Virus record (IMG/VR): IMGVR_UViG_3300028559_000027
Reading direction: 5' to 3' (one strand)
DNA from: an uncultured virus (IMG/VR IMGVR_UViG_3300028559_000027)
Lineage: Duplodnaviria > Heunggongvirae > Uroviricota > Caudoviricetes
DNA: 64,000 nucleotides
Shown here: piece by piece, positions 1 to 64,000 of the stretch
How positions within the stretch are numbered: the first letter of the stretch is position 1
Layout: each line of letters starts with the position of its first letter
The notes under the pieces: model-generated
The model's input: only the letters and a program-made list of their open reading frames with translations
Told to the model about the DNA's origin: nothing
Database searches by the model: none
Made by a program: the position numbers and the translations under genes

Positions 1-382
1 TACCTTTTACTCCAGGTATTGAATAAAATTCTCTGTCATGGGCACCCTGAACAAACTGCGGTTTACCATCTGGACTATAAAAAGGTAGTTTGTGTAGATA
101 CACATTTTCTCCTTTTCTAATCTTGCCACTAAACAAAACCATCTGTGGATCGTTAGGAAACATTGCGGTATCTGAATCGGGAGTAGTTAACCCACCAACT
201 GCGATAGCAACTTTAGGATCACTGGTAGCATAGATAGCATTTTGATTGCTACCTGCGGCACCACCTGTATCAACTGATTGGCGTGGTTCTAACATAGGAA
301 TCTTTTGTCTTGAACCATGCCATAGATATTTTTGTTCTGAGCCTTCCGCCACACCTTCTACAATAAACTCATTGGCTCTCAT
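1..382 (-). CDS. ADP-ribosyltransferase-fold protein with CTS-like N-terminus (runs off window start)
   Basis: Not in the ORF track. Manual translation from ATG 382: MRANEFIVEGVAEGSEQKYLWHGSRQKIPMLEPRQS...NAIYATSDP. The HGS and YAT motifs resemble Arr/PARP-type ARTs. ATGA overlap with the sod stop. Confidence 0.55.
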   Translation of the reverse strand, partial: MRANEFIVEGVAEGSEQKYLWHGSRQKIPMLEPRQSVDTGGAAGSNQNAIYATSDPKVAIAVGGLTTPDSDTAMFPNDPQMVLFSGKIRKGENVYLHKLPFYSPDGKPQFVQGAHDREFYSIPGVKG

Positions 383-936
383 AGACTCTTACCCCAACGA
401 GTATTGATTACGTTCCAATTGATAATCTTCCATTGTTCTTTCAAATACTTTTTCTTATCACTACCATAATCTAGTATCCAAGCATGTTCCCACCTATCAA
501 CTAATAACAATATATCATTGCGTACTTCATGGTTTTTAATTGTTTTAATCTTACCATCATATGCTAGGTATAGCCAACCAGATCCTTCTAACTTCATAAA
601 TTCAGTTTCAAACTGTTCTTTCATATTATCATATGAACCGTAGTGTTTGTTGATAAATCCCATAATAGGGCCATTTGGATTGTTTTTATTTCTAACTTCG
701 CGGAACTGAGGAAACAATGTATTATGTAAGAATGCACCTGCATAGTTAAAATCTTTATCACCCTCGCCTTTATTATAACGTTCAGCATAACCATTGGCTA
801 ATTTATCATAGTGAAGTTCTATTGTATCTTTACTAAGTACAGGTGCAAGTTCACCTTCAGTAAAGTTTAGTGGAATGATTTCTATGTCTTGGGGTTTACT
901 CTTATCTTCAAGTAAAGTAATAAATTCACGCATCAT
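379..936 (-). CDS. sod: Fe/Mn superoxide dismutase
   Basis: LHYDK, GAFLHNTLF, GSGWLYL and DRWEHAWILDY motifs; all four metal ligands identifiable. Confidence 0.9.
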   Translation of the reverse strand: MMREFITLLEDKSKPQDIEIIPLNFTEGELAPVLSKDTIELHYDKLANGYAERYNKGEGDKDFNYAGAFLHNTLFPQFREVRNKNNPNGPIMGFINKHYGSYDNMKEQFETEFMKLEGSGWLYLAYDGKIKTIKNHEVRNDILLLVDRWEHAWILDYGSDKKKYLKEQWKIINWNVINTRWGKSL

Positions 937-954
937 ATAATTATAAAATCCTAT

Positions 955-1752
955 TTAACCTTGTACCCAAGTCAATGGCTGACTGTAATCTACATAACGT
1001 TTTAGTTCATCGTATAGTTGTTCCATTGCGGCTTTGCCTTCAGCTTTCATAGCTGTACCGTTTAATGTTGTGCCGCCGCCTGGACCTGCGATAGTACCAA
1101 ACTTCTCACGTGCCTCACCAATGATTAGTTTTAAGTTAGCTAAAATGAAGTCACCAATCCATACACCAGCACCCGGATCTTGTAGTAACACTTCTTCTGG
1201 TCTTTGTACGTCAGCCCAAATAAGAACACGCTCACCACTACCTTTTGGATCACGAACAATACGTATTACTTTTGTAACTGGATCGAATGTATAGATTACA
1301 TATCCACCAAACATACGTGCGGCTAGTTCTACATAACCAGCATAAAAGTCATATGTTGCCATACCACCTGCATAGTTATAGTTTAATAGATAAGTGTTTA
1401 ATATAGCTGAACTGAATGGATCAAAACTGCTTGCTCCCGGTCCAGTCTCTAATCCAACTGTTCTACGATAGATACAACGAACATTGATAAACTCTTGTGG
1501 CAATGTGTAAGTGTCCACGTTTTTTACAACTGTCATTAGTGTGTATGACTCTGCCGTAGCATTTTGCGCTCGTTGACGATATACTTTTATTGCGTAGTTG
1601 TATGCCGCTTCGTAATGTTGAGGATCTAACTCAAGGTCAATAATGCCATCACCCAATCTATAACGTAGATTACTGAATAATGCTTGTTTCAACTCATCTA
1701 GTGTTAAACCAGTTGGTGTAGAAAGAATGTTTGCTGTTGCAGATATAGTCAT
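955..1752 (-). CDS. Neck protein, T4 gp13-like
   Basis: RLG..I.LELDPQH N-terminus and KF..I.GPGGG.TLNG C-terminus; next to gp14/gp15-like genes. Confidence 0.75.
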   Translation of the reverse strand: MTISATANILSTPTGLTLDELKQALFSNLRYRLGDGIIDLELDPQHYEAAYNYAIKVYRQRAQNATAESYTLMTVVKNVDTYTLPQEFINVRCIYRRTVGLETGPGASSFDPFSSAILNTYLLNYNYAGGMATYDFYAGYVELAARMFGGYVIYTFDPVTKVIRIVRDPKGSGERVLIWADVQRPEEVLLQDPGAGVWIGDFILANLKLIIGEAREKFGTIAGPGGGTTLNGTAMKAEGKAAMEQLYDELKRYVDYSQPLTWVQG

Positions 1753-1789
1753 ATTAGTTTCCTGATGTTGTATTTATCAGGAAACTAAT
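1753..1789 (-). promoter_or_regulatory. RBS-sequestering 14-bp hairpin with embedded late promoter
   Basis: Perfect inverted repeat ATTAGTTTCCTGAT (1753-1766) / ATCAGGAAACTAAT (1776-1789) covering the AGGA SD; GATAAATA on the minus strand at 1771-1778. Confidence 0.75.
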
Positions 1790-1809
1790 GATCCTTAGAT
1801 ATCGCTGTT

Positions 1810-2976
1810 TTAGAACGCTTTTAGTATAATCATATTCTCATTAAAGCGGCCATTAGATGCAGTAACTACTGCTTTAATGTCGTTAAAGTATTTACGAGCT
1901 GCCGGCTTACTTCCCATAATTTCTTTTAATTGTTCAGCAGGTTTACGTAGTGTTTTAACTTCACTTTTTGCTGTATCAAATCCTAGCAATGTATTACCTT
2001 TAACCGTAAATGCTTTGCTATAATCATCTGCGATATAGTGATGCAGTTTGCGTTTTGCACTATCATATACCCACGCTTCACTTGCACCGTGAAGTTTGAT
2101 AGGACTAATACTGACTAAATCAAGTTTATTTGCAGTATCTTTAAATGTTTTCAAATACTTTAATTTAGATACAATTTTCTCAACAGGTACTGCTTTACGT
2201 GCCCTAGGAGCTTTTGCAGCCTTCTTAACACTGATATAACTATTCAAGTCATTGATAACTAATTCAATAAACTTAACAATGTTTTTTAATTGAATTTTAC
2301 TGAGATGATTGTAACCTTGAATCAATTGACTATCAGTTCCTTTAATTACCTCTTCAAATTCATTCAATTTCTTTTTCCATACTTCAGTTAAAATACTGAT
2401 ATGTTGTGGCATCACATTCTTTTTAGCAACTTCATCCATTGGACGTAGTGAATGTTTTGTAGGTGCACCGGATGTGATGAATTCATCAAACAATCCCTCA
2501 AGCTCACCTGCGGCATCACGTGCTTTTTCTTTTAATATGTCTTGAATGTTGGGTCGAGCAGGTGCTTCAACTTCAACTTTTTCTTCTTCTGGTTTGTGTA
2601 CTAACTTTAACAAACGATTGATTTCGTTTCCAAGTGTCAGTTCCTCGTGTTCAGATAGTTCTAGCCCACGTAACTGCATACGTGCTAACCAGCATAGTGT
2701 CAATAGAAATTCATTTTCGTGAATCCTACGCATTGTTTTAGCATCATCGGTACGTTTATGAAATTCTAAATATTGGGAAAGCAATTCTTTTGCATCTTTT
2801 TTCCCATAAAAACGATGATACCAAGTAAAACTACGCATCAATGCAACCCTGCGTTTATCCTCATCCGGTTGTAGTACAAATAACGGCTCATCTCCATAAT
2901 GTTGTACATCCACATCACGTGGATTTAATGCTTTAACTAGACTATGGTCCTCTGTATTACGCTTACGTGTTGCCAT
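1810..2976 (-). CDS. Hypothetical early protein, 388 aa
   Basis: Long ORF with GGAG SD, downstream of a consensus sigma70 promoter. Confidence 0.7.
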   Translation of the reverse strand: MATRKRNTEDHSLVKALNPRDVDVQHYGDEPLFVLQPDEDKRRVALMRSFTWYHRFYGKKDAKELLSQYLEFHKRTDDAKTMRRIHENEFLLTLCWLARMQLRGLELSEHEELTLGNEINRLLKLVHKPEEEKVEVEAPARPNIQDILKEKARDAAGELEGLFDEFITSGAPTKHSLRPMDEVAKKNVMPQHISILTEVWKKKLNEFEEVIKGTDSQLIQGYNHLSKIQLKNIVKFIELVINDLNSYISVKKAAKAPRARKAVPVEKIVSKLKYLKTFKDTANKLDLVSISPIKLHGASEAWVYDSAKRKLHHYIADDYSKAFTVKGNTLLGFDTAKSEVKTLRKPAEQLKEIMGSKPAARKYFNDIKAVVTASNGRFNENMIILKAF

Positions 2977-3002
2977 TAGGCACTCCTTTGAATTGATTTA
3001 TT

Positions 3003-3031
3003 ATTATAACACAACCCATATTTATTGTCAA
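3003..3031 (-). promoter_or_regulatory. Early sigma70-type promoter
   Basis: TTGACA(ATAAAT)-17 nt-TATAAT. Confidence 0.85.
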
Positions 3032-3071
3032 CCTTAGGATTCAAGCGTAGGACATTGCGATAAATACTATT

Positions 3072-4778
3072 ATGCCAAAGTTATCCTTATACCGCCCAAA
3101 TAAACAAAATGATTATCGGTTCTTTGATAGAACAATATCCGAAGAATTGCGTGTCGGTGGCACGGATTTATACATTCACAAATATTTAGGTCCAACTAAT
3201 CAAGGACCTAGTATTGATTATACTCAACCAGAATATGACAGTTTAAATCCTACCAATATTCAGGATTTATTATTCTTGGAAAATAGAGATAGAACATATG
3301 ATCCAAACATTTATAGGTTACGTGGCCACTATAATGTACAGAATTTAGACTTTGATTTAAGTCAGTTTGGATTGTTTTTAAATAACGATATTATCTTTAT
3401 CAATGTTCATTATAATGATATGATTGATATTGTTGGTCGGAAACTAATGGTAGGTGACGTATTAGAATTACCGCACTTATTAGATTATAATCCATTAACA
3501 GAAACTATACCGGTAGCATTAAAAAGATTTTATAGTATTACTGATGCTAATTTTTCTAGTGAGGGATTTAGTCAAACTTGGTATCCACATATGTGGCGTA
3601 TTAAATGTGAGCCATTAGTTGATAGTGAAGAATTTAGTCAGATATTAGCAGAACCGATTAACCAAGATAACTATTTAGGATTATGGGATCCCACTAAAGT
3701 ATATCCAGCTGGTTATGTAATGACATTTGGTGATAAGAATTACATTAGTAAAATAGAAGTTCCGGCTGGCACTATGCCACCAAATACAACATATTGGGAG
3801 TTAGATACGGCTTCAAATCTTAAAGATATACTTGCTACGTATAATAAAAATATTGCTATTAATGATGCCGCACTTCAAGAGGCTGCACGACTTGTACCTA
3901 AATCAGGTTATGATAGAAACAACTTATACATTGTACCTACATACGGTACCTTTGAAACTAATACAGAGTTGTCGGGTAAATACAATCAACCTGCACCACC
4001 TATAAATGTTGTGGTGCCTAATCCAGGTCCACCGGTTGCTACAGTTTCAATGGTACAATCTTCATTGTATAGAACTGCTAGTCCTGTGTTAAGAATTTCG
4101 GCAGCTTCAGCACAGTCTATTTGGGACATGACTGTTGATGGTGGTGTAGTTGCACCTAGGTCAACACTTTCGTTAAGAACTGCATCACTTTTACCTGTAC
4201 TGACCGACTCTGGTTCAGGTCCAGTATCTGGTTATACTGTATTAACTGTTGATAGTATTGGTTATAATATTACAGGTCCATATGGTACTGCTGATAACAC
4301 ATACGCAACTGCTGACCAAAATCCAGAGGCTCCAAACTTTACTGGTACTGAACCATACGGTCCAAATACTATGGACTATCGTGCAGATAGTGATCCTAGA
4401 TTCCAGTTCATTGCACGTAGTAGCCCGCGAACATTTGGTTACACAACTGGTTACTTAGACGGTGACGGTACTGCTCCTAACGGTTTCCCAACTGGTGCAG
4501 GTATTGCATTCCCGCAAAATCCTGCAGTGGGTGATTACTTCTTACGTATTGATTACTTACCGCAATTATTATATCGCTGGGATGGTCGTCTATGGGTAAG
4601 AATATCAGAAAATGTAAGGACTCAAACTGGTATGACTGCAGGAGATTTGTCACAACAATCTAGTTTCATAAATAATAGTAATGTAACGGTATTGACAGAT
4701 GGTACCACTACTACTCAGAAACAAGCATTAAGTACAATACTTACAATAGCCCCGGATTCAATTCCACCAACACCTTAA
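3072..4778 (+). CDS. Neck/head-completion protein, T4 gp14-like, with long C-terminal extension
   Basis: DLLFLENRDR.Y and LSQFGLF motifs; GATAAATA 5 nt upstream of the ATG; adjacent to a gp15-like gene. Confidence 0.65.
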   Translation: MPKLSLYRPNKQNDYRFFDRTISEELRVGGTDLYIHKYLGPTNQGPSIDYTQPEYDSLNPTNIQDLLFLENRDRTYDPNIYRLRGHYNVQNLDFDLSQFGLFLNNDIIFINVHYNDMIDIVGRKLMVGDVLELPHLLDYNPLTETIPVALKRFYSITDANFSSEGFSQTWYPHMWRIKCEPLVDSEEFSQILAEPINQDNYLGLWDPTKVYPAGYVMTFGDKNYISKIEVPAGTMPPNTTYWELDTASNLKDILATYNKNIAINDAALQEAARLVPKSGYDRNNLYIVPTYGTFETNTELSGKYNQPAPPINVVVPNPGPPVATVSMVQSSLYRTASPVLRISAASAQSIWDMTVDGGVVAPRSTLSLRTASLLPVLTDSGSGPVSGYTVLTVDSIGYNITGPYGTADNTYATADQNPEAPNFTGTEPYGPNTMDYRADSDPRFQFIARSSPRTFGYTTGYLDGDGTAPNGFPTGAGIAFPQNPAVGDYFLRIDYLPQLLYRWDGRLWVRISENVRTQTGMTAGDLSQQSSFINNSNVTVLTDGTTTTQKQALSTILTIAPDSIPPTP

Positions 4779-4788
4779 AGAATAACTT

Positions 4789-6165
4789 ATGGCAGCCTTT
4801 TTCTATGACAATCAGATACGCAGATTTTTAATACAGTTTGCAAAAATATTCAGTAACTGGGAAGTTACTAAAGGTAAAGACCCTGCAGGTAATGAAATAT
4901 TTGTTCGTGTACCTATTATGTATGGTGATAGTAGTAGACAAGCAAGTACTATCATTGCTAACAATAGTGCAAGTAACTTACCAAGTGCGCCATTGATTAC
5001 ATATTATATCAGTGCATTAGAGTACGACCAAAAACGTACACAAGATCCTACATTCATTGACAAGATGCAGGTTAGACAACGTAGTTATAATACTGAAACA
5101 CAACAATATGAGCAAGTTCAAGGTCAAGCATTTACGATTGAACGATTGATGCCTGTACCCTATACATTACGTATTAATGTTGACTTCTGGACTACTAACT
5201 ACCAACAAAAATTAGAACTAATAGAGCAATTGGGAACATTATTCAATCCTTCATTAGAGATACAAAGTACTGATAACTTTATTGATTGGACTAGTTTAAG
5301 TGTTGTTTACCAAGATGGTATAACATTTACCAGCCGTAGTATCCCACAAGGTACAGGTAATCCCATTGATGTATTAAGTTGGAAGTTTTATATGCCTATA
5401 TGGCTAAGTAATGCCGCTAAACTTAAAAAGATGGGCGTTATCGAAAAAGTTATTGCTAGTATCTTTAAAGGTCAAGCATTACAAGATATTCAAGATGATG
5501 ATTTGTTGTTAGGTACTCGACAAAAGATTACACCATATGGATATAAGTTGTTACTGATTGGTAATAGATTACAATTACTACCTGCAGATGAAGCATTCTA
5601 TCCAAGTAATGAGAGTTTAGAATATCCACCTCCACCAGATACAAGTTTATATTGGACCGCATTGTTAAACGTATACGGTACATTACGTCCCGGTATCAGT
5701 CAAATATGGTTACAAAATCCATTTATGACTACCGACATTGTTGGTACTATTGTTCCTGACCCAACAGATGATAGATTGTTAATATATGATATTGATACTG
5801 ACACCCTGCCACAAAACACATTGGATCCTGTAGACAGCGTGGTTAACCCACTAGTCACTGGACCAAACGCAGGACTGCCAGGACCAATCAACGGTCGTAG
5901 ATATCTTATTGTAGAAGATGTGGGTAGTCCGGGTAATACTACTATTGCTTGGGGAGCATTGATTGCAAATGCAAATGACATTGTTGAGTTTGACGCAACA
6001 TCAGGTGAATGGTTTGTATCATTTGATAGTCAATCTGCTACTACAGTAGAATACGTAACCAATCTTACTACTGATTTGCAGTATAGATTTGATTATATCA
6101 ACAACGTTTGGATGAAGTCATATGAAGGTTGGTACAACCAAGGGGATTATTCTATCGTCATCTAA
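4789..6165 (+). CDS. Tail sheath stabiliser/terminator, T4 gp15-like
   Basis: FFYD.QIRR, VPI.YG, MPVPY.L, Q.LE.IEQ...F.P motifs. Confidence 0.8.
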   Translation: MAAFFYDNQIRRFLIQFAKIFSNWEVTKGKDPAGNEIFVRVPIMYGDSSRQASTIIANNSASNLPSAPLITYYISALEYDQKRTQDPTFIDKMQVRQRSYNTETQQYEQVQGQAFTIERLMPVPYTLRINVDFWTTNYQQKLELIEQLGTLFNPSLEIQSTDNFIDWTSLSVVYQDGITFTSRSIPQGTGNPIDVLSWKFYMPIWLSNAAKLKKMGVIEKVIASIFKGQALQDIQDDDLLLGTRQKITPYGYKLLLIGNRLQLLPADEAFYPSNESLEYPPPPDTSLYWTALLNVYGTLRPGISQIWLQNPFMTTDIVGTIVPDPTDDRLLIYDIDTDTLPQNTLDPVDSVVNPLVTGPNAGLPGPINGRRYLIVEDVGSPGNTTIAWGALIANANDIVEFDATSGEWFVSFDSQSATTVEYVTNLTTDLQYRFDYINNVWMKSYEGWYNQGDYSIVI

Positions 6166-6184
6166 TACTGTGATAAATCATAGT

Positions 6185-6601
6185 ATGAACAATATTTCCG
6201 CAGGTATCTTTTTCTATTCTGAAAATACAAAACGTTTCCTATACCTGCTACGTAATGACAATAAGAATCCAGGTAACTGGGGTATACCCGGTGGTAAAAT
6301 AGAAACTGGTGAAACGTTACTTGAAGGTTTACAGCGTGAATGTATGGAAGAAGTAAATTACTTTCCCGAACACGCTAAACTTGTACCCATTCAGAAGTTT
6401 GTCAATAATACATTTACATATCATACATTCTTTTGTAAAGTAACTGATGAATTTACCCCTGTATTAAATGATGAGCATTGTGGTTATGCTTGGGTAGGAA
6501 ACAAACAATATCCCAAACCATTACATCCGGGATTATTTAATACAGTAAACTTTGATGTTGTTCAGAAAAAATTAAACGCACTTACAAAAAAAGAGACCTA
6601 A
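6185..6601 (+). CDS. NUDIX hydrolase
   Basis: Nudix box PGGKIETGETLLEGLQRECMEE; likely start MNNISAG at 6185. Confidence 0.9.
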   Translation: MNNISAGIFFYSENTKRFLYLLRNDNKNPGNWGIPGGKIETGETLLEGLQRECMEEVNYFPEHAKLVPIQKFVNNTFTYHTFFCKVTDEFTPVLNDEHCGYAWVGNKQYPKPLHPGLFNTVNFDVVQKKLNALTKKET

Positions 6602-6613
6602 GTCTCTTTTTTT
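6586..6613. terminator. Bidirectional intrinsic terminator
   Basis: AAAAAAAGAGAC-ctaa-GTCTCTTTTTTT between convergent genes. Confidence 0.75.
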
Positions 6614-6923
6614 ATTTTAGCAATTTTGCTATCGTATCAAATCCCAATGATCCTATTACAACACCTGCCCCCATCATCATCCAGCGCCATTTTTCAAGCG
6701 CAGAGATTTTGTCAGACATTGCCTGATGTGCATTAGAACTAGCGTCCTTCATACCTTTTAGCATCACCTTGGTATCATCGTTGTTTTTAACCATTTCAAG
6801 GTGAATGTCTTTGATATCAGCTTTTATTTCACTGATATCATCGGTAATGTTTTGAACCTGTACCTGAAGTATTGCTACTTCTGTTTCAGTTTTTGGCATT
6901 TTGATTGTCCTACTAGTTACCAT
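6612..6923 (-). CDS. Coiled-coil protein with C-terminal TM helix (XhlA/holin-like)
   Basis: Heptad pattern followed by WRWMMMGAGVVIGSLG. Confidence 0.5.
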   Translation of the reverse strand: MVTSRTIKMPKTETEVAILQVQVQNITDDISEIKADIKDIHLEMVKNNDDTKVMLKGMKDASSNAHQAMSDKISALEKWRWMMMGAGVVIGSLGFDTIAKLLK

Positions 6924-6925
6924 AA

Positions 6926-8305
6926 TTAAGCACTAGCAATAACCACAATTGGGTTAGGCTGACCTTCATATGTATTAGCGGCGTATGCTGTGTTGAATGT
7001 AGCAATAACATCAGGGTTAACACTATTAACAACAGCAGTACCTGTACCGGTTCCTGCGGCTGTAGCAAGGAATGTAACGCCTGTCATATTAGATGCCGCA
7101 CCGCATACTGACCAATCTGTTGTACCACTACTATAAATTGTATACAATGTACCTACACTTAGTGAAGCGGCATCAACTTGCGTTGGGAACACTTCAGTGT
7201 TATAATCATTTACACTTGAAACATATGCTGTACCAGAGGCTGCATCAGTAGACAAGATGTTCATTGTGTTTGGTGTCAATGCTGTGTTAGCAACGTTTGC
7301 TGTATAGCATTGTGCAATTAAACCAGTTGTACCACCTTGTACAAGATACTTTGTCTTACCTTTTTGACGAACAATGAAACCAGCTTCGTCATCTGCATAG
7401 ATGAATGCAGATCCTGAAGCAGCCACTGCCGCATTTGCAACTAATTCAACTACATCTTGTTGTGCGTCTGGTGTACCAGTAGCACTTGACAAGTCAACTT
7501 CAGCACCACCCAATGTTGTAGAAACAGTGAATGCAGCCGCATTTGCTATTGCTTTAACAAAATAAACTTGACCAGAAACTAGACCACCCAAATTAGCAGT
7601 AAATCTTACTGTTCCATTAGCTAATAACGTTTGAGCATTACCTGAAGTACCAATGATGTTACCTGTATTTTGTGTGTTAGCAACAGCAACAGTCGTTAAG
7701 CCAGGCACTGTGTTTGCAAAACCTAGAGTAGTATAATCAGTCGTTGTACCATTAACGTTTGCACTTGCAACTTGAATTACAGAACCCACACTTAATGTGT
7801 TTGTTAAGTCAGTACCAATACCGGTTACATATGCAGTATCAGTGGCAGCATACAATATACCTGTACCAGAGATACCGATAGCTACACGTGGTAGAACCTG
7901 TGAACCATATATTCCTGTGTTGCCACCAACTACACCATATGTATTAGCGTTAGTTGCAGGGAAGCCGGCACCACCTTCAGGGTTGTTGAAATATGCATCA
8001 ACTACACCAACTGACATTGCTACTGATTGACCAGTAGTGTCAGCCAATGTAACTGCTGTGCGAGTTGTGTTTGCGCTTAAGTCAGTGGCTGACACTGTAA
8101 AGTTGTTTGCATCAATAACTGTTAATATATAGTATGTTGTTGCAGTAAGTAGATTACCAACACTTGATGCTATTACGAATGGCATACCTGCGATAACACC
8201 GGTTGTTGTTAGACTTTCAGTTACAGTAACAGCACCTGTTGCCGCTGTTGTATCTGTAATTGTTAATATGGCTTGCGCCTTTGCGATTTTTAGAGGACGT
8301 CCCAT
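6926..8305 (-). CDS. Virion structural protein
   Basis: A/T/G-rich; duplicated Y(Y/F)....N.FTVS.T module; strong SD and late promoter. Confidence 0.65.
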   Translation of the reverse strand: MGRPLKIAKAQAILTITDTTAATGAVTVTESLTTTGVIAGMPFVIASSVGNLLTATTYYILTVIDANNFTVSATDLSANTTRTAVTLADTTGQSVAMSVGVVDAYFNNPEGGAGFPATNANTYGVVGGNTGIYGSQVLPRVAIGISGTGILYAATDTAYVTGIGTDLTNTLSVGSVIQVASANVNGTTTDYTTLGFANTVPGLTTVAVANTQNTGNIIGTSGNAQTLLANGTVRFTANLGGLVSGQVYFVKAIANAAAFTVSTTLGGAEVDLSSATGTPDAQQDVVELVANAAVAASGSAFIYADDEAGFIVRQKGKTKYLVQGGTTGLIAQCYTANVANTALTPNTMNILSTDAASGTAYVSSVNDYNTEVFPTQVDAASLSVGTLYTIYSSGTTDWSVCGAASNMTGVTFLATAAGTGTGTAVVNSVNPDVIATFNTAYAANTYEGQPNPIVVIASA

Positions 8306-8412
8306 TTGTTTTTCCTTTGATAAAATTAGCGGGTTCTAGCCGCTACGCAGTGGGTTACTGCATAAACCCTCCGAATGAGAGTGTATGATGTATTTATCAA
8401 AAAAGAGTAAAA

Positions 8413-8964
8413 TTAACCAGTAAAGCTACCAGTTGGGCTGTTATAACCGCTTGTTCCTGTATTAGGATGAGGTGCGCCCAACTCAGTTATAGTAAACAAA
8501 CTATTGGCTCCGTCTACAGTTAGATAAGACACTATATTACCTTGTCCAACTATAATACTATTATTAACAGTATTAGGAGGAATCATTTCACTATTTGCAG
8601 TAGCTATAGTATAAGGAACTCCGTATGGATTATATCTTGCTGTTGCGCCGCTGATTGCTACTGCGGCATTCGCTGTCAATGTTAAACTTGTGTTATTCGC
8701 AATAGATGCAACGATACCCACATTTGCGCCTGCAGTATTACCTATCCAACTGCCTATTGCTAATTCAGTACTGAATGCTGTTCCTGAACCAGTGACAGTT
8801 GTGCTGTTAGTAGCGCAAGTTACAGTGCCAGTTAATGCAACGTTTGGAAAACTAGTGGTGTATTGAATAGCTACGTTAGAAGTAGCTATTCTAATCTTAT
8901 CCGTCGCAATATTTGCGGATGCTGCCGCTGTTGCGCTGTTTGCTGTATATGCGTATGATGCCAT
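8413..8964 (-). CDS. Virion structural protein
   Basis: A/T/N-rich with a tail-type T.VTGSGTAF motif. Confidence 0.6.
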   Translation of the reverse strand: MASYAYTANSATAAASANIATDKIRIATSNVAIQYTTSFPNVALTGTVTCATNSTTVTGSGTAFSTELAIGSWIGNTAGANVGIVASIANNTSLTLTANAAVAISGATARYNPYGVPYTIATANSEMIPPNTVNNSIIVGQGNIVSYLTVDGANSLFTITELGAPHPNTGTSGYNSPTGSFTG

Positions 8965-8991
8965 TTTTTAATTCCTATATCTTATTTATTC

Positions 8992-11748
8992 TTATAGTCT
9001 GCCTACGGCGACCTCTATTATACCTTCGCCGGTAAAGTTTGCTAATGATTTACCTATAACTGTTCCCATACCAGGATTGTTTGCTGGTCTAGCATAACCA
9101 TCACCACCTGACACTAACATATCACCTTTACTTATTGTTCCACGAACTTTAGTTGGTACACGACCTTGTAGAGCTAACGCTACTATATGTTCACCTTGGC
9201 ATTTCATATTCATAACATATGCTGGATCAGTAGATACTACACCTGCTACTTTATTTGTTCCATCTTGTGCAAGTGTAACTTCTTTATCTCCGCCAAAAGC
9301 TAAAACAGTTCCCGGCTCATATACAGCATCTGCCTCATAATATTCTGCTAAGTCAGCATATGTCGCATTAAGTCTTGATCCTGCACTTAATGAGAAGTTA
9401 CCAGTAAATGTTCCTGGATTAGTATTTGATCCAGTAGTAAATGTTACATTACTACCACCAATTATGCCTGCATTTGCTGTATTTAAATTACCTACATTAG
9501 CATTACCTGAAACACTTAGGCTTGTTAAGGTACCTATGCTTGTAATATTGGGCTGTGCATTAGTTGTTACAATACCGGCTGTAGTTGCACTACCACTAAC
9601 ATTGCCAGTGACATTACCACTAACATTGCCAGTAAACAAAGTTGCAGATATATTACCTGCAGTAATATTACCGCTAACCGATAAATTTCCTGTAATATTG
9701 GCAAGGGTGTTAGTCACAACAACAACGTTAGGTGTTCCTGACACACTAATGACTACATTACTATTTGCACCAACTGAAACATTACTGTTACCATTAACAA
9801 TACTTGAGCCGGCGGCTATATTGATATTACTTAATAAACCACCATCACCTAAGAATACGGCATTGCCGCCTACATTACCACCAATTGTACCCAATGATAA
9901 TAGATTACCTACGTTAGCAGTACCAGTAGTAGTAATAGTATTAGATCCAAAACTTGCCAAGAACGTAGCAACATTACTGTTCCCATATGATACGGCTGCC
10001 GGAGCAAATACACCATTACCATATAATACATTGCTATTGCTACCATCTAAGTTTGCAGTTGCGATATTACCTAAGCCAGAAACATTAGCGGCTGCTACTG
10101 CAAATGCTGTATTAGCAACATTGGCGTTGGGTACAAAACCCGATACATTAGCACCAGCAATGCCAGTTAGTGCTTGACCATTACCTATGATATTACCTAC
10201 ACTTACATTACCGGTTGTAGTAATTGTGTTACTACCATAACTTGCTAAGAATGTTGCTACATCACTATTGCCATACGTTGCGGCAGCTGGAGCAAATACA
10301 CCGTTACCATACAATATATTGCTTGTACTGCCGTCTAAGTTAATAGATGCAATGTTGCCTGCACCAGAAACATTTGCAAGTGCTACACTATTTGCAGTTG
10401 AAGCATAACTGACTGCACCGGTTACATTGGCACCTTGTATATTACTTAAATTGTTACCACTACCTATAAAGTAGTTAGCTGTAATACTATTTGCACCATC
10501 TAAGTTACCAGTAGTAATGTTACCGCTAACTGATAAACTACTTAATATACCAACGCTTGTGATGTTAGGTTGAGCATTAGTTGTTACTGTGCCTGCTGTT
10601 GTGGCATTACCTGATATATTTCCAGATATGTTTGCTGTTAGTGTACCTGAAATAATAACGTTAGTTGCATTGGCACTAATTGTTTGAGTACCAATGTATA
10701 TTGTACTGTTAGCCAAATACAAATCATTAAATCTATTTGTGTTATTACCTAAATTGTATGTTATGTCTGTGCTTGGTGTGATATTACCTGCAACAACTAA
10801 ACCAGCAAGAGTACCTGTACTTGTGATATTTGGTTGTGATGCTGTCGTCAATGTGCCAGTTAATAAATTAGCTGATACATTACCATTTGATACTACAACA
10901 CTACTATTAGCTATTTCTACATTACCGTTTGCATATTTTAATAAAGCAGAACCAGTTAATACACCACTGACATTATATTGAATAGATCCGTCTACTCCAG
11001 CTGCCGGTGAGCTTCCACCGGTTCCAAACGAACTGGTTGCAGTAGCATTTGGAGAATTAGTGTATGTTAAATTTGCGCCATTGAATGCGTTAGCGAGTGT
11101 GTCATCGGTATATAAACTTACATTACCAGTAGTACCAAAATTGTTAGCTACTTTAACATATAAAGTTTCACCGTTGATTTCACTATTAGCATTACCGTTA
11201 ACACCTAAAATTGTAATTGCTGTACCACTTACATAACTAACATTGTTAGGATTAAACGTCATTATTGCAGGGCTAGCATTTGATATAGCTATAATATTTG
11301 CAACTACAGTAGTCTTAGGGCTCCAAGATAAGGTACCAGAACCATCTGTTGTTAATACATATCCAATCGCACCTCCGCCAATTTTAACATTACTAACGCT
11401 ACCTAAATGTACCGGTATACCTGTATATGCTGCCGTATTTCCCGGAGAGTTAGCATTACCACCTGTATTTACCCACGAACCAGTAACACTATCATATCCT
11501 AATATTTGTCCAGGTTGCAATGTGTTTGCAGTTATATTAACATTACTATTGCCACTACCTTGTACTTGACTAAAACTAATCTCTGAGTAGCTAGTAAGTA
11601 CTTCAATGTTTTCGGGAGTGCCAGTAGTTTTACCAATGAATAGTCGGCTAGCATCTTGTGCAAAGCCAAATTGCGCTTCATCTAATTGTGGCAGGTCTAC
11701 AAGGTTACCTGAACGCTGTTGGATTTTCGATATCTGTATAATGGCCAT
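8992..11748 (-). CDS. Tail fibre with C-terminal chaperone/autocleavage-like domain
   Basis: N-terminal IQQRSG..DLPQL..FGF...RLFIG attachment motif; N/G/T/S-rich repeats (QPNITS.G x3); C-terminal ADLAEYY..GTV..GVVST.P..ALQGRVP. Confidence 0.8.
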   Translation of the reverse strand: MAIIQISKIQQRSGNLVDLPQLDEAQFGFAQDASRLFIGKTTGTPENIEVLTSYSEISFSQVQGSGNSNVNITANTLQPGQILGYDSVTGSWVNTGGNANSPGNTAAYTGIPVHLGSVSNVKIGGGAIGYVLTTDGSGTLSWSPKTTVVANIIAISNASPAIMTFNPNNVSYVSGTAITILGVNGNANSEINGETLYVKVANNFGTTGNVSLYTDDTLANAFNGANLTYTNSPNATATSSFGTGGSSPAAGVDGSIQYNVSGVLTGSALLKYANGNVEIANSSVVVSNGNVSANLLTGTLTTASQPNITSTGTLAGLVVAGNITPSTDITYNLGNNTNRFNDLYLANSTIYIGTQTISANATNVIISGTLTANISGNISGNATTAGTVTTNAQPNITSVGILSSLSVSGNITTGNLDGANSITANYFIGSGNNLSNIQGANVTGAVSYASTANSVALANVSGAGNIASINLDGSTSNILYGNGVFAPAAATYGNSDVATFLASYGSNTITTTGNVSVGNIIGNGQALTGIAGANVSGFVPNANVANTAFAVAAANVSGLGNIATANLDGSNSNVLYGNGVFAPAAVSYGNSNVATFLASFGSNTITTTGTANVGNLLSLGTIGGNVGGNAVFLGDGGLLSNINIAAGSSIVNGNSNVSVGANSNVVISVSGTPNVVVVTNTLANITGNLSVSGNITAGNISATLFTGNVSGNVTGNVSGSATTAGIVTTNAQPNITSIGTLTSLSVSGNANVGNLNTANAGIIGGSNVTFTTGSNTNPGTFTGNFSLSAGSRLNATYADLAEYYEADAVYEPGTVLAFGGDKEVTLAQDGTNKVAGVVSTDPAYVMNMKCQGEHIVALALQGRVPTKVRGTISKGDMLVSGGDGYARPANNPGMGTVIGKSLANFTGEGIIEVAVGRL

Positions 11749-11783
11749 AAGTGTAATTCTTTGAAGATTTACACTTATTTATC
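11747..11783 (-). promoter_or_regulatory. Hairpin over the tail-fibre start region, overlapping a late promoter
   Basis: ATAAGTGTAA (11747-11756) / TTACACTTAT (11769-11778); GATAAATA at 11776-11783. Confidence 0.6.
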
Positions 11784-11791
11784 TTAAAACA

Positions 11792-12478
11792 TTATAAGAA
11801 CTTCATATAGTATTGTTCAACCCGATTGAACCAAATGTCAGTATACTTGACAAACTCAGGTCCTTCTAATATGAATTCCTGATAGAGGTTATCAGCAGAA
11901 CACATAAAAATGACACCTTTACGTATCTTTGTCCCGTGAACTTCATTGTGTGCATTAGCATAAGCCGCTAACTGAACAAAGTAATCATCAATCCATTCAC
12001 GTTTTTTGGGCTTGTTTGTTTGTTTATGGTCCATAATAGCGTCACTACCATCGTGTACACCTACTAAGTCTGTCGTCCCTGCATAAACTTTCGGATAATA
12101 GAGAGGAACTTCTGTACCCCAATATTCACTGCATTTAACAAGACCTTGATTAATGATTGATTGGGCCATTTTATGGCTTTGCAAGCTATACGGATTGCTT
12201 CCGGGCTCATTGAGTACTCCTGTCTTAATGTAATCTTCAAGCCACTTGTGCATTCGTGTCCCACGACCTGCGGCTTCTGTTGTGATTTCTTGTGCTTTCT
12301 GAACACCAACTCGTTTACGCCAATTGTTGAGTGCTTGTTTAGATTCTTCACTTTTAGTAGCATCTAATATAGTAGTGACACTTGGGAGTTTTTCACCGTC
12401 AGGTGTAGCGTATTTGCGTGAGCCATTTATTGTTTCCCTTAGTAAGGGTGTGTAATTATATTTGTTTGGAATGTACAT
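11792..12478 (-). CDS. PD-(D/E)XK exonuclease (MGME1/RecB-like)
   Basis: PSVTTIL, RGT.MH, AGTTD, D.K and QLAAY motifs; likely start MYIPNK at 12478. Confidence 0.85.
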   Translation of the reverse strand: MYIPNKYNYTPLLRETINGSRKYATPDGEKLPSVTTILDATKSEESKQALNNWRKRVGVQKAQEITTEAAGRGTRMHKWLEDYIKTGVLNEPGSNPYSLQSHKMAQSIINQGLVKCSEYWGTEVPLYYPKVYAGTTDLVGVHDGSDAIMDHKQTNKPKKREWIDDYFVQLAAYANAHNEVHGTKIRKGVIFMCSADNLYQEFILEGPEFVKYTDIWFNRVEQYYMKFL

Positions 12479-12526
12479 TGTGTTATTATACATTATTGTT
12501 ATAAATTGTAAAGAGTAAAGGGATAA

Positions 12527-13336
12527 TTATAAATTTAGTTTAGATTTCATAAGTTTTGCAAAATCATCGTGTATATATTCTGGATAATGAGAATTAGGTA
12601 GAATAGGTGGTAAGGGATTAGTTTTAGTATATTCCCATATAGCGGTGATAGGTATGTCTAAATTAATTCCTAAATAACTTAATAGTGATTGAATATCAGG
12701 ATTATTTATAAATTCTAAGTTTTTCCAATCGTTGAGAGTAGATGAACTATGAGAAATTATTTCGATTTCCGTTATTCCAAAATTTAGTAAACTTGTCTTA
12801 ATAGATGCTAAATCTAACAAAAATCTAAAAAAATATCCATATTCTGATTCTAGTTTTAATCTAAGTTTTAAATATATCTTTTCAATTGATGAGCCATTTA
12901 ATAATTTTTGTATTCCTATATTATTATAAGTGGTTCGTGCACCATTTGGTAGTGTGTCAAATATACAATCTCTAGTGTATTCTGAAATTTGTATTATTGC
13001 AGTATCTACTTTAATATTATTTTTTTTAAAATTTAACAAATCTAAAAAAACTTTAGCTCTCCACATTGCTGGACCAGAACCACCGAATGAATGATTAATC
13101 ATATTGACATTAGCAAGTGATGCTAATTTGGCAGGCCATGCTCTTTTCAATTCATACTCATATTTGTCATAATTTTTCCTAGATTCTAGCTCAATTTGAT
13201 AATCTTTACTTGTTAACCATTTATAATATTCGGTAGTATTTTTGGGATTAAATTTATAAAATGAATTAAATGTGTGGTCTTCTAATTCTGCACCTGCTGA
13301 AAAACTGTCACCAATTACGTATATAGTTTTAGACAT
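12527..13336 (-). CDS. SGNH-hydrolase-like hypothetical protein
   Basis: VIGDSFSAG block I, N.S.GG.G and a C-terminal HY/HD; very AT-rich. Confidence 0.5.
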   Translation of the reverse strand: MSKTIYVIGDSFSAGAELEDHTFNSFYKFNPKNTTEYYKWLTSKDYQIELESRKNYDKYEYELKRAWPAKLASLANVNMINHSFGGSGPAMWRAKVFLDLLNFKKNNIKVDTAIIQISEYTRDCIFDTLPNGARTTYNNIGIQKLLNGSSIEKIYLKLRLKLESEYGYFFRFLLDLASIKTSLLNFGITEIEIISHSSSTLNDWKNLEFINNPDIQSLLSYLGINLDIPITAIWEYTKTNPLPPILPNSHYPEYIHDDFAKLMKSKLNL

Positions 13337-13341
13337 GACTA

Positions 13342-14241
13342 TTAGTTGTATTGAAAGTTAAATCCAAGAATTTTTAGATACTCGTTTATCTGTTTGATTT
13401 GTTTAGGGCCGCAATTTTTTAAAAATCTACGGTGAAAGCCAAATATCTTTACTCTATCATTTATCGTAATTAGTTTATCAACTGAAAAATTTTCATCTAA
13501 AAATAAATCAAAACTAGAAGGGGAACATGAAATATGTTTATTTTTTATATGATTGTAATCAATTATTGTATTTTTTCCCAGGTCAATTTTATCATATGCT
13601 AAAAAAGAATATAAAATAAATTCACTTATACCATAATTTATCTTACGACCATCGATGAATAGAAGTTTATAAAAAATGTCATCTAGTATATTAGAATTTT
13701 TCAATACTTCGTATTCTATCTTAAACGGTGTTTCTGGTTTTAAAAAATATAAAGGTGTTACCTTTAAATCCAGCATATTTTTATACTGTGCTATAGCATC
13801 TACCCAACTTTTATCATTTCCATTTTTATATGGTTGATAGTCAAGGTAATTGTCGGGAGGTTCATTTACAAATTCTATAATGCCTGAGCCTATATAATTA
13901 TCCCATTCATCTATGTTAGATGGCTTTATGAAGAAATTTTTACTATCTAATATTAAATAGTCATCTTTAATTAAGTTTGCTATTTCAAGCTTGCATACTT
14001 GCTGAGTAAAATGACCATATATATTTTCTTTATTTTCAAACAGTTGTTGCTGTGATATAATCTTTAACTCATGTCTGCTATAAAAGGGACTCAGTAATTC
14101 TTCCCACGCTTCTATGTCAGTTATTTTTTCATTTACTATAACCCAATGACAACATGGTTCTAAAAATTTATGTATGCTTTCAGCTTGCAATAACATTAAA
14201 TGACGTTCCTTATTACAAGTTACTGTTACTAAATGTTTCAC
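13342..14241 (-). CDS. Glycosyltransferase-like protein (DUF6492-like)
   Basis: G..TQQ..KL and YLILDSKNFFIK motifs. Confidence 0.55.
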   Translation of the reverse strand: MKHLVTVTCNKERHLMLLQAESIHKFLEPCCHWVIVNEKITDIEAWEELLSPFYSRHELKIISQQQLFENKENIYGHFTQQVCKLEIANLIKDDYLILDSKNFFIKPSNIDEWDNYIGSGIIEFVNEPPDNYLDYQPYKNGNDKSWVDAIAQYKNMLDLKVTPLYFLKPETPFKIEYEVLKNSNILDDIFYKLLFIDGRKINYGISEFILYSFLAYDKIDLGKNTIIDYNHIKNKHISCSPSSFDLFLDENFSVDKLITINDRVKIFGFHRRFLKNCGPKQIKQINEYLKILGFNFQYN

Positions 14242-14558
14242 ACTCTAAAACTTTCCCCACAACCACATTTATCACGTTCGTTTGGGTTTTGAAACTCAAA
14301 CCCTTCATTCAACCCATTACGTGCATAGTCAATAATCATACCTTGAACGTATGCACAACTTTTTGGATCGACGTATAAAGTACAACCATTGCAGTCTACT
14401 TTAATATCGTATTCTAGTGGGTTATCAACATATTCAAGCACATAAGCAAGACCTGAGCATCCTGTAGTTTTTACACCTATACGAATGCCAAGACCTTTGC
14501 CCCGTTTTTGTATTGTCTGTTGTATTTTTTTTGACGCTTTGTCGGTTATACTAATCAT
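14238..14558 (-). CDS. iscA: Fe-S cluster A-type carrier
   Basis: GVKTTGCSGLAY and NPN...CGCGESF. Confidence 0.95.
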   Translation of the reverse strand: MISITDKASKKIQQTIQKRGKGLGIRIGVKTTGCSGLAYVLEYVDNPLEYDIKVDCNGCTLYVDPKSCAYVQGMIIDYARNGLNEGFEFQNPNERDKCGCGESFRV

Positions 14559-14884
14559 TGCGGTTGTTGCATTGCATTTTGAGCCATTTGTGCTACGATT
14601 TTTTGATTCTCGTCAGGCTGTGCTGCCGGAGCAGGCTCACTACCCTTAAAAATAACATTATCGCCCTGAATGTTTGCTATACTCTTGTTTAGTGGAGGAT
14701 TTTTAATCATATTATATAAGTCAGACTTATCAATAACTATATCATTATCTCTGTAGTATTGCAACAATTCTGGAACAGTCCAATCACTATGAACTTCACC
14801 CGAGTCAATCTCACTTTTAAGCTGACTAGTTGCGGCGACAAGTCTAATTAATAGTGGACTACCGGCAAACTCATATAATCGCAT
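14555..14884 (-). CDS. Hypothetical protein
   Basis: Operon ORF; N-terminus MRLYEF. Confidence 0.6.
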   Translation of the reverse strand: MRLYEFAGSPLLIRLVAATSQLKSEIDSGEVHSDWTVPELLQYYRDNDIVIDKSDLYNMIKNPPLNKSIANIQGDNVIFKGSEPAPAAQPDENQKIVAQMAQNAMQQPQ

Positions 14885-14886
14885 GA

Positions 14887-15588
14887 TTATCTCTTAGGAC
14901 GACCAACACCACCTAGAGGCTCTTCTTCAGGAGCTTCGATGCCAATGTCCATTTCTTCTTCGCCACCACCTGGTAGTGGTTCTTCAACATCGAGTTCAGC
15001 ACCCATCTCACCACCTGCCATATCACCACCCGCATCAAACGCTTCAGTACCACCTTGACCGGTGATGCCATTCAATGCTGTTTTCAATGTTGCTTGACTT
15101 TGTGTCAATGCGGCTTGTAATGAAGTTAATGCTTCAGAAACTTGTTGATTGAATGTTTCACTTTCGTTAACACCAATCTCAGATTGAACTGAGTCTGTTA
15201 ATGCCGGTAATTCTTTTACTAACATATCACTAACTTCTTCAACCATTTTCTGAACTTGGTCTACTAAATCTTGCGCTGCCAAAACAACCTGTGACTTTTC
15301 AACTTCTTCGTTCTCTACAACGATACGTGGCTTACGTAGACTGATTTCAGCAAAATGCTTACTCAGTGCTTGTTCCATAAACACAAGTTTTAGGTATGAA
15401 GAATTCTGTTGACTTTCATAGAAACCTGTAGATTTCTTTGTTTCAGTCATTAGGCCGCGAACTTTATTAAGCATGTCTCTTGATTGAGCATACGACATTT
15501 TACGAACATTAAACGGAACGTCATAATGCTCTTTTAACGCTTTAGTAGCGTTCTCTATTGGGTTTTTGTCAAAATCAGTTAATTTCAT
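14887..15588 (-). CDS. Hypothetical protein, possibly prohead core
   Basis: Helical core, acidic G/E-rich tail, late motif upstream near 15615. Confidence 0.55.
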   Translation of the reverse strand: MKLTDFDKNPIENATKALKEHYDVPFNVRKMSYAQSRDMLNKVRGLMTETKKSTGFYESQQNSSYLKLVFMEQALSKHFAEISLRKPRIVVENEEVEKSQVVLAAQDLVDQVQKMVEEVSDMLVKELPALTDSVQSEIGVNESETFNQQVSEALTSLQAALTQSQATLKTALNGITGQGGTEAFDAGGDMAGGEMGAELDVEEPLPGGGEEEMDIGIEAPEEEPLGGVGRPKR

Positions 15589-15637
15589 AGTTGTATTCCA
15601 AGACTAATATAAAGTATTTATCTTTTTTCATTTATTG

Positions 15638-16156
15638 TTAGGATTTTGAATCAAATCTTTTCTGTTGCCAAGCATATGAATTTGCTATATATTGATTTAG
15701 TTCATCACTCATGGCTTTTTTTTGAAACTTATCTTCATTCAATTTAGCAAGATATATCAATTTATCCTCTGTTTTTTTGGCTTTTTTGAACAGTTTGGAA
15801 TGAATGGAGATATGTACTTCTACGCTACTTAAATGCATATCCAAATCAATAACTCTATTTGCTAACTGGTATTTACCTATTTTATCCAAAACACACCAGC
15901 ATACTGCATTCTTTATACTAAAAAAGGAGTTAACGTCATCGCCGTTATTTAACGACACAACAATGTCATTTGCATCTTTCTTTTTAATATGATATTTGTT
16001 AAACAAACTGTATGTACCGTCAATATCTTTAAAAATTACAACATCTTGCAATTTAGCAAATTCTGAATTTGATATCATTTTATCTAGTTTTCTATCAATT
16101 TTATTAACATCAATTCTCATTGTATAACACCTTAAAATAAATATTTCGTAATTCAT
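15638..16156 (-). CDS. Hypothetical protein
   Basis: ORF track; true start probably MRIDVN. Confidence 0.6.
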   Translation of the reverse strand: MNYEIFILRCYTMRIDVNKIDRKLDKMISNSEFAKLQDVVIFKDIDGTYSLFNKYHIKKKDANDIVVSLNNGDDVNSFFSIKNAVCWCVLDKIGKYQLANRVIDLDMHLSSVEVHISIHSKLFKKAKKTEDKLIYLAKLNEDKFQKKAMSDELNQYIANSYAWQQKRFDSKS

Positions 16157-16565
16157 CTGATGAATCTAAAAACGCAGGTAATTTATCCCAAGCATTTTTA
16201 GTTTTAATCATAGGAACACTATCACAATCAGAGTATAATGCACCCAAATCAGAAGTACCATCATTAAACACACTAGGATGTTGAATATCAAAATCAAAGG
16301 TCCAGCAAATTATTTGCTCGTTATCCTCTAACAAAAATCCAAAATTCTCAAACTCATCAAACTTAATCTTATTGAAGATTGGTGTTGTGATGTTTTCTGG
16401 CTGACTACGTAATGAAACAGCCTGTATAATAGTATCAAAATTACACTGTGTATTTCTGTTATGTAGCCAAACTTCAGGATCATCATCCATTCCTGGTTTA
16501 GAACGATTGACAATACCAGTCTGTGTAATATCAAACAATGTATAACAGCTTACTTTAAAACTCAT
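16110..16565 (-). CDS. Hypothetical protein
   Basis: Likely start MSFKV at 16565, 5 nt after CTAAATA. Confidence 0.6.
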   Translation of the reverse strand: MSFKVSCYTLFDITQTGIVNRSKPGMDDDPEVWLHNRNTQCNFDTIIQAVSLRSQPENITTPIFNKIKFDEFENFGFLLEDNEQIICWTFDFDIQHPSVFNDGTSDLGALYSDCDSVPMIKTKNAWDKLPAFLDSSDELRNIYFKVLYNEN

Positions 16566-16581
16566 ACTTGTATTTAGAGGC

Positions 16582-16611
16582 AAAAAAAATCCGAGAATAA
16601 ATCTCGGATTT
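16582..16611 (-). terminator. Intrinsic terminator
   Basis: AAATCCGAGA/TCTCGGATTT stem followed by a U-run on the minus strand. Confidence 0.8.
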
Positions 16612-16631
16612 CTTTGAAGTTAAACTTCTGA

Positions 16632-17054
16632 TTAGCTTGCGCTTGTAGCTGTAGAAGCTAAACGGAAACCAACGTTTGTTACAACAGCACCGCTTAGGTC
16701 ATAACCATTAACTGTGCCTAAAGCACGAACTTGTGCTTGTAGTGCAGCCGCTGTATATGCGCCAACTGGATAAACAGCAACAGACATATTAGTTGTACTT
16801 GTTGTAGCTTGAACTGCATAGATTGCAACTGTAGCTAATTGCTCAATAGAAACCATAACTTGTGCAACCATTTCATCAACACCAAGTTGTGTTGTAGGAG
16901 CGGCGCCTAAGTCAAAACCGAAGAAGTCTAACGCTGGACCATATAAGTTAGTAGTCGTGCCGTTAGCTGCCGTGTCTGGAGCTACTGGACCATTTTGTAC
17001 GTCAATTGCGAATACTGGTTGTGCATCGCCGTGTGTTCTTGTAAAACCTGCCAT
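16632..17054 (-). CDS. Probable small virion protein
   Basis: A/T/V-rich; AAGGA SD, late motif near 17100 and own terminator. Confidence 0.55.
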   Translation of the reverse strand: MAGFTRTHGDAQPVFAIDVQNGPVAPDTAANGTTTNLYGPALDFFGFDLGAAPTTQLGVDEMVAQVMVSIEQLATVAIYAVQATTSTTNMSVAVYPVGAYTAAALQAQVRALGTVNGYDLSGAVVTNVGFRLASTATSAS

Positions 17055-17134
17055 AATAAAATTCCTTTAAAAAGTTTGAATCATATAGATTCATACTATT
17101 ATTTATGCCAGGCAATAAAAAAAGTCGGTTTTGG

Positions 17135-18289
17135 CTATTGTCTTCCAGCCAAATTCTGACGACTAAAGCCCATTCTATCCACAAATTTAAGACCGTGACT
17201 CACGAAACCCTCTTGAGTTTGTGTACCATCATCTAAATAACCTTTTACAGGGGCTGTTTTTGCGGCTTTATTAAGCTGGTCTACAATGTTCATTTTGAGG
17301 TTGTATATAGCTACCCAGATAGTAAATGCACCTACCAATCCTGCTTTATTGGCTTCTAAATGTTGACTTATTTTCTCACGCATTTTATCAGTCATTGGTC
17401 TTGATTGAACATATTCAATAAATCCTGCATATAAATCGTTCAAGTCTCCGGCTACAATACGCTTATTAATGTAAGTAGTGAATAACTGATTAAACGTATT
17501 TCTTGCCTGAGGTGCAGTACTCATTAACTGTTCTACTGCCTGACCATATTTTTGTATAGATGCTTGTGCTTTTTTAAACAATGCTGAATTTAATTTCAAA
17601 TTAGGTGTGATCGGCATTTTAGCAGGTAATATAGCTACATCACTATTATTCTTAAGATTGCCAATAGTACCATCTAACGGTGTTGATTGATCGGTTGTTA
17701 ATGCATCCGGTGGAATATATCCATGCACAACTATCCCTGAATTTTTACCATCTAAAAATTTACCTAAATCACTGTTTGCATCTACTGTATATGTAATACC
17801 TTTAGGATTTGCTTTGAATGTGTATAGCCCGTTCTTTTCTACTAATGGTTTACTAAACAATAAATCACCCCAATAATAGCCCTTACTTTTATCTGCTTTT
17901 GATAGTCCAGGCCATATTTGTGCAATTAATTGATGTAAGTCTGAACGATTTACACCACGTGCCATATCATATTGTGCAAACTGCTCTGGGCTGAATACTT
18001 GACGACCAGTACCATCTTTCTTGTTGAACATATGCTTGTCTAATATAGTAAACTTCCCGTTACTATTACGTCCAAAAATTAATGCAGGATATCCGTCCCA
18101 TTTAATTGTTACCTTTTCAGGCTTAGCTACAGTATCAGCCATTGCTTGTATAGCTTGATTGGCACCTTGTGTACCACGTAAGAAAATTAAATCTTCAGGG
18201 TGATCCAAGTGACCTTTATCTTCTGTAATGATAGTGTTAATACTATCTACTTTATTTCTAAGATAAGCTAATGATTCGGATAGATTCAT
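17135..18289 (-). CDS. DUF6267-like protein with ligase/nucleotidyltransferase-like motifs
   Basis: HLDHPEDL, TIKWDG, EGFV, LKFVDR. Confidence 0.6.
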   Translation of the reverse strand: MNLSESLAYLRNKVDSINTIITEDKGHLDHPEDLIFLRGTQGANQAIQAMADTVAKPEKVTIKWDGYPALIFGRNSNGKFTILDKHMFNKKDGTGRQVFSPEQFAQYDMARGVNRSDLHQLIAQIWPGLSKADKSKGYYWGDLLFSKPLVEKNGLYTFKANPKGITYTVDANSDLGKFLDGKNSGIVVHGYIPPDALTTDQSTPLDGTIGNLKNNSDVAILPAKMPITPNLKLNSALFKKAQASIQKYGQAVEQLMSTAPQARNTFNQLFTTYINKRIVAGDLNDLYAGFIEYVQSRPMTDKMREKISQHLEANKAGLVGAFTIWVAIYNLKMNIVDQLNKAAKTAPVKGYLDDGTQTQEGFVSHGLKFVDRMGFSRQNLAGRQ

Positions 18290-19831
18290 TTAAATCTTAC
18301 CTTGTTGTTTTGCTACAGCTAACAATCTTGCATCTGAAGGGTCAACTGTTTTTTTATTGTTCTTTTGTTTGCCGACAGAAATAGTAGGTTGTGAAGTTTT
18401 GCCTACCTCATTTTGTAAGCTTTTCAATATAGATTGTTTTTGTCTAGTAGATAAACCTTGCATCAACTTAGTGATTTGTGCAACAGTCATTTTAGCTTGT
18501 TGTGTTGAAGCTTGTGTAGATTGAGTAGTAGTATTTTGTGGTGTGGTTGTGGATGTTGATGGTGTTGGTAGTGCAGGCTTTGTAGTTTGTTCCGCTTCAG
18601 GATCTTTTAACTGCTGTGCATGACTCACAGAATATGCCAAGTTAGCTAACTTGGGTAAAGTTGTTCTACCTTTATCTTTTGCATAGGTTTGTTCTAACTC
18701 TTTAGCCAATGATGCTACATTAGTCGTTACAGTAGGATCACTGATATCCACATTCTTCATAAACTGTTTGAAGAAGTTAGTAATATATTGGCTGATAGTT
18801 TGTTTTGTTCCGCTTTGTGCAGGATCTTGTTCAGCTAAAATAGTTTCAAAGATATAGTTTAGCTTATCAAAACGACTACCTTCAGCAACCTTACCTAAGT
18901 TCTGTGCTATCTGCCCAAATGCATTTTTACCTGCATTTCTAGGTTTTACATTACGCTTAGGCATCGTAATAGTATTGTCCTTATATTTTTTAACAGATTT
19001 TTTGGCAGTTGATTGCTTTCTCTGTCTTACATTAGTCGCACTTTTGTTAAACTGGTCTGTGGGTAATGTACTTACTGGTAACATTTCACCTTGTGCATTT
19101 TGAGTAGCAACATTTTGCTGTTGTTGTCTTACATTGGCAGCACTCTTGGCAAACTGATCTGCCGGTAACTTGTTCATAGGATTCATCTGACCTTGTGCGG
19201 CTTGAGTTGCGGCAGCAAGTTTTTCTTGTCTAATCTGTTCAGGTGTCTTTGGTGTATCTACTGCTACAGCCGGTGCCTTTGTTGTCATCTGACCTTGTGC
19301 GGCTTGAGTTGCGGCAGCAAGTTTTTCTTGTCTAATCTGTTCAGGTGTCTTTGGTGTGGTAGCAGGTAATTTGCTATACGGTGACATTTGTTTGTTAGGA
19401 TCAATATTATACTTAGGACCTTCAGAAGCTCCTGGTTCTCTGATAGCATCTGCTTGTGCTTTTTGTGCGGCTATACGTTTTTGTGCGATAGCATCAGCCG
19501 CACTAGGTAGTTCGTCTTGTTGTGTAGTTTGAGTTGTCTGTGGAGTAGTTTGAGTTGTTTGCGGAGTAGTTTGTCCAGTAGTCTGAGCACCTTGACCTGC
19601 GGCATTAGGATCAACTAACCCGCCATTAATCGCACTTTGTAATCCGCTAAGGGCACGACTTGTGAATTTTGTAATATAATCATCTTTAGCCATTTGGTCA
19701 GTGGTGCTTAATACATTTTTACCGGCCAATGATCCTAGTCCTGTCCTTAATGCGGCAGAACCATAATCACCAAATAAACTTCTACTATCTATTTCATTTA
19801 CTACAGGTTTCTTAAATTCATTCAGCTTCAC
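18290..19831 (-). CDS. Low-complexity Q/T/A/P-rich protein with internal repeats
   Basis: N-terminal MKLNEF; PKTPEQIRQEKLAAATQAAQGQM occurs twice. Confidence 0.7.
   Translation of the reverse strand: MKLNEFKKPVVNEIDSRSLFGDYGSAALRTGLGSLAGKNVLSTTDQMAKDDYITKFTSRALSGLQSAINGGLVDPNAAGQGAQTTGQTTPQTTQTTPQTTQTTQQDELPSAADAIAQKRIAAQKAQADAIREPGASEGPKYNIDPNKQMSPYSKLPATTPKTPEQIRQEKLAAATQAAQGQMTTKAPAVAVDTPKTPEQIRQEKLAAATQAAQGQMNPMNKLPADQFAKSAANVRQQQQNVATQNAQGEMLPVSTLPTDQFNKSATNVRQRKQSTAKKSVKKYKDNTITMPKRNVKPRNAGKNAFGQIAQNLGKVAEGSRFDKLNYIFETILAEQDPAQSGTKQTISQYITNFFKQFMKNVDISDPTVTTNVASLAKELEQTYAKDKGRTTLPKLANLAYSVSHAQQLKDPEAEQTTKPALPTPSTSTTTPQNTTTQSTQASTQQAKMTVAQITKLMQGLSTRQKQSILKSLQNEVGKTSQPTISVGKQKNNKKTVDPSDARLLAVAKQQGKI
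19183..19357. repeat. Exact 73-bp direct repeat, 102-bp period
   Basis: 19183-19255 matches 19285-19357. Confidence 0.9.
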
Positions 19832-20066
19832 GGTTTTTCCTTAATGATTTGGAAAACTTTGCTTGATCCTTGCTCTTTATAGCACCTAACAGTTTACGCT
19901 CTAAAATAGCGGCTTGCTCTGGACTATAATTACGATTAATCATCTCTATTAGATTGATAGCACTGGTAATAATATTGTGGCCACGACTCTCAATAATGTG
20001 TGTCGTGTCCCTATTGTTACCAATTGCTTCTAGTTCTTCTAAGAGACTGCGAGTTTGTTTTTGCAT
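19818..20066 (-). CDS. Hypothetical protein
   Basis: AGGA SD and late motif upstream. Confidence 0.65.
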   Translation of the reverse strand: MQKQTRSLLEELEAIGNNRDTTHIIESRGHNIITSAINLIEMINRNYSPEQAAILERKLLGAIKSKDQAKFSKSLRKNREAE

Positions 20067-20101
20067 ATTAGTTTCCTAATAGTATTTATCTACTTTTAGG
20101 T

Positions 20102-21544
20102 TTATTTCTTTAAACTGTTTAACATTGCCTTGAGCTTAGAACCCTGAACATCTGCTATAATACGCTTATTTTCTGGCTCTAGTATCTCTCCCGTAGCCTG
20201 GTCTATGATAGGTTCAGTTGACTGTAACGTACTTTGCGGTTTAAGTTGACTCATAATATCATTAGCACTGGGCTTAGGAGTATAACTAGTCTGATTATCA
20301 GGGTCACTGTCACTAATACGCATAGTTTCAATATCATAGTCTAAGTCAATCTTTTGTCCTACACCAGTACTACTACGACTTTTCATACATTGAATTTGAT
20401 ACTTACCACGCTCACGCATACTGCGACTTGTAAAGATACCAAACACATTATCCGCTGTGTTAATCTTACTGATACCACCAGCAATGTGACTGTGGTCAAA
20501 CTCAATCTCATCAACAGCACTACGATTCAACTGCGATGCAGTCACCATCAGTATACCTAGCTCTTTTGCAAGATTACGTAGTTCTTCGGCAACATACTTG
20601 TCTTTGATAAACTGGTCGTTAGGATTAACTTTAACAGAGACGGGCATAACCAAGTCTAAGTAGTCAACCATCACAAAGTTAATCTTAATACCTGTTTGAA
20701 TTTGCACTTCTTTTAAGTAAGCACGAATATCATTCACATTACTTTGTGCAGGCAATCCTTTAACACGATACTGTCCTGACTTCTTACCAACCATCTTAAC
20801 TTTAAGACTAGTGGTATCAATATCTTTACGAATTGCTTTTGTACCCATCATAGTCAACATAGCATCTGTTCTTAATGATGTTAGTTCTTCACTAAGTTCT
20901 AATGTAATGTACACCCCGCTCATCCCTTGTTGCAACCAGTTCAATGCAATATTCATCATAACAAGACTCTTACCTGAACCTGAACCACCTGCAAAGATAT
21001 TAAGTTCACCCCTACTGAATCCACCGTATAAGATACGATCCATTTGTGGCCAGCCTGTACTTACTTGCCCACCATTGTTAAAGTATTTGTTGATACGTGC
21101 CGCCGGGTCATAGAAGTAATCAGTTCCCATATCTTTTTGTAAACTGATTTGAACTGCGTCTTTGATTAGTTTTTCAACTGGACCAAAGTCATCCTTCTCA
21201 AGTAAATCGGCAGCTTTAAGAATAGCTCGTTCCAACTCTTGTCGTTTAGTAAATGCTTCAAACTCATCTAAGAACCAATTAAATTGATTGGGACTAAAGT
21301 TAGGGATGATATCAATATCTTGTCCAGTAATAGCTTTAATCTGTGTCGGATCGGGTAAGATACTATATTTTGTAGTATGTTCTTTGTATAGATTTACGAT
21401 AGGTCTTAATGACCTATCAAAGTTTTCGCTGTTTAATATGTTCATAACTCTAGTGTAGAGTTCTGCCTCAGTAATCATTACACGCAAAAATATCTTTTGC
21501 ATCTCAATACCGTAATCTTTTTTATTTTCGTAATCTTTTTTCAA
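20102..21544 (-). CDS. Replicative DnaB-family helicase, T4 gp41-like
   Basis: Walker A GGSGSGKS, TLELSE, VDYLDL, TASQLNR. Confidence 0.92.
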   Translation of the reverse strand: MKKDYENKKDYGIEMQKIFLRVMITEAELYTRVMNILNSENFDRSLRPIVNLYKEHTTKYSILPDPTQIKAITGQDIDIIPNFSPNQFNWFLDEFEAFTKRQELERAILKAADLLEKDDFGPVEKLIKDAVQISLQKDMGTDYFYDPAARINKYFNNGGQVSTGWPQMDRILYGGFSRGELNIFAGGSGSGKSLVMMNIALNWLQQGMSGVYITLELSEELTSLRTDAMLTMMGTKAIRKDIDTTSLKVKMVGKKSGQYRVKGLPAQSNVNDIRAYLKEVQIQTGIKINFVMVDYLDLVMPVSVKVNPNDQFIKDKYVAEELRNLAKELGILMVTASQLNRSAVDEIEFDHSHIAGGISKINTADNVFGIFTSRSMRERGKYQIQCMKSRSSTGVGQKIDLDYDIETMRISDSDPDNQTSYTPKPSANDIMSQLKPQSTLQSTEPIIDQATGEILEPENKRIIADVQGSKLKAMLNSLKK

Positions 21545-22502
21545 TTTTCTTCCTCTGTAGTTCTATTTTGATTTTACTAGTTGTCGCACTACTCAATATA
21601 CTGAGTAATGTAGGCAACTTACCATACTTAACTACCGCGTCATTTACATCTTTAACACTGTCATCCCAGTTGGGAATACTTACACTATAACCTAGCTCTA
21701 ATGCTCTATCACACGTTTCTAAACCTGTCGCATCTCTATCGGGAATAAAGATAATACGTTTATTAAGTTGTGCTAGAATCTGTGCTTGGTCGTCATTGAT
21801 TGTATTATGTGTTAACGCACAAGCATTTAAGCTTAATGCGTCAAAGATACCTTCAACTAACAAACATACTTCCCAATCGGGTTTCTGAAAGTCATAACCA
21901 AATACATAGCCTGGTTGTTGCTCGTTAATATACTTTGGGATTTTGTTATCTAAGAATCTGCTCGTATGACCTACAATTTTATTCTTGTAAGTATAAGGGA
22001 TAATAATTCTGTTTGACTGTCTGCCAGTATCATTAGGTGTAACTAAGAACGGGTAGTCATTATAATTTATCGACCTCGCAGATAGATAATCAATGTATAC
22101 TTTGTGTAATGTGTTTTTAATATCAATTAATTCGCCTACAGGCAACGTATGTTCTTTAAATTTTATTTTTGATTTTTGTTTTTTAAGATTAGTAAAGTCT
22201 AGTAAATCTTTATGCTGTAAACTTTCTAAACTCCATTTACTAATTTGTTCAGGTTGAATACCTGACCACAATAATATATTTTTAGTATTTTGAGTAATAC
22301 TTTTACCCAACATAAATCCACACTTAAACCCACAGTTAAAGCAATGATATGACCAATTGAATTGCCCATCAAATTTAATACCACCACGCCCACGTGTATC
22401 AGTTTTATGCCCACGACGGCTACAACAGATAGCATTAAAACTATGCCATCCACCATGCGTGAGTTTTTTCTTTCCGGGAATTACTGATAGGATATCAAAC
22501 AT
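21522..22502 (-). CDS. DNA primase, T4 gp61-like
   Basis: Zn finger (CC...HCFNC); TOPRIM VEGIFDA, PDRD, KDVND. Confidence 0.9.
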   Translation of the reverse strand: MFDILSVIPGKKKLTHGGWHSFNAICCSRRGHKTDTRGRGGIKFDGQFNWSYHCFNCGFKCGFMLGKSITQNTKNILLWSGIQPEQISKWSLESLQHKDLLDFTNLKKQKSKIKFKEHTLPVGELIDIKNTLHKVYIDYLSARSINYNDYPFLVTPNDTGRQSNRIIIPYTYKNKIVGHTSRFLDNKIPKYINEQQPGYVFGYDFQKPDWEVCLLVEGIFDALSLNACALTHNTINDDQAQILAQLNKRIIFIPDRDATGLETCDRALELGYSVSIPNWDDSVKDVNDAVVKYGKLPTLLSILSSATTSKIKIELQRKKIEKRLRK

Positions 22503-22550
22503 CTATGTAGTATAACACAACTGTCATAGATAAACAATACTTTAGGTTGA

Positions 22551-23318
22551 TTATCTTGACAAAATATTGGTTACTGCACCGTTATTGCTTTCAAATTGCA
22601 TTCTAACATATGGATGATAACCCTGAACAACATAACCTTTTGTATCGGTTGCAGCCGTATAAGTATCGGTTAATATAGGATACCAATCACCATCTACAAT
22701 CGTAGAACCTTCAACAACAACGTTGCCATAAAAATCACTATATTGTGCTTGTAGTGTTAATATTGGACTGTCGTTGGTATCAATTACGCTAGTGTAATAT
22801 GTGATGTTGCTTTCACCGTTACCATCAGGGTGTAAGTTAGGGAAGTCTTGTCCAGTCGGAATACTTACTGGCATTGAAGGAACAAAGCTTGGTAATACAC
22901 TATTAACGATATTCATATCACCACGTGCTCCTGCATTTTGGTCTACAAACACAGGGTAATCAAATTCTCCTACAGGAATCTCCAATGAATAATAACATTT
23001 CTGTGCATCAAGACTTGCTAAATCAGCAGAATTTAAAAGCAATGCGGCAATACCAGTTGCAGGTAATTGTAGAGTTAATGCTTTTTGTAATAGGACCACA
23101 TTACCTTCATAATTAATAATCCTACAAACTATTGATTTACCTGTAATATCTACGGGTTTTTGTTCTTGGTTTAAGAACTGAAATTGAATTTGATTGTCTA
23201 CACCCTTATTAAGTGTAAGTGGCTTGGCATACTGAGGCATATAGCTCCTTGGGGAAAATCCTGATAAAAGTATAACGATTTGTCTTTGTGTATAGACGAA
23301 AACTTGAGTTGAGTACAT
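22551..23318 (-). CDS. Probable virion/baseplate protein
   Basis: Beta-rich; likely start MYSTQ at 23318, 5 nt after GATAAATA. Confidence 0.5.
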   Translation of the reverse strand: MYSTQVFVYTQRQIVILLSGFSPRSYMPQYAKPLTLNKGVDNQIQFQFLNQEQKPVDITGKSIVCRIINYEGNVVLLQKALTLQLPATGIAALLLNSADLASLDAQKCYYSLEIPVGEFDYPVFVDQNAGARGDMNIVNSVLPSFVPSMPVSIPTGQDFPNLHPDGNGESNITYYTSVIDTNDSPILTLQAQYSDFYGNVVVEGSTIVDGDWYPILTDTYTAATDTKGYVVQGYHPYVRMQFESNNGAVTNILSR

Positions 23319-23339
23319 AATGATATTTATCAAAATATA

Positions 23340-23765
23340 TTGCCAAGCTACCCGATGATAAATATTTCGGTCAATATAACAACAATGATATCAAACGAAT
23401 TTTTTAATAAACTAACAACAAATCATCCGTTCATAACTATATGTTCATATGCCAACCAAGACTACGTTGGAATAGTTCAGAACCGTGATGATATAGTCAC
23501 CACTATTTACGATTATGGGTCTATAATAGAGTCTACTGTTAGAGAAAAATTCTTAGAACTAGGTGATATTTGGTGGTGGGAAAGTAATAGACTTATCCCA
23601 ATCAACCTCTTTTTAAAAGAAGAATGGATTATATTTAAACCATATCTCAGAACTTTTAATAACAAAAGTTTAACAGTAATACACGGCCCCTTGTGTAGTA
23701 TGTCTGAATTGAGTAAGCGCAGAAGCAAACGCCGTAGTATTACACTAGTAAAAAGAATAGTTTAA
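23340..23765 (+). CDS. Hypothetical protein
   Basis: Divergent ORF; GATAAATA at 23357-23364 suggests a start at 23385. Confidence 0.6.
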   Translation: MPSYPMINISVNITTMISNEFFNKLTTNHPFITICSYANQDYVGIVQNRDDIVTTIYDYGSIIESTVREKFLELGDIWWWESNRLIPINLFLKEEWIIFKPYLRTFNNKSLTVIHGPLCSMSELSKRRSKRRSITLVKRIV

Positions 23766-24334
23766 GTCTGTTCTTCTAGTAAATTCATATGGACCACTAC
23801 TAAATGTGCATATGCGATTGCATGACTCTTTTTAAAACTGTACCCATCAGTATTTGTATCCCAAATAGTCTTTGATATTTCAGACCATTGTTGCCCTATT
23901 AAATGTCGTTTAGCTGGTCTAATTAGTGCCAAAAACATTGCTAGTCTGGGAATGCTATTTACTGAACTTGGCATCTTCTGCAATGATTGATAATGATTCC
24001 CCAAGTGAATCAATTTCTCTACAAATTCTCTTTTATTTAAGTTATCCCAATTAGGCTCACGCATCAATGTTGCTAAATGTAGCTCATCACGAACATGAGA
24101 ATAAACGTGAACATTCAATAAATCTAGTTTGAAATACCCTCGTTGTTCTGCTTGAACATAGTCAATAGCTGCCATATCATTGACTGGATCATATGGTATG
24201 TCAGTAACATATACACCAGTAGCATGTTTACGCATAGGTTTAGCATTACGCATTGCCGCCGGGGTATGACGTATTAACTTTAACAAATCATCTCTTGACC
24301 CAAAGTCAATGTCAATGTCTGAATCAATTCTCAT
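23762..24334 (-). CDS. Miniature DnaE (Pol III alpha)-like protein
   Basis: Ordered C-family motifs DIDIDF, KHATGVYV, GYFKLDLL, LALIRP and YSFKKSHAIAY in 190 aa. Confidence 0.85.
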   Translation of the reverse strand: MRIDSDIDIDFGSRDDLLKLIRHTPAAMRNAKPMRKHATGVYVTDIPYDPVNDMAAIDYVQAEQRGYFKLDLLNVHVYSHVRDELHLATLMREPNWDNLNKREFVEKLIHLGNHYQSLQKMPSSVNSIPRLAMFLALIRPAKRHLIGQQWSEISKTIWDTNTDGYSFKKSHAIAYAHLVVVHMNLLEEQT

Positions 24335-24885
24335 CTTGGGAGAGGTACCAGTTCTGCTTTAATTAATTTAGTATACGCTTTTTGCACAACAATAGCTTGT
24401 CTTTCGGCATCTTCAACTGCCTTGTGACTGGTTACGTGACCGCCGTCTTTAAGACTTACTCCGGTTATCTCATACAAGGTACGTGTATCTCTGACGGTGT
24501 AGAAAGGCCAGGGGATTCGCATTTCGAGATTTCTCCAGGCCGACTCTGCCACAACCACATCGAATGATGCACCATTGCTCCAAACAGCACGGCGATTCCA
24601 ACAAAACTTATAAAGTATTTCCATACACTCTCTAAATGGAATTCTGCCATTTTCTCCCATAGCCTCTTCAAGTGCTTCAGGACTTTGCTCACTCCACCAA
24701 CGTAATGTATCTTCATTGATACTCCTATTGTATATTTCTGTCTGTTCTTCAATTGTAGGTCGCAACTCTAATCTTTCAACAACCCCACTACCTTTAGGAT
24801 CGAATCTTACTGCACCAATGGTTAATATAACACAATTAGGACTTGTGTCAAGTGTTTCCATATCAATCATTATATCCTGTGCCAT
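24331..24885 (-). CDS. DEDDh 3'-5' exonuclease (Rv2179c/ExoVIII-like)
   Basis: IDMETL, WSNGASFD, RDTRT, H.A.EDA. Confidence 0.88.
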   Translation of the reverse strand: MAQDIMIDMETLDTSPNCVILTIGAVRFDPKGSGVVERLELRPTIEEQTEIYNRSINEDTLRWWSEQSPEALEEAMGENGRIPFRECMEILYKFCWNRRAVWSNGASFDVVVAESAWRNLEMRIPWPFYTVRDTRTLYEITGVSLKDGGHVTSHKAVEDAERQAIVVQKAYTKLIKAELVPLPR

Positions 24886-24886
24886 A

Positions 24887-25237
24887 TTATGCCTGTAATG
24901 TTTTCCAAATATATTTCTTCTCTAAGTAATCTTGTAGCTTCAATGCTTCTGTCTCGCTATTGAATGCTACACCTTTAATCTCATACATATCTTCTAAGTA
25001 GGTAGCATAGTCACCGTTAACATCTTGTGCCCAAGTGTTCCATGTAATCCACATAATATCTAATTCGTCTTTTACAATTGATATGCTAATACCTACTTCT
25101 TCACTGCCTATATAGTCAAACAACACATCCAATAGTTTTTTCTTTGTGTGAAAGTGTTTAATGTTCTGCCATTTAGGCCATGATAACATAAATTTATTAT
25201 CTTGTAAAGCTGTTATGGGAAAGGGTGTATTGTTCAT
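24887..25237 (-). CDS. Hypothetical protein
   Basis: Overlapping operon ORF. Confidence 0.55.
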   Translation of the reverse strand: MNNTPFPITALQDNKFMLSWPKWQNIKHFHTKKKLLDVLFDYIGSEEVGISISIVKDELDIMWITWNTWAQDVNGDYATYLEDMYEIKGVAFNSETEALKLQDYLEKKYIWKTLQA

Positions 25238-25509
25238 TGGAATTTTAATAAAAATATTAGGTACTTCTTTTCGTCAACAATCTCATAACCATCTGTTATG
25301 TTGCCATTGACTATATTCATCTTTACACCATACTTTCCTATAAGATAATCTTCAAAATCATATGCGTCAAACTCACGGTTTTGTTCCATATATTCTTTAC
25401 GCACTTTCTTCAATGCTTCCCAATAGTTCCAACGATTTCTACGTTGGTTTATATTTGGATCATCGTCATCGTAGTCCTGTATGTGAGGTATTGATACCAT
25501 CAACTCCAC
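25234..25509 (-). CDS. Small protein, FxLxW-like family
   Basis: C-terminus IVDEKKYLIFLLKFQ. Confidence 0.6.
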   Translation of the reverse strand: MELMVSIPHIQDYDDDDPNINQRRNRWNYWEALKKVRKEYMEQNREFDAYDFEDYLIGKYGVKMNIVNGNITDGYEIVDEKKYLIFLLKFQ

Positions 25510-25742
25510 CTCAATGTGAATAAAATGTAATCTCTCTCATATCTAAACTTGAAGCTAATAGTGTCATCATCAGTTACACCCCATCTACAATGCCTTTCAT
25601 ATTTGCCTATATTAGTTTCTAACCATTTAATTATTTCATTAATTTTGTCAAAACGTTTGGCACGAACTGTGCATTCATACCAACCGGGTTTGGTGTTTTC
25701 CCATCCGACAGCATAGTCATAATGTTCAATTATCATCCCCAC
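25500..25742 (-). CDS. Small protein, FxLxW family
   Basis: C-terminus FRYERDYILFTLRWS. Confidence 0.65.
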   Translation of the reverse strand: MGMIIEHYDYAVGWENTKPGWYECTVRAKRFDKINEIIKWLETNIGKYERHCRWGVTDDDTISFKFRYERDYILFTLRWS

Positions 25743-25957
25743 CTCAACATAAAATAACTTGCATTAACATCATTGTAAAAAGTAAACACAGTATGCTTCT
25801 CTAGTTCTGGTTCCCAATTAGATCCACTAAAGCTGTCATAGATTGGTTTATGATAAGCAAAATCAAAATCTTTACCCATGAACCAACCGTGACGTTTTAA
25901 CTCATTAACTATTTCTAAGGTTCTACTAACATCAATGTACAATGTTACTTGACGCAC
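25733..25957 (-). CDS. Small protein, FxLxW family
   Basis: C-terminus FYNDVNASYFMLRWG. Confidence 0.65.
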   Translation of the reverse strand: MRQVTLYIDVSRTLEIVNELKRHGWFMGKDFDFAYHKPIYDSFSGSNWEPELEKHTVFTFYNDVNASYFMLRWG

Positions 25958-25958
25958 T

Positions 25959-26153
25959 TTAACCCCATCTTAATTCAAAATGAACAGCGTCACGCTCATC
26001 TTTAAAATAGAAATCCATATAATCTACGGTAGGATCTGTACTAAATTTATCTCCCGGTAATCCGTACTGTTCTATAGCCCAAGCACAGGTTTCATTCCAA
26101 TCTATAATATCTCCCTTTTTCCAAGGTATACGGACTCTAGTACCCGCCTGCAT
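25959..26153 (-). CDS. Small protein, FxLxW family
   Basis: C-terminus FKDERDAVHFELRWG. Confidence 0.65.
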   Translation of the reverse strand: MQAGTRVRIPWKKGDIIDWNETCAWAIEQYGLPGDKFSTDPTVDYMDFYFKDERDAVHFELRWG

Positions 26154-26859
26154 TCAATAACTCCTTAACTTGTTTCACATTCTCAGGCTCACGATTGAAT
26201 TTAATCTTCCATAGTTCTGGATTAATATAGTCAATAACCATCTTAACCTGTGATTCATTTAAACCATCTAAGAACTTCACGCCACTATTACTCTGATATA
26301 GCATCCAAGGACTAAGTTTACCATTGGTAATACTATGGCATATCTTGTTAGGGTTACCGTAACACAAATAGTCTTTAGGTACAATACCCTCTTTCTCTGC
26401 TAAATCCATAGTAGTTTGGACACTACGTGCAATAGCATCTAATGGATCTTCAATACGCAAATACTCAATCAGATACTTTGTATAGACGCTATCACTTGCC
26501 CACGTATCAATTTTGATGTTATTTTTTAACAACCAATCTACGTATCTGCTAATATTGATGGCATTGATATTTGCACAATGAGTCCCAAACTTTACAAAGG
26601 CAGTATAATAAGCACTACGAATGAACTCCTCATAAGTTTTATTCTTTTTAGTACTAGTATTCTTTTTATAAAACTGTAGCCAAGATTGAAAGCCAATACG
26701 ATTGCCTTGCATATCTTTATTCATCCAACGTTGTTTGTTTTCGCATAGGTGTTTAGCCATAGTAGACTCACGTAGGAACTCTCTATTGCAAAAATCACAA
26801 CCATATTTGATTGTCTTATCAGTTGCCTCTGTCTTTTTCGTATTGAGTGATATCTTCAT
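26137..26859 (-). CDS. Zinc-finger protein
   Basis: CDFCNREFLRESTMAKHLC, a C2H2/C2HC-like finger. Confidence 0.6.
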   Translation of the reverse strand: MKISLNTKKTEATDKTIKYGCDFCNREFLRESTMAKHLCENKQRWMNKDMQGNRIGFQSWLQFYKKNTSTKKNKTYEEFIRSAYYTAFVKFGTHCANINAINISRYVDWLLKNNIKIDTWASDSVYTKYLIEYLRIEDPLDAIARSVQTTMDLAEKEGIVPKDYLCYGNPNKICHSITNGKLSPWMLYQSNSGVKFLDGLNESQVKMVIDYINPELWKIKFNREPENVKQVKELLNAGGY

Positions 26860-27412
26860 CTGTAACCGTTTGGCTTAGTACTTCTATGTCTGCTATTTTT
26901 AAATGGGGGTATATTTCTGCAAGATGCATTTTCTTTCTCTGCTCTTGCACAAATGCCTTTGAATATTCTGTTATATCCTCACTATTTGCTTTAGGATAAA
27001 TCTTTGTAAAGTACTCTTTGATTTCTTTTACTTGTGCAGGTTCTTTTAACAAACTAACACGTTCTTTAATCTGAGGTAACCATTGATGATATTGTTTACC
27101 TTTACCGGGGCTTGCCGCACACATCATATACCATTGTAGTTTAGGATGCTTTGATACATTTTCATTAAAGAAGTATTTGTTAGCGTGATATTCTGTACTC
27201 ATTGCATAGTATCCTGCAATATCACTAGAACCCTTTACATAACTTAACCACTTGATTAACATAAACGGAACAAACTTACGTTGTTGCTCGGGCGTAAGTC
27301 TATCATAATAACCATAGTCCTTCTTGTCTAGTGCCGCAATAGCTTCAAACAAGTTAAAGTCTTGATTCTCTAATTTCTCATCTTGAGGTATTGCTATTTT
27401 CTTTGTTGCCAT
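26819..27412 (-). CDS. Possible clamp-loader small subunit (gp62-like)
   Basis: F.PFML.KWLS and ...QWL pattern reminiscent of gp62; replication context. Confidence 0.4.
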   Translation of the reverse strand: MATKKIAIPQDEKLENQDFNLFEAIAALDKKDYGYYDRLTPEQQRKFVPFMLIKWLSYVKGSSDIAGYYAMSTEYHANKYFFNENVSKHPKLQWYMMCAASPGKGKQYHQWLPQIKERVSLLKEPAQVKEIKEYFTKIYPKANSEDITEYSKAFVQEQRKKMHLAEIYPHLKIADIEVLSQTVTDEDITQYEKDRGN

Positions 27413-27912
27413 TAGAATGCCTGACTATAATCTACAATCTCACAGTTACGACTAATCTCTTTTACAAAATACACACATCTAGGTTTAGGTCCATCATCTA
27501 ACGGTACGCATAAGAATTGTCCGTTCTTTAATCGTGGTGCATACCAAGTTACATCGTGATAGATGTCTATAATCTCAATAGATACAAAACTCGGACTGAA
27601 TGAACTAAGTGGATTAAACTCAAACGCATTGAAGCCTCTGTCATTGATACTTGTAAGAGGCAATGTTTCTAAGTCTCCATGTTCTTGTTCACCAATTAGT
27701 ATTTGCCAATCAATTGGCATCTTAATTGTACTGTTGCCAATCTTCAATACAAGAGCAGGGCTGTTAAAACTCTCTAAAAAGATTAGTGGTATATAATGAT
27801 AATCTACATTACTTGGGTTACTGTTATCTAGTATAGCAAACCGCAGGTCATCAATCTCTTCGGGAAGTGTTTCTAAGTTATAGAATTCGTTGTCTAAGGT
27901 TAATATTCGCAT
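27412..27912 (-). CDS. Hypothetical protein
   Basis: TTGACA-17-TACAAT (27947-27919) ends 6 nt before the ATG. Confidence 0.65.
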   Translation of the reverse strand: MRILTLDNEFYNLETLPEEIDDLRFAILDNSNPSNVDYHYIPLIFLESFNSPALVLKIGNSTIKMPIDWQILIGEQEHGDLETLPLTSINDRGFNAFEFNPLSSFSPSFVSIEIIDIYHDVTWYAPRLKNGQFLCVPLDDGPKPRCVYFVKEISRNCEIVDYSQAF

Positions 27913-27932
27913 GTTATTATTGTAACACTTTC

Positions 27933-29390
27933 TTATCTGTATGTCAACTTTTCTAAGTCAAAAGGGTAATTGGCTTCACGGTAAAAAGCTTTACGTTGGG
28001 TCAAGTGACGTTTGGCAAACTTACAACTACTGGTTATGTCCCAGATTTGTACAAAGTCTTTATCTTCTGCTTTACGAATGCCTCGACCGATGCTTTGGAT
28101 AACACGGACAAAGGATTTTCCAGGTTCAATGAGAACCAGATTAAAAATACGAGGTATGTTGATACCAACAGCGGCGACACCATAAGTAGCAACAATGATT
28201 TTATTTGTGCTGGTTGCAATTTCATCATATTCTTCTTTCCTATCAACCATATTAGTAGCACCACTGACGAACACACTGTCCGGTAACCTACTAATAATTT
28301 CTTTACCTGCATTAACTCTATCAACTAGGACCAAGACATTACCACTCTCTTTAATCTTTAGTATCAATTCAGCAATAGCATCCAGTCTGTGTGTATCTTC
28401 TAATAAATGTTTCAACTCACTTTGGTAATTAGTGAACTCTACATCGTCTTTCAGTTGTACAATATTAACGTGACATTGTGCTAACACACCTTGATCCTGC
28501 AATTCACTTGCACTTAATTTACTGATTACAGGGCCTAAACTAACAAACAACGATTGTGCTTCAAACTTAGCTTTAGGGATAGTACCTGTTAGCCCCCACC
28601 GAATGGGAACTTTAGCAAACACACCTGTAAGTAATGTTTTTAATGCGTCTGCTTTGGCCATATGCACTTCATCAACCATTACACAAACAACACCTTCAAT
28701 GAAGTCACTGATATTTACTTCAGCTTCTCCGGCTTTTGTTTTCTTAAGCATATTGTTAAGGCTCTGCCAAGTACAGATAGTGTGTGTTTTATTGTATTCT
28801 TTACGATCACCAAAGTATACGCCAACATCTAATCCAAGATTAATGTAATCTGCTTCTGTTTGTGTTACTAGACTTTTGTTTGGAACGATAACGATACTAC
28901 GTCCATATTGTTCTATGCTATAACTTAGTGCGGCAGTCATCAATGTTTTACCCGCGCCTGTTGCAATTTCTTGCAATGATTGTGGATTCTTTAAAAAGTT
29001 ATTAACGATACTAATTTGATAGTCACGTAATTCTACAGGTGTACCTTCTTTGGGATGACCTTTAGGCCAGTTCTTATGAGCAAACGTTGACTCAGACACT
29101 TCAGCAAATTCAAAGGTTGTGGTATAATCCCTTGTATCATCCAACTCAATATCATATCCTGCTCTATCTAATACAGGAAGTATTTCTTCTAACAAATTAA
29201 TGTAAGTACTTCCTGCTAAACTGAAATAACTTACCTTACCGTTCCATCTACCCAGTCGTACTGCGGGTAGATAACGTGCTCCGGGTACTTCGTACTCAAA
29301 CATTTTCATCAGTGCTTTACGCTCTGCAAGTTCAAGGCCTTCTATCTTTACGTTAACTTCATCTTTAACGATTATCTTACATTGTTTCAT
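27933..29390 (-). CDS. uvsW: SF2 helicase, UvsW-like
   Basis: LRDYQ, ATGAGKT, DEVH, GLTGT, QSIGRGIR. Confidence 0.88.
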   Translation of the reverse strand: MKQCKIIVKDEVNVKIEGLELAERKALMKMFEYEVPGARYLPAVRLGRWNGKVSYFSLAGSTYINLLEEILPVLDRAGYDIELDDTRDYTTTFEFAEVSESTFAHKNWPKGHPKEGTPVELRDYQISIVNNFLKNPQSLQEIATGAGKTLMTAALSYSIEQYGRSIVIVPNKSLVTQTEADYINLGLDVGVYFGDRKEYNKTHTICTWQSLNNMLKKTKAGEAEVNISDFIEGVVCVMVDEVHMAKADALKTLLTGVFAKVPIRWGLTGTIPKAKFEAQSLFVSLGPVISKLSASELQDQGVLAQCHVNIVQLKDDVEFTNYQSELKHLLEDTHRLDAIAELILKIKESGNVLVLVDRVNAGKEIISRLPDSVFVSGATNMVDRKEEYDEIATSTNKIIVATYGVAAVGINIPRIFNLVLIEPGKSFVRVIQSIGRGIRKAEDKDFVQIWDITSSCKFAKRHLTQRKAFYREANYPFDLEKLTYR

Positions 29391-30421
29391 TTAATTCCTA
29401 AATTTACAGGTTCTGAATTTACACATTTTATAGTTTTAAATAGAGTTGTAGGAAAATCCATTGCTCCGTAATTTCTATAATGTAGCATAACAGGTTTCTC
29501 ATATGATTTCAAGTTAGAGTGGTCTCTTATGATATCAATTTCTAATTGATTTAATAGATTTTCCGAATATTCTCCTAATAAGAATAATTGCTTGAAATTA
29601 GAACTTAGCCTTGAAGATTCGGATATACCATCACATCCCAATTCACTTAACCATTTAATGGCAGTTTCTAATTCTTTGATTTCAAAGTCACTTTGAAAAT
29701 TAACAGCAAGGTTTACTTTGCGTGGATCTTCGATAGTAGAGAAATATTCTATAACAGAATCACTGATGGCAATTCCATATTGAACATAATCCGCTATCAT
29801 TACTAAATCGTTGGTTAGTGGTATATCTTTAATAATGTCGTACAATACTTCATTGAGTGCGGCTACATAGAAGTAACCATTGTTATATACAAGTGTCGGC
29901 TCCCAATATTTAACTGATTCATATTCGCTAAGACTGTTAATAATATCTTTAGTAGTCGGACAATAGTCTATCACTTCAAAGTAATCCGCACTTAATGTAA
30001 TTAGCATTTTTAATGTTGTTGGTCCGTACTCAATTTCATATTGACGTTTGTCCCTGTGCCATTCCATTGAATGTATTGGATTCTTTTTTAGTGCAGTTAA
30101 AAAGTTTTTATTAAAAGGTGATCTAAAAATTATAGTGTCTTTTAAAATAGCAATGGATGCATTTGTATACTGCGGAGAACTTTCTATAACATTACATTTC
30201 CAAGGTAATATCAATAAGTTATCAATATCAAATTTTTGTTGTGTAAACTGTCTACGGTATTTTAATGCAATCTTTCTAAAAAGACCATCCTGATTAGTAG
30301 TGATTATATTCTTTATGCCGATTAGATTAGTTAAGTTATTTACAAATTGTAGGTCATACCTGCTTAATCGTATATTGATAAGCATAAAGGTGCCAACATC
30401 TTCAAGTGTCTTAAAATCCAT
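29387..30421 (-). CDS. Hypothetical protein
   Basis: 344-aa ORF; promoter TTGTAA-17-TATAAT ends 5 nt before the ATG. Confidence 0.65.
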   Translation of the reverse strand: MDFKTLEDVGTFMLINIRLSRYDLQFVNNLTNLIGIKNIITTNQDGLFRKIALKYRRQFTQQKFDIDNLLILPWKCNVIESSPQYTNASIAILKDTIIFRSPFNKNFLTALKKNPIHSMEWHRDKRQYEIEYGPTTLKMLITLSADYFEVIDYCPTTKDIINSLSEYESVKYWEPTLVYNNGYFYVAALNEVLYDIIKDIPLTNDLVMIADYVQYGIAISDSVIEYFSTIEDPRKVNLAVNFQSDFEIKELETAIKWLSELGCDGISESSRLSSNFKQLFLLGEYSENLLNQLEIDIIRDHSNLKSYEKPVMLHYRNYGAMDFPTTLFKTIKCVNSEPVNLGIK

Positions 30422-30465
30422 TCTTTATTATATCATAGTCAAATATTATTTACAAACATAATGGC

Positions 30466-30486
30466 TAAAGGAGCAATGCTCCTTTA
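30466..30486. terminator. Hairpin, probable terminator
   Basis: TAAAGGAGC-aat-GCTCCTTTA. Confidence 0.6.
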
Positions 30487-30530
30487 TCGGAGAGGACTTA
30501 TTGACGTTGCCTCTACGCACACTGCAGGGT

Positions 30531-31562
30531 TTATGCAGATTTCATACACGTTGTACGTGCAAGATTTTTCCAATTGTTAGGGCTAATCTTTACCAAATCA
30601 GCAATCTTCAAACACATACGCAAAGACACTTCACGCAATTTAGTATGATTGTCCCACATAAAGTCAATTACCATTTGTGATTGTTCTTCTGTGAAATCGT
30701 AATCACTAAACAAACCACCTTCAGCATCACGATGGACCTGCTTGATACGCAACATTTTGTCACGATCACCGTCAATAGTCAGGTCCAGAAAGTGACAACG
30801 TGACTGCAATGCCTCTAAGTGATCCTGCAATTTCTTAGATTTCAAGTTGCCAAATTTCAAGTTAGTAATAAAGATAGCACTACCATTGAAGTTGAAAGTA
30901 TTCGGGATACCTTCTTCACGCAACAAACGACTATCACTATTCCAGCAAATTCTACGAGTCTTACCTGAATCTAATGCGGCCTTAAGAATGTTCAATGCCA
31001 AGTCATCAGTAAAAACACTATCGCAATCATCGAAAATCAATACGTTTTTAGTGTCAGAATATTTGTACAACTGAGCATACAAACCCAATGCAGTCATCGC
31101 ACCTTTAACAATGTTAAAGCGAACACGTTTACCTGCAAGTTTGTCAAACATACTTGCCTTTTCCATTTGTGTCTCAACACCATATGACTTACCGACACCG
31201 GGCGGGCCTGATACAATCATAGCACGAATGTCACCATTGATTGCCGCACGTGACATTTCATCGAGGACCTCGAAACGAGCCGCAATACGGTCCATTGCTT
31301 CTGTTTCTGTTTCTTTAGCTTGTTCAGCTTTTGCAAATTTTACTGTATTTTCTGTCATAGATTCTCCATTCAAAAATTCAATTTCATTGATACTATCAAC
31401 AAGCACCTTGACTTCAGGTATGTTGATTGCGAATTGACCGTCATTTTTAACAGTCACATAACCACCTTTAGCACCGGTCTGAAAACCTTTAACTAATGTA
31501 AACTCTGTATTGACTACAGATTGTTTACGATAAGAGCCAGAGAGAATGCGAATAGTAGACAT
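30531..31562 (-). CDS. AAA+ ATPase
   Basis: Walker A GPPGVGKS, Walker B LIFDDCD, FITN sensor, ALQSRC Arg finger. Confidence 0.85.
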   Translation of the reverse strand: MSTIRILSGSYRKQSVVNTEFTLVKGFQTGAKGGYVTVKNDGQFAINIPEVKVLVDSINEIEFLNGESMTENTVKFAKAEQAKETETEAMDRIAARFEVLDEMSRAAINGDIRAMIVSGPPGVGKSYGVETQMEKASMFDKLAGKRVRFNIVKGAMTALGLYAQLYKYSDTKNVLIFDDCDSVFTDDLALNILKAALDSGKTRRICWNSDSRLLREEGIPNTFNFNGSAIFITNLKFGNLKSKKLQDHLEALQSRCHFLDLTIDGDRDKMLRIKQVHRDAEGGLFSDYDFTEEQSQMVIDFMWDNHTKLREVSLRMCLKIADLVKISPNNWKNLARTTCMKSA

Positions 31563-31593
31563 TTGTTTCCTTTATTTCAGTGTCAATACAAGT

Positions 31594-31622
31594 ATTGTAT
31601 CACGTTATCCATTTATTGTCAA
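31594..31622 (-). promoter_or_regulatory. Early sigma70-type promoter
   Basis: TTGACAATAAAT...TACAAT, 17-nt spacer. Confidence 0.85.
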
Positions 31623-31632
31623 ATTTTGTGCC

Positions 31633-32016
31633 TTAAGCGGCCTTACGAAAATACCCATAGGGTAAGCTAAGTGTCCAAGCCAAATACTCATCATCACCGT
31701 TAGTGTCCTCAGCTTCGTGGATCCAACGCATAGCGGTAGCACGGTCCTTAGCACCAAGTTGAATCAACGATTGAATCCGTTGCTCAAAAACAACAGTTGC
31801 CTCTGTTTCGGCCTCTTTACGGGCCTTATCTTCGGCTTCAATAGCCACACCTAGTCCTTCAAACTCAGCTTCAAACTGCTCCAAAGTCCAAGTTGAAGTG
31901 TCAACACCACGAGGGCGAACACCATAAGCGTCCTTGTACATATCCCAATATATAGATTGGGCTTGTTCCAATTGTGTCAACTCTTCCCAAGATTTGAATT
32001 CTGTAGTCATTTCCAA
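31633..32016 (-). CDS. Hypothetical early protein
   Basis: Own promoter; YWDMYKDAYGVRPRG. Confidence 0.7.
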   Translation of the reverse strand: MEMTTEFKSWEELTQLEQAQSIYWDMYKDAYGVRPRGVDTSTWTLEQFEAEFEGLGVAIEAEDKARKEAETEATVVFEQRIQSLIQLGAKDRATAMRWIHEAEDTNGDDEYLAWTLSLPYGYFRKAA

Positions 32017-32043
32017 GTCCTTTTCTTTACTGTCTAAGATTCT

Positions 32044-32072
32044 ATTATAGCAGAAAGCCCATTTATTGTCAA
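32044..32072 (-). promoter_or_regulatory. Early sigma70-type promoter
   Basis: TTGACAATAAAT...TATAAT, 17-nt spacer. Confidence 0.85.
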
Positions 32073-32140
32073 ATTTTGGCTACTAAATTAGCGTAGCTTT
32101 TGTTCGAACCCATGTGCACCTTTCAACTGAATAAGACTCT

Positions 32141-32169
32141 ATTGTATACCCAAACCGATTTATTGTCAA
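32141..32169 (-). promoter_or_regulatory. Early sigma70-type promoter
   Basis: TTGACAATAAAT...TACAAT, 17-nt spacer. Confidence 0.8.
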
Positions 32170-32196
32170 CCTTTTGCACAAACATAAATAAAATTT

Positions 32197-33492
32197 ATGA
32201 ATAGAATACTAGTAGCATTTGATTATTGGGGCCCGAATTATCCACTAAGGAATAATCAAAACTTTAATAAATCATTTTCAGAGTTAATAGTTGACGATAC
32301 CAGTTGTGAGTTTTTTAATAAGATACCAAGATATGAATGTGTACCATCATCCATTTTAAAAGATAAAGATTTATTTATTTACCCTATAATAATAGGATTC
32401 GGTCAATATGAATGGCCGTATAATACTGATATTGATATATTATCATCAACCTCAATGTCAATTAATGTAGCTAATAGCATACGTAGTAGAAATGGATTTT
32501 TATTTTTAGATTTAGGTAACGAGTCGGCAATGACAGATTCTTTATTAGATAAGGTGCATTCATATATTTTAAGTAAGGATATTCCATTAAGAAAGGTTAT
32601 ATTTCAAATCGGAAATTGTAATGGAATAGAAATATATAAAAATTATTGTTTCAGAAAAGGAATTATTTTTGAAAAAGCAATGAATATATCTTGTATTGAA
32701 TACTTTGAATGGCATACAAGTAAACACTACCATGTAGGTATCAATAATCAAGGATTTATACCTTTACCAAAAAATGTAGATTATAGTAAAATTGAAAAAA
32801 CATTCTTATGTTTAAATAACAGACAGCGGCAACATAGAAAAAATCTGTTTATACTATGGAATTTAAATGATTTAATTAAAGATAGTTTTTATACAATGCC
32901 TAATAAATCCGGATATACGCTTGACACTAAAACATATAGTCTTAATGATTATATAGATACTAATTTAATGTGCAGGGTTGGGGCAACACCTGAATACATT
33001 GATGAAATAGGAAAAACGTTGCCACTTACACTTGATGACCCTAGACCAGTAAATTTATTATCTTTGTTTGTATCGATTGGTGCGTATTATCAAAGTAGTT
33101 TAATAAGTGTGGTCACTGAAACTAATTTTGAGGGATCTGAGGTGTCTGATATTTTTAATACAGAAAAGATATTTAAACCAATGATTCATAGACACCCATT
33201 TATTTTAGTAGGCCCATATAAAACATTAGAACATTTAAAAAATATGGGATATAAAACATTTAGTGAGTTTTGGGATGAGAGTTATGATGATATTGAAGAT
33301 CCTACTGAACGATTATTAAAAATAGTTGAATTATGTAAATCCATATATGAATGGAGTGACACAGAAAAAAAGAAGTTTTTTTATAAATCAATGATTGTTA
33401 CTAATCATAATCATAAACTCTTAACAGAATGTTATCCCAATAACATGCGTAAAAACTTTTGGCATGAATTTAAGAATATAAACCATGAATAG
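32197..33492 (+). CDS. Glycosyltransferase-like protein, paralog A
   Basis: FLCLN...R.HR, ISVVTET, TEKIFKP, GYKTF..FWDESYD; TEK resembles the GT10 motif. Confidence 0.5.
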   Translation: MNRILVAFDYWGPNYPLRNNQNFNKSFSELIVDDTSCEFFNKIPRYECVPSSILKDKDLFIYPIIIGFGQYEWPYNTDIDILSSTSMSINVANSIRSRNGFLFLDLGNESAMTDSLLDKVHSYILSKDIPLRKVIFQIGNCNGIEIYKNYCFRKGIIFEKAMNISCIEYFEWHTSKHYHVGINNQGFIPLPKNVDYSKIEKTFLCLNNRQRQHRKNLFILWNLNDLIKDSFYTMPNKSGYTLDTKTYSLNDYIDTNLMCRVGATPEYIDEIGKTLPLTLDDPRPVNLLSLFVSIGAYYQSSLISVVTETNFEGSEVSDIFNTEKIFKPMIHRHPFILVGPYKTLEHLKNMGYKTFSEFWDESYDDIEDPTERLLKIVELCKSIYEWSDTEKKKFFYKSMIVTNHNHKLLTECYPNNMRKNFWHEFKNINHE

Positions 33493-34795
33493 AATATTAG
33501 TAGCCTTCGATTATTTCGCCCCCACTTATCCATTGCTTAATAATCAAAATTTTAATCAACCATTAGATAAATTAGAAATAGATAATGGAGTATACGAGTT
33601 TTTTAAATCATTGGATGGGTTTGAATGCGTACCGTCATTATCATTAAAAGAACTTGATTATTTCGTATATCCAATTCGTTTAGGATTAAAGCCTGATGAT
33701 TGGATAAATCGTCCAGAAATAGATTTATTAGCTACTACTAATATATCGATTCATACATTTAATGGAATAAGAGGTAGAAATGGATTTTTACTTCTTGATT
33801 TGGGACATGAATCTATATTAAATGATAAAATTATAGATACTATCCATGAGTATTTAAAACTAAAAGATATTCCTTTAAGAAAGGTAATATTACAAACCGG
33901 TAGTGCAAATGGTGAAAAATACTATAAAGAATATTGTTTTAAAAAACAAATTAGTAGAGGAATCAATATATGTTGTATAGAATATTTTGAATGGCTGAGT
34001 AGTAGATTAGTAACGGAAAATAAAAAAATTAATAATAAAATTCTTCCAAAAAACGTAGACTATAGTAAAATTGAAAAAACATTTCTATGCCTAAATAGAG
34101 TTCATCGATGGCATCGTGTTAATTTATTTGTGTTATGGAATATCAATAATCTAATGGAAGATTCTTATTATACAATGAATAATAAATCCAATTTTCCTGT
34201 AGGTGAGGATTATGATAATGATATTTGGAGAAGAACTATTGATACTAGATTAGTTAATAAATTAGGATTAACTGAAGAAGATATAGATAAAATACAAGTC
34301 ACATTGCCTTTAAAAATAGATGAGTTTGTGGAACCAGATGTTATGGCTAAATTATTTGGTACAGTAGATCCGTATTACCAACGTAGTTTAATTAGTATAG
34401 TTACTGAAACCAATTTTCAAAACAACGATATTTTTAATACAGAAAAGATATTTAAACCAATGGTTCATAGGCACCCATTTATTCTAGTAGGTTCATATAA
34501 AACATTAGAATATCTAAAAGAACTGGGATATAAAACATTCAGTGATTTTTGGGATGAAACATATGATGATATTGAAGATCCATTTGAAAGATTATTAAAG
34601 ATAGTAGAAATTTGTAAAGATATACAAAGTTGGAATGATGCTAAAAAGAAAAAGTTTTTCTATAAGTCAATGGTTATTACTAACCATAATTATGATTTAT
34701 TAACTTCTCAATACCCTGACAATATGCGTAAAAGCTTTTGGCATAGATTAAGAGATTATGCTGTATTTCAACGGGATAAAGACAAACCTTTTTAA
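33485..34795 (+). CDS. Glycosyltransferase-like protein, paralog B
   Basis: Full-length paralog of A; PKNVDYSKIEKTFLCLN is identical in both. Confidence 0.5.
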   Translation: MNRILVAFDYFAPTYPLLNNQNFNQPLDKLEIDNGVYEFFKSLDGFECVPSLSLKELDYFVYPIRLGLKPDDWINRPEIDLLATTNISIHTFNGIRGRNGFLLLDLGHESILNDKIIDTIHEYLKLKDIPLRKVILQTGSANGEKYYKEYCFKKQISRGINICCIEYFEWLSSRLVTENKKINNKILPKNVDYSKIEKTFLCLNRVHRWHRVNLFVLWNINNLMEDSYYTMNNKSNFPVGEDYDNDIWRRTIDTRLVNKLGLTEEDIDKIQVTLPLKIDEFVEPDVMAKLFGTVDPYYQRSLISIVTETNFQNNDIFNTEKIFKPMVHRHPFILVGSYKTLEYLKELGYKTFSDFWDETYDDIEDPFERLLKIVEICKDIQSWNDAKKKKFFYKSMVITNHNYDLLTSQYPDNMRKSFWHRLRDYAVFQRDKDKPF

Positions 34796-35817
34796 ATAAA
34801 CCCTTTAATGACCTGACTATAATCATTCATAGCAGATTGTATTTTATTATTGGTTGAGTTAGGTCTGCAAGGTTTACAGAAACTTGTTATAAAATTATTA
34901 TAGATTTCTTTGTGTTTATCACTACACCATATATCTCTAAAATCATCATCTATCCAAGAACCTAATTTAGTATCTTCTCGGCCTTTATATTCACAGCAAA
35001 GATATATATTTCCGTCAGCACAAAAACTAGGGAACAAAAACATCTGATGGCAACGTTTATATTCTCTTGCATCATATCTACCTAATGATACGTCTGCCTT
35101 AATGCCATAAAATTCACTTGCAGTTTTAATCCTACTAGCAACTTCATCATTCATAATAAAGCTATGACCATTCAATACCATAGGTCGTAGATGCACTGCA
35201 CGTGCGTTAACATCTCTTGCGTATTCAAATATACTGTTGATTTCTAATTGGCTTGTGTTCTCTGGCATTAATAATGCTTTTATATCTAATGGAACACCTT
35301 TACTACCTAACTCTTTTGCAGTCTCTTTGACTCTACCAAAAGGGCTATCTGTCATTTTGCTTTTACGTATTAACTCATAAGTGTCAGGATTACCACTGTC
35401 AATATCAAGACCTACATAAGCCATACGCTTTAACTTATCAGTATCAATAGTTAATATCTTGTGTAGTTTTGTGCCGTTTGTATTCATAGCGGCAACATAA
35501 CCTTTATCAATCACATCTTCCAATAAATCTTCATAGCCTGGAAGTAGTGTAGGTTCACCTCCACCACTGAAGATAACATTACTTAATGTTCCAATTACAT
35601 TACTATCGTGTTGACGCCAAGTATGTAATCTGTCAATTAACTTGATATATTGGTCCACAGTTTGATACACCGGCAACTCTGTTCTGAATTGTTCGGTGTT
35701 ACAGTAATAGCAGGCTTGATTGCAGATATTTGTAGTGTCTAAATCTATCTGCCATGGTAGTATTTTACCTGGTATATTACCTTGTATCCAACGTGAGATT
35801 AATTGATACTGATCCAT
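34792..35817 (-). CDS. Radical SAM enzyme with SPASM/twitch domain
   Basis: CNQACYYC, SGGGEP, NTNG; C-terminal C..DGNIYLCC..CKPC. Confidence 0.9.
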   Translation of the reverse strand: MDQYQLISRWIQGNIPGKILPWQIDLDTTNICNQACYYCNTEQFRTELPVYQTVDQYIKLIDRLHTWRQHDSNVIGTLSNVIFSGGGEPTLLPGYEDLLEDVIDKGYVAAMNTNGTKLHKILTIDTDKLKRMAYVGLDIDSGNPDTYELIRKSKMTDSPFGRVKETAKELGSKGVPLDIKALLMPENTSQLEINSIFEYARDVNARAVHLRPMVLNGHSFIMNDEVASRIKTASEFYGIKADVSLGRYDAREYKRCHQMFLFPSFCADGNIYLCCEYKGREDTKLGSWIDDDFRDIWCSDKHKEIYNNFITSFCKPCRPNSTNNKIQSAMNDYSQVIKGFI

Positions 35818-35826
35818 CAGTCACTT

Positions 35827-36288
35827 TTATCCTATTGTAATATCTTCCATGCCGGCTGTACGCAATCTTACAATGTGACCCATCTGCCATTGTTTAGCTT
35901 CAAGACCTTTCATAATTCCCAACCACTTATTTCTTAGTAATGCCACTTCATTGATAAGTGTTTCAAAATCTACAACTTCATCTTCACCATCAACATACTT
36001 TTCAGCATCACGACTTGTCAATACTCTATTGTATGCTTCTAAGTATTTTTGAAAGTGTTTACGGCGAATTTGACGTAGTTTAATATTAAGATAGTTTAAT
36101 ACTGCTTCTATCTCTTGTAGTTGATTAAAACGATGTTCGGTATGTCCCGGAATAGCGGCAATGTTCTTTTCAACATTACCGTATACCTTTACCTCACTTT
36201 TTGCAGATAATAATTCATTCTCAAAATGAATGATAAAATCGGGTATCACACTTAAATTTTGTGATACCCTTGTGTACCAATTTGACAT
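35827..36288 (-). CDS. uvsY: Recombination mediator, UvsY-like
   Basis: Helical; YLE.Y...L...D.EKYVDG pattern; next to UvsX. Confidence 0.7.
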   Translation of the reverse strand: MSNWYTRVSQNLSVIPDFIIHFENELLSAKSEVKVYGNVEKNIAAIPGHTEHRFNQLQEIEAVLNYLNIKLRQIRRKHFQKYLEAYNRVLTSRDAEKYVDGEDEVVDFETLINEVALLRNKWLGIMKGLEAKQWQMGHIVRLRTAGMEDITIG

Positions 36289-36537
36289 TTAATCCCATTC
36301 TTCGTGGTCTTCGTCTTCATCATATTCTTCATACTCTTCGGCATCGTGTTGATCGGTATAACCTTTTAACGCCTTAAGTACCTCTTTGTCATTCTTAAAG
36401 GCATCTTTAATTTCGTCTGCTTCATAATTGTTATCAATTAATAAATTGATTAATGTGTCGGCAGCATCACCGCGTTCGTTGAAATCAATATGAGTTCGCA
36501 ATGCGTCCCATACTTCAGTAACAAAATTTAAACTCAT
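36289..36537 (-). CDS. Acidic hypothetical protein
   Basis: Operon ORF. Confidence 0.6.
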   Translation of the reverse strand: MSLNFVTEVWDALRTHIDFNERGDAADTLINLLIDNNYEADEIKDAFKNDKEVLKALKGYTDQHDAEEYEEYDEDEDHEEWD

Positions 36538-37601
36538 TCTGTACCCTCCTCCTCAGGTGTTACAGTACTTATCTTTGTTGTTGATTTTTGACCATACTCA
36601 GTCATAACTTTGTCTAAGCATCCGTCACTATTTGCTTCCCATGCTTTACGAAACTTTTTAATGATTTCACCATCAAGTGTTGTATAGACTAAACTGTTAC
36701 CTTCTTTCTTAACAAGTTCAGCCTTCTCAATCATATCTAATAATCCTGAGTAAGGGCTCATACCTGTTTCGTAAGGAATCTTAACTTGTACAGATTCAAA
36801 TGGTTTCGCATAACGAGTTTTCATAATTTTACATGCCGCACGAATTCCTCGCACATCACTAATCTTATTACCATCTTCATCTTCTTTAAGTTTTAGTTTC
36901 TTCATAGCAACAACGATACTTGATGCGTAAACGAAACCTTGGCCGCCTGAGATTTTATCATCTGGATCAAACATATCTTGACTAGCATATGTGTGATTAG
37001 TAGCAACTAAGCCAATACCCAATGAACCAAACATATTAACACAGTTACGAACAAGTGCTGTTAGTGCTTTAGGCTTACGACCCATGTCACCTTTCATATC
37101 ACCTGCTTCAAACTGATTAACATCAGTCGGAGTCAATAACATGCCCAAAGAGTCAATTACAAACAATACCTTAGGACGATCTGTTTCTGGTAGTGTTTTG
37201 TAATCTTTAACGAACATAGAAATAGTTTTTCCTACTTCGTCAATCATAGCCATGTTTAATTTTAATAGTTTATTATCAGCAGTATCCACACCAAGTGCGT
37301 GTAGCCATGCTTCGTCAAGGGCATTCTCTGAGTCAACTAAGACTACAAAAATTCCTTGTTCTTGTGCGTGTCGGACGAGGTTTCCTGAGCAGATGAACGA
37401 TTTCCCGGCGCCTGACTCTCCGGCAAAGACAGTAACTTTACCAAGAGGTACGCCTTTATTAAAATCACCGCTAATGAGGTAGTTGAGAGCATAATTTCCT
37501 GTCGAGATCCAATCAGTAGGATCGTTAAATCCTATTGACAGACCTTCAATACTTTTTGTAATATCCTTACGGAACTTACTTACGTCAAAAGGTTTTGCCA
37601 T
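36534..37601 (-). CDS. uvsX: RecA/UvsX recombinase
   Basis: GESGAGKS, DSENALD, VIDSLG, ISGGQG. Confidence 0.92.
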   Translation of the reverse strand: MAKPFDVSKFRKDITKSIEGLSIGFNDPTDWISTGNYALNYLISGDFNKGVPLGKVTVFAGESGAGKSFICSGNLVRHAQEQGIFVVLVDSENALDEAWLHALGVDTADNKLLKLNMAMIDEVGKTISMFVKDYKTLPETDRPKVLFVIDSLGMLLTPTDVNQFEAGDMKGDMGRKPKALTALVRNCVNMFGSLGIGLVATNHTYASQDMFDPDDKISGGQGFVYASSIVVAMKKLKLKEDEDGNKISDVRGIRAACKIMKTRYAKPFESVQVKIPYETGMSPYSGLLDMIEKAELVKKEGNSLVYTTLDGEIIKKFRKAWEANSDGCLDKVMTEYGQKSTTKISTVTPEEEGTE

Positions 37602-37793
37602 TTAACTATCCACTTCCATTGACAATGCTTCTTTGATTACAGCGAATAATTCATCTTCTGTAGTGCAAAGAATCTTGCAGTTTGTCCAATCATTTTCATT
37701 ATTACGACCGCCGACTTCAATCATAAAGCCATTGTCATATCGGTTAACAGTAAATGATTCATTTACTTTGTTTAATTTTTCTAAGTATTTCAT
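37602..37793 (-). CDS. Hypothetical protein
   Basis: AAGGA SD; operon ORF. Confidence 0.6.
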   Translation of the reverse strand: MKYLEKLNKVNESFTVNRYDNGFMIEVGGRNNENDWTNCKILCTTEDELFAVIKEALSMEVDS

Positions 37794-37801
37794 ATTATTC
37801 C

Positions 37802-38038
37802 TTATTTGTGTAGTCCATTGCTATATAGTTTATCACTATATGATACTTTATCAAAGAGTTCCGGGCACTTATCTGCTAAATTATCAATCTCATAATCTTG
37901 TGGAAAATGCCGTAATGCAGTCCTTGCTTTATCTCTTATTAAACTAGGCACTCTGGGTGTTTTACCCGGATCGCATAATTCTTCCAACAACCTTTTGCTT
38001 TGTTTTAGGGCACGGTATCGTTCATCTGGTAGTGTCAT
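37802..38038 (-). CDS. BPSL0761-like small protein
   Basis: MT.PDER.RA...L..L...P..IR..A...LRHFP pattern. Confidence 0.6.
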   Translation of the reverse strand: MTLPDERYRALKQSKRLLEELCDPGKTPRVPSLIRDKARTALRHFPQDYEIDNLADKCPELFDKVSYSDKLYSNGLHK

Positions 38039-38054
38039 CTAGTTCTCCTTTGGA

Positions 38055-38070
38055 AGGGGCCGTAGCCCCT
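38055..38070 (-). terminator. GC hairpin with UACG tetraloop after the ssb gene
   Basis: AGGGGC-TACG-GCCCCT; weak U-tract. Confidence 0.5.
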
Positions 38071-38078
38071 AGCACCTA

Positions 38079-39083
38079 TTAAGACTTGTTTTGTCTAGCA
38101 CGAATCATTGCTAGAATATCTTGTGCTTTGTCACTTGATGTGCCAGATGCCGGTACACTAACTGGTGCAGTTGTTGTTGCGGGTTCATCTTCCCATGGTG
38201 CTGAAGTTTCTGCTACGGGTGCTGTTGCGGTTGCTCTAGTTTCAGTAGTAGCTGTTTGTTTATCCGCTGTCGCTCCTGCAGGTGCTTCTAGTCCCCAAGG
38301 ACGATAGTAACTACCCCAACGCTCATTGTCAAACGGTTGACCATCTACTGATGCTTCAAACATTTCTTTAATGATGCGTAACTCTGCTTCATTAGGCTTC
38401 TTAGGTAAGAAGTCTGTTAAGTTGAACAAACCATGTGCTTCAATAGCGGCTTGTTCTGACTCATTCAATGGTGATTCTTTACGTGCCCAATTACTAGTAG
38501 AGTAATCTGCGTAGCCACCTTTACTTGTTTTCTTAATGTTGAAGTCAACACCACGCAAGTAATCTGTTGGCAATTCTTCCATTTCAGGATCCATCAAACT
38601 AGATTTAATCACATTAAAAATTTGTGAGCTGATAACAAATCTGCGGATTGGATTTGCTGGTAATTTGTCGTCGCCTAGTGGATTCTGACGAACAAAACCT
38701 TGGAAGATGTAACTACGTTTCTTCCAATACTTGTTAGCCATTTCTTTCAATGTTTCGTCTTTGTACCAAGGACGAACTTCTGCCAAGATTGGGCAAGTCT
38801 CACCTGTACCATACATTTCAATACAAGGTACTTGAACAACTATTTGTTTAATGTTTGAATCACCCTTGACACCATTGAACGGCAACTTAATCAGTTGACG
38901 CTCTACCCAGAAAAATGTATTACTACTATTTGCATCGGGCAAGAAACGAACTGTGGCTGTTGTGCCTTCGTCAATATTCCAATGGGGATAGATAGAGTTA
39001 TCTGATTGAGTATTAGAACTCTTGTTGTTTGTTTTGTTGTCTTGTGCCGCGATACGAGCACGAATGTCTGCTAATGATGCCAT
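38079..39083 (-). CDS. Single-stranded DNA-binding protein, gp32-like
   Basis: VRFLPD, C.E..G..CP, G.DF.IKK...GY.DY..S.W. Confidence 0.85.
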   Translation of the reverse strand: MASLADIRARIAAQDNKTNNKSSNTQSDNSIYPHWNIDEGTTATVRFLPDANSSNTFFWVERQLIKLPFNGVKGDSNIKQIVVQVPCIEMYGTGETCPILAEVRPWYKDETLKEMANKYWKKRSYIFQGFVRQNPLGDDKLPANPIRRFVISSQIFNVIKSSLMDPEMEELPTDYLRGVDFNIKKTSKGGYADYSTSNWARKESPLNESEQAAIEAHGLFNLTDFLPKKPNEAELRIIKEMFEASVDGQPFDNERWGSYYRPWGLEAPAGATADKQTATTETRATATAPVAETSAPWEDEPATTTAPVSVPASGTSSDKAQDILAMIRARQNKS

Positions 39084-39241
39084 GATAATATTTCCTTATA
39101 AAATTGAGATGGTCTCGTTTTTTAATATTCGCTACTTCCCTATGAAGTAGCTAACATTAGAGATAGTATAGCAGTACTATCTCTCAATGTCAATAGTATT
39201 TATCCCGTTTGTGGGTAAACACATTTTTTTCTACGGTTTTT

Positions 39242-40534
39242 TTACCCTTTTATATAGGGTAGTTCGATTAATTTGTCCAACATACGTGAATATGTTTCAG
39301 ATAAATTTTTACCTCTCAACACATCATATTGAACTACTTCTTGTTCTAAATTAGGTTTAACGTCATTTTCCATCCAGTTAGCGACTTCTTTTGGTGATAC
39401 TGGTGTAGAATCATCACCCAAGTTATATAACTTAGGTAAATATTTTATTAACATATCCTGAATCTGTTTATCCGAATATCCATTTTGTTGAATAAATGAA
39501 ACATATTTACTCTTAAACATGGTAAATAATCCATATATATGGTCGTCTCTCCATTCATTGTAATCACTATTGTCCTGAGTTGTTAGAACACCTTGTTTAT
39601 TAAGAATTTTGGTATCTTCTAGTTGCAGTTCGGGTTGAATAGCTGTAGTCGGGGAACCGCCGGATGGACGTTTACCTGCTATCCAAGGGATACTTGCTTT
39701 TCGTTTTGTGCGGGCAATTAAATCATTTACATTAAGTACTTCTTGCTCAATCTGTTTTCGCATACCTATAATAGCATTTTTTTCTTGTTCTATTTCGCTA
39801 TCAAAATTGTCAATTTGTTTTTGATAACCTTGAACTATATCAGAATACTTTTTAATTTCTTCAGCAGAATTTTTAGCTATTTGTTGTAGTTCTACATTAG
39901 TAGTCTTTTTATAGTTATCTGTTTTATCAATGTAATTTTGAAATCGCATTTCTTTACTATCCAAATCTTGCTTTGTTTTTTCAAGTTGTGCGGCAACCGC
40001 ATCATAATTAACATTTGCTTTACTTTGAATATTGTTTACTAGACTTTGTAACTTCTTAACATCAGCATCTTCTGCACCATTACTATTAGCCAAACTAGTA
40101 ATCTGTTGCTCTATCTCTTTGTATTTCTCAGCATCCATACCAGGCTTAGATTTTAAATCTTCTAAATCTTTTTGTAGCTTCTCTAACTCATCAGCACTTA
40201 CTTTAGCCTTCTGTTGTCTATCAGCACTACCAGTAGTTAATGCACCACTTAGTTGTTTCAATCTTTCAACTTCACGGTCAGTTTCTTGTGCTTGGTCTTC
40301 ATAATCTTGTAACTCTTGCCCAATAGACTTAATAGCCTTCTGTTGGGTATTGATTAAGTTATTTTGTGCATCATCAGTTTTTTGTTGTTTGGCAGCTTTA
40401 TCAGCTATGTATAAGGACAATGCTTGTTGGCTATCATAGCCAGGAAACCTCAACATGGCTCTCTGCATCAAATCTTTATCTAAAGATAATGTAGGACCTT
40501 TTTGTGCTTCTCTTAACAATGACGATATTTTCAT
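39242..40534 (-). CDS. Coiled-coil hypothetical protein
   Basis: Q/K/E heptads; N-terminus MKISSLLRE. Confidence 0.65.
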   Translation of the reverse strand: MKISSLLREAQKGPTLSLDKDLMQRAMLRFPGYDSQQALSLYIADKAAKQQKTDDAQNNLINTQQKAIKSIGQELQDYEDQAQETDREVERLKQLSGALTTGSADRQQKAKVSADELEKLQKDLEDLKSKPGMDAEKYKEIEQQITSLANSNGAEDADVKKLQSLVNNIQSKANVNYDAVAAQLEKTKQDLDSKEMRFQNYIDKTDNYKKTTNVELQQIAKNSAEEIKKYSDIVQGYQKQIDNFDSEIEQEKNAIIGMRKQIEQEVLNVNDLIARTKRKASIPWIAGKRPSGGSPTTAIQPELQLEDTKILNKQGVLTTQDNSDYNEWRDDHIYGLFTMFKSKYVSFIQQNGYSDKQIQDMLIKYLPKLYNLGDDSTPVSPKEVANWMENDVKPNLEQEVVQYDVLRGKNLSETYSRMLDKLIELPYIKG

Positions 40535-40535
40535 A

Positions 40536-42782
40536 TTACTTTTTTAACAAACGTCTAATAGTATCTAGGTCTTCTTGACCTTCTGATACAGGTTTTTCTT
40601 TATCGCTGTATTCAGCACGAATGTTTTGCATTGTTTTTTCACTAGCATGTTTTTGACCAGCGGCACGCAGTTTATCCATACCTTTTTTACCGTACTTCTT
40701 AATACCAAAAGACGCTTGCAGTGCGCTTTCTTCAATATCATCTTCAACAATATCTGAATCATCATTTGGTTTAGCCATACTAGGTTTACCGTGTTGTGAT
40801 CCTGCCGGGGCACCTACATCTTTTTGTATCTTCTTCAATAGTTCTTCGTCACTACCATGACCTAATTTATCTAATACTTTACCACCAACTTTTTTAACTG
40901 CATCTTTAACTTTGTCAAACATTCCTTCATCCGTACTCATTAAATCTGATTCTTGTAAACCATTACTTTGTAATATGTTAGTAATCTTAAAATATATATT
41001 TTTTACTTGGCTTCGTATCTCTGGGCTCATGTCATCTGGAGTAGCATACATCATTACTTTTTGTAACATACCTAATTGATTTTTAAGTTCTTGTGCATCA
41101 TCATATGATACTTTTAAATCAGGTACTCGTTTGATATCATAACCAAATACTCTAGCCTCATCCATATCTTCTTCTTTAAAGATACCCAAATCTTTTCCAC
41201 CCTTCATAAAGTTGCCACCTGGGTCACTAGGATTATTTCTTGCTAATTCTTTTGCTTTAACATCAAAATCAGGCTTCTTACCTGTCGGTGTTATACCTGC
41301 ATCTTTTTGTAATTTTGTAATTAGGTCTTCTTCATTGCCGCCACCCAATTTATCAAATACTTTACTTCCAACCTTTTTAACATTGTCCAATATACCTTCA
41401 TCCATATTACTCAATGAACGTTCTACTTGTTTTACCCAACCACTTACATCGCTTGACCCAATTTCTTCAACGTCACCTACAAAATCTGCAACGTCGGCAA
41501 TAGCAGCCAATACTTTATCAGGACCATGCTTTAATAATTCAGGGTGTTGACGTATGATGCGGCGAGTTATTGCACTTACTACTGGATCATCAATATCATC
41601 AAAACCTTCATCTATCTCTTTGTCTAATTTGTCAGCAAAGTGTGCAAGTGCTGGACTCTTGCCTGCCATATATGCATCCACGGCTGCACCTTCATCCATG
41701 TCACCCTCTTCCAAATCAAATGCTTTTAAATTCTTAGCGTCTGTTCTAACATTGTGTCCAAGTGTTTCAGCACCAGGTGCCTCTGTTAAACTATCAGCCC
41801 ACTCACTTAACTCATTGACTTCTTTCATCTCTGCTACTTTCTTTTGTAGTTTGTTCAATATTGGCATTACACTTTCAATACGTGGGTCTAATGTCTCTTG
41901 TACAAACAACTCATTTAAGTTGTTTTCTTCAGTTTCATCTTCCATCAATGATGGTGTCCAACTTTCAAAATAACTATTGTAACCACGATGACCAGTCATT
42001 CTACTTAATGTTTCACGTAGACCTTGATAGTGATTGATACCTTCATTAACTAATCGTTGTGCTGATTCATTGAACTGACCATTACGTGTAGCACGAACGA
42101 ATGCGCCCATTTTTTGATATTCTTCTACCAAGCTAGTAACGTGATTCCAACGTTCACCGTGTGGCTTATCACCTTCAGCAATCAATCGACCATATACACG
42201 TGCAATACCTGGCTTGATAGTTGGAGCTAAGAATCTTTCACCTTCACCATTCTCTAGGAAGATTTTAGCGATATTACGATAACGTTGTTCACCTTCTTCA
42301 ATTTGACGAGTGTGTTGTAATACAATTTTTACATTTGGCACAGCATCATTGTAACTTGCCTTTTTACCCATTGGGTAGTAACCTTCAGATATTCTTTCTT
42401 GCTTTTTCATATATTCCCTTTTTGCCATATCGTGTTTCAAATGGTCAATATTCTTTAACTCAAAACTCAATTGATATTTTTGTGCGAAACGCTTCAACTG
42501 ATTTAATACTTTATACCAAGATTCATCTTCTCCGTGACTTTCTTCTTTTTCACTATTAGCTACTTCATCACTAAAGTATATGCATAATTTATGCAATCCA
42601 TCAATAGATATAGTTACTTTACCGTAATCTTCTCCGTCTTTGATGAAGTTGAATTGGAATACTTCTGCTTCTTCTGGGGTAGGAATTTCTTTACCTGAGG
42701 TATCTAGCATAGTAGGATCGAACCCTTTACTGTGTAAAAGGTCAAATAATGAGCGGTTTAAGGATTCTGAATTTTTTGGCAT
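40536..42782 (-). CDS. Large acidic modular protein, probably head-associated
   Basis: Late promoter 4 nt upstream; internal repeat EG..D.VKKVG.KV.DKLG.G..E.L..K.QKD.G. Confidence 0.6.
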   Translation of the reverse strand: MPKNSESLNRSLFDLLHSKGFDPTMLDTSGKEIPTPEEAEVFQFNFIKDGEDYGKVTISIDGLHKLCIYFSDEVANSEKEESHGEDESWYKVLNQLKRFAQKYQLSFELKNIDHLKHDMAKREYMKKQERISEGYYPMGKKASYNDAVPNVKIVLQHTRQIEEGEQRYRNIAKIFLENGEGERFLAPTIKPGIARVYGRLIAEGDKPHGERWNHVTSLVEEYQKMGAFVRATRNGQFNESAQRLVNEGINHYQGLRETLSRMTGHRGYNSYFESWTPSLMEDETEENNLNELFVQETLDPRIESVMPILNKLQKKVAEMKEVNELSEWADSLTEAPGAETLGHNVRTDAKNLKAFDLEEGDMDEGAAVDAYMAGKSPALAHFADKLDKEIDEGFDDIDDPVVSAITRRIIRQHPELLKHGPDKVLAAIADVADFVGDVEEIGSSDVSGWVKQVERSLSNMDEGILDNVKKVGSKVFDKLGGGNEEDLITKLQKDAGITPTGKKPDFDVKAKELARNNPSDPGGNFMKGGKDLGIFKEEDMDEARVFGYDIKRVPDLKVSYDDAQELKNQLGMLQKVMMYATPDDMSPEIRSQVKNIYFKITNILQSNGLQESDLMSTDEGMFDKVKDAVKKVGGKVLDKLGHGSDEELLKKIQKDVGAPAGSQHGKPSMAKPNDDSDIVEDDIEESALQASFGIKKYGKKGMDKLRAAGQKHASEKTMQNIRAEYSDKEKPVSEGQEDLDTIRRLLKK

Positions 42783-42803
42783 AATGTATTTATCAAATAT
42801 TGT

Positions 42804-44351
42804 TTAACCCATGACCGCATAAAACGGTAAAGGCATTATAACTTCGTTGTGGTCTCTGATTTGATTCTCTAAATCATAATGATAGTCACTTAACTGCTGT
42901 AACATACGTGTTACTAATAAACTAGCCATAATCAAGTCATCAGTATCACCAGTTTTAGCGGCATAACTACCACCGTGTGCTACAAACGCTTTTAATTCAC
43001 TGATAAGACTACGACTATTTACAGTCATCTTCTTGCTTTCAACTAATGTTTTAAACTTAGCACAACTAGCTAATTTACTCTTATTAGTTGTATTAAACCC
43101 TCTACGTCCTTTACCTACCTCACTGATAAAAATACCCGGAATATTACCTTCCCCGTATTCGTTTAATGATATAATTGCGGCTTCACCAATTCCATTACAT
43201 TCGATGCTGTAATAGATATTATTGGGTTCATTGGTACATTCAGCAATATGTTTGTTAATCTGTGCTAATAGTTTAATCTGACTAGGAATATCAGTTTTGT
43301 TATGTTTCCATTCACCTACTTGAGTAGTAGTGTTTGCTTCAAAGATTTGAATAGCTGATGGATCGCCACCTGTGCCAAGACTTGGATCTAATCCCACACA
43401 ATATATATTACCCTTACTTGGTTTCTTATACCAACGAACTTGACCTATACGACTTACTGGTTCTATGCCTTCCATTGCAATCAATGTGTTTGGATTGATT
43501 AATGTTTCATCGGCAATAATAAACTCGCAACCAATTTCACGATTGAAACGATCCTCACCAAGCTGTGATTTCATCTCTGCCGCCCATTTGTCATCTCGAC
43601 CGGGCTGTTCACTCCAATGTGCCCTATACGCTCTAAATCCATTAACTCCTACTTCAGTGGTGTTACCAAATTCATCTTCTGTCTTATTAGCACCCTTCCA
43701 AATAAATGCAAACTGATCCTCGTCACTGTTTGGTGTACTTGTAATAATAGCCTTACCACCAGTTGACAATGTAGGAGTAATAGATGTCCAGAATTCTTTA
43801 GCAATGCTTGGTCTAACGAATGCGAACTCGTCTAGGTATAGTAATGTAATAGACATACCACGACCAGTATTTTCAGTAGTTGTTGCACTTACAATACGAC
43901 TTCCATTCTCAAAGTCTAATGAGCCTTTGTTGTATGTTGTTACACCTGCTTTAATATGATCCGGGCAGTTTTCATATGCGTAACGTATACGTTGCATAAT
44001 CTCCTGAGCACCTGTATATTTGTGTGCCGCAACTAAGATAGTAGAGTCGGGAACAAACATTGCGTACCAAAGTAGATAACCAGCCGCTGAAGTTGATTTA
44101 CCTGATTGTCGTGGCATCAAGCTAATTGAATAACGATAATTGTGATATGTTTCAATCAATCGTTTTTGATAAGCCCAGGGATGATAGACCATACTACCTT
44201 TAGTAGGGTGTTGTATAATAAAGAAGTTATCCATAAAATATAGATAACCTGTATCCGGGTCACAGCATTTTATAAAATCCTGTAGTTCTTTGTCAGTTTT
44301 AAAAACTGTTTTAGTATAAGGATTTTTTACTAGTGATGGTGTATTACTCAT
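42804..44351 (-). CDS. Terminase large subunit, T4 gp17-like
   Basis: PRQSGKST, YLDEFAF, ITSTPN, GLDPSLG, DDLIMA. Confidence 0.95.
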   Translation of the reverse strand: MSNTPSLVKNPYTKTVFKTDKELQDFIKCCDPDTGYLYFMDNFFIIQHPTKGSMVYHPWAYQKRLIETYHNYRYSISLMPRQSGKSTSAAGYLLWYAMFVPDSTILVAAHKYTGAQEIMQRIRYAYENCPDHIKAGVTTYNKGSLDFENGSRIVSATTTENTGRGMSITLLYLDEFAFVRPSIAKEFWTSITPTLSTGGKAIITSTPNSDEDQFAFIWKGANKTEDEFGNTTEVGVNGFRAYRAHWSEQPGRDDKWAAEMKSQLGEDRFNREIGCEFIIADETLINPNTLIAMEGIEPVSRIGQVRWYKKPSKGNIYCVGLDPSLGTGGDPSAIQIFEANTTTQVGEWKHNKTDIPSQIKLLAQINKHIAECTNEPNNIYYSIECNGIGEAAIISLNEYGEGNIPGIFISEVGKGRRGFNTTNKSKLASCAKFKTLVESKKMTVNSRSLISELKAFVAHGGSYAAKTGDTDDLIMASLLVTRMLQQLSDYHYDLENQIRDHNEVIMPLPFYAVMG

Positions 44352-44386
44352 AACAAGTATTTAGTTTGGAACAATATCTATAGTAA

Positions 44387-45145
44387 CTAAATTAATTGTT
44401 GTATTAAATTACTTATTGCCAAATGTTCTTCATGTATGTTATGGTGTCTTAATAAAATTTCTTTAAAATACGGATAGTTGACAGATTCACTTAATCTATT
44501 TTGAATAGCTAAGTTAGCTTTGATTCTAGGAATATACGATAATGGAATAGGTTTTTTGTTAACTTGTTCATAGATATAATTCAAATAATCCATTTTAAAC
44601 AAATCATCAAAATTAACTATATAATTATATTTATCCTCGTATCCACGATCTTCATTTTGTATTTTGGGTGTGCTGTATAATGCAGTATTAACTAAATAAC
44701 TTGTATTTTTTCTTATTTCTTCTGTATGATTTTCTATATCTCTTTTATCAACAGTTATATGTGGTCTAGTTCTATCAATGCCATAATACAAACTTTTTAA
44801 CCACCCAAAATATGCTACATCTAATCTTTCTTCCTCAGTAGTGGCAATTATTTTTATTTTGATTAGATTATGCTCATCTGCTAATCTAAACATATCATCA
44901 TAATTTGTTATTGCTTCTGGAAAAGAGTCAATTGTTGAAACGGCTCCATCTTTCATACTATGAACTTTTACTGTTCTACCATTTACCGGTGGTAAAGAAT
45001 AGAAAGTTCCATTAATATTACTTTTTCTATCACATAATAAATTACATAAAAAATCTCCACGGGCGCCAATGCAATATCGCATTAGAAATCTTTTTGGTTC
45101 TATCATTTGATGTCTAAAGGTCTTGCTTTTGTAGCAAGGATACAA
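44387..45145 (-). CDS. Hypothetical protein, AT-rich
   Basis: ORF track; true start probably MIEPKRF. Confidence 0.55.
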   Translation of the reverse strand: MYPCYKSKTFRHQMIEPKRFLMRYCIGARGDFLCNLLCDRKSNINGTFYSLPPVNGRTVKVHSMKDGAVSTIDSFPEAITNYDDMFRLADEHNLIKIKIIATTEEERLDVAYFGWLKSLYYGIDRTRPHITVDKRDIENHTEEIRKNTSYLVNTALYSTPKIQNEDRGYEDKYNYIVNFDDLFKMDYLNYIYEQVNKKPIPLSYIPRIKANLAIQNRLSESVNYPYFKEILLRHHNIHEEHLAISNLIQQLI

Positions 45146-45792
45146 TAATATTTTTCTTTAGATGTTACTAGTTCACCGTTTTCACCTGGTGCTTGAATAT
45201 CAAATTCTAAATTGTTAAAGTAATCAATATTGAATCCACAACGTGTTAATAGTGCTGCCAATTGCTGTTCACCTAAAATACTATAATGATTTAAATTCCA
45301 TTCATGTCTGCGGTCACAGTTTGGCGAGGGGACTTCGATGTAAATCTTACCACCTTGTTTTAAGACACGATTGTATTCCATTATACTAAAGATAGGATAT
45401 GGACTATGTTCTAATGCATGACGTAAGAAAATAAAGTCTACACTTTCATCAAAGTATCCGTCTTTTTGTGGTAAGAAACTTAAATCATATTTTGCAATAG
45501 TATGACCCTTATCTTCACAAATTTTAATATCGCCGGGGCTTAATGTAATTCCGGTAACATCTGTATAGTTACGAGTTTTCATTTCATCCAAAAAATAGCC
45601 CGGGCCACATCCCAAATCTAATATTTTACTATTTTTTGATAAGTTGATCGGGTCTATGTATTTTAGAACTACTTCTTTGGTAAGATTTTCGTGCATTGGG
45701 CTGTTACCCTCGTCATAGATATGCGCTGTGTACAGCCATTCGTTGTAAAATTTTAACTTGATTAAGTCTAGTGTGTTGTTGATATCAATCAT
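45103..45792 (-). CDS. Class I SAM-dependent methyltransferase
   Basis: ILDLGCGPG, HALEH, RVLKQGG. Confidence 0.9.
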   Translation of the reverse strand: MIDINNTLDLIKLKFYNEWLYTAHIYDEGNSPMHENLTKEVVLKYIDPINLSKNSKILDLGCGPGYFLDEMKTRNYTDVTGITLSPGDIKICEDKGHTIAKYDLSFLPQKDGYFDESVDFIFLRHALEHSPYPIFSIMEYNRVLKQGGKIYIEVPSPNCDRRHEWNLNHYSILGEQQLAALLTRCGFNIDYFNNLEFDIQAPGENGELVTSKEKYYCILATKARPLDIK

Positions 45793-45843
45793 TGAGAATC
45801 CTATAAATTATACATTTACTTATTCTCAAAACTGATGGTGAAA

Positions 45844-46218
45844 TTATTTTTTATAGCCCTTGAAGGGTTTTGCAATACTTTGGGTATTTGTATCGGGTAA
45901 TTCTTCACTATCTAAATCACCATTATTTAAATCTTTGTATTCTAAACCGGCAGCTTTATATGCTAATTTAAGCATAGCCTGTTCTTCTTTAGTGTAGGGG
46001 TGTGTTGTGTTGTGTTTACCTACCCAACTTTCAGCATCCATTACAATTGGGTTTACCCCGTCGCTACTTGCTACAGCCATCATTAAGCGATTTAAATCGT
46101 ATAGTCTATCGTAACTATCTATTTTCTTTGAAAAAATATTTAAACCGCGGGTAGCGTGTTGTTGTTGTTTAGATATTTTACCAACCTTAGCTTCGGATAT
46201 AAATTCATTTGCTCTCAT
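45844..46218 (-). CDS. Small protein with CTS-like N-terminus
   Basis: MRANEFISE...DSEE..DT...S....FKGYKK; paralog of the next ORF. Confidence 0.65.
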   Translation of the reverse strand: MRANEFISEAKVGKISKQQQHATRGLNIFSKKIDSYDRLYDLNRLMMAVASSDGVNPIVMDAESWVGKHNTTHPYTKEEQAMLKLAYKAAGLEYKDLNNGDLDSEELPDTNTQSIAKPFKGYKK

Positions 46219-46592
46219 CTTCTCTTATAACCCTTAAATCCCTTTATTGGGCTATCTATACCAGTATCAGATGTTTCTTCGCTATCTTTACTTGTAACTA
46301 ATACTTTACTACCCTTAAGACCCATTTCACCCAAAGCAAAATCAATATCATCTGCTACATCTGGATTCATATATCCGGAAACTAGTTGATTTTCTCCCCA
46401 AACAGACTCTCTATCCATTTTAGGTATATCACCATTACGTGCAGCCTTTGCACCTGCCAGTGCTACAGCAAATCTATATTGCAAATATGCATTTTGATTC
46501 TGTAATTCTGGTATTACCCAAGTCGCAGGTAATGGTTTAGTAATCCTATCAGGCAAATTATTTTCCTCGGTTATAAATTCTTTTGCTCTCAT
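46215..46592 (-). CDS. Small protein with CTS-like N-terminus
   Basis: MRAKEFITE...DSEE..DT...S....FKGYKRR. Confidence 0.65.
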   Translation of the reverse strand: MRAKEFITEENNLPDRITKPLPATWVIPELQNQNAYLQYRFAVALAGAKAARNGDIPKMDRESVWGENQLVSGYMNPDVADDIDFALGEMGLKGSKVLVTSKDSEETSDTGIDSPIKGFKGYKRR

Positions 46593-46593
46593 C

Positions 46594-47415
46594 TTAATTC
46601 TCAGTTGTTAAGATATCATTATTCTCTGTGCCTAACACTGAATCAACATATCCATTAAGAGCAATATCAACACCCGGGGTGATTTCACCAATGAACGTAA
46701 CTTGAGATGCTATAAAGTGTAGTATGAATGTGTTTGCAATAGGATTAGCAAGAATTCTAACATTACCACCACTTACATCCATATCGTATCTAGTCAATGC
46801 ATTACCTGCAAAGGTCATAGCATAACCAGTGAATTTCACTGCGTTATTGTTATTTGTAAGTTGTGCTGAAATTGTGATATCTTGGCTATCAGGAGTTCCC
46901 GGATCACTTGAACGAATTTGAAACATACCCTGGGTGAATGCATTTGCCGGGTATTCATATATAACTTGCCCTGCAGTTAATCCACTTGTGTAAACATTAC
47001 TTGTATTAACAGTAGTAAAGAATAAATTACTAAAGTTATTGTTAATTTTACCAAACGCAACTCGTAAGGGATCACCTAAACCATCATTGGGTGTTACACC
47101 AATGTTAATATATTCTTGTGCTCCGTAAGGTCCTTCACTGGTAGTGAATGATAGTAACTGTGGTTCAGTATAAGTAGATTCAACAATTTGTGTCGTGTTG
47201 AATATAACCTGACCAATATTTAAAATATTCTGTGTGCCACTATTGTTGGACACATTGCCTTCAGGAAATTGTGAGGAATCAATTAACTCTACATTGGCAC
47301 CTATTGTGGTGAATAAGTTAGCAAAATTGTTGTTAATTTTATCAAATGCTAAACGAAGTGGATCACCAGAACCGTCGTTGGGTAACTCACCTGTTTCAAT
47401 AACTTCTTGTGTCAT
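46594..47415 (-). CDS. Baseplate/tail protein with two gp9/gp10-type N-terminal motifs
   Basis: G..PNDG.GDPLR.AF.KINNNF occurs twice. Confidence 0.75.
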   Translation of the reverse strand: MTQEVIETGELPNDGSGDPLRLAFDKINNNFANLFTTIGANVELIDSSQFPEGNVSNNSGTQNILNIGQVIFNTTQIVESTYTEPQLLSFTTSEGPYGAQEYINIGVTPNDGLGDPLRVAFGKINNNFSNLFFTTVNTSNVYTSGLTAGQVIYEYPANAFTQGMFQIRSSDPGTPDSQDITISAQLTNNNNAVKFTGYAMTFAGNALTRYDMDVSGGNVRILANPIANTFILHFIASQVTFIGEITPGVDIALNGYVDSVLGTENNDILTTEN

Positions 47416-47442
47416 TATAATTCCTAGACTATAATGTATTTA

Positions 47443-47715
47443 TCAGTTTCCAAACATACCTTTGGGTTGTTGGATGATAACTTGACGCTTACTACGTTGG
47501 ATTTCTTGTAGTGCTTTGATAGCTTGTATCTTTACTTCGTTGTCTGAACTTTTAACCATTTCAGTTAAGGCTGCTATACGTGCGGCTTCTGCTACGGTAG
47601 CATCTCTGCTCAATGACTTTTGTGCTTCTACATATACTGGATAGTTATCTACTGTTGCACAACCCGTCATTAAACACAATGCTAATAATATGCTACTATT
47701 TTGCAATGTTATCAT
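47443..47715 (-). CDS. Small lipoprotein
   Basis: Signal ILLALCLMTGC; likely start at 47715. Confidence 0.55.
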   Translation of the reverse strand: MITLQNSSILLALCLMTGCATVDNYPVYVEAQKSLSRDATVAEAARIAALTEMVKSSDNEVKIQAIKALQEIQRSKRQVIIQQPKGMFGN

Positions 47716-47959
47716 AGATTTTCTTCTGTGCGTTGTACCAATCTTGCCAACCATCTACTTTTGCACTACATTCCCAATACAATGAATAGTTGTGTACGAT
47801 AACTTTCATCATTTCAGTAATAGCTACTTTGTCACCCTCAATCTTTTTAAGGTCTTCGCATTTCTTCATAAGTTCAGGGGTAGCATTAGGGAATTTCTGA
47901 GTTACAGGAACTGTAGTTGAACATCCTGCAAGCAATAGAGCAACTAATAGATATTTCAT
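47696..47959 (-). CDS. o-spanin (Rz1-like lipoprotein)
   Basis: Lipobox LLAGC; P.ELM..C...NY..Y.EC; overlaps the i-spanin. Confidence 0.75.
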   Translation of the reverse strand: MKYLLVALLLAGCSTTVPVTQKFPNATPELMKKCEDLKKIEGDKVAITEMMKVIVHNYSLYWECSAKVDGWQDWYNAQKKIYDNIAK

Positions 47960-48414
47960 TTTGATGCTCCTTTATTCAACTCAGCGGCTTGATTATGCAA
48001 GTCTATGAATTCTTTAGGAACAGGGCAGTTTTCAATGTACTTGATAACTTCCTCTTTTTTAATGACTTCTTTATCAATGTATTTGATAATGTCACGGCCC
48101 TTTTCACGGATAACTTTAGTCTTTTCTACAACTTTTTCCTGTATTTCAGCATTCTTGTTTGCAGATTGTGCCTCAGCTTTTGCTACTTTAGCTTCCATCT
48201 CTTTAACTCTAAGTTCCCATTCTTTATAGTCGGCTAGGCCGCCCTCTAGATATACACCCAATACTAATACAATCAAGCTAATGACTTGTATTGCTAGTTT
48301 ATAGGTTTTAACAAAAGGAATAAATCCTAGGACGAATCCTGCTATTGTGCCCAAAATACCCAATCCAAAGATTGTATGTATTGCGGCTTCGGGTAGTATT
48401 GATAGTATCCACAT
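47956..48414 (-). CDS. i-spanin (Rz-like)
   Basis: N-terminal TM helices, coiled coil, C-terminal C.VP..F..LHN.A; likely start MWILS at 48414. Confidence 0.75.
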   Translation of the reverse strand: MWILSILPEAAIHTIFGLGILGTIAGFVLGFIPFVKTYKLAIQVISLIVLVLGVYLEGGLADYKEWELRVKEMEAKVAKAEAQSANKNAEIQEKVVEKTKVIREKGRDIIKYIDKEVIKKEEVIKYIENCPVPKEFIDLHNQAAELNKGASK

Positions 48415-48418
48415 AAAG

Positions 48419-49477
48419 TTATTTATCAAAAAATAATTTTAATTTATCCGAAATATAGCTTACTTCTTCGTCTGTTAATTCAGGGTACATGGGCAGACTT
48501 ATTACTCCCCTAGAAAGCATTACACTAGTGCTTAATAAATCCGGCTTTGTTAATCTTTGGCCAGTGGGTAAATCACCTAGTACATATTCATAATGAACTT
48601 TGCTATCTATTCCGTGTTCTTTTAAATATGATTGTAATCTATTTCTATCATCCATGTACATTACAAACTTTTGATGTGCGTGAGGATCTTTGGTATCTGA
48701 TAGGCAACGTAAAGGTAGTTCTTTAAACTTCTCGCACCAGTACTTTGCTATCTCACCTCTACGGTTTTGCCACTCATCAATGTACTTTGCACGAACCATA
48801 ATCTGAGCACAATCTTGTTCACTCATCTTGCTATTAGTTCCTACATCGTGGAATGCAGGTTTGTTATTATCTCTATGTGTTGCGGCATATAGGTATAGTT
48901 GTTCATCATTCGTGACAATCGCACCACCATTACCTGAGCTAGGTAAGTTCTTTGTGGGGTCAAAACTGATAGACATACCACTACCAACATCACCGTCACA
49001 AACTAACCAATGCTGTGCCCCATCTACAATCACTGCATTTGCACTAGCATATCCTGCAATAGGCCAGGGCTTGCGACCTGCATAACCCATTACACAAGTA
49101 TATCCCTTAAGACTATTCTCTACATCAATAACACCATTCTTATCTGTGTCAACTAACTCTACATCCCATCCTGCAGTCAGTAATGAGTTTAGTGTTGCCG
49201 GGTATGTTAAATTAGGAATACGAATCTTAGGAGTATTTTTAAATGTTTCTAAGTGTTTCTTTTTCTTATATCTTGCGATAATTTCAAGTGCTTGTGTGCC
49301 GCTATGAACTGTTACTACATACTTTGTTTTAGTACGATGTTTCAGCCATTCTTCAAACGATCGGGTATAATGACCACCTACAAGTTGACCATCTTTGAGG
49401 GCACGGTGAGTTGCATCAAGCAACTCTTCACCTATATTCTTATATTGTCTTGCTAGACCAAAGTGAGGGATTTGCAT
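48419..49477 (-). CDS. DegT/DnrJ/EryC1/StrS NDP-sugar aminotransferase
   Basis: SGTQAL, DGAQ, SFDPTKNL (PLP Lys), SLPMYPEL. Confidence 0.9.
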   Translation of the reverse strand: MQIPHFGLARQYKNIGEELLDATHRALKDGQLVGGHYTRSFEEWLKHRTKTKYVVTVHSGTQALEIIARYKKKKHLETFKNTPKIRIPNLTYPATLNSLLTAGWDVELVDTDKNGVIDVENSLKGYTCVMGYAGRKPWPIAGYASANAVIVDGAQHWLVCDGDVGSGMSISFDPTKNLPSSGNGGAIVTNDEQLYLYAATHRDNNKPAFHDVGTNSKMSEQDCAQIMVRAKYIDEWQNRRGEIAKYWCEKFKELPLRCLSDTKDPHAHQKFVMYMDDRNRLQSYLKEHGIDSKVHYEYVLGDLPTGQRLTKPDLLSTSVMLSRGVISLPMYPELTDEEVSYISDKLKLFFDK

Positions 49478-49649
49478 TTTTTGCCCAAGCTATATATCCA
49501 CCATTAGTAACAGACCATGGGCAATACTGTTCCCACAATGCCTTTGATTGGTCAGGATGTTCTTTCATCAACTTGTCTATATTGATTCTAGATTTATATC
49601 CAGCTAGAGTCCAATCATGTGTTTTTAGTGCAGTTTCTAATTCATTCAT
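49440..49649 (-). CDS. Hypothetical protein
   Basis: 69-aa operon ORF. Confidence 0.5.
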   Translation of the reverse strand: MNELETALKTHDWTLAGYKSRINIDKLMKEHPDQSKALWEQYCPWSVTNGGYIAWAKNANPSLWSSKTI

Positions 49650-50626
49650 TTTATTTTATCTTGCCAAAAACTTGATGTACTAAGCCAATCATAATATTTT
49701 TGAAAGCCTTCTTCTACATCTACTTTAGGATCATATCCAAAGTCTCTACGGGCGGCATCAATGTTTAATGCACCACGACTAGGGAAGTCAGCGTCTTTAT
49801 CTCTAACATTGATGGTACCTTTACCTGCACACTTTACTGCTAAGTTTGCGGCATCAAGTAATGTTCTGCTATGTGACTTAGTGATGTTATACGTTTTGTT
49901 CATTGTATTCTCGCTTAGTGCGGCTCCAACAATGCCATCTGCGGCATCTTCAACATAAGTAAAGTCTAATGTTTCATTCGCACCATTAACATTCAATACT
50001 CCATCACGCATCGCAGTCAACATAAACTTTGCAATAACACGATCCTCAACATCTAGTTCACCATACACAGCACTAGGACGAATGATAGTGTGACTGAAAC
50101 AATTACGACGGCTATAGTCTTTAACAATATGCTCACCTGATAGTTTCATAATGCCATACTGTCCCTGTGGCTTACAGTTATAATCTTCTGTTACATCATC
50201 TTTAAAGTCACCATATACCATTGAACTACTGATATAAACAAATTTCTTTATTTTATGTTTCTTGCTTACTTCACACAAATTCAATAGACCTTCCATCATT
50301 GTTTTTGCTCCCATAGTTGGATTAGCATTAACAACTTTTTGTCTCGGAAAGCTAGCCATATGAATTACAATATCAAAGTTATATTTACCAAATAACCAAT
50401 CAATACTTTCACTAGAAATGTCAATCGCATGGATACTACCGGGTTGAATTTTCTTCAACCTTTCTGTCATTAGATAGTCAATTTCATCTTGCGGGATGAT
50501 ACCATAGTTAGTTCGTATATCAGTAATAGCAACACGGTGCCCCATACGTTGTAATCTATCTACTACGTTATGTCCTATAAGTCCTAGACCTCCTGTGACC
50601 AAAATGCGTGTCATAATTTCTTCCAT
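49646..50626 (-). CDS. NAD-dependent epimerase/dehydratase
   Basis: TGGLGLIG, ISSSMVYG, YGIMK, DFTYVED. Confidence 0.92.
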   Translation of the reverse strand: MEEIMTRILVTGGLGLIGHNVVDRLQRMGHRVAITDIRTNYGIIPQDEIDYLMTERLKKIQPGSIHAIDISSESIDWLFGKYNFDIVIHMASFPRQKVVNANPTMGAKTMMEGLLNLCEVSKKHKIKKFVYISSSMVYGDFKDDVTEDYNCKPQGQYGIMKLSGEHIVKDYSRRNCFSHTIIRPSAVYGELDVEDRVIAKFMLTAMRDGVLNVNGANETLDFTYVEDAADGIVGAALSENTMNKTYNITKSHSRTLLDAANLAVKCAGKGTINVRDKDADFPSRGALNIDAARRDFGYDPKVDVEEGFQKYYDWLSTSSFWQDKIK

Positions 50627-51417
50627 CCTTTTATAGAGTTTGCTTTACCGGTAATAACTTTTGATAAGTGTGCTCTGTTTAAATTATATCTATCAACTAA
50701 TTCTTTTCTCGTTGATTTAATTTTTTCACCAGTTTTAATATTTTCAAAAGTGTATATAGTTTGGTCTGTCATTCTATCAATTCTAGTTTTTCTAATATTC
50801 TCATCACCCCAGTTTTTGATGGCCGCCGCCCTTTTCTTTTCCTTGACTGATTCTCTATTTTGAACTTCGGATTGAATTACGCTATGTTTTTCTCGCAATA
50901 CGGGGTCACTCCAAGTTTTTTTACTTGATGCTTTTAATTTTGCTTTAGTCACTGGATCAGCAAGTGTTCTTTTACTTGTTTCACCAATTTTAGCTTTAAC
51001 TTCAGGTTTATTAAGTGATTCTTTTATAGACAATATTCGTTTTTCTCTTGATTGGTCATTAGCCCATGCTATCTTTGATTTATCACTAATTTTTTTCCTA
51101 TCTTCTTCCGAGAAAATATACCCAGCACCACCGTCACCTTCTTCAATTCTTAAATTTGCCCATATCTTATTTCCTGCCTCATCTTTGGCATTAACAACAT
51201 CCCATAAATTACTATAATACCTTCCCATACTTTTTATTTCTTCTTTGTTGGTTGTCTGTAAAAGTATCTCAGTCTTGTGGGTTGACCCGTGAATTTTTAG
51301 GTGTCTTAACCAATATTTTCCGGATCCGCTATACTTTGTTATATCATTTTTAGTATAGCCTAGATATTTTAATCCTGTTATAGTATGTTCTTTCAAATAC
51401 AATGTGTAAATAATCAT
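50611..51417 (-). mobile_element. Free-standing GIY-YIG (Seg-like) homing endonuclease
   Basis: LY...H..TGLKYLG, YSGSG.YW, ANL..E.GDGG; basic NUMOD-like repeats and C-terminal HTH. Confidence 0.75.
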
Positions 51418-51470
51418 AACAATTTCCTTGTTACTTTATTTATCTTACCAATCCGCCTGTAACTAATATA

Positions 51471-51803
51471 TTACTCATATTTTAATTTCCAAAATGTTAA
51501 TTGTTTGTGTGTTAGATATGCTCTAATCTGATATACATAACTATAATCGTATAGGTCATTGTTACGATGCCAACTGGGTGCGGGATTAGAGTTTTCCATT
51601 ATCCACTTACCTTCTTCTGTTTGTTGCCACTCGTATATAGGGTGTGCTACAAACAAATCAGGATCTTCAACATCACCCATTCTAATAGTATGTACTACTT
51701 GAGTAATAGATACTGATTCTCCCCTGATATCAGATACTTGTACCTGATATTTGGGTCTAGTGAATTCTTCTTTAGATTGCCATTGTTGCTTTGATAGGGC
51801 CAT
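51471..51803 (-). CDS. Hypothetical protein, distant FxLxW-like
   Basis: C-terminus LTFWKLKYE. Confidence 0.55.
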   Translation of the reverse strand: MALSKQQWQSKEEFTRPKYQVQVSDIRGESVSITQVVHTIRMGDVEDPDLFVAHPIYEWQQTEEGKWIMENSNPAPSWHRNNDLYDYSYVYQIRAYLTHKQLTFWKLKYE

Positions 51804-52671
51804 GACTTTGATAGTTCTCTAAATGTATGTCTTCCATTGAGATTTCAAAGATATTAGTCTTTGACGCATTTAACATCAATGTAGGTAATGGATAAGATTC
51901 ACGTGTTAATTGTTCTTTAACTTGTTCAATGTGATCCTTGTAGATATGTGTATCACCTGTACTAATTACAAGTTCACCTACTTTTAGATTACAGTGATGT
52001 GCCAATAGATGTGTAAGTAATGCATAACTAGCAATGTTAAAAGGTAAACCCAAGAAAACATCAACACTACGCTGATACATATGGCAAGAAAGTTCACGAT
52101 TTTTGTTAACATAGAATTGACTCATAACGTGACAAGGGGGCAAAGCCATTTCGTCTAACTCGCTCACGTTCCAGGCACTTAGTATATGCCTGCGCCCATT
52201 AGGATCTTCAGTTAACCCTTTAATGAGATTTGCCAATTGGTCGACTTCAATCTTGTCAACTGCGAGGCGTGTACCACCTTTGTGTGCTTTGCCCATGTCT
52301 TTCTCTGTGCGATACTTGTTCCAGTGACGCCATTGTACCCCGTAGACACGACCGAGATCACCTTCGAATTTTGCTTTGTGTTTCCAATACGGTGCAAGCG
52401 CATTTGGTGTCCAGATAGTAACTTTTCCTTCACTACTACCGTGGGTAAGTTCTGCCAATCTACGTTCATCACTAGATCCCTCAATAAACCAGAGAAGCTC
52501 ACCGACGCAAGCTTTCCAAGCAAGTTTTTTAGTAGTGACTGCGGGAAAGCCCCTACGCAAATCAAAGCGAATATGACGTCCAAAAACACTATAGGTGCCA
52601 ACACCAGTTCTGTCATCTTTAATCTCTCCGTCATCTAGTATATCTTGTAATAATTCTTTGTATTGTTTCAT
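51772..52671 (-). CDS. thyA: Thymidylate synthase
   Basis: DRTGVGT, YGVQWR, ALPPCH, QRSVDVFLGLPFNIASY, HIY. Confidence 0.96.
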   Translation of the reverse strand: MKQYKELLQDILDDGEIKDDRTGVGTYSVFGRHIRFDLRRGFPAVTTKKLAWKACVGELLWFIEGSSDERRLAELTHGSSEGKVTIWTPNALAPYWKHKAKFEGDLGRVYGVQWRHWNKYRTEKDMGKAHKGGTRLAVDKIEVDQLANLIKGLTEDPNGRRHILSAWNVSELDEMALPPCHVMSQFYVNKNRELSCHMYQRSVDVFLGLPFNIASYALLTHLLAHHCNLKVGELVISTGDTHIYKDHIEQVKEQLTRESYPLPTLMLNASKTNIFEISMEDIHLENYQSHGPIKATMAI

Positions 52672-53273
52672 ATTAATGTCAATTCTACATCCATTAAATG
52701 GTTAGTTCGTGTATAATTTAATTCAGTAAATTGTGTAAATAATTTTTCTATTTTTATTGTATCCGAGTTGTTATTGTTCTCAACAAACAATGATTGTACT
52801 TTCATGCCATTTTTTATTTTTTGAATCACTGATGGAAGTATCTGACATTCGTATCCTTCTGTATCAATCTGTAATCTACCTATAGAGGTTATATCAAATT
52901 CATTGCATAAAGTATCGAATGTTATTTTTTTAATTTCTTGTTGATGAATAACACTCGGGTCTATTGATAACTGTTGTAATTCTGATAATACCAGTTGATG
53001 CGGCTCATCTAATTTATTACATCCTTTTAACCAAAATTTATCTGGCATGGGGAACGTTTTTTCAATATATTCTTCAGGTAAAAAATATATAATTGATGTT
53101 CCTTCAATATCACTTATTGCACAATTACACAATTTAACATTATTTCCTTTAAGAGAATTTAAATAAAAGTCTAATGGTTCAACAAGTAATACATTAATTG
53201 AAGGATCAGATTTAGCAAACTCCGCGCTTGTATCAAAATTACTGGTACCTATATCAACATAGTGGTAGTGCAT
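52668..53273 (-). CDS. FkbM-family methyltransferase
   Basis: VDIG, VEP, N.AIS, LQIDTEGYE. Confidence 0.8.
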   Translation of the reverse strand: MHYHYVDIGTSNFDTSAEFAKSDPSINVLLVEPLDFYLNSLKGNNVKLCNCAISDIEGTSIIYFLPEEYIEKTFPMPDKFWLKGCNKLDEPHQLVLSELQQLSIDPSVIHQQEIKKITFDTLCNEFDITSIGRLQIDTEGYECQILPSVIQKIKNGMKVQSLFVENNNNSDTIKIEKLFTQFTELNYTRTNHLMDVELTLI

Positions 53274-53275
53274 AG

Positions 53276-53572
53276 TTAAAGCTTACCTAATAGTCTGTCT
53301 GTCTCTGGTTGTACGGTGTCAGCAATACTTTGAACATTGAGAACAAATTCTACACTCACTATTAGTTCATCAAGTTCATCAAGTTTGCGACTGACTGCTT
53401 CTTCTATTTGGTCTGGATTCAATCCTTGTTGTAGAAACTTTTGAATATTGATAGTCTGTTGTTTTTTACCTTGAAGCTTAATAACTAACTTCTTAATAAA
53501 CTCTACAGGTATCTTATTTTTTTCTACATCTTCAAGGATATGTTCCCATTTTGAAATGAATTCTGGTGACAT
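53276..53572 (-). CDS. Hypothetical protein
   Basis: Operon ORF. Confidence 0.6.
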   Translation of the reverse strand: MSPEFISKWEHILEDVEKNKIPVEFIKKLVIKLQGKKQQTINIQKFLQQGLNPDQIEEAVSRKLDELDELIVSVEFVLNVQSIADTVQPETDRLLGKL

Positions 53573-54237
53573 TAGACACTAACTTTTGCTCTTGGTTTTT
53601 TAACTTTAACTGGTTTTGTTTCTATAACTGCAGGTTCTGCAATAGTAGGATCTAAACTTTTTGCCTCATCGGTCAAACGCTTTGCTTCTGCTAGTAAGCC
53701 TTTTGCTTCACGTTCCATTTTTTGTGCTTGTTCAAGTCTTTGTTTTGCAAGTGACGCATCTCCTAATAAATCACCTGTCGGTGTTACTGGGTTTTGATTA
53801 CCACGCATTCTACGAACTACATCAGCTGGATCTTGTAATCCACGACTGTCATCTAATTCTTGCAAACGCTTAACTGCACTTTCACCCTGTTGCATTTCAT
53901 CTAGTATCTTATTCAATTCATCTAAGCGAATTGTTTGATTTGGTGAAGGTGTCATAACAATTGCCGATGTTTGAACCTTCTTTAATTGACCTTCCAAATG
54001 CAATACCTGTAGAATTGGTCTACCATCTTTAGCATATGTTCTGTTTAGTGCATCTGCTAAATGTTCGCTATTTTGTCCAATATCACTTTCAATGCATTTG
54101 ATTAGTGGGTCGTGAACGTGCTGATTTAATGTCTCTGTATATGTGACTAAGCACATATGAACTTCATTAGGCACTTCCCGAAATACTATTGCAACTTTTC
54201 TATCACCGTGTTTACCAACGTGTCGTGTAAAACTCAT
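53572..54237 (-). CDS. Hypothetical protein
   Basis: GGAG SD; coiled-coil C-terminus. Confidence 0.65.
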   Translation of the reverse strand: MSFTRHVGKHGDRKVAIVFREVPNEVHMCLVTYTETLNQHVHDPLIKCIESDIGQNSEHLADALNRTYAKDGRPILQVLHLEGQLKKVQTSAIVMTPSPNQTIRLDELNKILDEMQQGESAVKRLQELDDSRGLQDPADVVRRMRGNQNPVTPTGDLLGDASLAKQRLEQAQKMEREAKGLLAEAKRLTDEAKSLDPTIAEPAVIETKPVKVKKPRAKVSV

Positions 54238-54299
54238 AGTTGTGTTCTCCTCTTATATAAGCTTAAGATATTTAACTGATATTCATCAATCAAATATTT

Positions 54300-55598
54300 T
54301 TATTGGTTAGTATGATGGCCCCATTGTTTGCTAAAATATGAATTAATAGTTTTTTGGGCATCTGTGTTATTAGTTAAATCAACTCCACAACAATAGTAAT
54401 GATATATTCCGGTACCTTGTTTACTAAAATTCACATGCTGTAACCAGGGATTAAATCCTCCAAAACCTACACCATCGGTAACATCTATTAAATGTTTGTT
54501 TACTGCTTCCATAAATGCAGTAATTTTTAATAATTGCATTCGTTTATCAGTATGGGGTGTAAATACATTTGACCAAACATTATTAATTACATTTTCCCAA
54601 AAAGTAGAAGGTACATAACCCACACCCATGTCCGTAATAACTGGGTGCGTTATTAGAATAAATTTCTTACCATACACCATGTGAAAATTCTTAATCAATT
54701 GAATTTGATTTTTATTGGATGCATCATTAAAATATAAATTTACAATTGTTTTTAAATCATAAATCGGAGTTTTAGATAAAGTTTCATTTAAATTAACACT
54801 AGCATAGTCAACATGATTCCAAATTGATGTTGGCATCATTAAGTAGGTAGTATATGATAATTTACCCGAATACACTTTCCTAATTTCAGAAATTAACTGT
54901 TGCCAATAAAATAAATGTTCATATGATTCTAAGTTATAGTTACCTTCACTGATAAAAATACCTTGTACTTTGTATTGTTCGGCAGTTATTGCAAGTTTTC
55001 GTTGATATTCAATGATGTTGTTAAACATTGATTGTTCGGTATATTTATTAAAATCCGGCGTCAATAATGAATCGGTATCACTATCTACAATTTGTAGTGA
55101 CAACCATACTTGTAATCCTTGAGATTTTATATACTCAACTAATTTCCAAGTATCTTTTGGAATTGTTTTATCAGTGTTTGCTGTATCATAAAGACTAATA
55201 CGTCCGGTATGTTTGTTAATGGGTGTTTGCAATTGCACAATAATCCCATTAAATCCTATTTGTTTAATTTTATCAATTGCTGGTTTTACTGATTCAAATG
55301 AAGTAGTATGATATCCATTAATATCAAATTGAGTTTTTGGTGTATCATATCTATAATCAAGCTGTGCCAATCTAAATTTATCCACTGATATAGCAGTAGG
55401 AGTTTCAAATTGAGAAATAGATTTTATTACTGGTGTAGAGACATTATTTACCGATATATTAGCAGGAGTTTCAATCTGCGAACTGGATGTTATTACTGGT
55501 GTAGTGTCTAATTCTGTTTGGCTAGATCCACCTCCACCGCAACCAGACAGAATAACACTTAACGTTAATAAACTTACAATAATTTTTATCATGACCAT
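54300..55598 (-). CDS. Lipoprotein with GH113-like TIM-barrel domain
   Basis: Lipobox VILSGC + GGGGS; IK.IGFN, GLQVWL, W..LI.EIRKVYSGKLSY. Confidence 0.55.
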   Translation of the reverse strand: MVMIKIIVSLLTLSVILSGCGGGGSSQTELDTTPVITSSSQIETPANISVNNVSTPVIKSISQFETPTAISVDKFRLAQLDYRYDTPKTQFDINGYHTTSFESVKPAIDKIKQIGFNGIIVQLQTPINKHTGRISLYDTANTDKTIPKDTWKLVEYIKSQGLQVWLSLQIVDSDTDSLLTPDFNKYTEQSMFNNIIEYQRKLAITAEQYKVQGIFISEGNYNLESYEHLFYWQQLISEIRKVYSGKLSYTTYLMMPTSIWNHVDYASVNLNETLSKTPIYDLKTIVNLYFNDASNKNQIQLIKNFHMVYGKKFILITHPVITDMGVGYVPSTFWENVINNVWSNVFTPHTDKRMQLLKITAFMEAVNKHLIDVTDGVGFGGFNPWLQHVNFSKQGTGIYHYYCCGVDLTNNTDAQKTINSYFSKQWGHHTNQ

Positions 55599-55834
55599 TT
55601 CAATTCATAAAATGTAGCATCTTTGGAATCCTCAAATGCTATGTTACCTAAATAATATTCTACCAAAAACAATTGACTGGTTTGAATAATGCAAAATCTA
55701 CCTTTGAGATTATCTAATACCCATTGTTTAGAATCAATTGTCAATGGTGTAGCGGTTAATATAAAATGTTTTGGACAAAAGTCTACCTGTCTTTTACCAA
55801 ACCAAATATAAGGATCAATTTTATATTCAGTCAT
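55589..55834 (-). CDS. Small protein, FxLxW family
   Basis: C-terminus IAFEDSKDATFYELKWS. Confidence 0.6.
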   Translation of the reverse strand: MTEYKIDPYIWFGKRQVDFCPKHFILTATPLTIDSKQWVLDNLKGRFCIIQTSQLFLVEYYLGNIAFEDSKDATFYELKWS

Positions 55835-56262
55835 TTTGTTAAATTATCTAACATCTTATATTTTTCCCAAGCTTCAACTACTGAAGGTGTTGAGTTATCG
55901 TTAGTTGGTACCACTTGCATCCACAATCCATGACCTAGCTTTGCTGGATGATTATAATCAGAATAATGTCCGGCGGTTCTACCTTCACTGTCAAATACTC
56001 TAGGTTGGTGTATCCTACCTGAGAAATATAATCTAGTAGCCAATTCTTTTACTTTGGTTAAATCATACTCACTAAGTGCATATGAGTAGGTAGAACGTGT
56101 AATTGAAGTACCTTCTACATAATATTGTTCTACTACCTGCATAAAGGTTTCATAGTTAGGGCACATTGTTCGGGTTACAATAAACATAACATTATCCTCG
56201 GACACTTCGTTTGCCATCAAACTATTCAAGCATCCACCAAGGCTAGTACCGATATACATCAT
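55831..56262 (-). CDS. Hypothetical protein
   Basis: Operon ORF. Confidence 0.6.
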   Translation of the reverse strand: MMYIGTSLGGCLNSLMANEVSEDNVMFIVTRTMCPNYETFMQVVEQYYVEGTSITRSTYSYALSEYDLTKVKELATRLYFSGRIHQPRVFDSEGRTAGHYSDYNHPAKLGHGLWMQVVPTNDNSTPSVVEAWEKYKMLDNLTK

Positions 56263-56633
56263 ACAATCATCTTTCTATTTTGTTTAACATAATCACTATA
56301 AACCTTTTTGCCGTTCTCTCTAATCCATTCAACAACAGGTTGCGGATCAACTTCAAATGCTGTTTTAAGTTCATCATAAGCCATTGTGCTATTAAACTCA
56401 TAAATCTCATACGCACGTTGACTGTTTACTCTTGCACGGAGTAACATCATTTGTAATGGGATGCCTGATGGCTGGTCGGGGGTTCGTTGTTCTTTAAGAA
56501 TAGCAACAACTTTTTGTTTTTCCCATTCGTTGTACTTACTCATATGTAAGTCAACATCATATAAACATTCAAGACCTAACATATCCCACATTGCAAGATA
56601 GTGTTTAGTTTTCTTCTTTCTTAAGGATGACAT
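56259..56633 (-). CDS. Hypothetical protein
   Basis: Operon ORF. Confidence 0.6.
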   Translation of the reverse strand: MSSLRKKKTKHYLAMWDMLGLECLYDVDLHMSKYNEWEKQKVVAILKEQRTPDQPSGIPLQMMLLRARVNSQRAYEIYEFNSTMAYDELKTAFEVDPQPVVEWIRENGKKVYSDYVKQNRKMIV

Positions 56634-56853
56634 ATAACATTTCTGCTTTGTTAATTGCGTTTGCTAATGAAGGTTCTGTTTCTGCTAGTTTAAGAATTTC
56701 TTTCCACTCATACCATTTTGTAATGTAACGTTGGGAAGTATCTTCTTTAACCATTGTTCGGTCCGACGATCCACTCTTACGTGAATAGACCGTCTTGCCG
56801 CCATCTGGGCTTTCGTAAATAATTATTTCCTCACTAGACTTAATCATCGACAT
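56605..56853 (-). CDS. Hypothetical protein
   Basis: IYESPDGGKTVY motif. Confidence 0.6.
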   Translation of the reverse strand: MSMIKSSEEIIIYESPDGGKTVYSRKSGSSDRTMVKEDTSQRYITKWYEWKEILKLAETEPSLANAINKAEMLYVILKKEEN

Positions 56854-56950
56854 CTTTTATCATTCCCAAGAATCTAACTAAGGCAATAACAAAAAGCCAA
56901 CATAAGCCCAATATAAGTATTGAAATTATAATATAGTCAAGCCAACTCAT
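56840..56950 (-). CDS. 36-aa single-TM microprotein
   Basis: Manual translation MSWLDYIIISILILGLCWLFVIALVRFLGMIKDVDD; TAATG overlap with the vWA gene. Confidence 0.5.
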   Translation of the reverse strand: MSWLDYIIISILILGLCWLFVIALVRFLGMIKDVDD

Positions 56951-58221
56951 TATTTTTCATCATAGATAGCATACGTACCGAATGGGGGATTCGGATTCTT
57001 ATCACCATGAATGATCCAAGTTGTATCACAATAGTCTGGGTCACCCCAACTACCACAAGGGTATCCATCAGTGAATACAATCAATCGTTTTGGATCAATA
57101 GCATTCTCTTTCAAGTATGTAAAGATACAATCAAAGTCAGTTCCACCACCGCCCATTGGCTGATATTCTTCAATGCTTTCCATATTCTCACTAGAGAAAT
57201 CTTGTGGGTTATATGTATCAGTATCAAAGCAGAATACGTGGACCTTGTAACCATCAAACGCATCCATCATACCACCAATTTCACCTAAGAATTGTTGTGC
57301 TTGTTTGTTGCTGATACTACCTGACATATCGATTGATACGACAACATCAATTTCTTCTCCCGGTGTCATGCCGGGCATGATAGCATCCATGTGCCAACCT
57401 CTGCGTGAGGGACGCATCCAACTGTAATCTGTACGAATAGCACTTGTCAAGTTAGTTTGAATCAGTTCACGCCAGGGCATAACTGGGTTAGTATGCTGAC
57501 GGATCAATCGTTCGACACCTAAGGGCAACTGACCTGCTTCTGCACTACTTGCGGCATTGATAATAGCTTGTTTAACTTCCTGACGTACACGTTCACGTTC
57601 TTCGGGACTCATTGAGGGACGTTTACCTTTACCCTCTTTATCCCCATCACCTTCGCCATCTCCGTCACCATCCATATGGTCATCAATCATTTGATCCAGC
57701 AAATCTTCAATAGAAATTTTCTGAACATTTTTTATCAAATCATCATAGATAGCTTCTGCGGCTTTACCATCATATTTTGATTCATATAAGCAAGGCACTG
57801 ATGTAATAAACTGGCCAACTTTGTGACGTTTCAAATCTGCATTGACAGCATAGTCATCAGCAATATTCCAGATTTCAGGATCACGATTATCACGGCGACC
57901 CATATGATCGTACACCACGTGCAATACTTCGTGACCAACTAAAAATTCAACTTCTTTCGGCTTCAACATCATAATGAAGCGACTATTGTAATAAAACTTC
58001 TGACCATCAGTTGCCGCAGTACTACACCATAGATCGGCATTGATAAGTTGCATACGTGTAGCAAGATTGCCAAAGAATGAATGACGTAATAGTAAACCAA
58101 TACGTGCGGTGACTAACCTTTCACGTGCTAATGCATCAATTTTGCTATCTGTAGGTCCTACTAGATTTTCAAATTTCTTACTACGACTACGTTTTTTAGT
58201 GGGATTAAGTACTTCGCTCAT
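56950..58221 (-). CDS. Metallopeptidase-vWA protein (DUF2201-like)
   Basis: TAATDG, HEVLH zincin motif, MIDAS DMSGS, GGGGTDF, FTDG. Confidence 0.88.
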   Translation of the reverse strand: MSEVLNPTKKRSRSKKFENLVGPTDSKIDALARERLVTARIGLLLRHSFFGNLATRMQLINADLWCSTAATDGQKFYYNSRFIMMLKPKEVEFLVGHEVLHVVYDHMGRRDNRDPEIWNIADDYAVNADLKRHKVGQFITSVPCLYESKYDGKAAEAIYDDLIKNVQKISIEDLLDQMIDDHMDGDGDGEGDGDKEGKGKRPSMSPEERERVRQEVKQAIINAASSAEAGQLPLGVERLIRQHTNPVMPWRELIQTNLTSAIRTDYSWMRPSRRGWHMDAIMPGMTPGEEIDVVVSIDMSGSISNKQAQQFLGEIGGMMDAFDGYKVHVFCFDTDTYNPQDFSSENMESIEEYQPMGGGGTDFDCIFTYLKENAIDPKRLIVFTDGYPCGSWGDPDYCDTTWIIHGDKNPNPPFGTYAIYDEK

Positions 58222-58247
58222 ATTGGTCCTTTACTGTTTATGTGTCT

Positions 58248-58276
58248 ATTATAGCAGAATTTCTATTTATTGTCAA
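58248..58276 (-). promoter_or_regulatory. Early sigma70-type promoter
   Basis: TTGACAATAAAT...TATAAT. Confidence 0.85.
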
Positions 58277-58425
58277 ATAGACAAGCCTCGATATCCTGCA
58301 TCAAATGCAATACGTGCGTAATCCTGTGCGGACTCAATAGCATACAAGGCCATTCCTTGGTCCTTTGTCATTCCTTTTGACCGGGCACTTTGCCCCAATG
58401 CGTAAAAATATTTCTTACCTGACAT
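58273..58425 (-). CDS. 50-aa microprotein
   Basis: Manual translation MSGKKYFYALGQSARSKGMTKDQGMALYAIESAQDYARIAFDAGYRGLSI. Confidence 0.5.
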   Translation of the reverse strand: MSGKKYFYALGQSARSKGMTKDQGMALYAIESAQDYARIAFDAGYRGLSI

Positions 58426-58436
58426 TATATTTCTTT

Positions 58437-58463
58437 AAAAAAGGGTGAGCATTACACTCACCC
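58437..58463 (-). terminator. Intrinsic terminator after the MoxR gene
   Basis: GGGTGAG/CTCACCC stem followed by U6 on the minus strand. Confidence 0.7.
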
Positions 58464-58469
58464 ATTAAA

Positions 58470-59570
58470 TCACTCACCAGCTTGCACAATGTACTTGCCG
58501 TATTTCTTATGAAACTCATCAAAGTTTTTCAATTGACTTGGCTCAATCGGCAACTTGTATGTTTTCAATGCAATCTTCGCACCCATTACAACCAACTCAG
58601 TCTCAAAGTTTGCCATAATGTAGTTAAAGAAGTTATCAGCCATTTCGTGGAACTTCTTACTGTCCACTTTCTTATTCTCAAGTGCATCACGCAATTCATA
58701 GCACATTGAAATAGTCAATGAATACATTGCCGAGATTTCTTTAACTGCAAGGTCCTTCACTTTGCCTGACAAAATATCTGAGGGCTCGGGCATACGACCT
58801 GCAACTTTGCGGTGTGCCGCAAACTTAACAGCAAGACCTTCACCAACAGCTCCACTAATCAAATTGAACAATGTATCGGCATCAGTGTCATCCTCATCAT
58901 TCAACAAGTCACTAACGAAACACCAGCTACGTGGAGTAGCGAATGCACGGCTTGATGATTTACTATCAAACTCATACAGGTCCTGTTTAGCGAATGATAG
59001 ATAACCTACAACGTCTTTGTGAATAGCTTTATTCACAGCCCAAGTCTGCCAAGCAGTAAAATCGGCTCGCATTTCTAAGTGTAAGAAACGATTAGCAAGG
59101 GGCATCGGCATACGATATGTAACACCTTTGTCAGAGTCACGATTACCTGCCGCAACAATAACAACGTTATCGGGCAAGACATACTTACCTACACGACGGT
59201 TAAGAATCAACTGATAGCCTGCAGCCTGTACTGCGGGACTTGCTGAATTCATTTCATCTAAGAATAGAACAACAATCGGGTATTGACTTGCTAATTCATC
59301 ATCGGGCAAATCAACTGGTGCCGCCCAATCCATCTTATTGATATCACGATTGAAGTATGGAATACCACGAATATCTGTAGGCTCCATTTGTGCCATACGC
59401 AAGTCAATCATATGACCGCCTAGTTCTGCCGTAACTTCTGCTACAACTTCACTCTTGCCAATACCGGGCGGACCCCATAAGAATAAGGGACGTTTTGCCT
59501 TGAAAGCTTTAAGAATAGCTTTGCGGGCTTGAACTGACGTAATCGTCAGATTATCTGATACTGATGCCAT
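58470..59570 (-). CDS. MoxR-like AAA+ ATPase
   Basis: GPPGIGKS, LFLDEMN, AAGN, LANRF, TPRSW. Confidence 0.9.
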   Translation of the reverse strand: MASVSDNLTITSVQARKAILKAFKAKRPLFLWGPPGIGKSEVVAEVTAELGGHMIDLRMAQMEPTDIRGIPYFNRDINKMDWAAPVDLPDDELASQYPIVVLFLDEMNSASPAVQAAGYQLILNRRVGKYVLPDNVVIVAAGNRDSDKGVTYRMPMPLANRFLHLEMRADFTAWQTWAVNKAIHKDVVGYLSFAKQDLYEFDSKSSSRAFATPRSWCFVSDLLNDEDDTDADTLFNLISGAVGEGLAVKFAAHRKVAGRMPEPSDILSGKVKDLAVKEISAMYSLTISMCYELRDALENKKVDSKKFHEMADNFFNYIMANFETELVVMGAKIALKTYKLPIEPSQLKNFDEFHKKYGKYIVQAGE

Positions 59571-59601
59571 TAGATGCTCCTGTTGAAAATTTGATATATG
59601 A

Positions 59602-59731
59602 AGTATAGTCTAAAACTGATTTATTGTCAAATTTTGAGTTGTTGTTTATTTACAACATCTGCCCACTTGATTAACTAGTCAGTTTCTAGCTTCAATACAA
59701 GTATTGTATCACCGATTCGATTTATTGTCAA
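59602..59731 (-). promoter_or_regulatory. Tandem early promoters with an intervening palindrome
   Basis: TTGACA-17-TATACT (59630-59602) and TTGACA-17-TACAAT (59731-59703); GTTGT-N6-ACAAC at 59641-59656. Confidence 0.8.
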
Positions 59732-59732
59732 A

Positions 59733-60029
59733 TTACGGCAGTTTTGTGTATGCTCTACTCAGCATAGTTTGCAATAGAGTACTGGCCCTACTTACGTTAA
59801 AGTTTTCTTGACGATAGTGCCATTTTTTCTTACGTTCTGCAATTTCTAGTAGGTCCATTAGTTGATATTTGTCTTTTAAATCACTTGTGCCCATAAGCAT
59901 TTTCTGCATATCTACAATATCTAAACTGTACTCTACCCATTTCATCGTGCTATCAATCTTTTTCTTAGGGATCATTAGTGGCCCATCGATTGATTTTGTG
60001 TACTTCAATACATAATTTGCTATCTTCAT
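59733..60029 (-). CDS. Hypothetical early protein
   Basis: AAGGA SD; own promoter. Confidence 0.65.
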   Translation of the reverse strand: MKIANYVLKYTKSIDGPLMIPKKKIDSTMKWVEYSLDIVDMQKMLMGTSDLKDKYQLMDLLEIAERKKKWHYRQENFNVSRASTLLQTMLSRAYTKLP

Positions 60030-60056
60030 AATAGGTCCTTAGTTAAGTGAAAGACT

Positions 60057-60085
60057 ATTATAGACCCAAAATGATTTATTGTCAA
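60057..60085 (-). promoter_or_regulatory. Early sigma70-type promoter
   Basis: TTGACAATAAAT...TATAAT. Confidence 0.85.
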
Positions 60086-60687
60086 CTTTTAGGCAATGTG
60101 AAATACCAAATTGAGGTTGAAGGAATAATTGTAACCTTTTGTTTAAGCAAATCTTCCATATATTCTACATTTAAATTTACATCAGGGAAACCTTTATTAT
60201 GGTGATCACCTTCATACCAATCATGACCCAAAAACATACCGCCTGGCTTAATTTTAGGTAACCAAAAATCAATGTTGTCTCTATCATTTGGATTTTTATG
60301 TGATGCATCTAAAAATATAAAATCTATGGGTCTTGTCCAATCCTTTACTACTTCGGGACTAGAACCTTGTATGGCAACAATATTTTTTCGATTCTCTGTA
60401 TTTTTTAAGAAAGTCTCTTTTGTGTTATAACTTCCTTTAGATGGCAAATTATTTTTGGCAATTACCTCATCACTAAATTGAGGATCATACGAATCTCTAC
60501 CATTCCAAAGATCAATACAATATAATGTGCCCTTATTGATTGCTATAGATATTGCATAACTACTTTTACCATGCAGGCACCCTACTTCTACACCAACACA
60601 GTCTGGTTGATTGTATTTCCATAATAATTTAATTGTTTCTGTTTGATGTGAGCCAGAAAACCAACCCAAGATATTGTTCATTTTCAT
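60082..60687 (-). CDS. Class I SAM methyltransferase (Methyltransf_24-like)
   Basis: VEVGC.HG.S, IDFIFLDASH, KPGG...GHD. Confidence 0.85.
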   Translation of the reverse strand: MKMNNILGWFSGSHQTETIKLLWKYNQPDCVGVEVGCLHGKSSYAISIAINKGTLYCIDLWNGRDSYDPQFSDEVIAKNNLPSKGSYNTKETFLKNTENRKNIVAIQGSSPEVVKDWTRPIDFIFLDASHKNPNDRDNIDFWLPKIKPGGMFLGHDWYEGDHHNKGFPDVNLNVEYMEDLLKQKVTIIPSTSIWYFTLPKS

Positions 60688-60938
60688 TTCATTAAATTCG
60701 CCATTAGTACTAGTTTTTCTAAGTGATTGATTGCTGTATTGATTTCTTTTACTTTATCATCAAGCATAGAGTATTTGCCTGTTCTACGTAGATTGACTTC
60801 TAGTTTGCTTAATTCACTTACCATTTTGTCAATGTTTTTGTGCATACGATGTAAGTCTGGATTGTAGCCAATGCCATTCATTTGACTACTTAAGTCAATG
60901 CTAACTTGATTCCAATCAATTGCATGTTGAATTTTCAT
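60684..60938 (-). CDS. Hypothetical protein
   Basis: TTGACA-17-TACATT ends 6 nt before the ATG. Confidence 0.6.
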   Translation of the reverse strand: MKIQHAIDWNQVSIDLSSQMNGIGYNPDLHRMHKNIDKMVSELSKLEVNLRRTGKYSMLDDKVKEINTAINHLEKLVLMANLMK

Positions 60939-60974
60939 ATCGTTAATGTAACACAGTATGCTATTTATGTCAAT

Positions 60975-60997
60975 AAAAAAGGCTCCTAAGAGCCTTT
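60975..60997 (-). terminator. Intrinsic terminator
   Basis: AAAGGCTC/GAGCCTTT stem with a U-run. Confidence 0.65.
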
Positions 60998-61019
60998 CTA
61001 GAGTTTCTGTTACGAGGTC

Positions 61020-61421
61020 TTATCTAGCAAAGTCATTAATTTCAGATGGTTTGAGTTTTGCAAATGACGCTAATATTCTGGCTGCTTGTGTAGGATCTAC
61101 TCCCGCACAAGTTAATGCATTTTTTAAGTCAATTGTCGTTGTAGCCCAAGCAAGAGTAACGGATTTATTATATGCCCTCACATCCGTATTATATTGTTTT
61201 ACAGAATAGTCTTTACTAAACGTAGGTTTCTTTGGTTTTTTTCTAATACCACTTGTTGACGCTGTATATGAACTGAACAATGCCATATTAAGTTTATATA
61301 CACTTTCTACATCAGGTAATGTTGTTCGTAGCCAAGTATTAAAATAATTGGGAATAATAACTAAATCTGCTATAAAAGTGCCATAACAGTTGGCGAATTC
61401 TTGTGGGGTAGTTGGTCTCAT
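61020..61421 (-). CDS. Hypothetical protein
   Basis: Likely start MRPTTP at 61421, 5 nt after GATAAATA. Confidence 0.5.
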   Translation of the reverse strand: MRPTTPQEFANCYGTFIADLVIIPNYFNTWLRTTLPDVESVYKLNMALFSSYTASTSGIRKKPKKPTFSKDYSVKQYNTDVRAYNKSVTLAWATTTIDLKNALTCAGVDPTQAARILASFAKLKPSEINDFAR

Positions 61422-61517
61422 AGTATTATTTATCTTTAACCAATAAAGAAAGTAATAAAATAGGCTACTAATGCGTGATTTTTTCACGCATTGATAAATA
61501 ATAGAAAGGAGAAGTAT

Positions 61518-62006
61518 ATGGGTTTTATTTATATTTGGAGAGACAAAATACGCAAAATGTATTACGTGGGTTCGCACGACGGGTCTCCTAATGACGGATA
61601 CATTTCATCCTCACATTGGTTAACAAGTGAAGTTAGATATAGACCACACGATTTTAAAAGACGCATTATAAAAATGATTGAAGTAACTGATATGAAAACT
61701 GAAGAATATCGCCTATTGAATATGATTAAAGAAGATGAGTTTGGTAAAAAATATTATAACTTAAAGCACGGCAAACCACGTGGCTCAGCACCGTGGAACA
61801 AAGGTAAAGTTAATATATACTCTGATGCAACTCTATCTAAAATGTCAGCCGCAAGAGTAGGAAAACCAACAACTAAAGGTAAGGCAAATCCACAGGCTAT
61901 TATTAATGGCAAAAAAGGAGCAAGTAAGTTATCATCTACTGTTACTGGTAGGAGAAAGAAAGTATTACCTGACGGATCATGGACTTGGGAATATCCAAAC
62001 AAATAG
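61518..62006 (+). mobile_element. Free-standing GIY-YIG (Seg-like) homing endonuclease
   Basis: GFIY..., YYVGSH, DGYISS, YYNL, PWNKG; AAGGAG SD; late motif at 61493. Confidence 0.75.
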
Positions 62007-62023
62007 GAGCCGAAGCTCCTATT
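62002..62023. terminator. Bidirectional terminator with UUCG loop
   Basis: AATAGGAGC-TTCG-GCTCCTATT between the HEG and the tmRNA. Confidence 0.75.
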
Positions 62024-62300
62024 GTGGTTTTTTATTTAATACAGTAAGTCCTACTGCACCTTAACCTCACGCGGCTAAAGAATAAACGCTATCGTTTGCA
62101 TTTATGGTTTTTGCTTCTTCGACCGGGTCACCCCAATCCTAACGGCTTCTGCTTTGCCGAGCTGTCCACTCTGTTACTCTTTGCCCAATCGATCCTGTGT
62201 CATCCCCACCTAAATACACAACATACACTTAGGTGGAGATGGCCGGCACTGCCCCGGCGTCTTGAACTTATTTTACATCGTTTCATACAGCAATAACTTC
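62024..62300 (-). ncRNA. ssrA: Circularly permuted (two-piece) tmRNA
   Basis: T-arm and acceptor 3' strand (62261-62232) precede the 5' strand GGGGATG (from 62207); G3-U70 pair; tag ANDSVYSLAA* at 62099-62067. Outer ends are approximate. Confidence 0.92.
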
Positions 62301-63999
62301 AATTGTATTTAGTATTAAAATACTCTTGTAACCAAGGCCAATCATAACTTAAACGTAATTTGTCTAACTCACCGTTGACTGATTCATAGTATTCTACAGC
62401 ATGTTGAGCACCTTCGCAACTATATTGGGCAAAGTCTCCTTCACCGATATTTAACCATGCTTCAAGTCTATCTTTACTTGCTTGGCTATCATCGGCTCTT
62501 AACTTCAATGCTTCTCTAAAACTAGTACGCCATGTACTCCAAGCATCAGTATTATATATTGCTACACCACTATTTAACTCTACAACTTCGTGTTCATTGT
62601 CAAGTGTGAAGTCAAGCCCCGTTCCACTGTTAGCAAGTGTAATCTTCTTATTATAAGCAATCATAGCTTGGTGACCATACTCTAATCCATTAACAGGGTT
62701 TGTAGCGTGAAAGATATAATGCTTAGGTACTTGTAGCCTATCAGGTTGCCATGAGAAATCAAATTTATTGTTGACTTTTAATTTAGCAAATACAGTAAAC
62801 ATCCACGGTGTTTCACTTGCTTTCGCTGCCGCATGATACGCCTGTACACGACCGTTAACACCATCAACTCTAACAACTCTATTATTTAATCCCTTAGTCA
62901 CTTTTAGTAAGTGTTCGTAGTTCTCGTCAGCACCGGTTTCACCGTTACTTAGGAAGACTATATCCAGCGGTTGAGATTTAGCTAGAGACTTACTACGACT
63001 GATGTATGGATAATCATACAACTCATTCTCTATATAATCTTTTGCTTCTTTAGGAACAATTATTCGTGTTGCACCTGTACTCGTAATCAGTATGTTCTTA
63101 GTGTCCGGTGTCCACAAACTAATAGGTTCACTATCAAGTACATCTAATCCTTTGTTATCTTCCGTGACAAACGTAGCATAAGGCCAATCAAAATCAGTAT
63201 GAATATTAGTGACATGTGTATCTTCTTTCGTAATAATAATAGGGGCGGGTAAGCGTTTTACTCTTTGATGTTGATTGTAGTTGACCTTTTCATAGTCTTC
63301 CATCATAATCATGTCATCAATCAATGACTTAAATTTGTTTACATCAATTAAAAATGTGTCTCCAAATTTCTGTTTATCGCTAGGAAACACATGTAATTGC
63401 TCCCTAGCATATGGATCGCATATATAACTAAAATCAAAATTTTCATAGTCACATATACTTGAACATATCCAAAGATAGTGTTCTTTTCTAGTGTCTAATT
63501 TCTTTAATATCTCTTTGAATGTTTTTAGGTAGCTATGCTTATAGTCAACCGTAATTGTAGATTTATTACCAATCTTAGATTTGATAACTTCATTTACATT
63601 TGACTTGTTTCCATGATTAATTAATATCACATCATACAATGAGCCTTCTGCTTTGGCTCTCTTATCTTTAACAAAATTAAGCATACTTAAATGTTCTATG
63701 ATTTTAACATATTTGGTATCTTCGTTAAATGTGTTCTTGTTTACAAGGTATGTATTACCCCAATGAGTCCACTGACTACCAAACACATGAATCATTCGTT
63801 TTTGCCACGGGTTAGGGTTATAGTCAAAGTTAAACTCAGTATAGTCTAATTCACTAGACAATACCCAAAATAGTTCAGTTGTGCTTTTTGACGTACAGCG
63901 TGAAATAGTTTCCACCCATGAATTTAAATATCTAGTTTTCTGAATAGATGGAAATTGTAATTTTAATTTTTCAAATCTATAACTGCTTTCACTGTTGCC
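62299..63999 (-). CDS. Multi-domain glycosyltransferase-like protein (5' end outside the window)
   Basis: Frame is open to the window edge; three degenerate GT-A-like repeats; DIVFLS.GE..A.ENY, VDGV.G...A. Confidence 0.55.
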   Translation of the reverse strand, partial: GNSESSYRFEKLKLQFPSIQKTRYLNSWVETISRCTSKSTTELFWVLSSELDYTEFNFDYNPNPWQKRMIHVFGSQWTHWGNTYLVNKNTFNEDTKYVKIIEHLSMLNFVKDKRAKAEGSLYDVILINHGNKSNVNEVIKSKIGNKSTITVDYKHSYLKTFKEILKKLDTRKEHYLWICSSICDYENFDFSYICDPYAREQLHVFPSDKQKFGDTFLIDVNKFKSLIDDMIMMEDYEKVNYNQHQRVKRLPAPIIITKEDTHVTNIHTDFDWPYATFVTEDNKGLDVLDSEPISLWTPDTKNILITSTGATRIIVPKEAKDYIENELYDYPYISRSKSLAKSQPLDIVFLSNGETGADENYEHLLKVTKGLNNRVVRVDGVNGRVQAYHAAAKASETPWMFTVFAKLKVNNKFDFSWQPDRLQVPKHYIFHATNPVNGLEYGHQAMIAYNKKITLANSGTGLDFTLDNEHEVVELNSGVAIYNTDAWSTWRTSFREALKLRADDSQASKDRLEAWLNIGEGDFAQYSCEGAQHAVEYYESVNGELDKLRLSYDWPWLQEYFNTKYN

Positions 64000-64000
64000 C

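Follow-up and report, generated by a model that had tools for sequence, protein, structure and literature searches.

A 190-residue ORF of an uncultured phage as the probable C-terminal unit of a split minimal DNA polymerase III alpha

A "split minimal DNA polymerase III alpha" was described in group 2.2 jumbo phages by Iyer et al. (2021, Viruses 13:63, PMC7824862); in the accessible part of that paper, the split architecture is found alongside a family B polymerase and is offered as a model for the ancestral module of Pol III. No bench work or measured activity for any member of the split family was found in the literature. T4 DexA, the closest solved sequence to an exonuclease encoded next to the gene analyzed here, is a DNA-scavenging and intron-homing nuclease (PMC12153337).

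Here, we describe a 190-aa ORF from an uncultured giant phage, located in a 64-kb window (the whole stretch of DNA that was analyzed), together with its genomic neighborhood (Table 1). Very probably, the ORF is the C-terminal unit (hereafter, the C half) of the "minimal" DNA polymerase III alpha that T4-like (group 2.2) jumbo phages encode in two genes. By the accessible text of PMC7824862 and the phage names given there, on which the identity with the exact protein set of that study is based, it is the C-terminal unit of that work and a further member of a family already known from sequence since 2021. The main yield of the present analysis is accordingly a correction of the initial annotation of this locus: the ORF is half an enzyme, its link to the exonuclease is not general, and the discovery was already published.

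Table 1. Features of the polymerase-half locus and its neighbors, in coordinates of the window.
Feature	Position	Strand	Basis
DnaB-type helicase	20102-21544		Adjacent to polymerase half
Primase	21522-22502		Adjacent to polymerase half
Convergent 141-aa ORF, PHROG 11637, 3' end overlapping the polymerase half by 4 nt	23340..23765	+	ORF, PHROG; conserved neighbor
Probable C half, binding Mg2+ and template, of the split minimal Pol III alpha, 190 aa	23762..24334	-	ORF, PHROG, profile, fold
Finger motifs kept: R139-P140 (E. coli ALFRPG) to K168-x-x-H171 (E. coli FNKSH)	23822..23920	-	Conservation, alignment to E. coli 639-641 and 739-768
K69-L-D71 codons (E. coli K553 and third catalytic Asp, D555)	24122..24130	-	Conservation, alignment to GLVKFDFL
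D6-I-D8-I-D10 codons, first metal-binding motif (E. coli D401, D403, D405)	24305..24319	-	Conservation, HMM alignment to E. coli 400-406
ATGA stop/start overlap of exonuclease and polymerase half	24331..24334	-	Sequence
Putative Rv2179c/DexA-like DEDDh 3'-5' exonuclease, 184 aa, upstream neighbor	24331..24885	-	PF16473, PHROG 255 "exonuclease", DEDDh residues

The initial annotation had recognized five DnaE motifs in DnaE order within one short reading frame, and all five were located in the ORF: DIDIDF (residues 6–11), KHATGV (36–41), GYFKLDLL (66–73), LALIRP (135–140), and GYSFKKSHAIAY (164–175). The protein matched the "DNA polymerase" profile PHROG 11778 with an e-value of 5.8e-58, residues 5–189 aligning with profile positions 7–194 of 197; the Pfam DNA_pol3_alpha model (PF07733) produced no match at an e-value of ≤ 1. 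In phages, tblastn detected the ORF in 96 records, 93 of these with at least 80% query coverage, and homologues are present in RaK2, 121Q, PA5oct, Atu_ph07, XacN1, and Phosso, cultured members to which its identity is 32–48%. Clustering at 90% identity gives at least 7985 clusters for the C half, and among the best 120 of these the length is 187–206 aa. Longer or fused homologues were not found at an e-value of ≤ 1e-3 in the 90%-cluster database, which is weak evidence.

A profile of 81 family members, spanning 31–56% identity, was searched against the PDB. At an e-value of ≤ 1, it matched 10 distinct sequences, nine of which are Pol III alpha chains (e-values from 1.1e-5 to 2.1e-4), the tenth being an unrelated protein with an e-value of 0.87. 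In the HMM alignment, D6, D8, and D10 correspond to E. coli D401, D403, and D405, K69 to K553, and D71 to D555; residues 54–140 align with E. coli 538–641, and residues 151–179 with E. coli 739–768. The alignments thus agree with the span of roughly 400–770 that had been proposed. D6, D8, K69, D71, R139, and P140 are invariant in all 81 sequences, including the three catalytic aspartates noted at the outset, and D10, K142, K168, and H171 are conserved in at least 90% of the sequences.

The AF2 model of the C half alone has a pLDDT of 96.1. When this model was compared with solved structures, the fold proved to be that of DnaE-type enzymes: Foldseek ranks 1–16 are all C-family polymerases, with weak e-values (best 5.9e-3), and the top 14 VIA-align entries are likewise all C-family (Z 6.0–9.4), the next unrelated entry having a Z of 3.6. 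The VIA-align superposition places 169–187 of the 190 residues on a span corresponding to E. coli alpha 397–780. Within this span, E. coli 406–537, a segment that includes the thumb, is represented by just 43 residues, and the 97 finger residues 642–738 are reduced to about 10. The chain stops at the equivalent of about E. coli residue 780 and, as the initial annotation had it, is without the PHP, clamp-binding, and OB regions, the ORF covering E. coli 397–780 alone. The records of five relatives were also scanned with Pfam models: PHP and HHH_6 (PF02811 and PF14579) had no match in any of the five, and the finger-domain model PF17657 matched solely within the C-half gene of Phosso.

Compaction, as opposed to simple truncation, had been suggested by the internal shortening, and this reading is borne out by the steady length of the homologues given above and by dN/dS values of 0.055–0.137 in all 11 pairs compared. 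Full-length homologues, decaying homologues, and loss of the Asp triad had been named beforehand as observations that would tell against it; the homologues are neither full-length nor decaying, and the triad is retained. The ORF is a genuine, compacted derivative of the C-family catalytic core that is under selection and is neither truncated nor decaying.

It does not, however, make up a whole polymerase: the part of the palm that carries GRGS and binds the dNTP is encoded by a separate gene. Because the ORF starts at the equivalent of E. coli residue 397, it contains neither the GRGS loop nor palm segment 278–393, and in relatives a separate gene of ~168 aa (the N half) encodes precisely this preceding piece of the palm, E. 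coli 278–393, with a GVGRGSS nucleotide-binding loop. Residues 73–168 of the N-half model align to E. coli 278–393 with a Z of 8.8, and the top 11 entries are all C-family; the two halves abut at E. coli 393|397. PF07733 finds the N half above the cut-off in Phosso and Ettore. Among 10 long IMG/VR records with the C half, six carry the N half, including all three that are at least 90% complete, and the four in which it was not found are merely 21–58% complete. Phage records with the N half number 94, versus 96 with the C half, and the genus counts are nearly equal; at 90% identity, the N half, too, comprises at least 7985 clusters. The N half was not found in the window or in the nearest record, a 50-kb fragment. 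One natural fusion, P0167 (375 aa), consists of the N half, a 10-residue linker, and the C half; it is a singleton cluster from a single contig of 2415 bp, the DNA of which was not found in IMG/VR. The initial annotation had offered, as one option, the core of a split replicase completed by neighboring small proteins. The split is supported, but the partner is no neighboring small protein: in cultured relatives, it lies 11–224 kb from the C half. In the relative G002, the N-half ORF starts about 42.5 kb downstream of the C half, a spacing that would place it roughly 19 kb past the left end of the window.

The primase and helicase that had been noted nearby are confirmed (Table 1). T4-type genes in the window comprise the DnaB helicase, the primase, a UvsW-like helicase, UvsX, UvsY, and a gp32-like SSB, and the replication block extending from the UvsW-like helicase to the primase and DnaB helicase is conserved in common with Phosso and Ettore. 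Every one of 79 assessable loci, Phosso and Ettore included, has a member of the family of the convergent 141-aa ORF on the downstream side of the C half, and in four of them an insert of 0.5–0.7 kb separates the two genes. Upstream, at 25500–26153, three small ORFs carry at their ends the LRW tail of a family of mini-proteins that is unrelated. For the 197-aa ORF at 26819–27412, a likeness to T4 gp62, a clamp-loader subunit, was considered; a phmmer search of the PDB returned nothing at an e-value of ≤ 1, and no claim of a gp62-like protein is made.

The earlier statement that no other polymerase lies in the window holds for the window itself: none was found among its ORFs of at least 50 aa in the PHROG and Pfam scan, and tblastn of the window with the family B polymerase of a relative gave a best e-value of 0.16. 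It does not carry over to related genomes, given that a family B polymerase with an open frame of 914–1117 aa is present in four of five long relative records, and that the three near-complete uncultured relatives all encode the N half together with a full family B polymerase. The apparent lack of another polymerase is therefore due to the limits of the window.

In the mechanism that we consider very probable for this two-gene enzyme, the two chains would dock to form one Pol-beta-type active site, in which the N half would hold the dNTP triphosphate, and the C half would hold two Mg2+ ions and touch the primer and the template. The missing thumb and clamp contacts would be expected to result in poor processivity, and, rather than being the main replicase, the split enzyme may carry out short-patch synthesis (extension of primers, filling of gaps, or repair) alongside the family B replicase of T4 type. 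In the phage analyzed here, the N half would be located outside the 64-kb window, and the upstream DEDDh exonuclease would be a co-transcribed, translationally coupled passenger in a variable insertion slot.

The same two-chain enzyme might be real and yet be no templated DNA polymerase, an unlikely reading under which it could be a template-independent enzyme for terminal transfer or tailing or, like other Pol-beta-fold transferases, the producer of a nucleotide signal or of a counter-defence product. The absence of the thumb, clamp-binding, and OB parts is compatible with such a role, as is the replacement of the 97 finger residues 642–738 by about 10; moreover, given the full family B replicase in relatives, the split enzyme is not obviously needed for replication. 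However, the finger motifs that align with DnaE (RP and KKSH) are invariant or nearly so, the gene lies within a conserved block of replication genes, and all structural neighbors above a Z of 6 are replicative C-family polymerases.

The coupling of the C half to a 3'-5' exonuclease gene, reported in the initial annotation, is seen directly in the sequence: the minus-strand junction reads CCAAGATGAGAATT, so that the TGA stop codon of the exonuclease and the next ATG share ATGA. The exonuclease matches PF16473 over its whole length (e-value 5.5e-32; 111.3 bits against a cut-off of 27), no other Pfam family being listed at an e-value of ≤ 1, and the DEDDh site is intact, D8, E10, D109, H154, and D159 being invariant in 26 of 26 aligned sequences. 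The match to T4 DexA (8KEL) mentioned above is weak (e-value 1.6e-4, residues 4–112). Most likely, the protein is a DexA-like nuclease. In 61 of 80 close loci, the exonuclease lies within 12 nt of the C half, with the stop and start codons mostly overlapping; as a separate observation, a random passenger might be adjacent less often. Of 77 close loci that could be assessed, 16 do not have the two genes next to each other. In 8 of the 80 close loci, the upstream stretch, of at least 2.8 kb, has no exonuclease homologue; in 8 more, another gene lies between the exonuclease and the C half. A different gene of 229–230 aa stands in place of the exonuclease in 8 of the 80. The possibility that the latter is a homologue of a 240-aa C2H2 protein was considered and rejected (best blastp e-value 0.02, over 22 residues). 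The exonuclease was not found in G004 (95% complete), Phosso, or Ettore, all three of which have both polymerase halves.

The coupling to the exonuclease is specific to a lineage and is no fixed feature; most likely, the exonuclease gene is a passenger that occupies a variable insertion slot, and its product is not a fixed polymerase subunit. It is quite improbable that, in the freshwater clade of this phage, a two-chain Pol III core without a thumb and a captured DexA/Rv2179c-like exonuclease form a three-protein proofreading polymerase of ~540 residues, with the exonuclease bound to the mini-polymerase as an epsilon-like, translationally coupled and trans-acting proofreader. If it were so, the three-protein enzyme beside the primase and helicase would extend primers or fill gaps before the family B hand-off. 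The ATGA overlap, the short distance in 61 of the 80 loci, and the intact, invariant DEDDh site all point in this direction. Against it stand the genomes that carry both halves without the exonuclease, the intervening and substituting genes (each in 8 of the 80 loci), and T4 DexA being the nearest solved relative by sequence. Furthermore, in alpha it is the PHP domain to which epsilon binds, and the mini-polymerase has no such domain. In a complex prediction that combined the C half, the exonuclease, and the N half of the relative G002 as a stand-in, the score was 0.00; the partner scored was the exonuclease, and the result was counted neither for nor against binding.

That the 190-aa protein is by itself a working minimal nucleotidyltransferase, a stand-alone miniature polymerase as the initial annotation had envisaged, is very unlikely and is abandoned here. 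All three catalytic aspartates and two finger motifs do lie in one ORF, and the protein alone is modeled with a confident fold; however, the GRGS loop and palm segment 278–393 are missing from it, a gene for exactly this segment co-occurs with it both across the phage records and in all three near-complete relatives, and P0167 joins the two halves. A non-catalytic remnant, left over from a formerly larger DnaE and serving a structural or regulatory role, would account for the heavy domain loss and for the lack of a Pfam DnaE match to the C half, but is extremely unlikely given catalytic residues invariant in 81 of 81 sequences at 31–56% identity, the low dN/dS, and the steady length.

With 190 and ~168 residues in its two chains, the two-gene polymerase would be smaller than any other C-family polymerase core by a wide margin, and, as the cluster counts indicate, both halves are very common in nature. 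At stake are whether a palm split in two, without thumb or clamp contacts, still copies DNA, and what a second polymerase contributes to a T4-type replisome.

Among the known systems, the locus resembles E. coli alpha-epsilon (DnaE-DnaQ) in that a C-family core is encoded beside a DEDDh 3'-5' exonuclease, but the exonuclease here is Rv2179c/DexA-like (PF16473), and the two genes are not consistently paired within the family. With T4 DexA, the neighboring exonuclease shares a weak sequence match and intact DEDDh residues, but it has 184 aa compared to the 227 aa of DexA, and the similarity is low. In common with DnaE and PolC (for instance, PDB 2HNH, 3E0D, and 3F2B), the ORF has a Pol-beta-type palm, the three aspartates, the K553 equivalent, and the RP and KSH motifs; unlike these enzymes, its length is 190 aa, or 358 aa together with the N half, versus 1160, its palm is split between two genes, the PHP, thumb, clamp-binding, OB, and tau-binding parts are absent, and the split enzyme is probably not the main replicase. 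The closest counterpart is the split Pol III alpha of Iyer et al. (2021), as described in the accessible text. Although the phage here is uncultured and has the DEDDh exonuclease and mini-genes with LRW tails inserted just upstream, it shares with that system the PHROG 11778 protein, an Asp half apart from the distant GRGS half (seen in relatives), the lack of other Pol III domains, the surrounding T4-like replisome genes, and the family B polymerase, which in our case is seen in relatives.

The C half, which is the Asp-bearing unit of a split minimal DNA polymerase III alpha, carries DIDIDF (residues 6–11), KHATGV (36–41), GYFKLDLL (66–73), LALIRP (135–140) and GYSFKKSHAIAY (164–175) in this order. 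PHROG 11778 (“DNA polymerase”) matched the protein with an E-value of 5.8e-58, a search for PF07733 gave no Pfam match at E ≤ 1, and a scan of 1.84 billion representatives yielded 396 relatives at E ≤ 1e-3. The window protein was aligned with 80 of the 150 relatives listed (rows of 179–219 aa with near-full query coverage; 70 shorter, partial or longer rows were excluded). D6, D8, K69, D71, R139 and P140 are invariant in this alignment, and D10, H37, G40, K142, K168 and H171 are conserved in at least 90% of the sequences. When the alignment profile was compared with the PDB, 10 distinct sequences matched at E ≤ 1; Pol III alpha chains account for 9 of them (E 1.1e-5 to 2.1e-4), and the remaining one is unrelated (E 0.87). 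The profile alignment equates D6, D8 and D10 with D401, D403 and D405 of E. coli, residues 54–140 with 538–641 (K69 with K553 and D71 with D555), and residues 151–179 with 739–768.

The AlphaFold model of the C half is confident (pLDDT 96.1, pTM 0.89). Foldseek ranked C-family polymerases in positions 1–16, with weak E-values (best 5.9e-3, none ≤ 1e-3), and in a second comparison with VIA-align the 14 top entries were all DnaE or PolC (Z 6.0–9.4; top unrelated entry, Z 3.6), superposing 169–187 of the 190 residues at an rmsd of 3.3–5.0 and spanning E. coli 397–780. The ORF, profile and fold comparisons thus bear out the initial annotation of DnaE motifs in DnaE order within one short ORF. The proposed internal compaction is likewise real, with 43 residues in place of E. 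coli 406–537 and about 10 in place of 642–738. By the domain limits of Lamers et al. (2006), who reportedly placed the E. coli thumb at about 433–510, the thumb is essentially gone.

At least 7985 relatives of the C half are present in a database clustered at 90%, and the best 120 of these are all 187–206 aa long. The window gene was compared with 11 genes hand-picked from 80 loci for a match of the same 570-nt length, and each of the 11 comparisons gave a dN/dS of 0.055–0.137; in several, dS was close to saturated. The constant length and these ratios uphold the view that the C half is neither a simple truncation nor decaying.

The C half starts where E. coli has residue 397 and therefore is without the initial portion of the palm and its GRGS loop. 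It is half an enzyme, and the suggestion of a whole miniature polymerase in 190 aa is not supported, given that in relatives the GRGS part is encoded by a separate gene, the N half. When whole phage records were searched with PF07733, the N half scored over the Pfam threshold as a protein of 177 aa in Sinorhizobium phage Phosso and of 169 aa in Pseudomonas phage Ettore. In both proteins, GVGRGSSVASYV lies some 25 residues from the C-terminus, and the chains end in ..FDEFLN and ..IKEFLK, respectively. Among 10 long IMG/VR records with a C half, 6 encode the N half, including all 3 with a completeness of 90% or more; the 4 in which it was not found are 21–58% complete. By tblastn, 94 phage records contain the N half and 96 the C half, and their genus counts are nearly equal. 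The N-half model is less confident than that of the C half (pLDDT 78.6, below 50 at the GRGS loop, 136–141), and its residues 73–168 align to E. coli 278–393 (Z 8.8; 11 top entries all C-family), so that, with the C half starting at 397, the modelled halves would abut at 393/397, within one domain. Residues 1–72 of the N half (relative G002, L087:1216–1431) form a small strand-rich extension for which fold comparison found no counterpart in solved C-family polymerases.

The two genes lie 11 kb apart in Alishewanella phage Slickus01, 15 kb in XacN1, 31 kb in 121Q, 34 kb in RaK2, 43 kb in PA5oct, 182 kb in Atu_ph07 and 224 kb in Phosso. In vB_AspM_Slickus01 (OQ508957.1), the halves are located at ~68.4 kb and 79.8 kb of a genome of 141,644 bp, well under the 200-kb “jumbo” limit, and thus jumbo genomes are not the only ones to carry the family. 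A natural fusion of 375 aa (P0167) joins the N half to the C half through a linker of about 10 residues; this representative, examined at the protein level, is a cluster singleton whose source is a single 2415-bp ENA contig, and, if real, would be the smallest single-chain C-family polymerase core. Within the window, tblastn gave no N half (best E 0.12), and the G[RK]GS motif occurs in no frame. The closest complete relative, G002, has a C half with 81% identity and an N half that starts ~42.5 kb downstream of it; given the same gene order, the N half of the window phage would lie ~19 kb beyond the left end of the window.

The window belongs to the genome of a T4-like giant phage (see the table). 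No second polymerase was found with PHROGs and Pfam among 81 non-overlapping ORFs of at least 50 aa, chosen greedily, and a tblastn search of the window with the family B polymerase of a relative reached no E-value better than 0.16. Two large adjoining ORFs (430 and 748 aa; 39242–42782, minus strand) between the SSB and terminase genes gave neither a PHROG match (E ≤ 1e-5) nor a meaningful one in Pfam (E ≤ 0.01). A family B polymerase is encoded by 4 of 5 long relatives (open frames of 914–1117 aa); no PHP or HHH_6 domain was matched in any of 5 relatives' records, nor a finger domain outside the C half itself. The IMG/VR record G003 (524,565 bp, rated 100% complete) has two separate family B matches, at 19736–21112 (1117-aa open frame) and 508767–510176 (917-aa open frame); either two polymerases are encoded there, or the assembly may be concatenated or chimeric.

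Features of the window
Feature	Coordinates	Strand	Basis or remark
C half, 190 aa	23762–24334	-	ORF list
Exonuclease ORF, 184 aa	24331–24885	-	ORF list; directly upstream of C half
C2H2 protein, 240 aa	26137–26859	-	PHROG 11058; N-terminal C2H2-like motif
Convergent ORF, 141 aa	23340–23765	+	PHROG 11637; 3' end overlaps C half by 4 nt
DnaB-type helicase	20102–21544		PHROGs/Pfam
Primase	21522–22502		PHROGs/Pfam
UvsW-like helicase	27933–29390		PHROGs/Pfam
UvsY	35827–36288		PHROGs/Pfam
UvsX	36534–37601		PHROGs/Pfam
gp32-like SSB	38079–39083		PHROGs/Pfam
Large terminase	42804–44351		PHROGs/Pfam
Tail sheath and other virion proteins	within the window		PHROGs/Pfam
Fe/Mn superoxide dismutase	379–936		auxiliary gene
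IscA-like Fe-S assembly protein	14238–14558		auxiliary gene
Radical SAM/SPASM enzyme	34792–35817		auxiliary gene
Thymidylate synthase	51772–52671		auxiliary gene

The exonuclease belongs to the Rv2179c-like family (PF16473, 111.3 bits) and is an intact DEDDh enzyme, with D8, E10, D109, H154 and D159 invariant in all 26 sequences. Among solved structures, its sequence matched 8KEL (E 1.6e-4) and 8KEN and no others at E ≤ 0.01; PMC12153337 identifies these two as T4 DexA and its mutant, respectively. The coupling noted initially is real in the window phage, where the exonuclease stop and the C-half start share ATGA (minus-strand junction, CCAAGATGAGAATT), but it does not characterize the polymerase family as a whole. 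Whole-record searches found the exonuclease in G002 and failed to find it in the relative G004 (95% complete), Phosso and Ettore, which carry both polymerase halves, or in G006 (58% complete), where the N half was not found either. Across 80 close IMG/VR loci (C half 73–100% identical), the exonuclease lies no more than 12 nt upstream of the C half in 61, is separated from it by another gene (394–1608 nt) in 8 and has no homologue within at least 2.8 kb upstream in 8; 3 loci are too short to place it. In the 8 loci without the exonuclease, it is replaced by a different gene of 229–230 aa, the end of which likewise overlaps the C-half start; homology of this gene to the C2H2 protein was rejected by sequence comparison.

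The conserved frame of the C half consists of the C2H2 protein upstream and the convergent ORF downstream; between them lies a variable slot, filled by the small ORFs at 24887–26153 together with the exonuclease. The C2H2 protein is virus-only (its ESM Atlas neighbours are all viral, one cluster being named C2H2-type), and its homologue adjoins the C half upstream in Ettore and lies 1.1 kb upstream in Phosso. A homologue of the convergent ORF is located downstream of the C half in all 79 assessable loci, distant cultured phages included, which may reflect mere conservation of gene order. Three of the small ORFs in the slot (80, 74 and 64 aa; 25500–26153, minus strand), located upstream of the exonuclease, have the C-terminal ends ..FTLRWS, ..FMLRWG and ..FELRWG.

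The analysis shows homology, retention of the metal ligands, the position of the split, the joint occurrence of the two halves and purifying selection; we infer that the N and C halves would form one two-chain active site of the Pol-beta type. The N half would position the dNTP triphosphate, and the C half would bind two Mg2+ ions and use the retained finger helices to contact the primer and the template. Because the thumb, clamp-binding and OB parts are missing, such an enzyme should be distributive, and its most likely role is short-patch synthesis beside a family B replicase. A full-text literature search found no experimental work on the split minimal Pol III alpha later than Iyer et al. 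(2021); a 2025 genome paper lists a “DNA polymerase III DnaE” gene (PMC11895373). The split-polymerase reading of the C half is already in print: Iyer et al. (2021; PMC7824862) describe the split minimal Pol III alpha as accompanying a family B polymerase and suggest that it synthesizes one strand or acts in repair.
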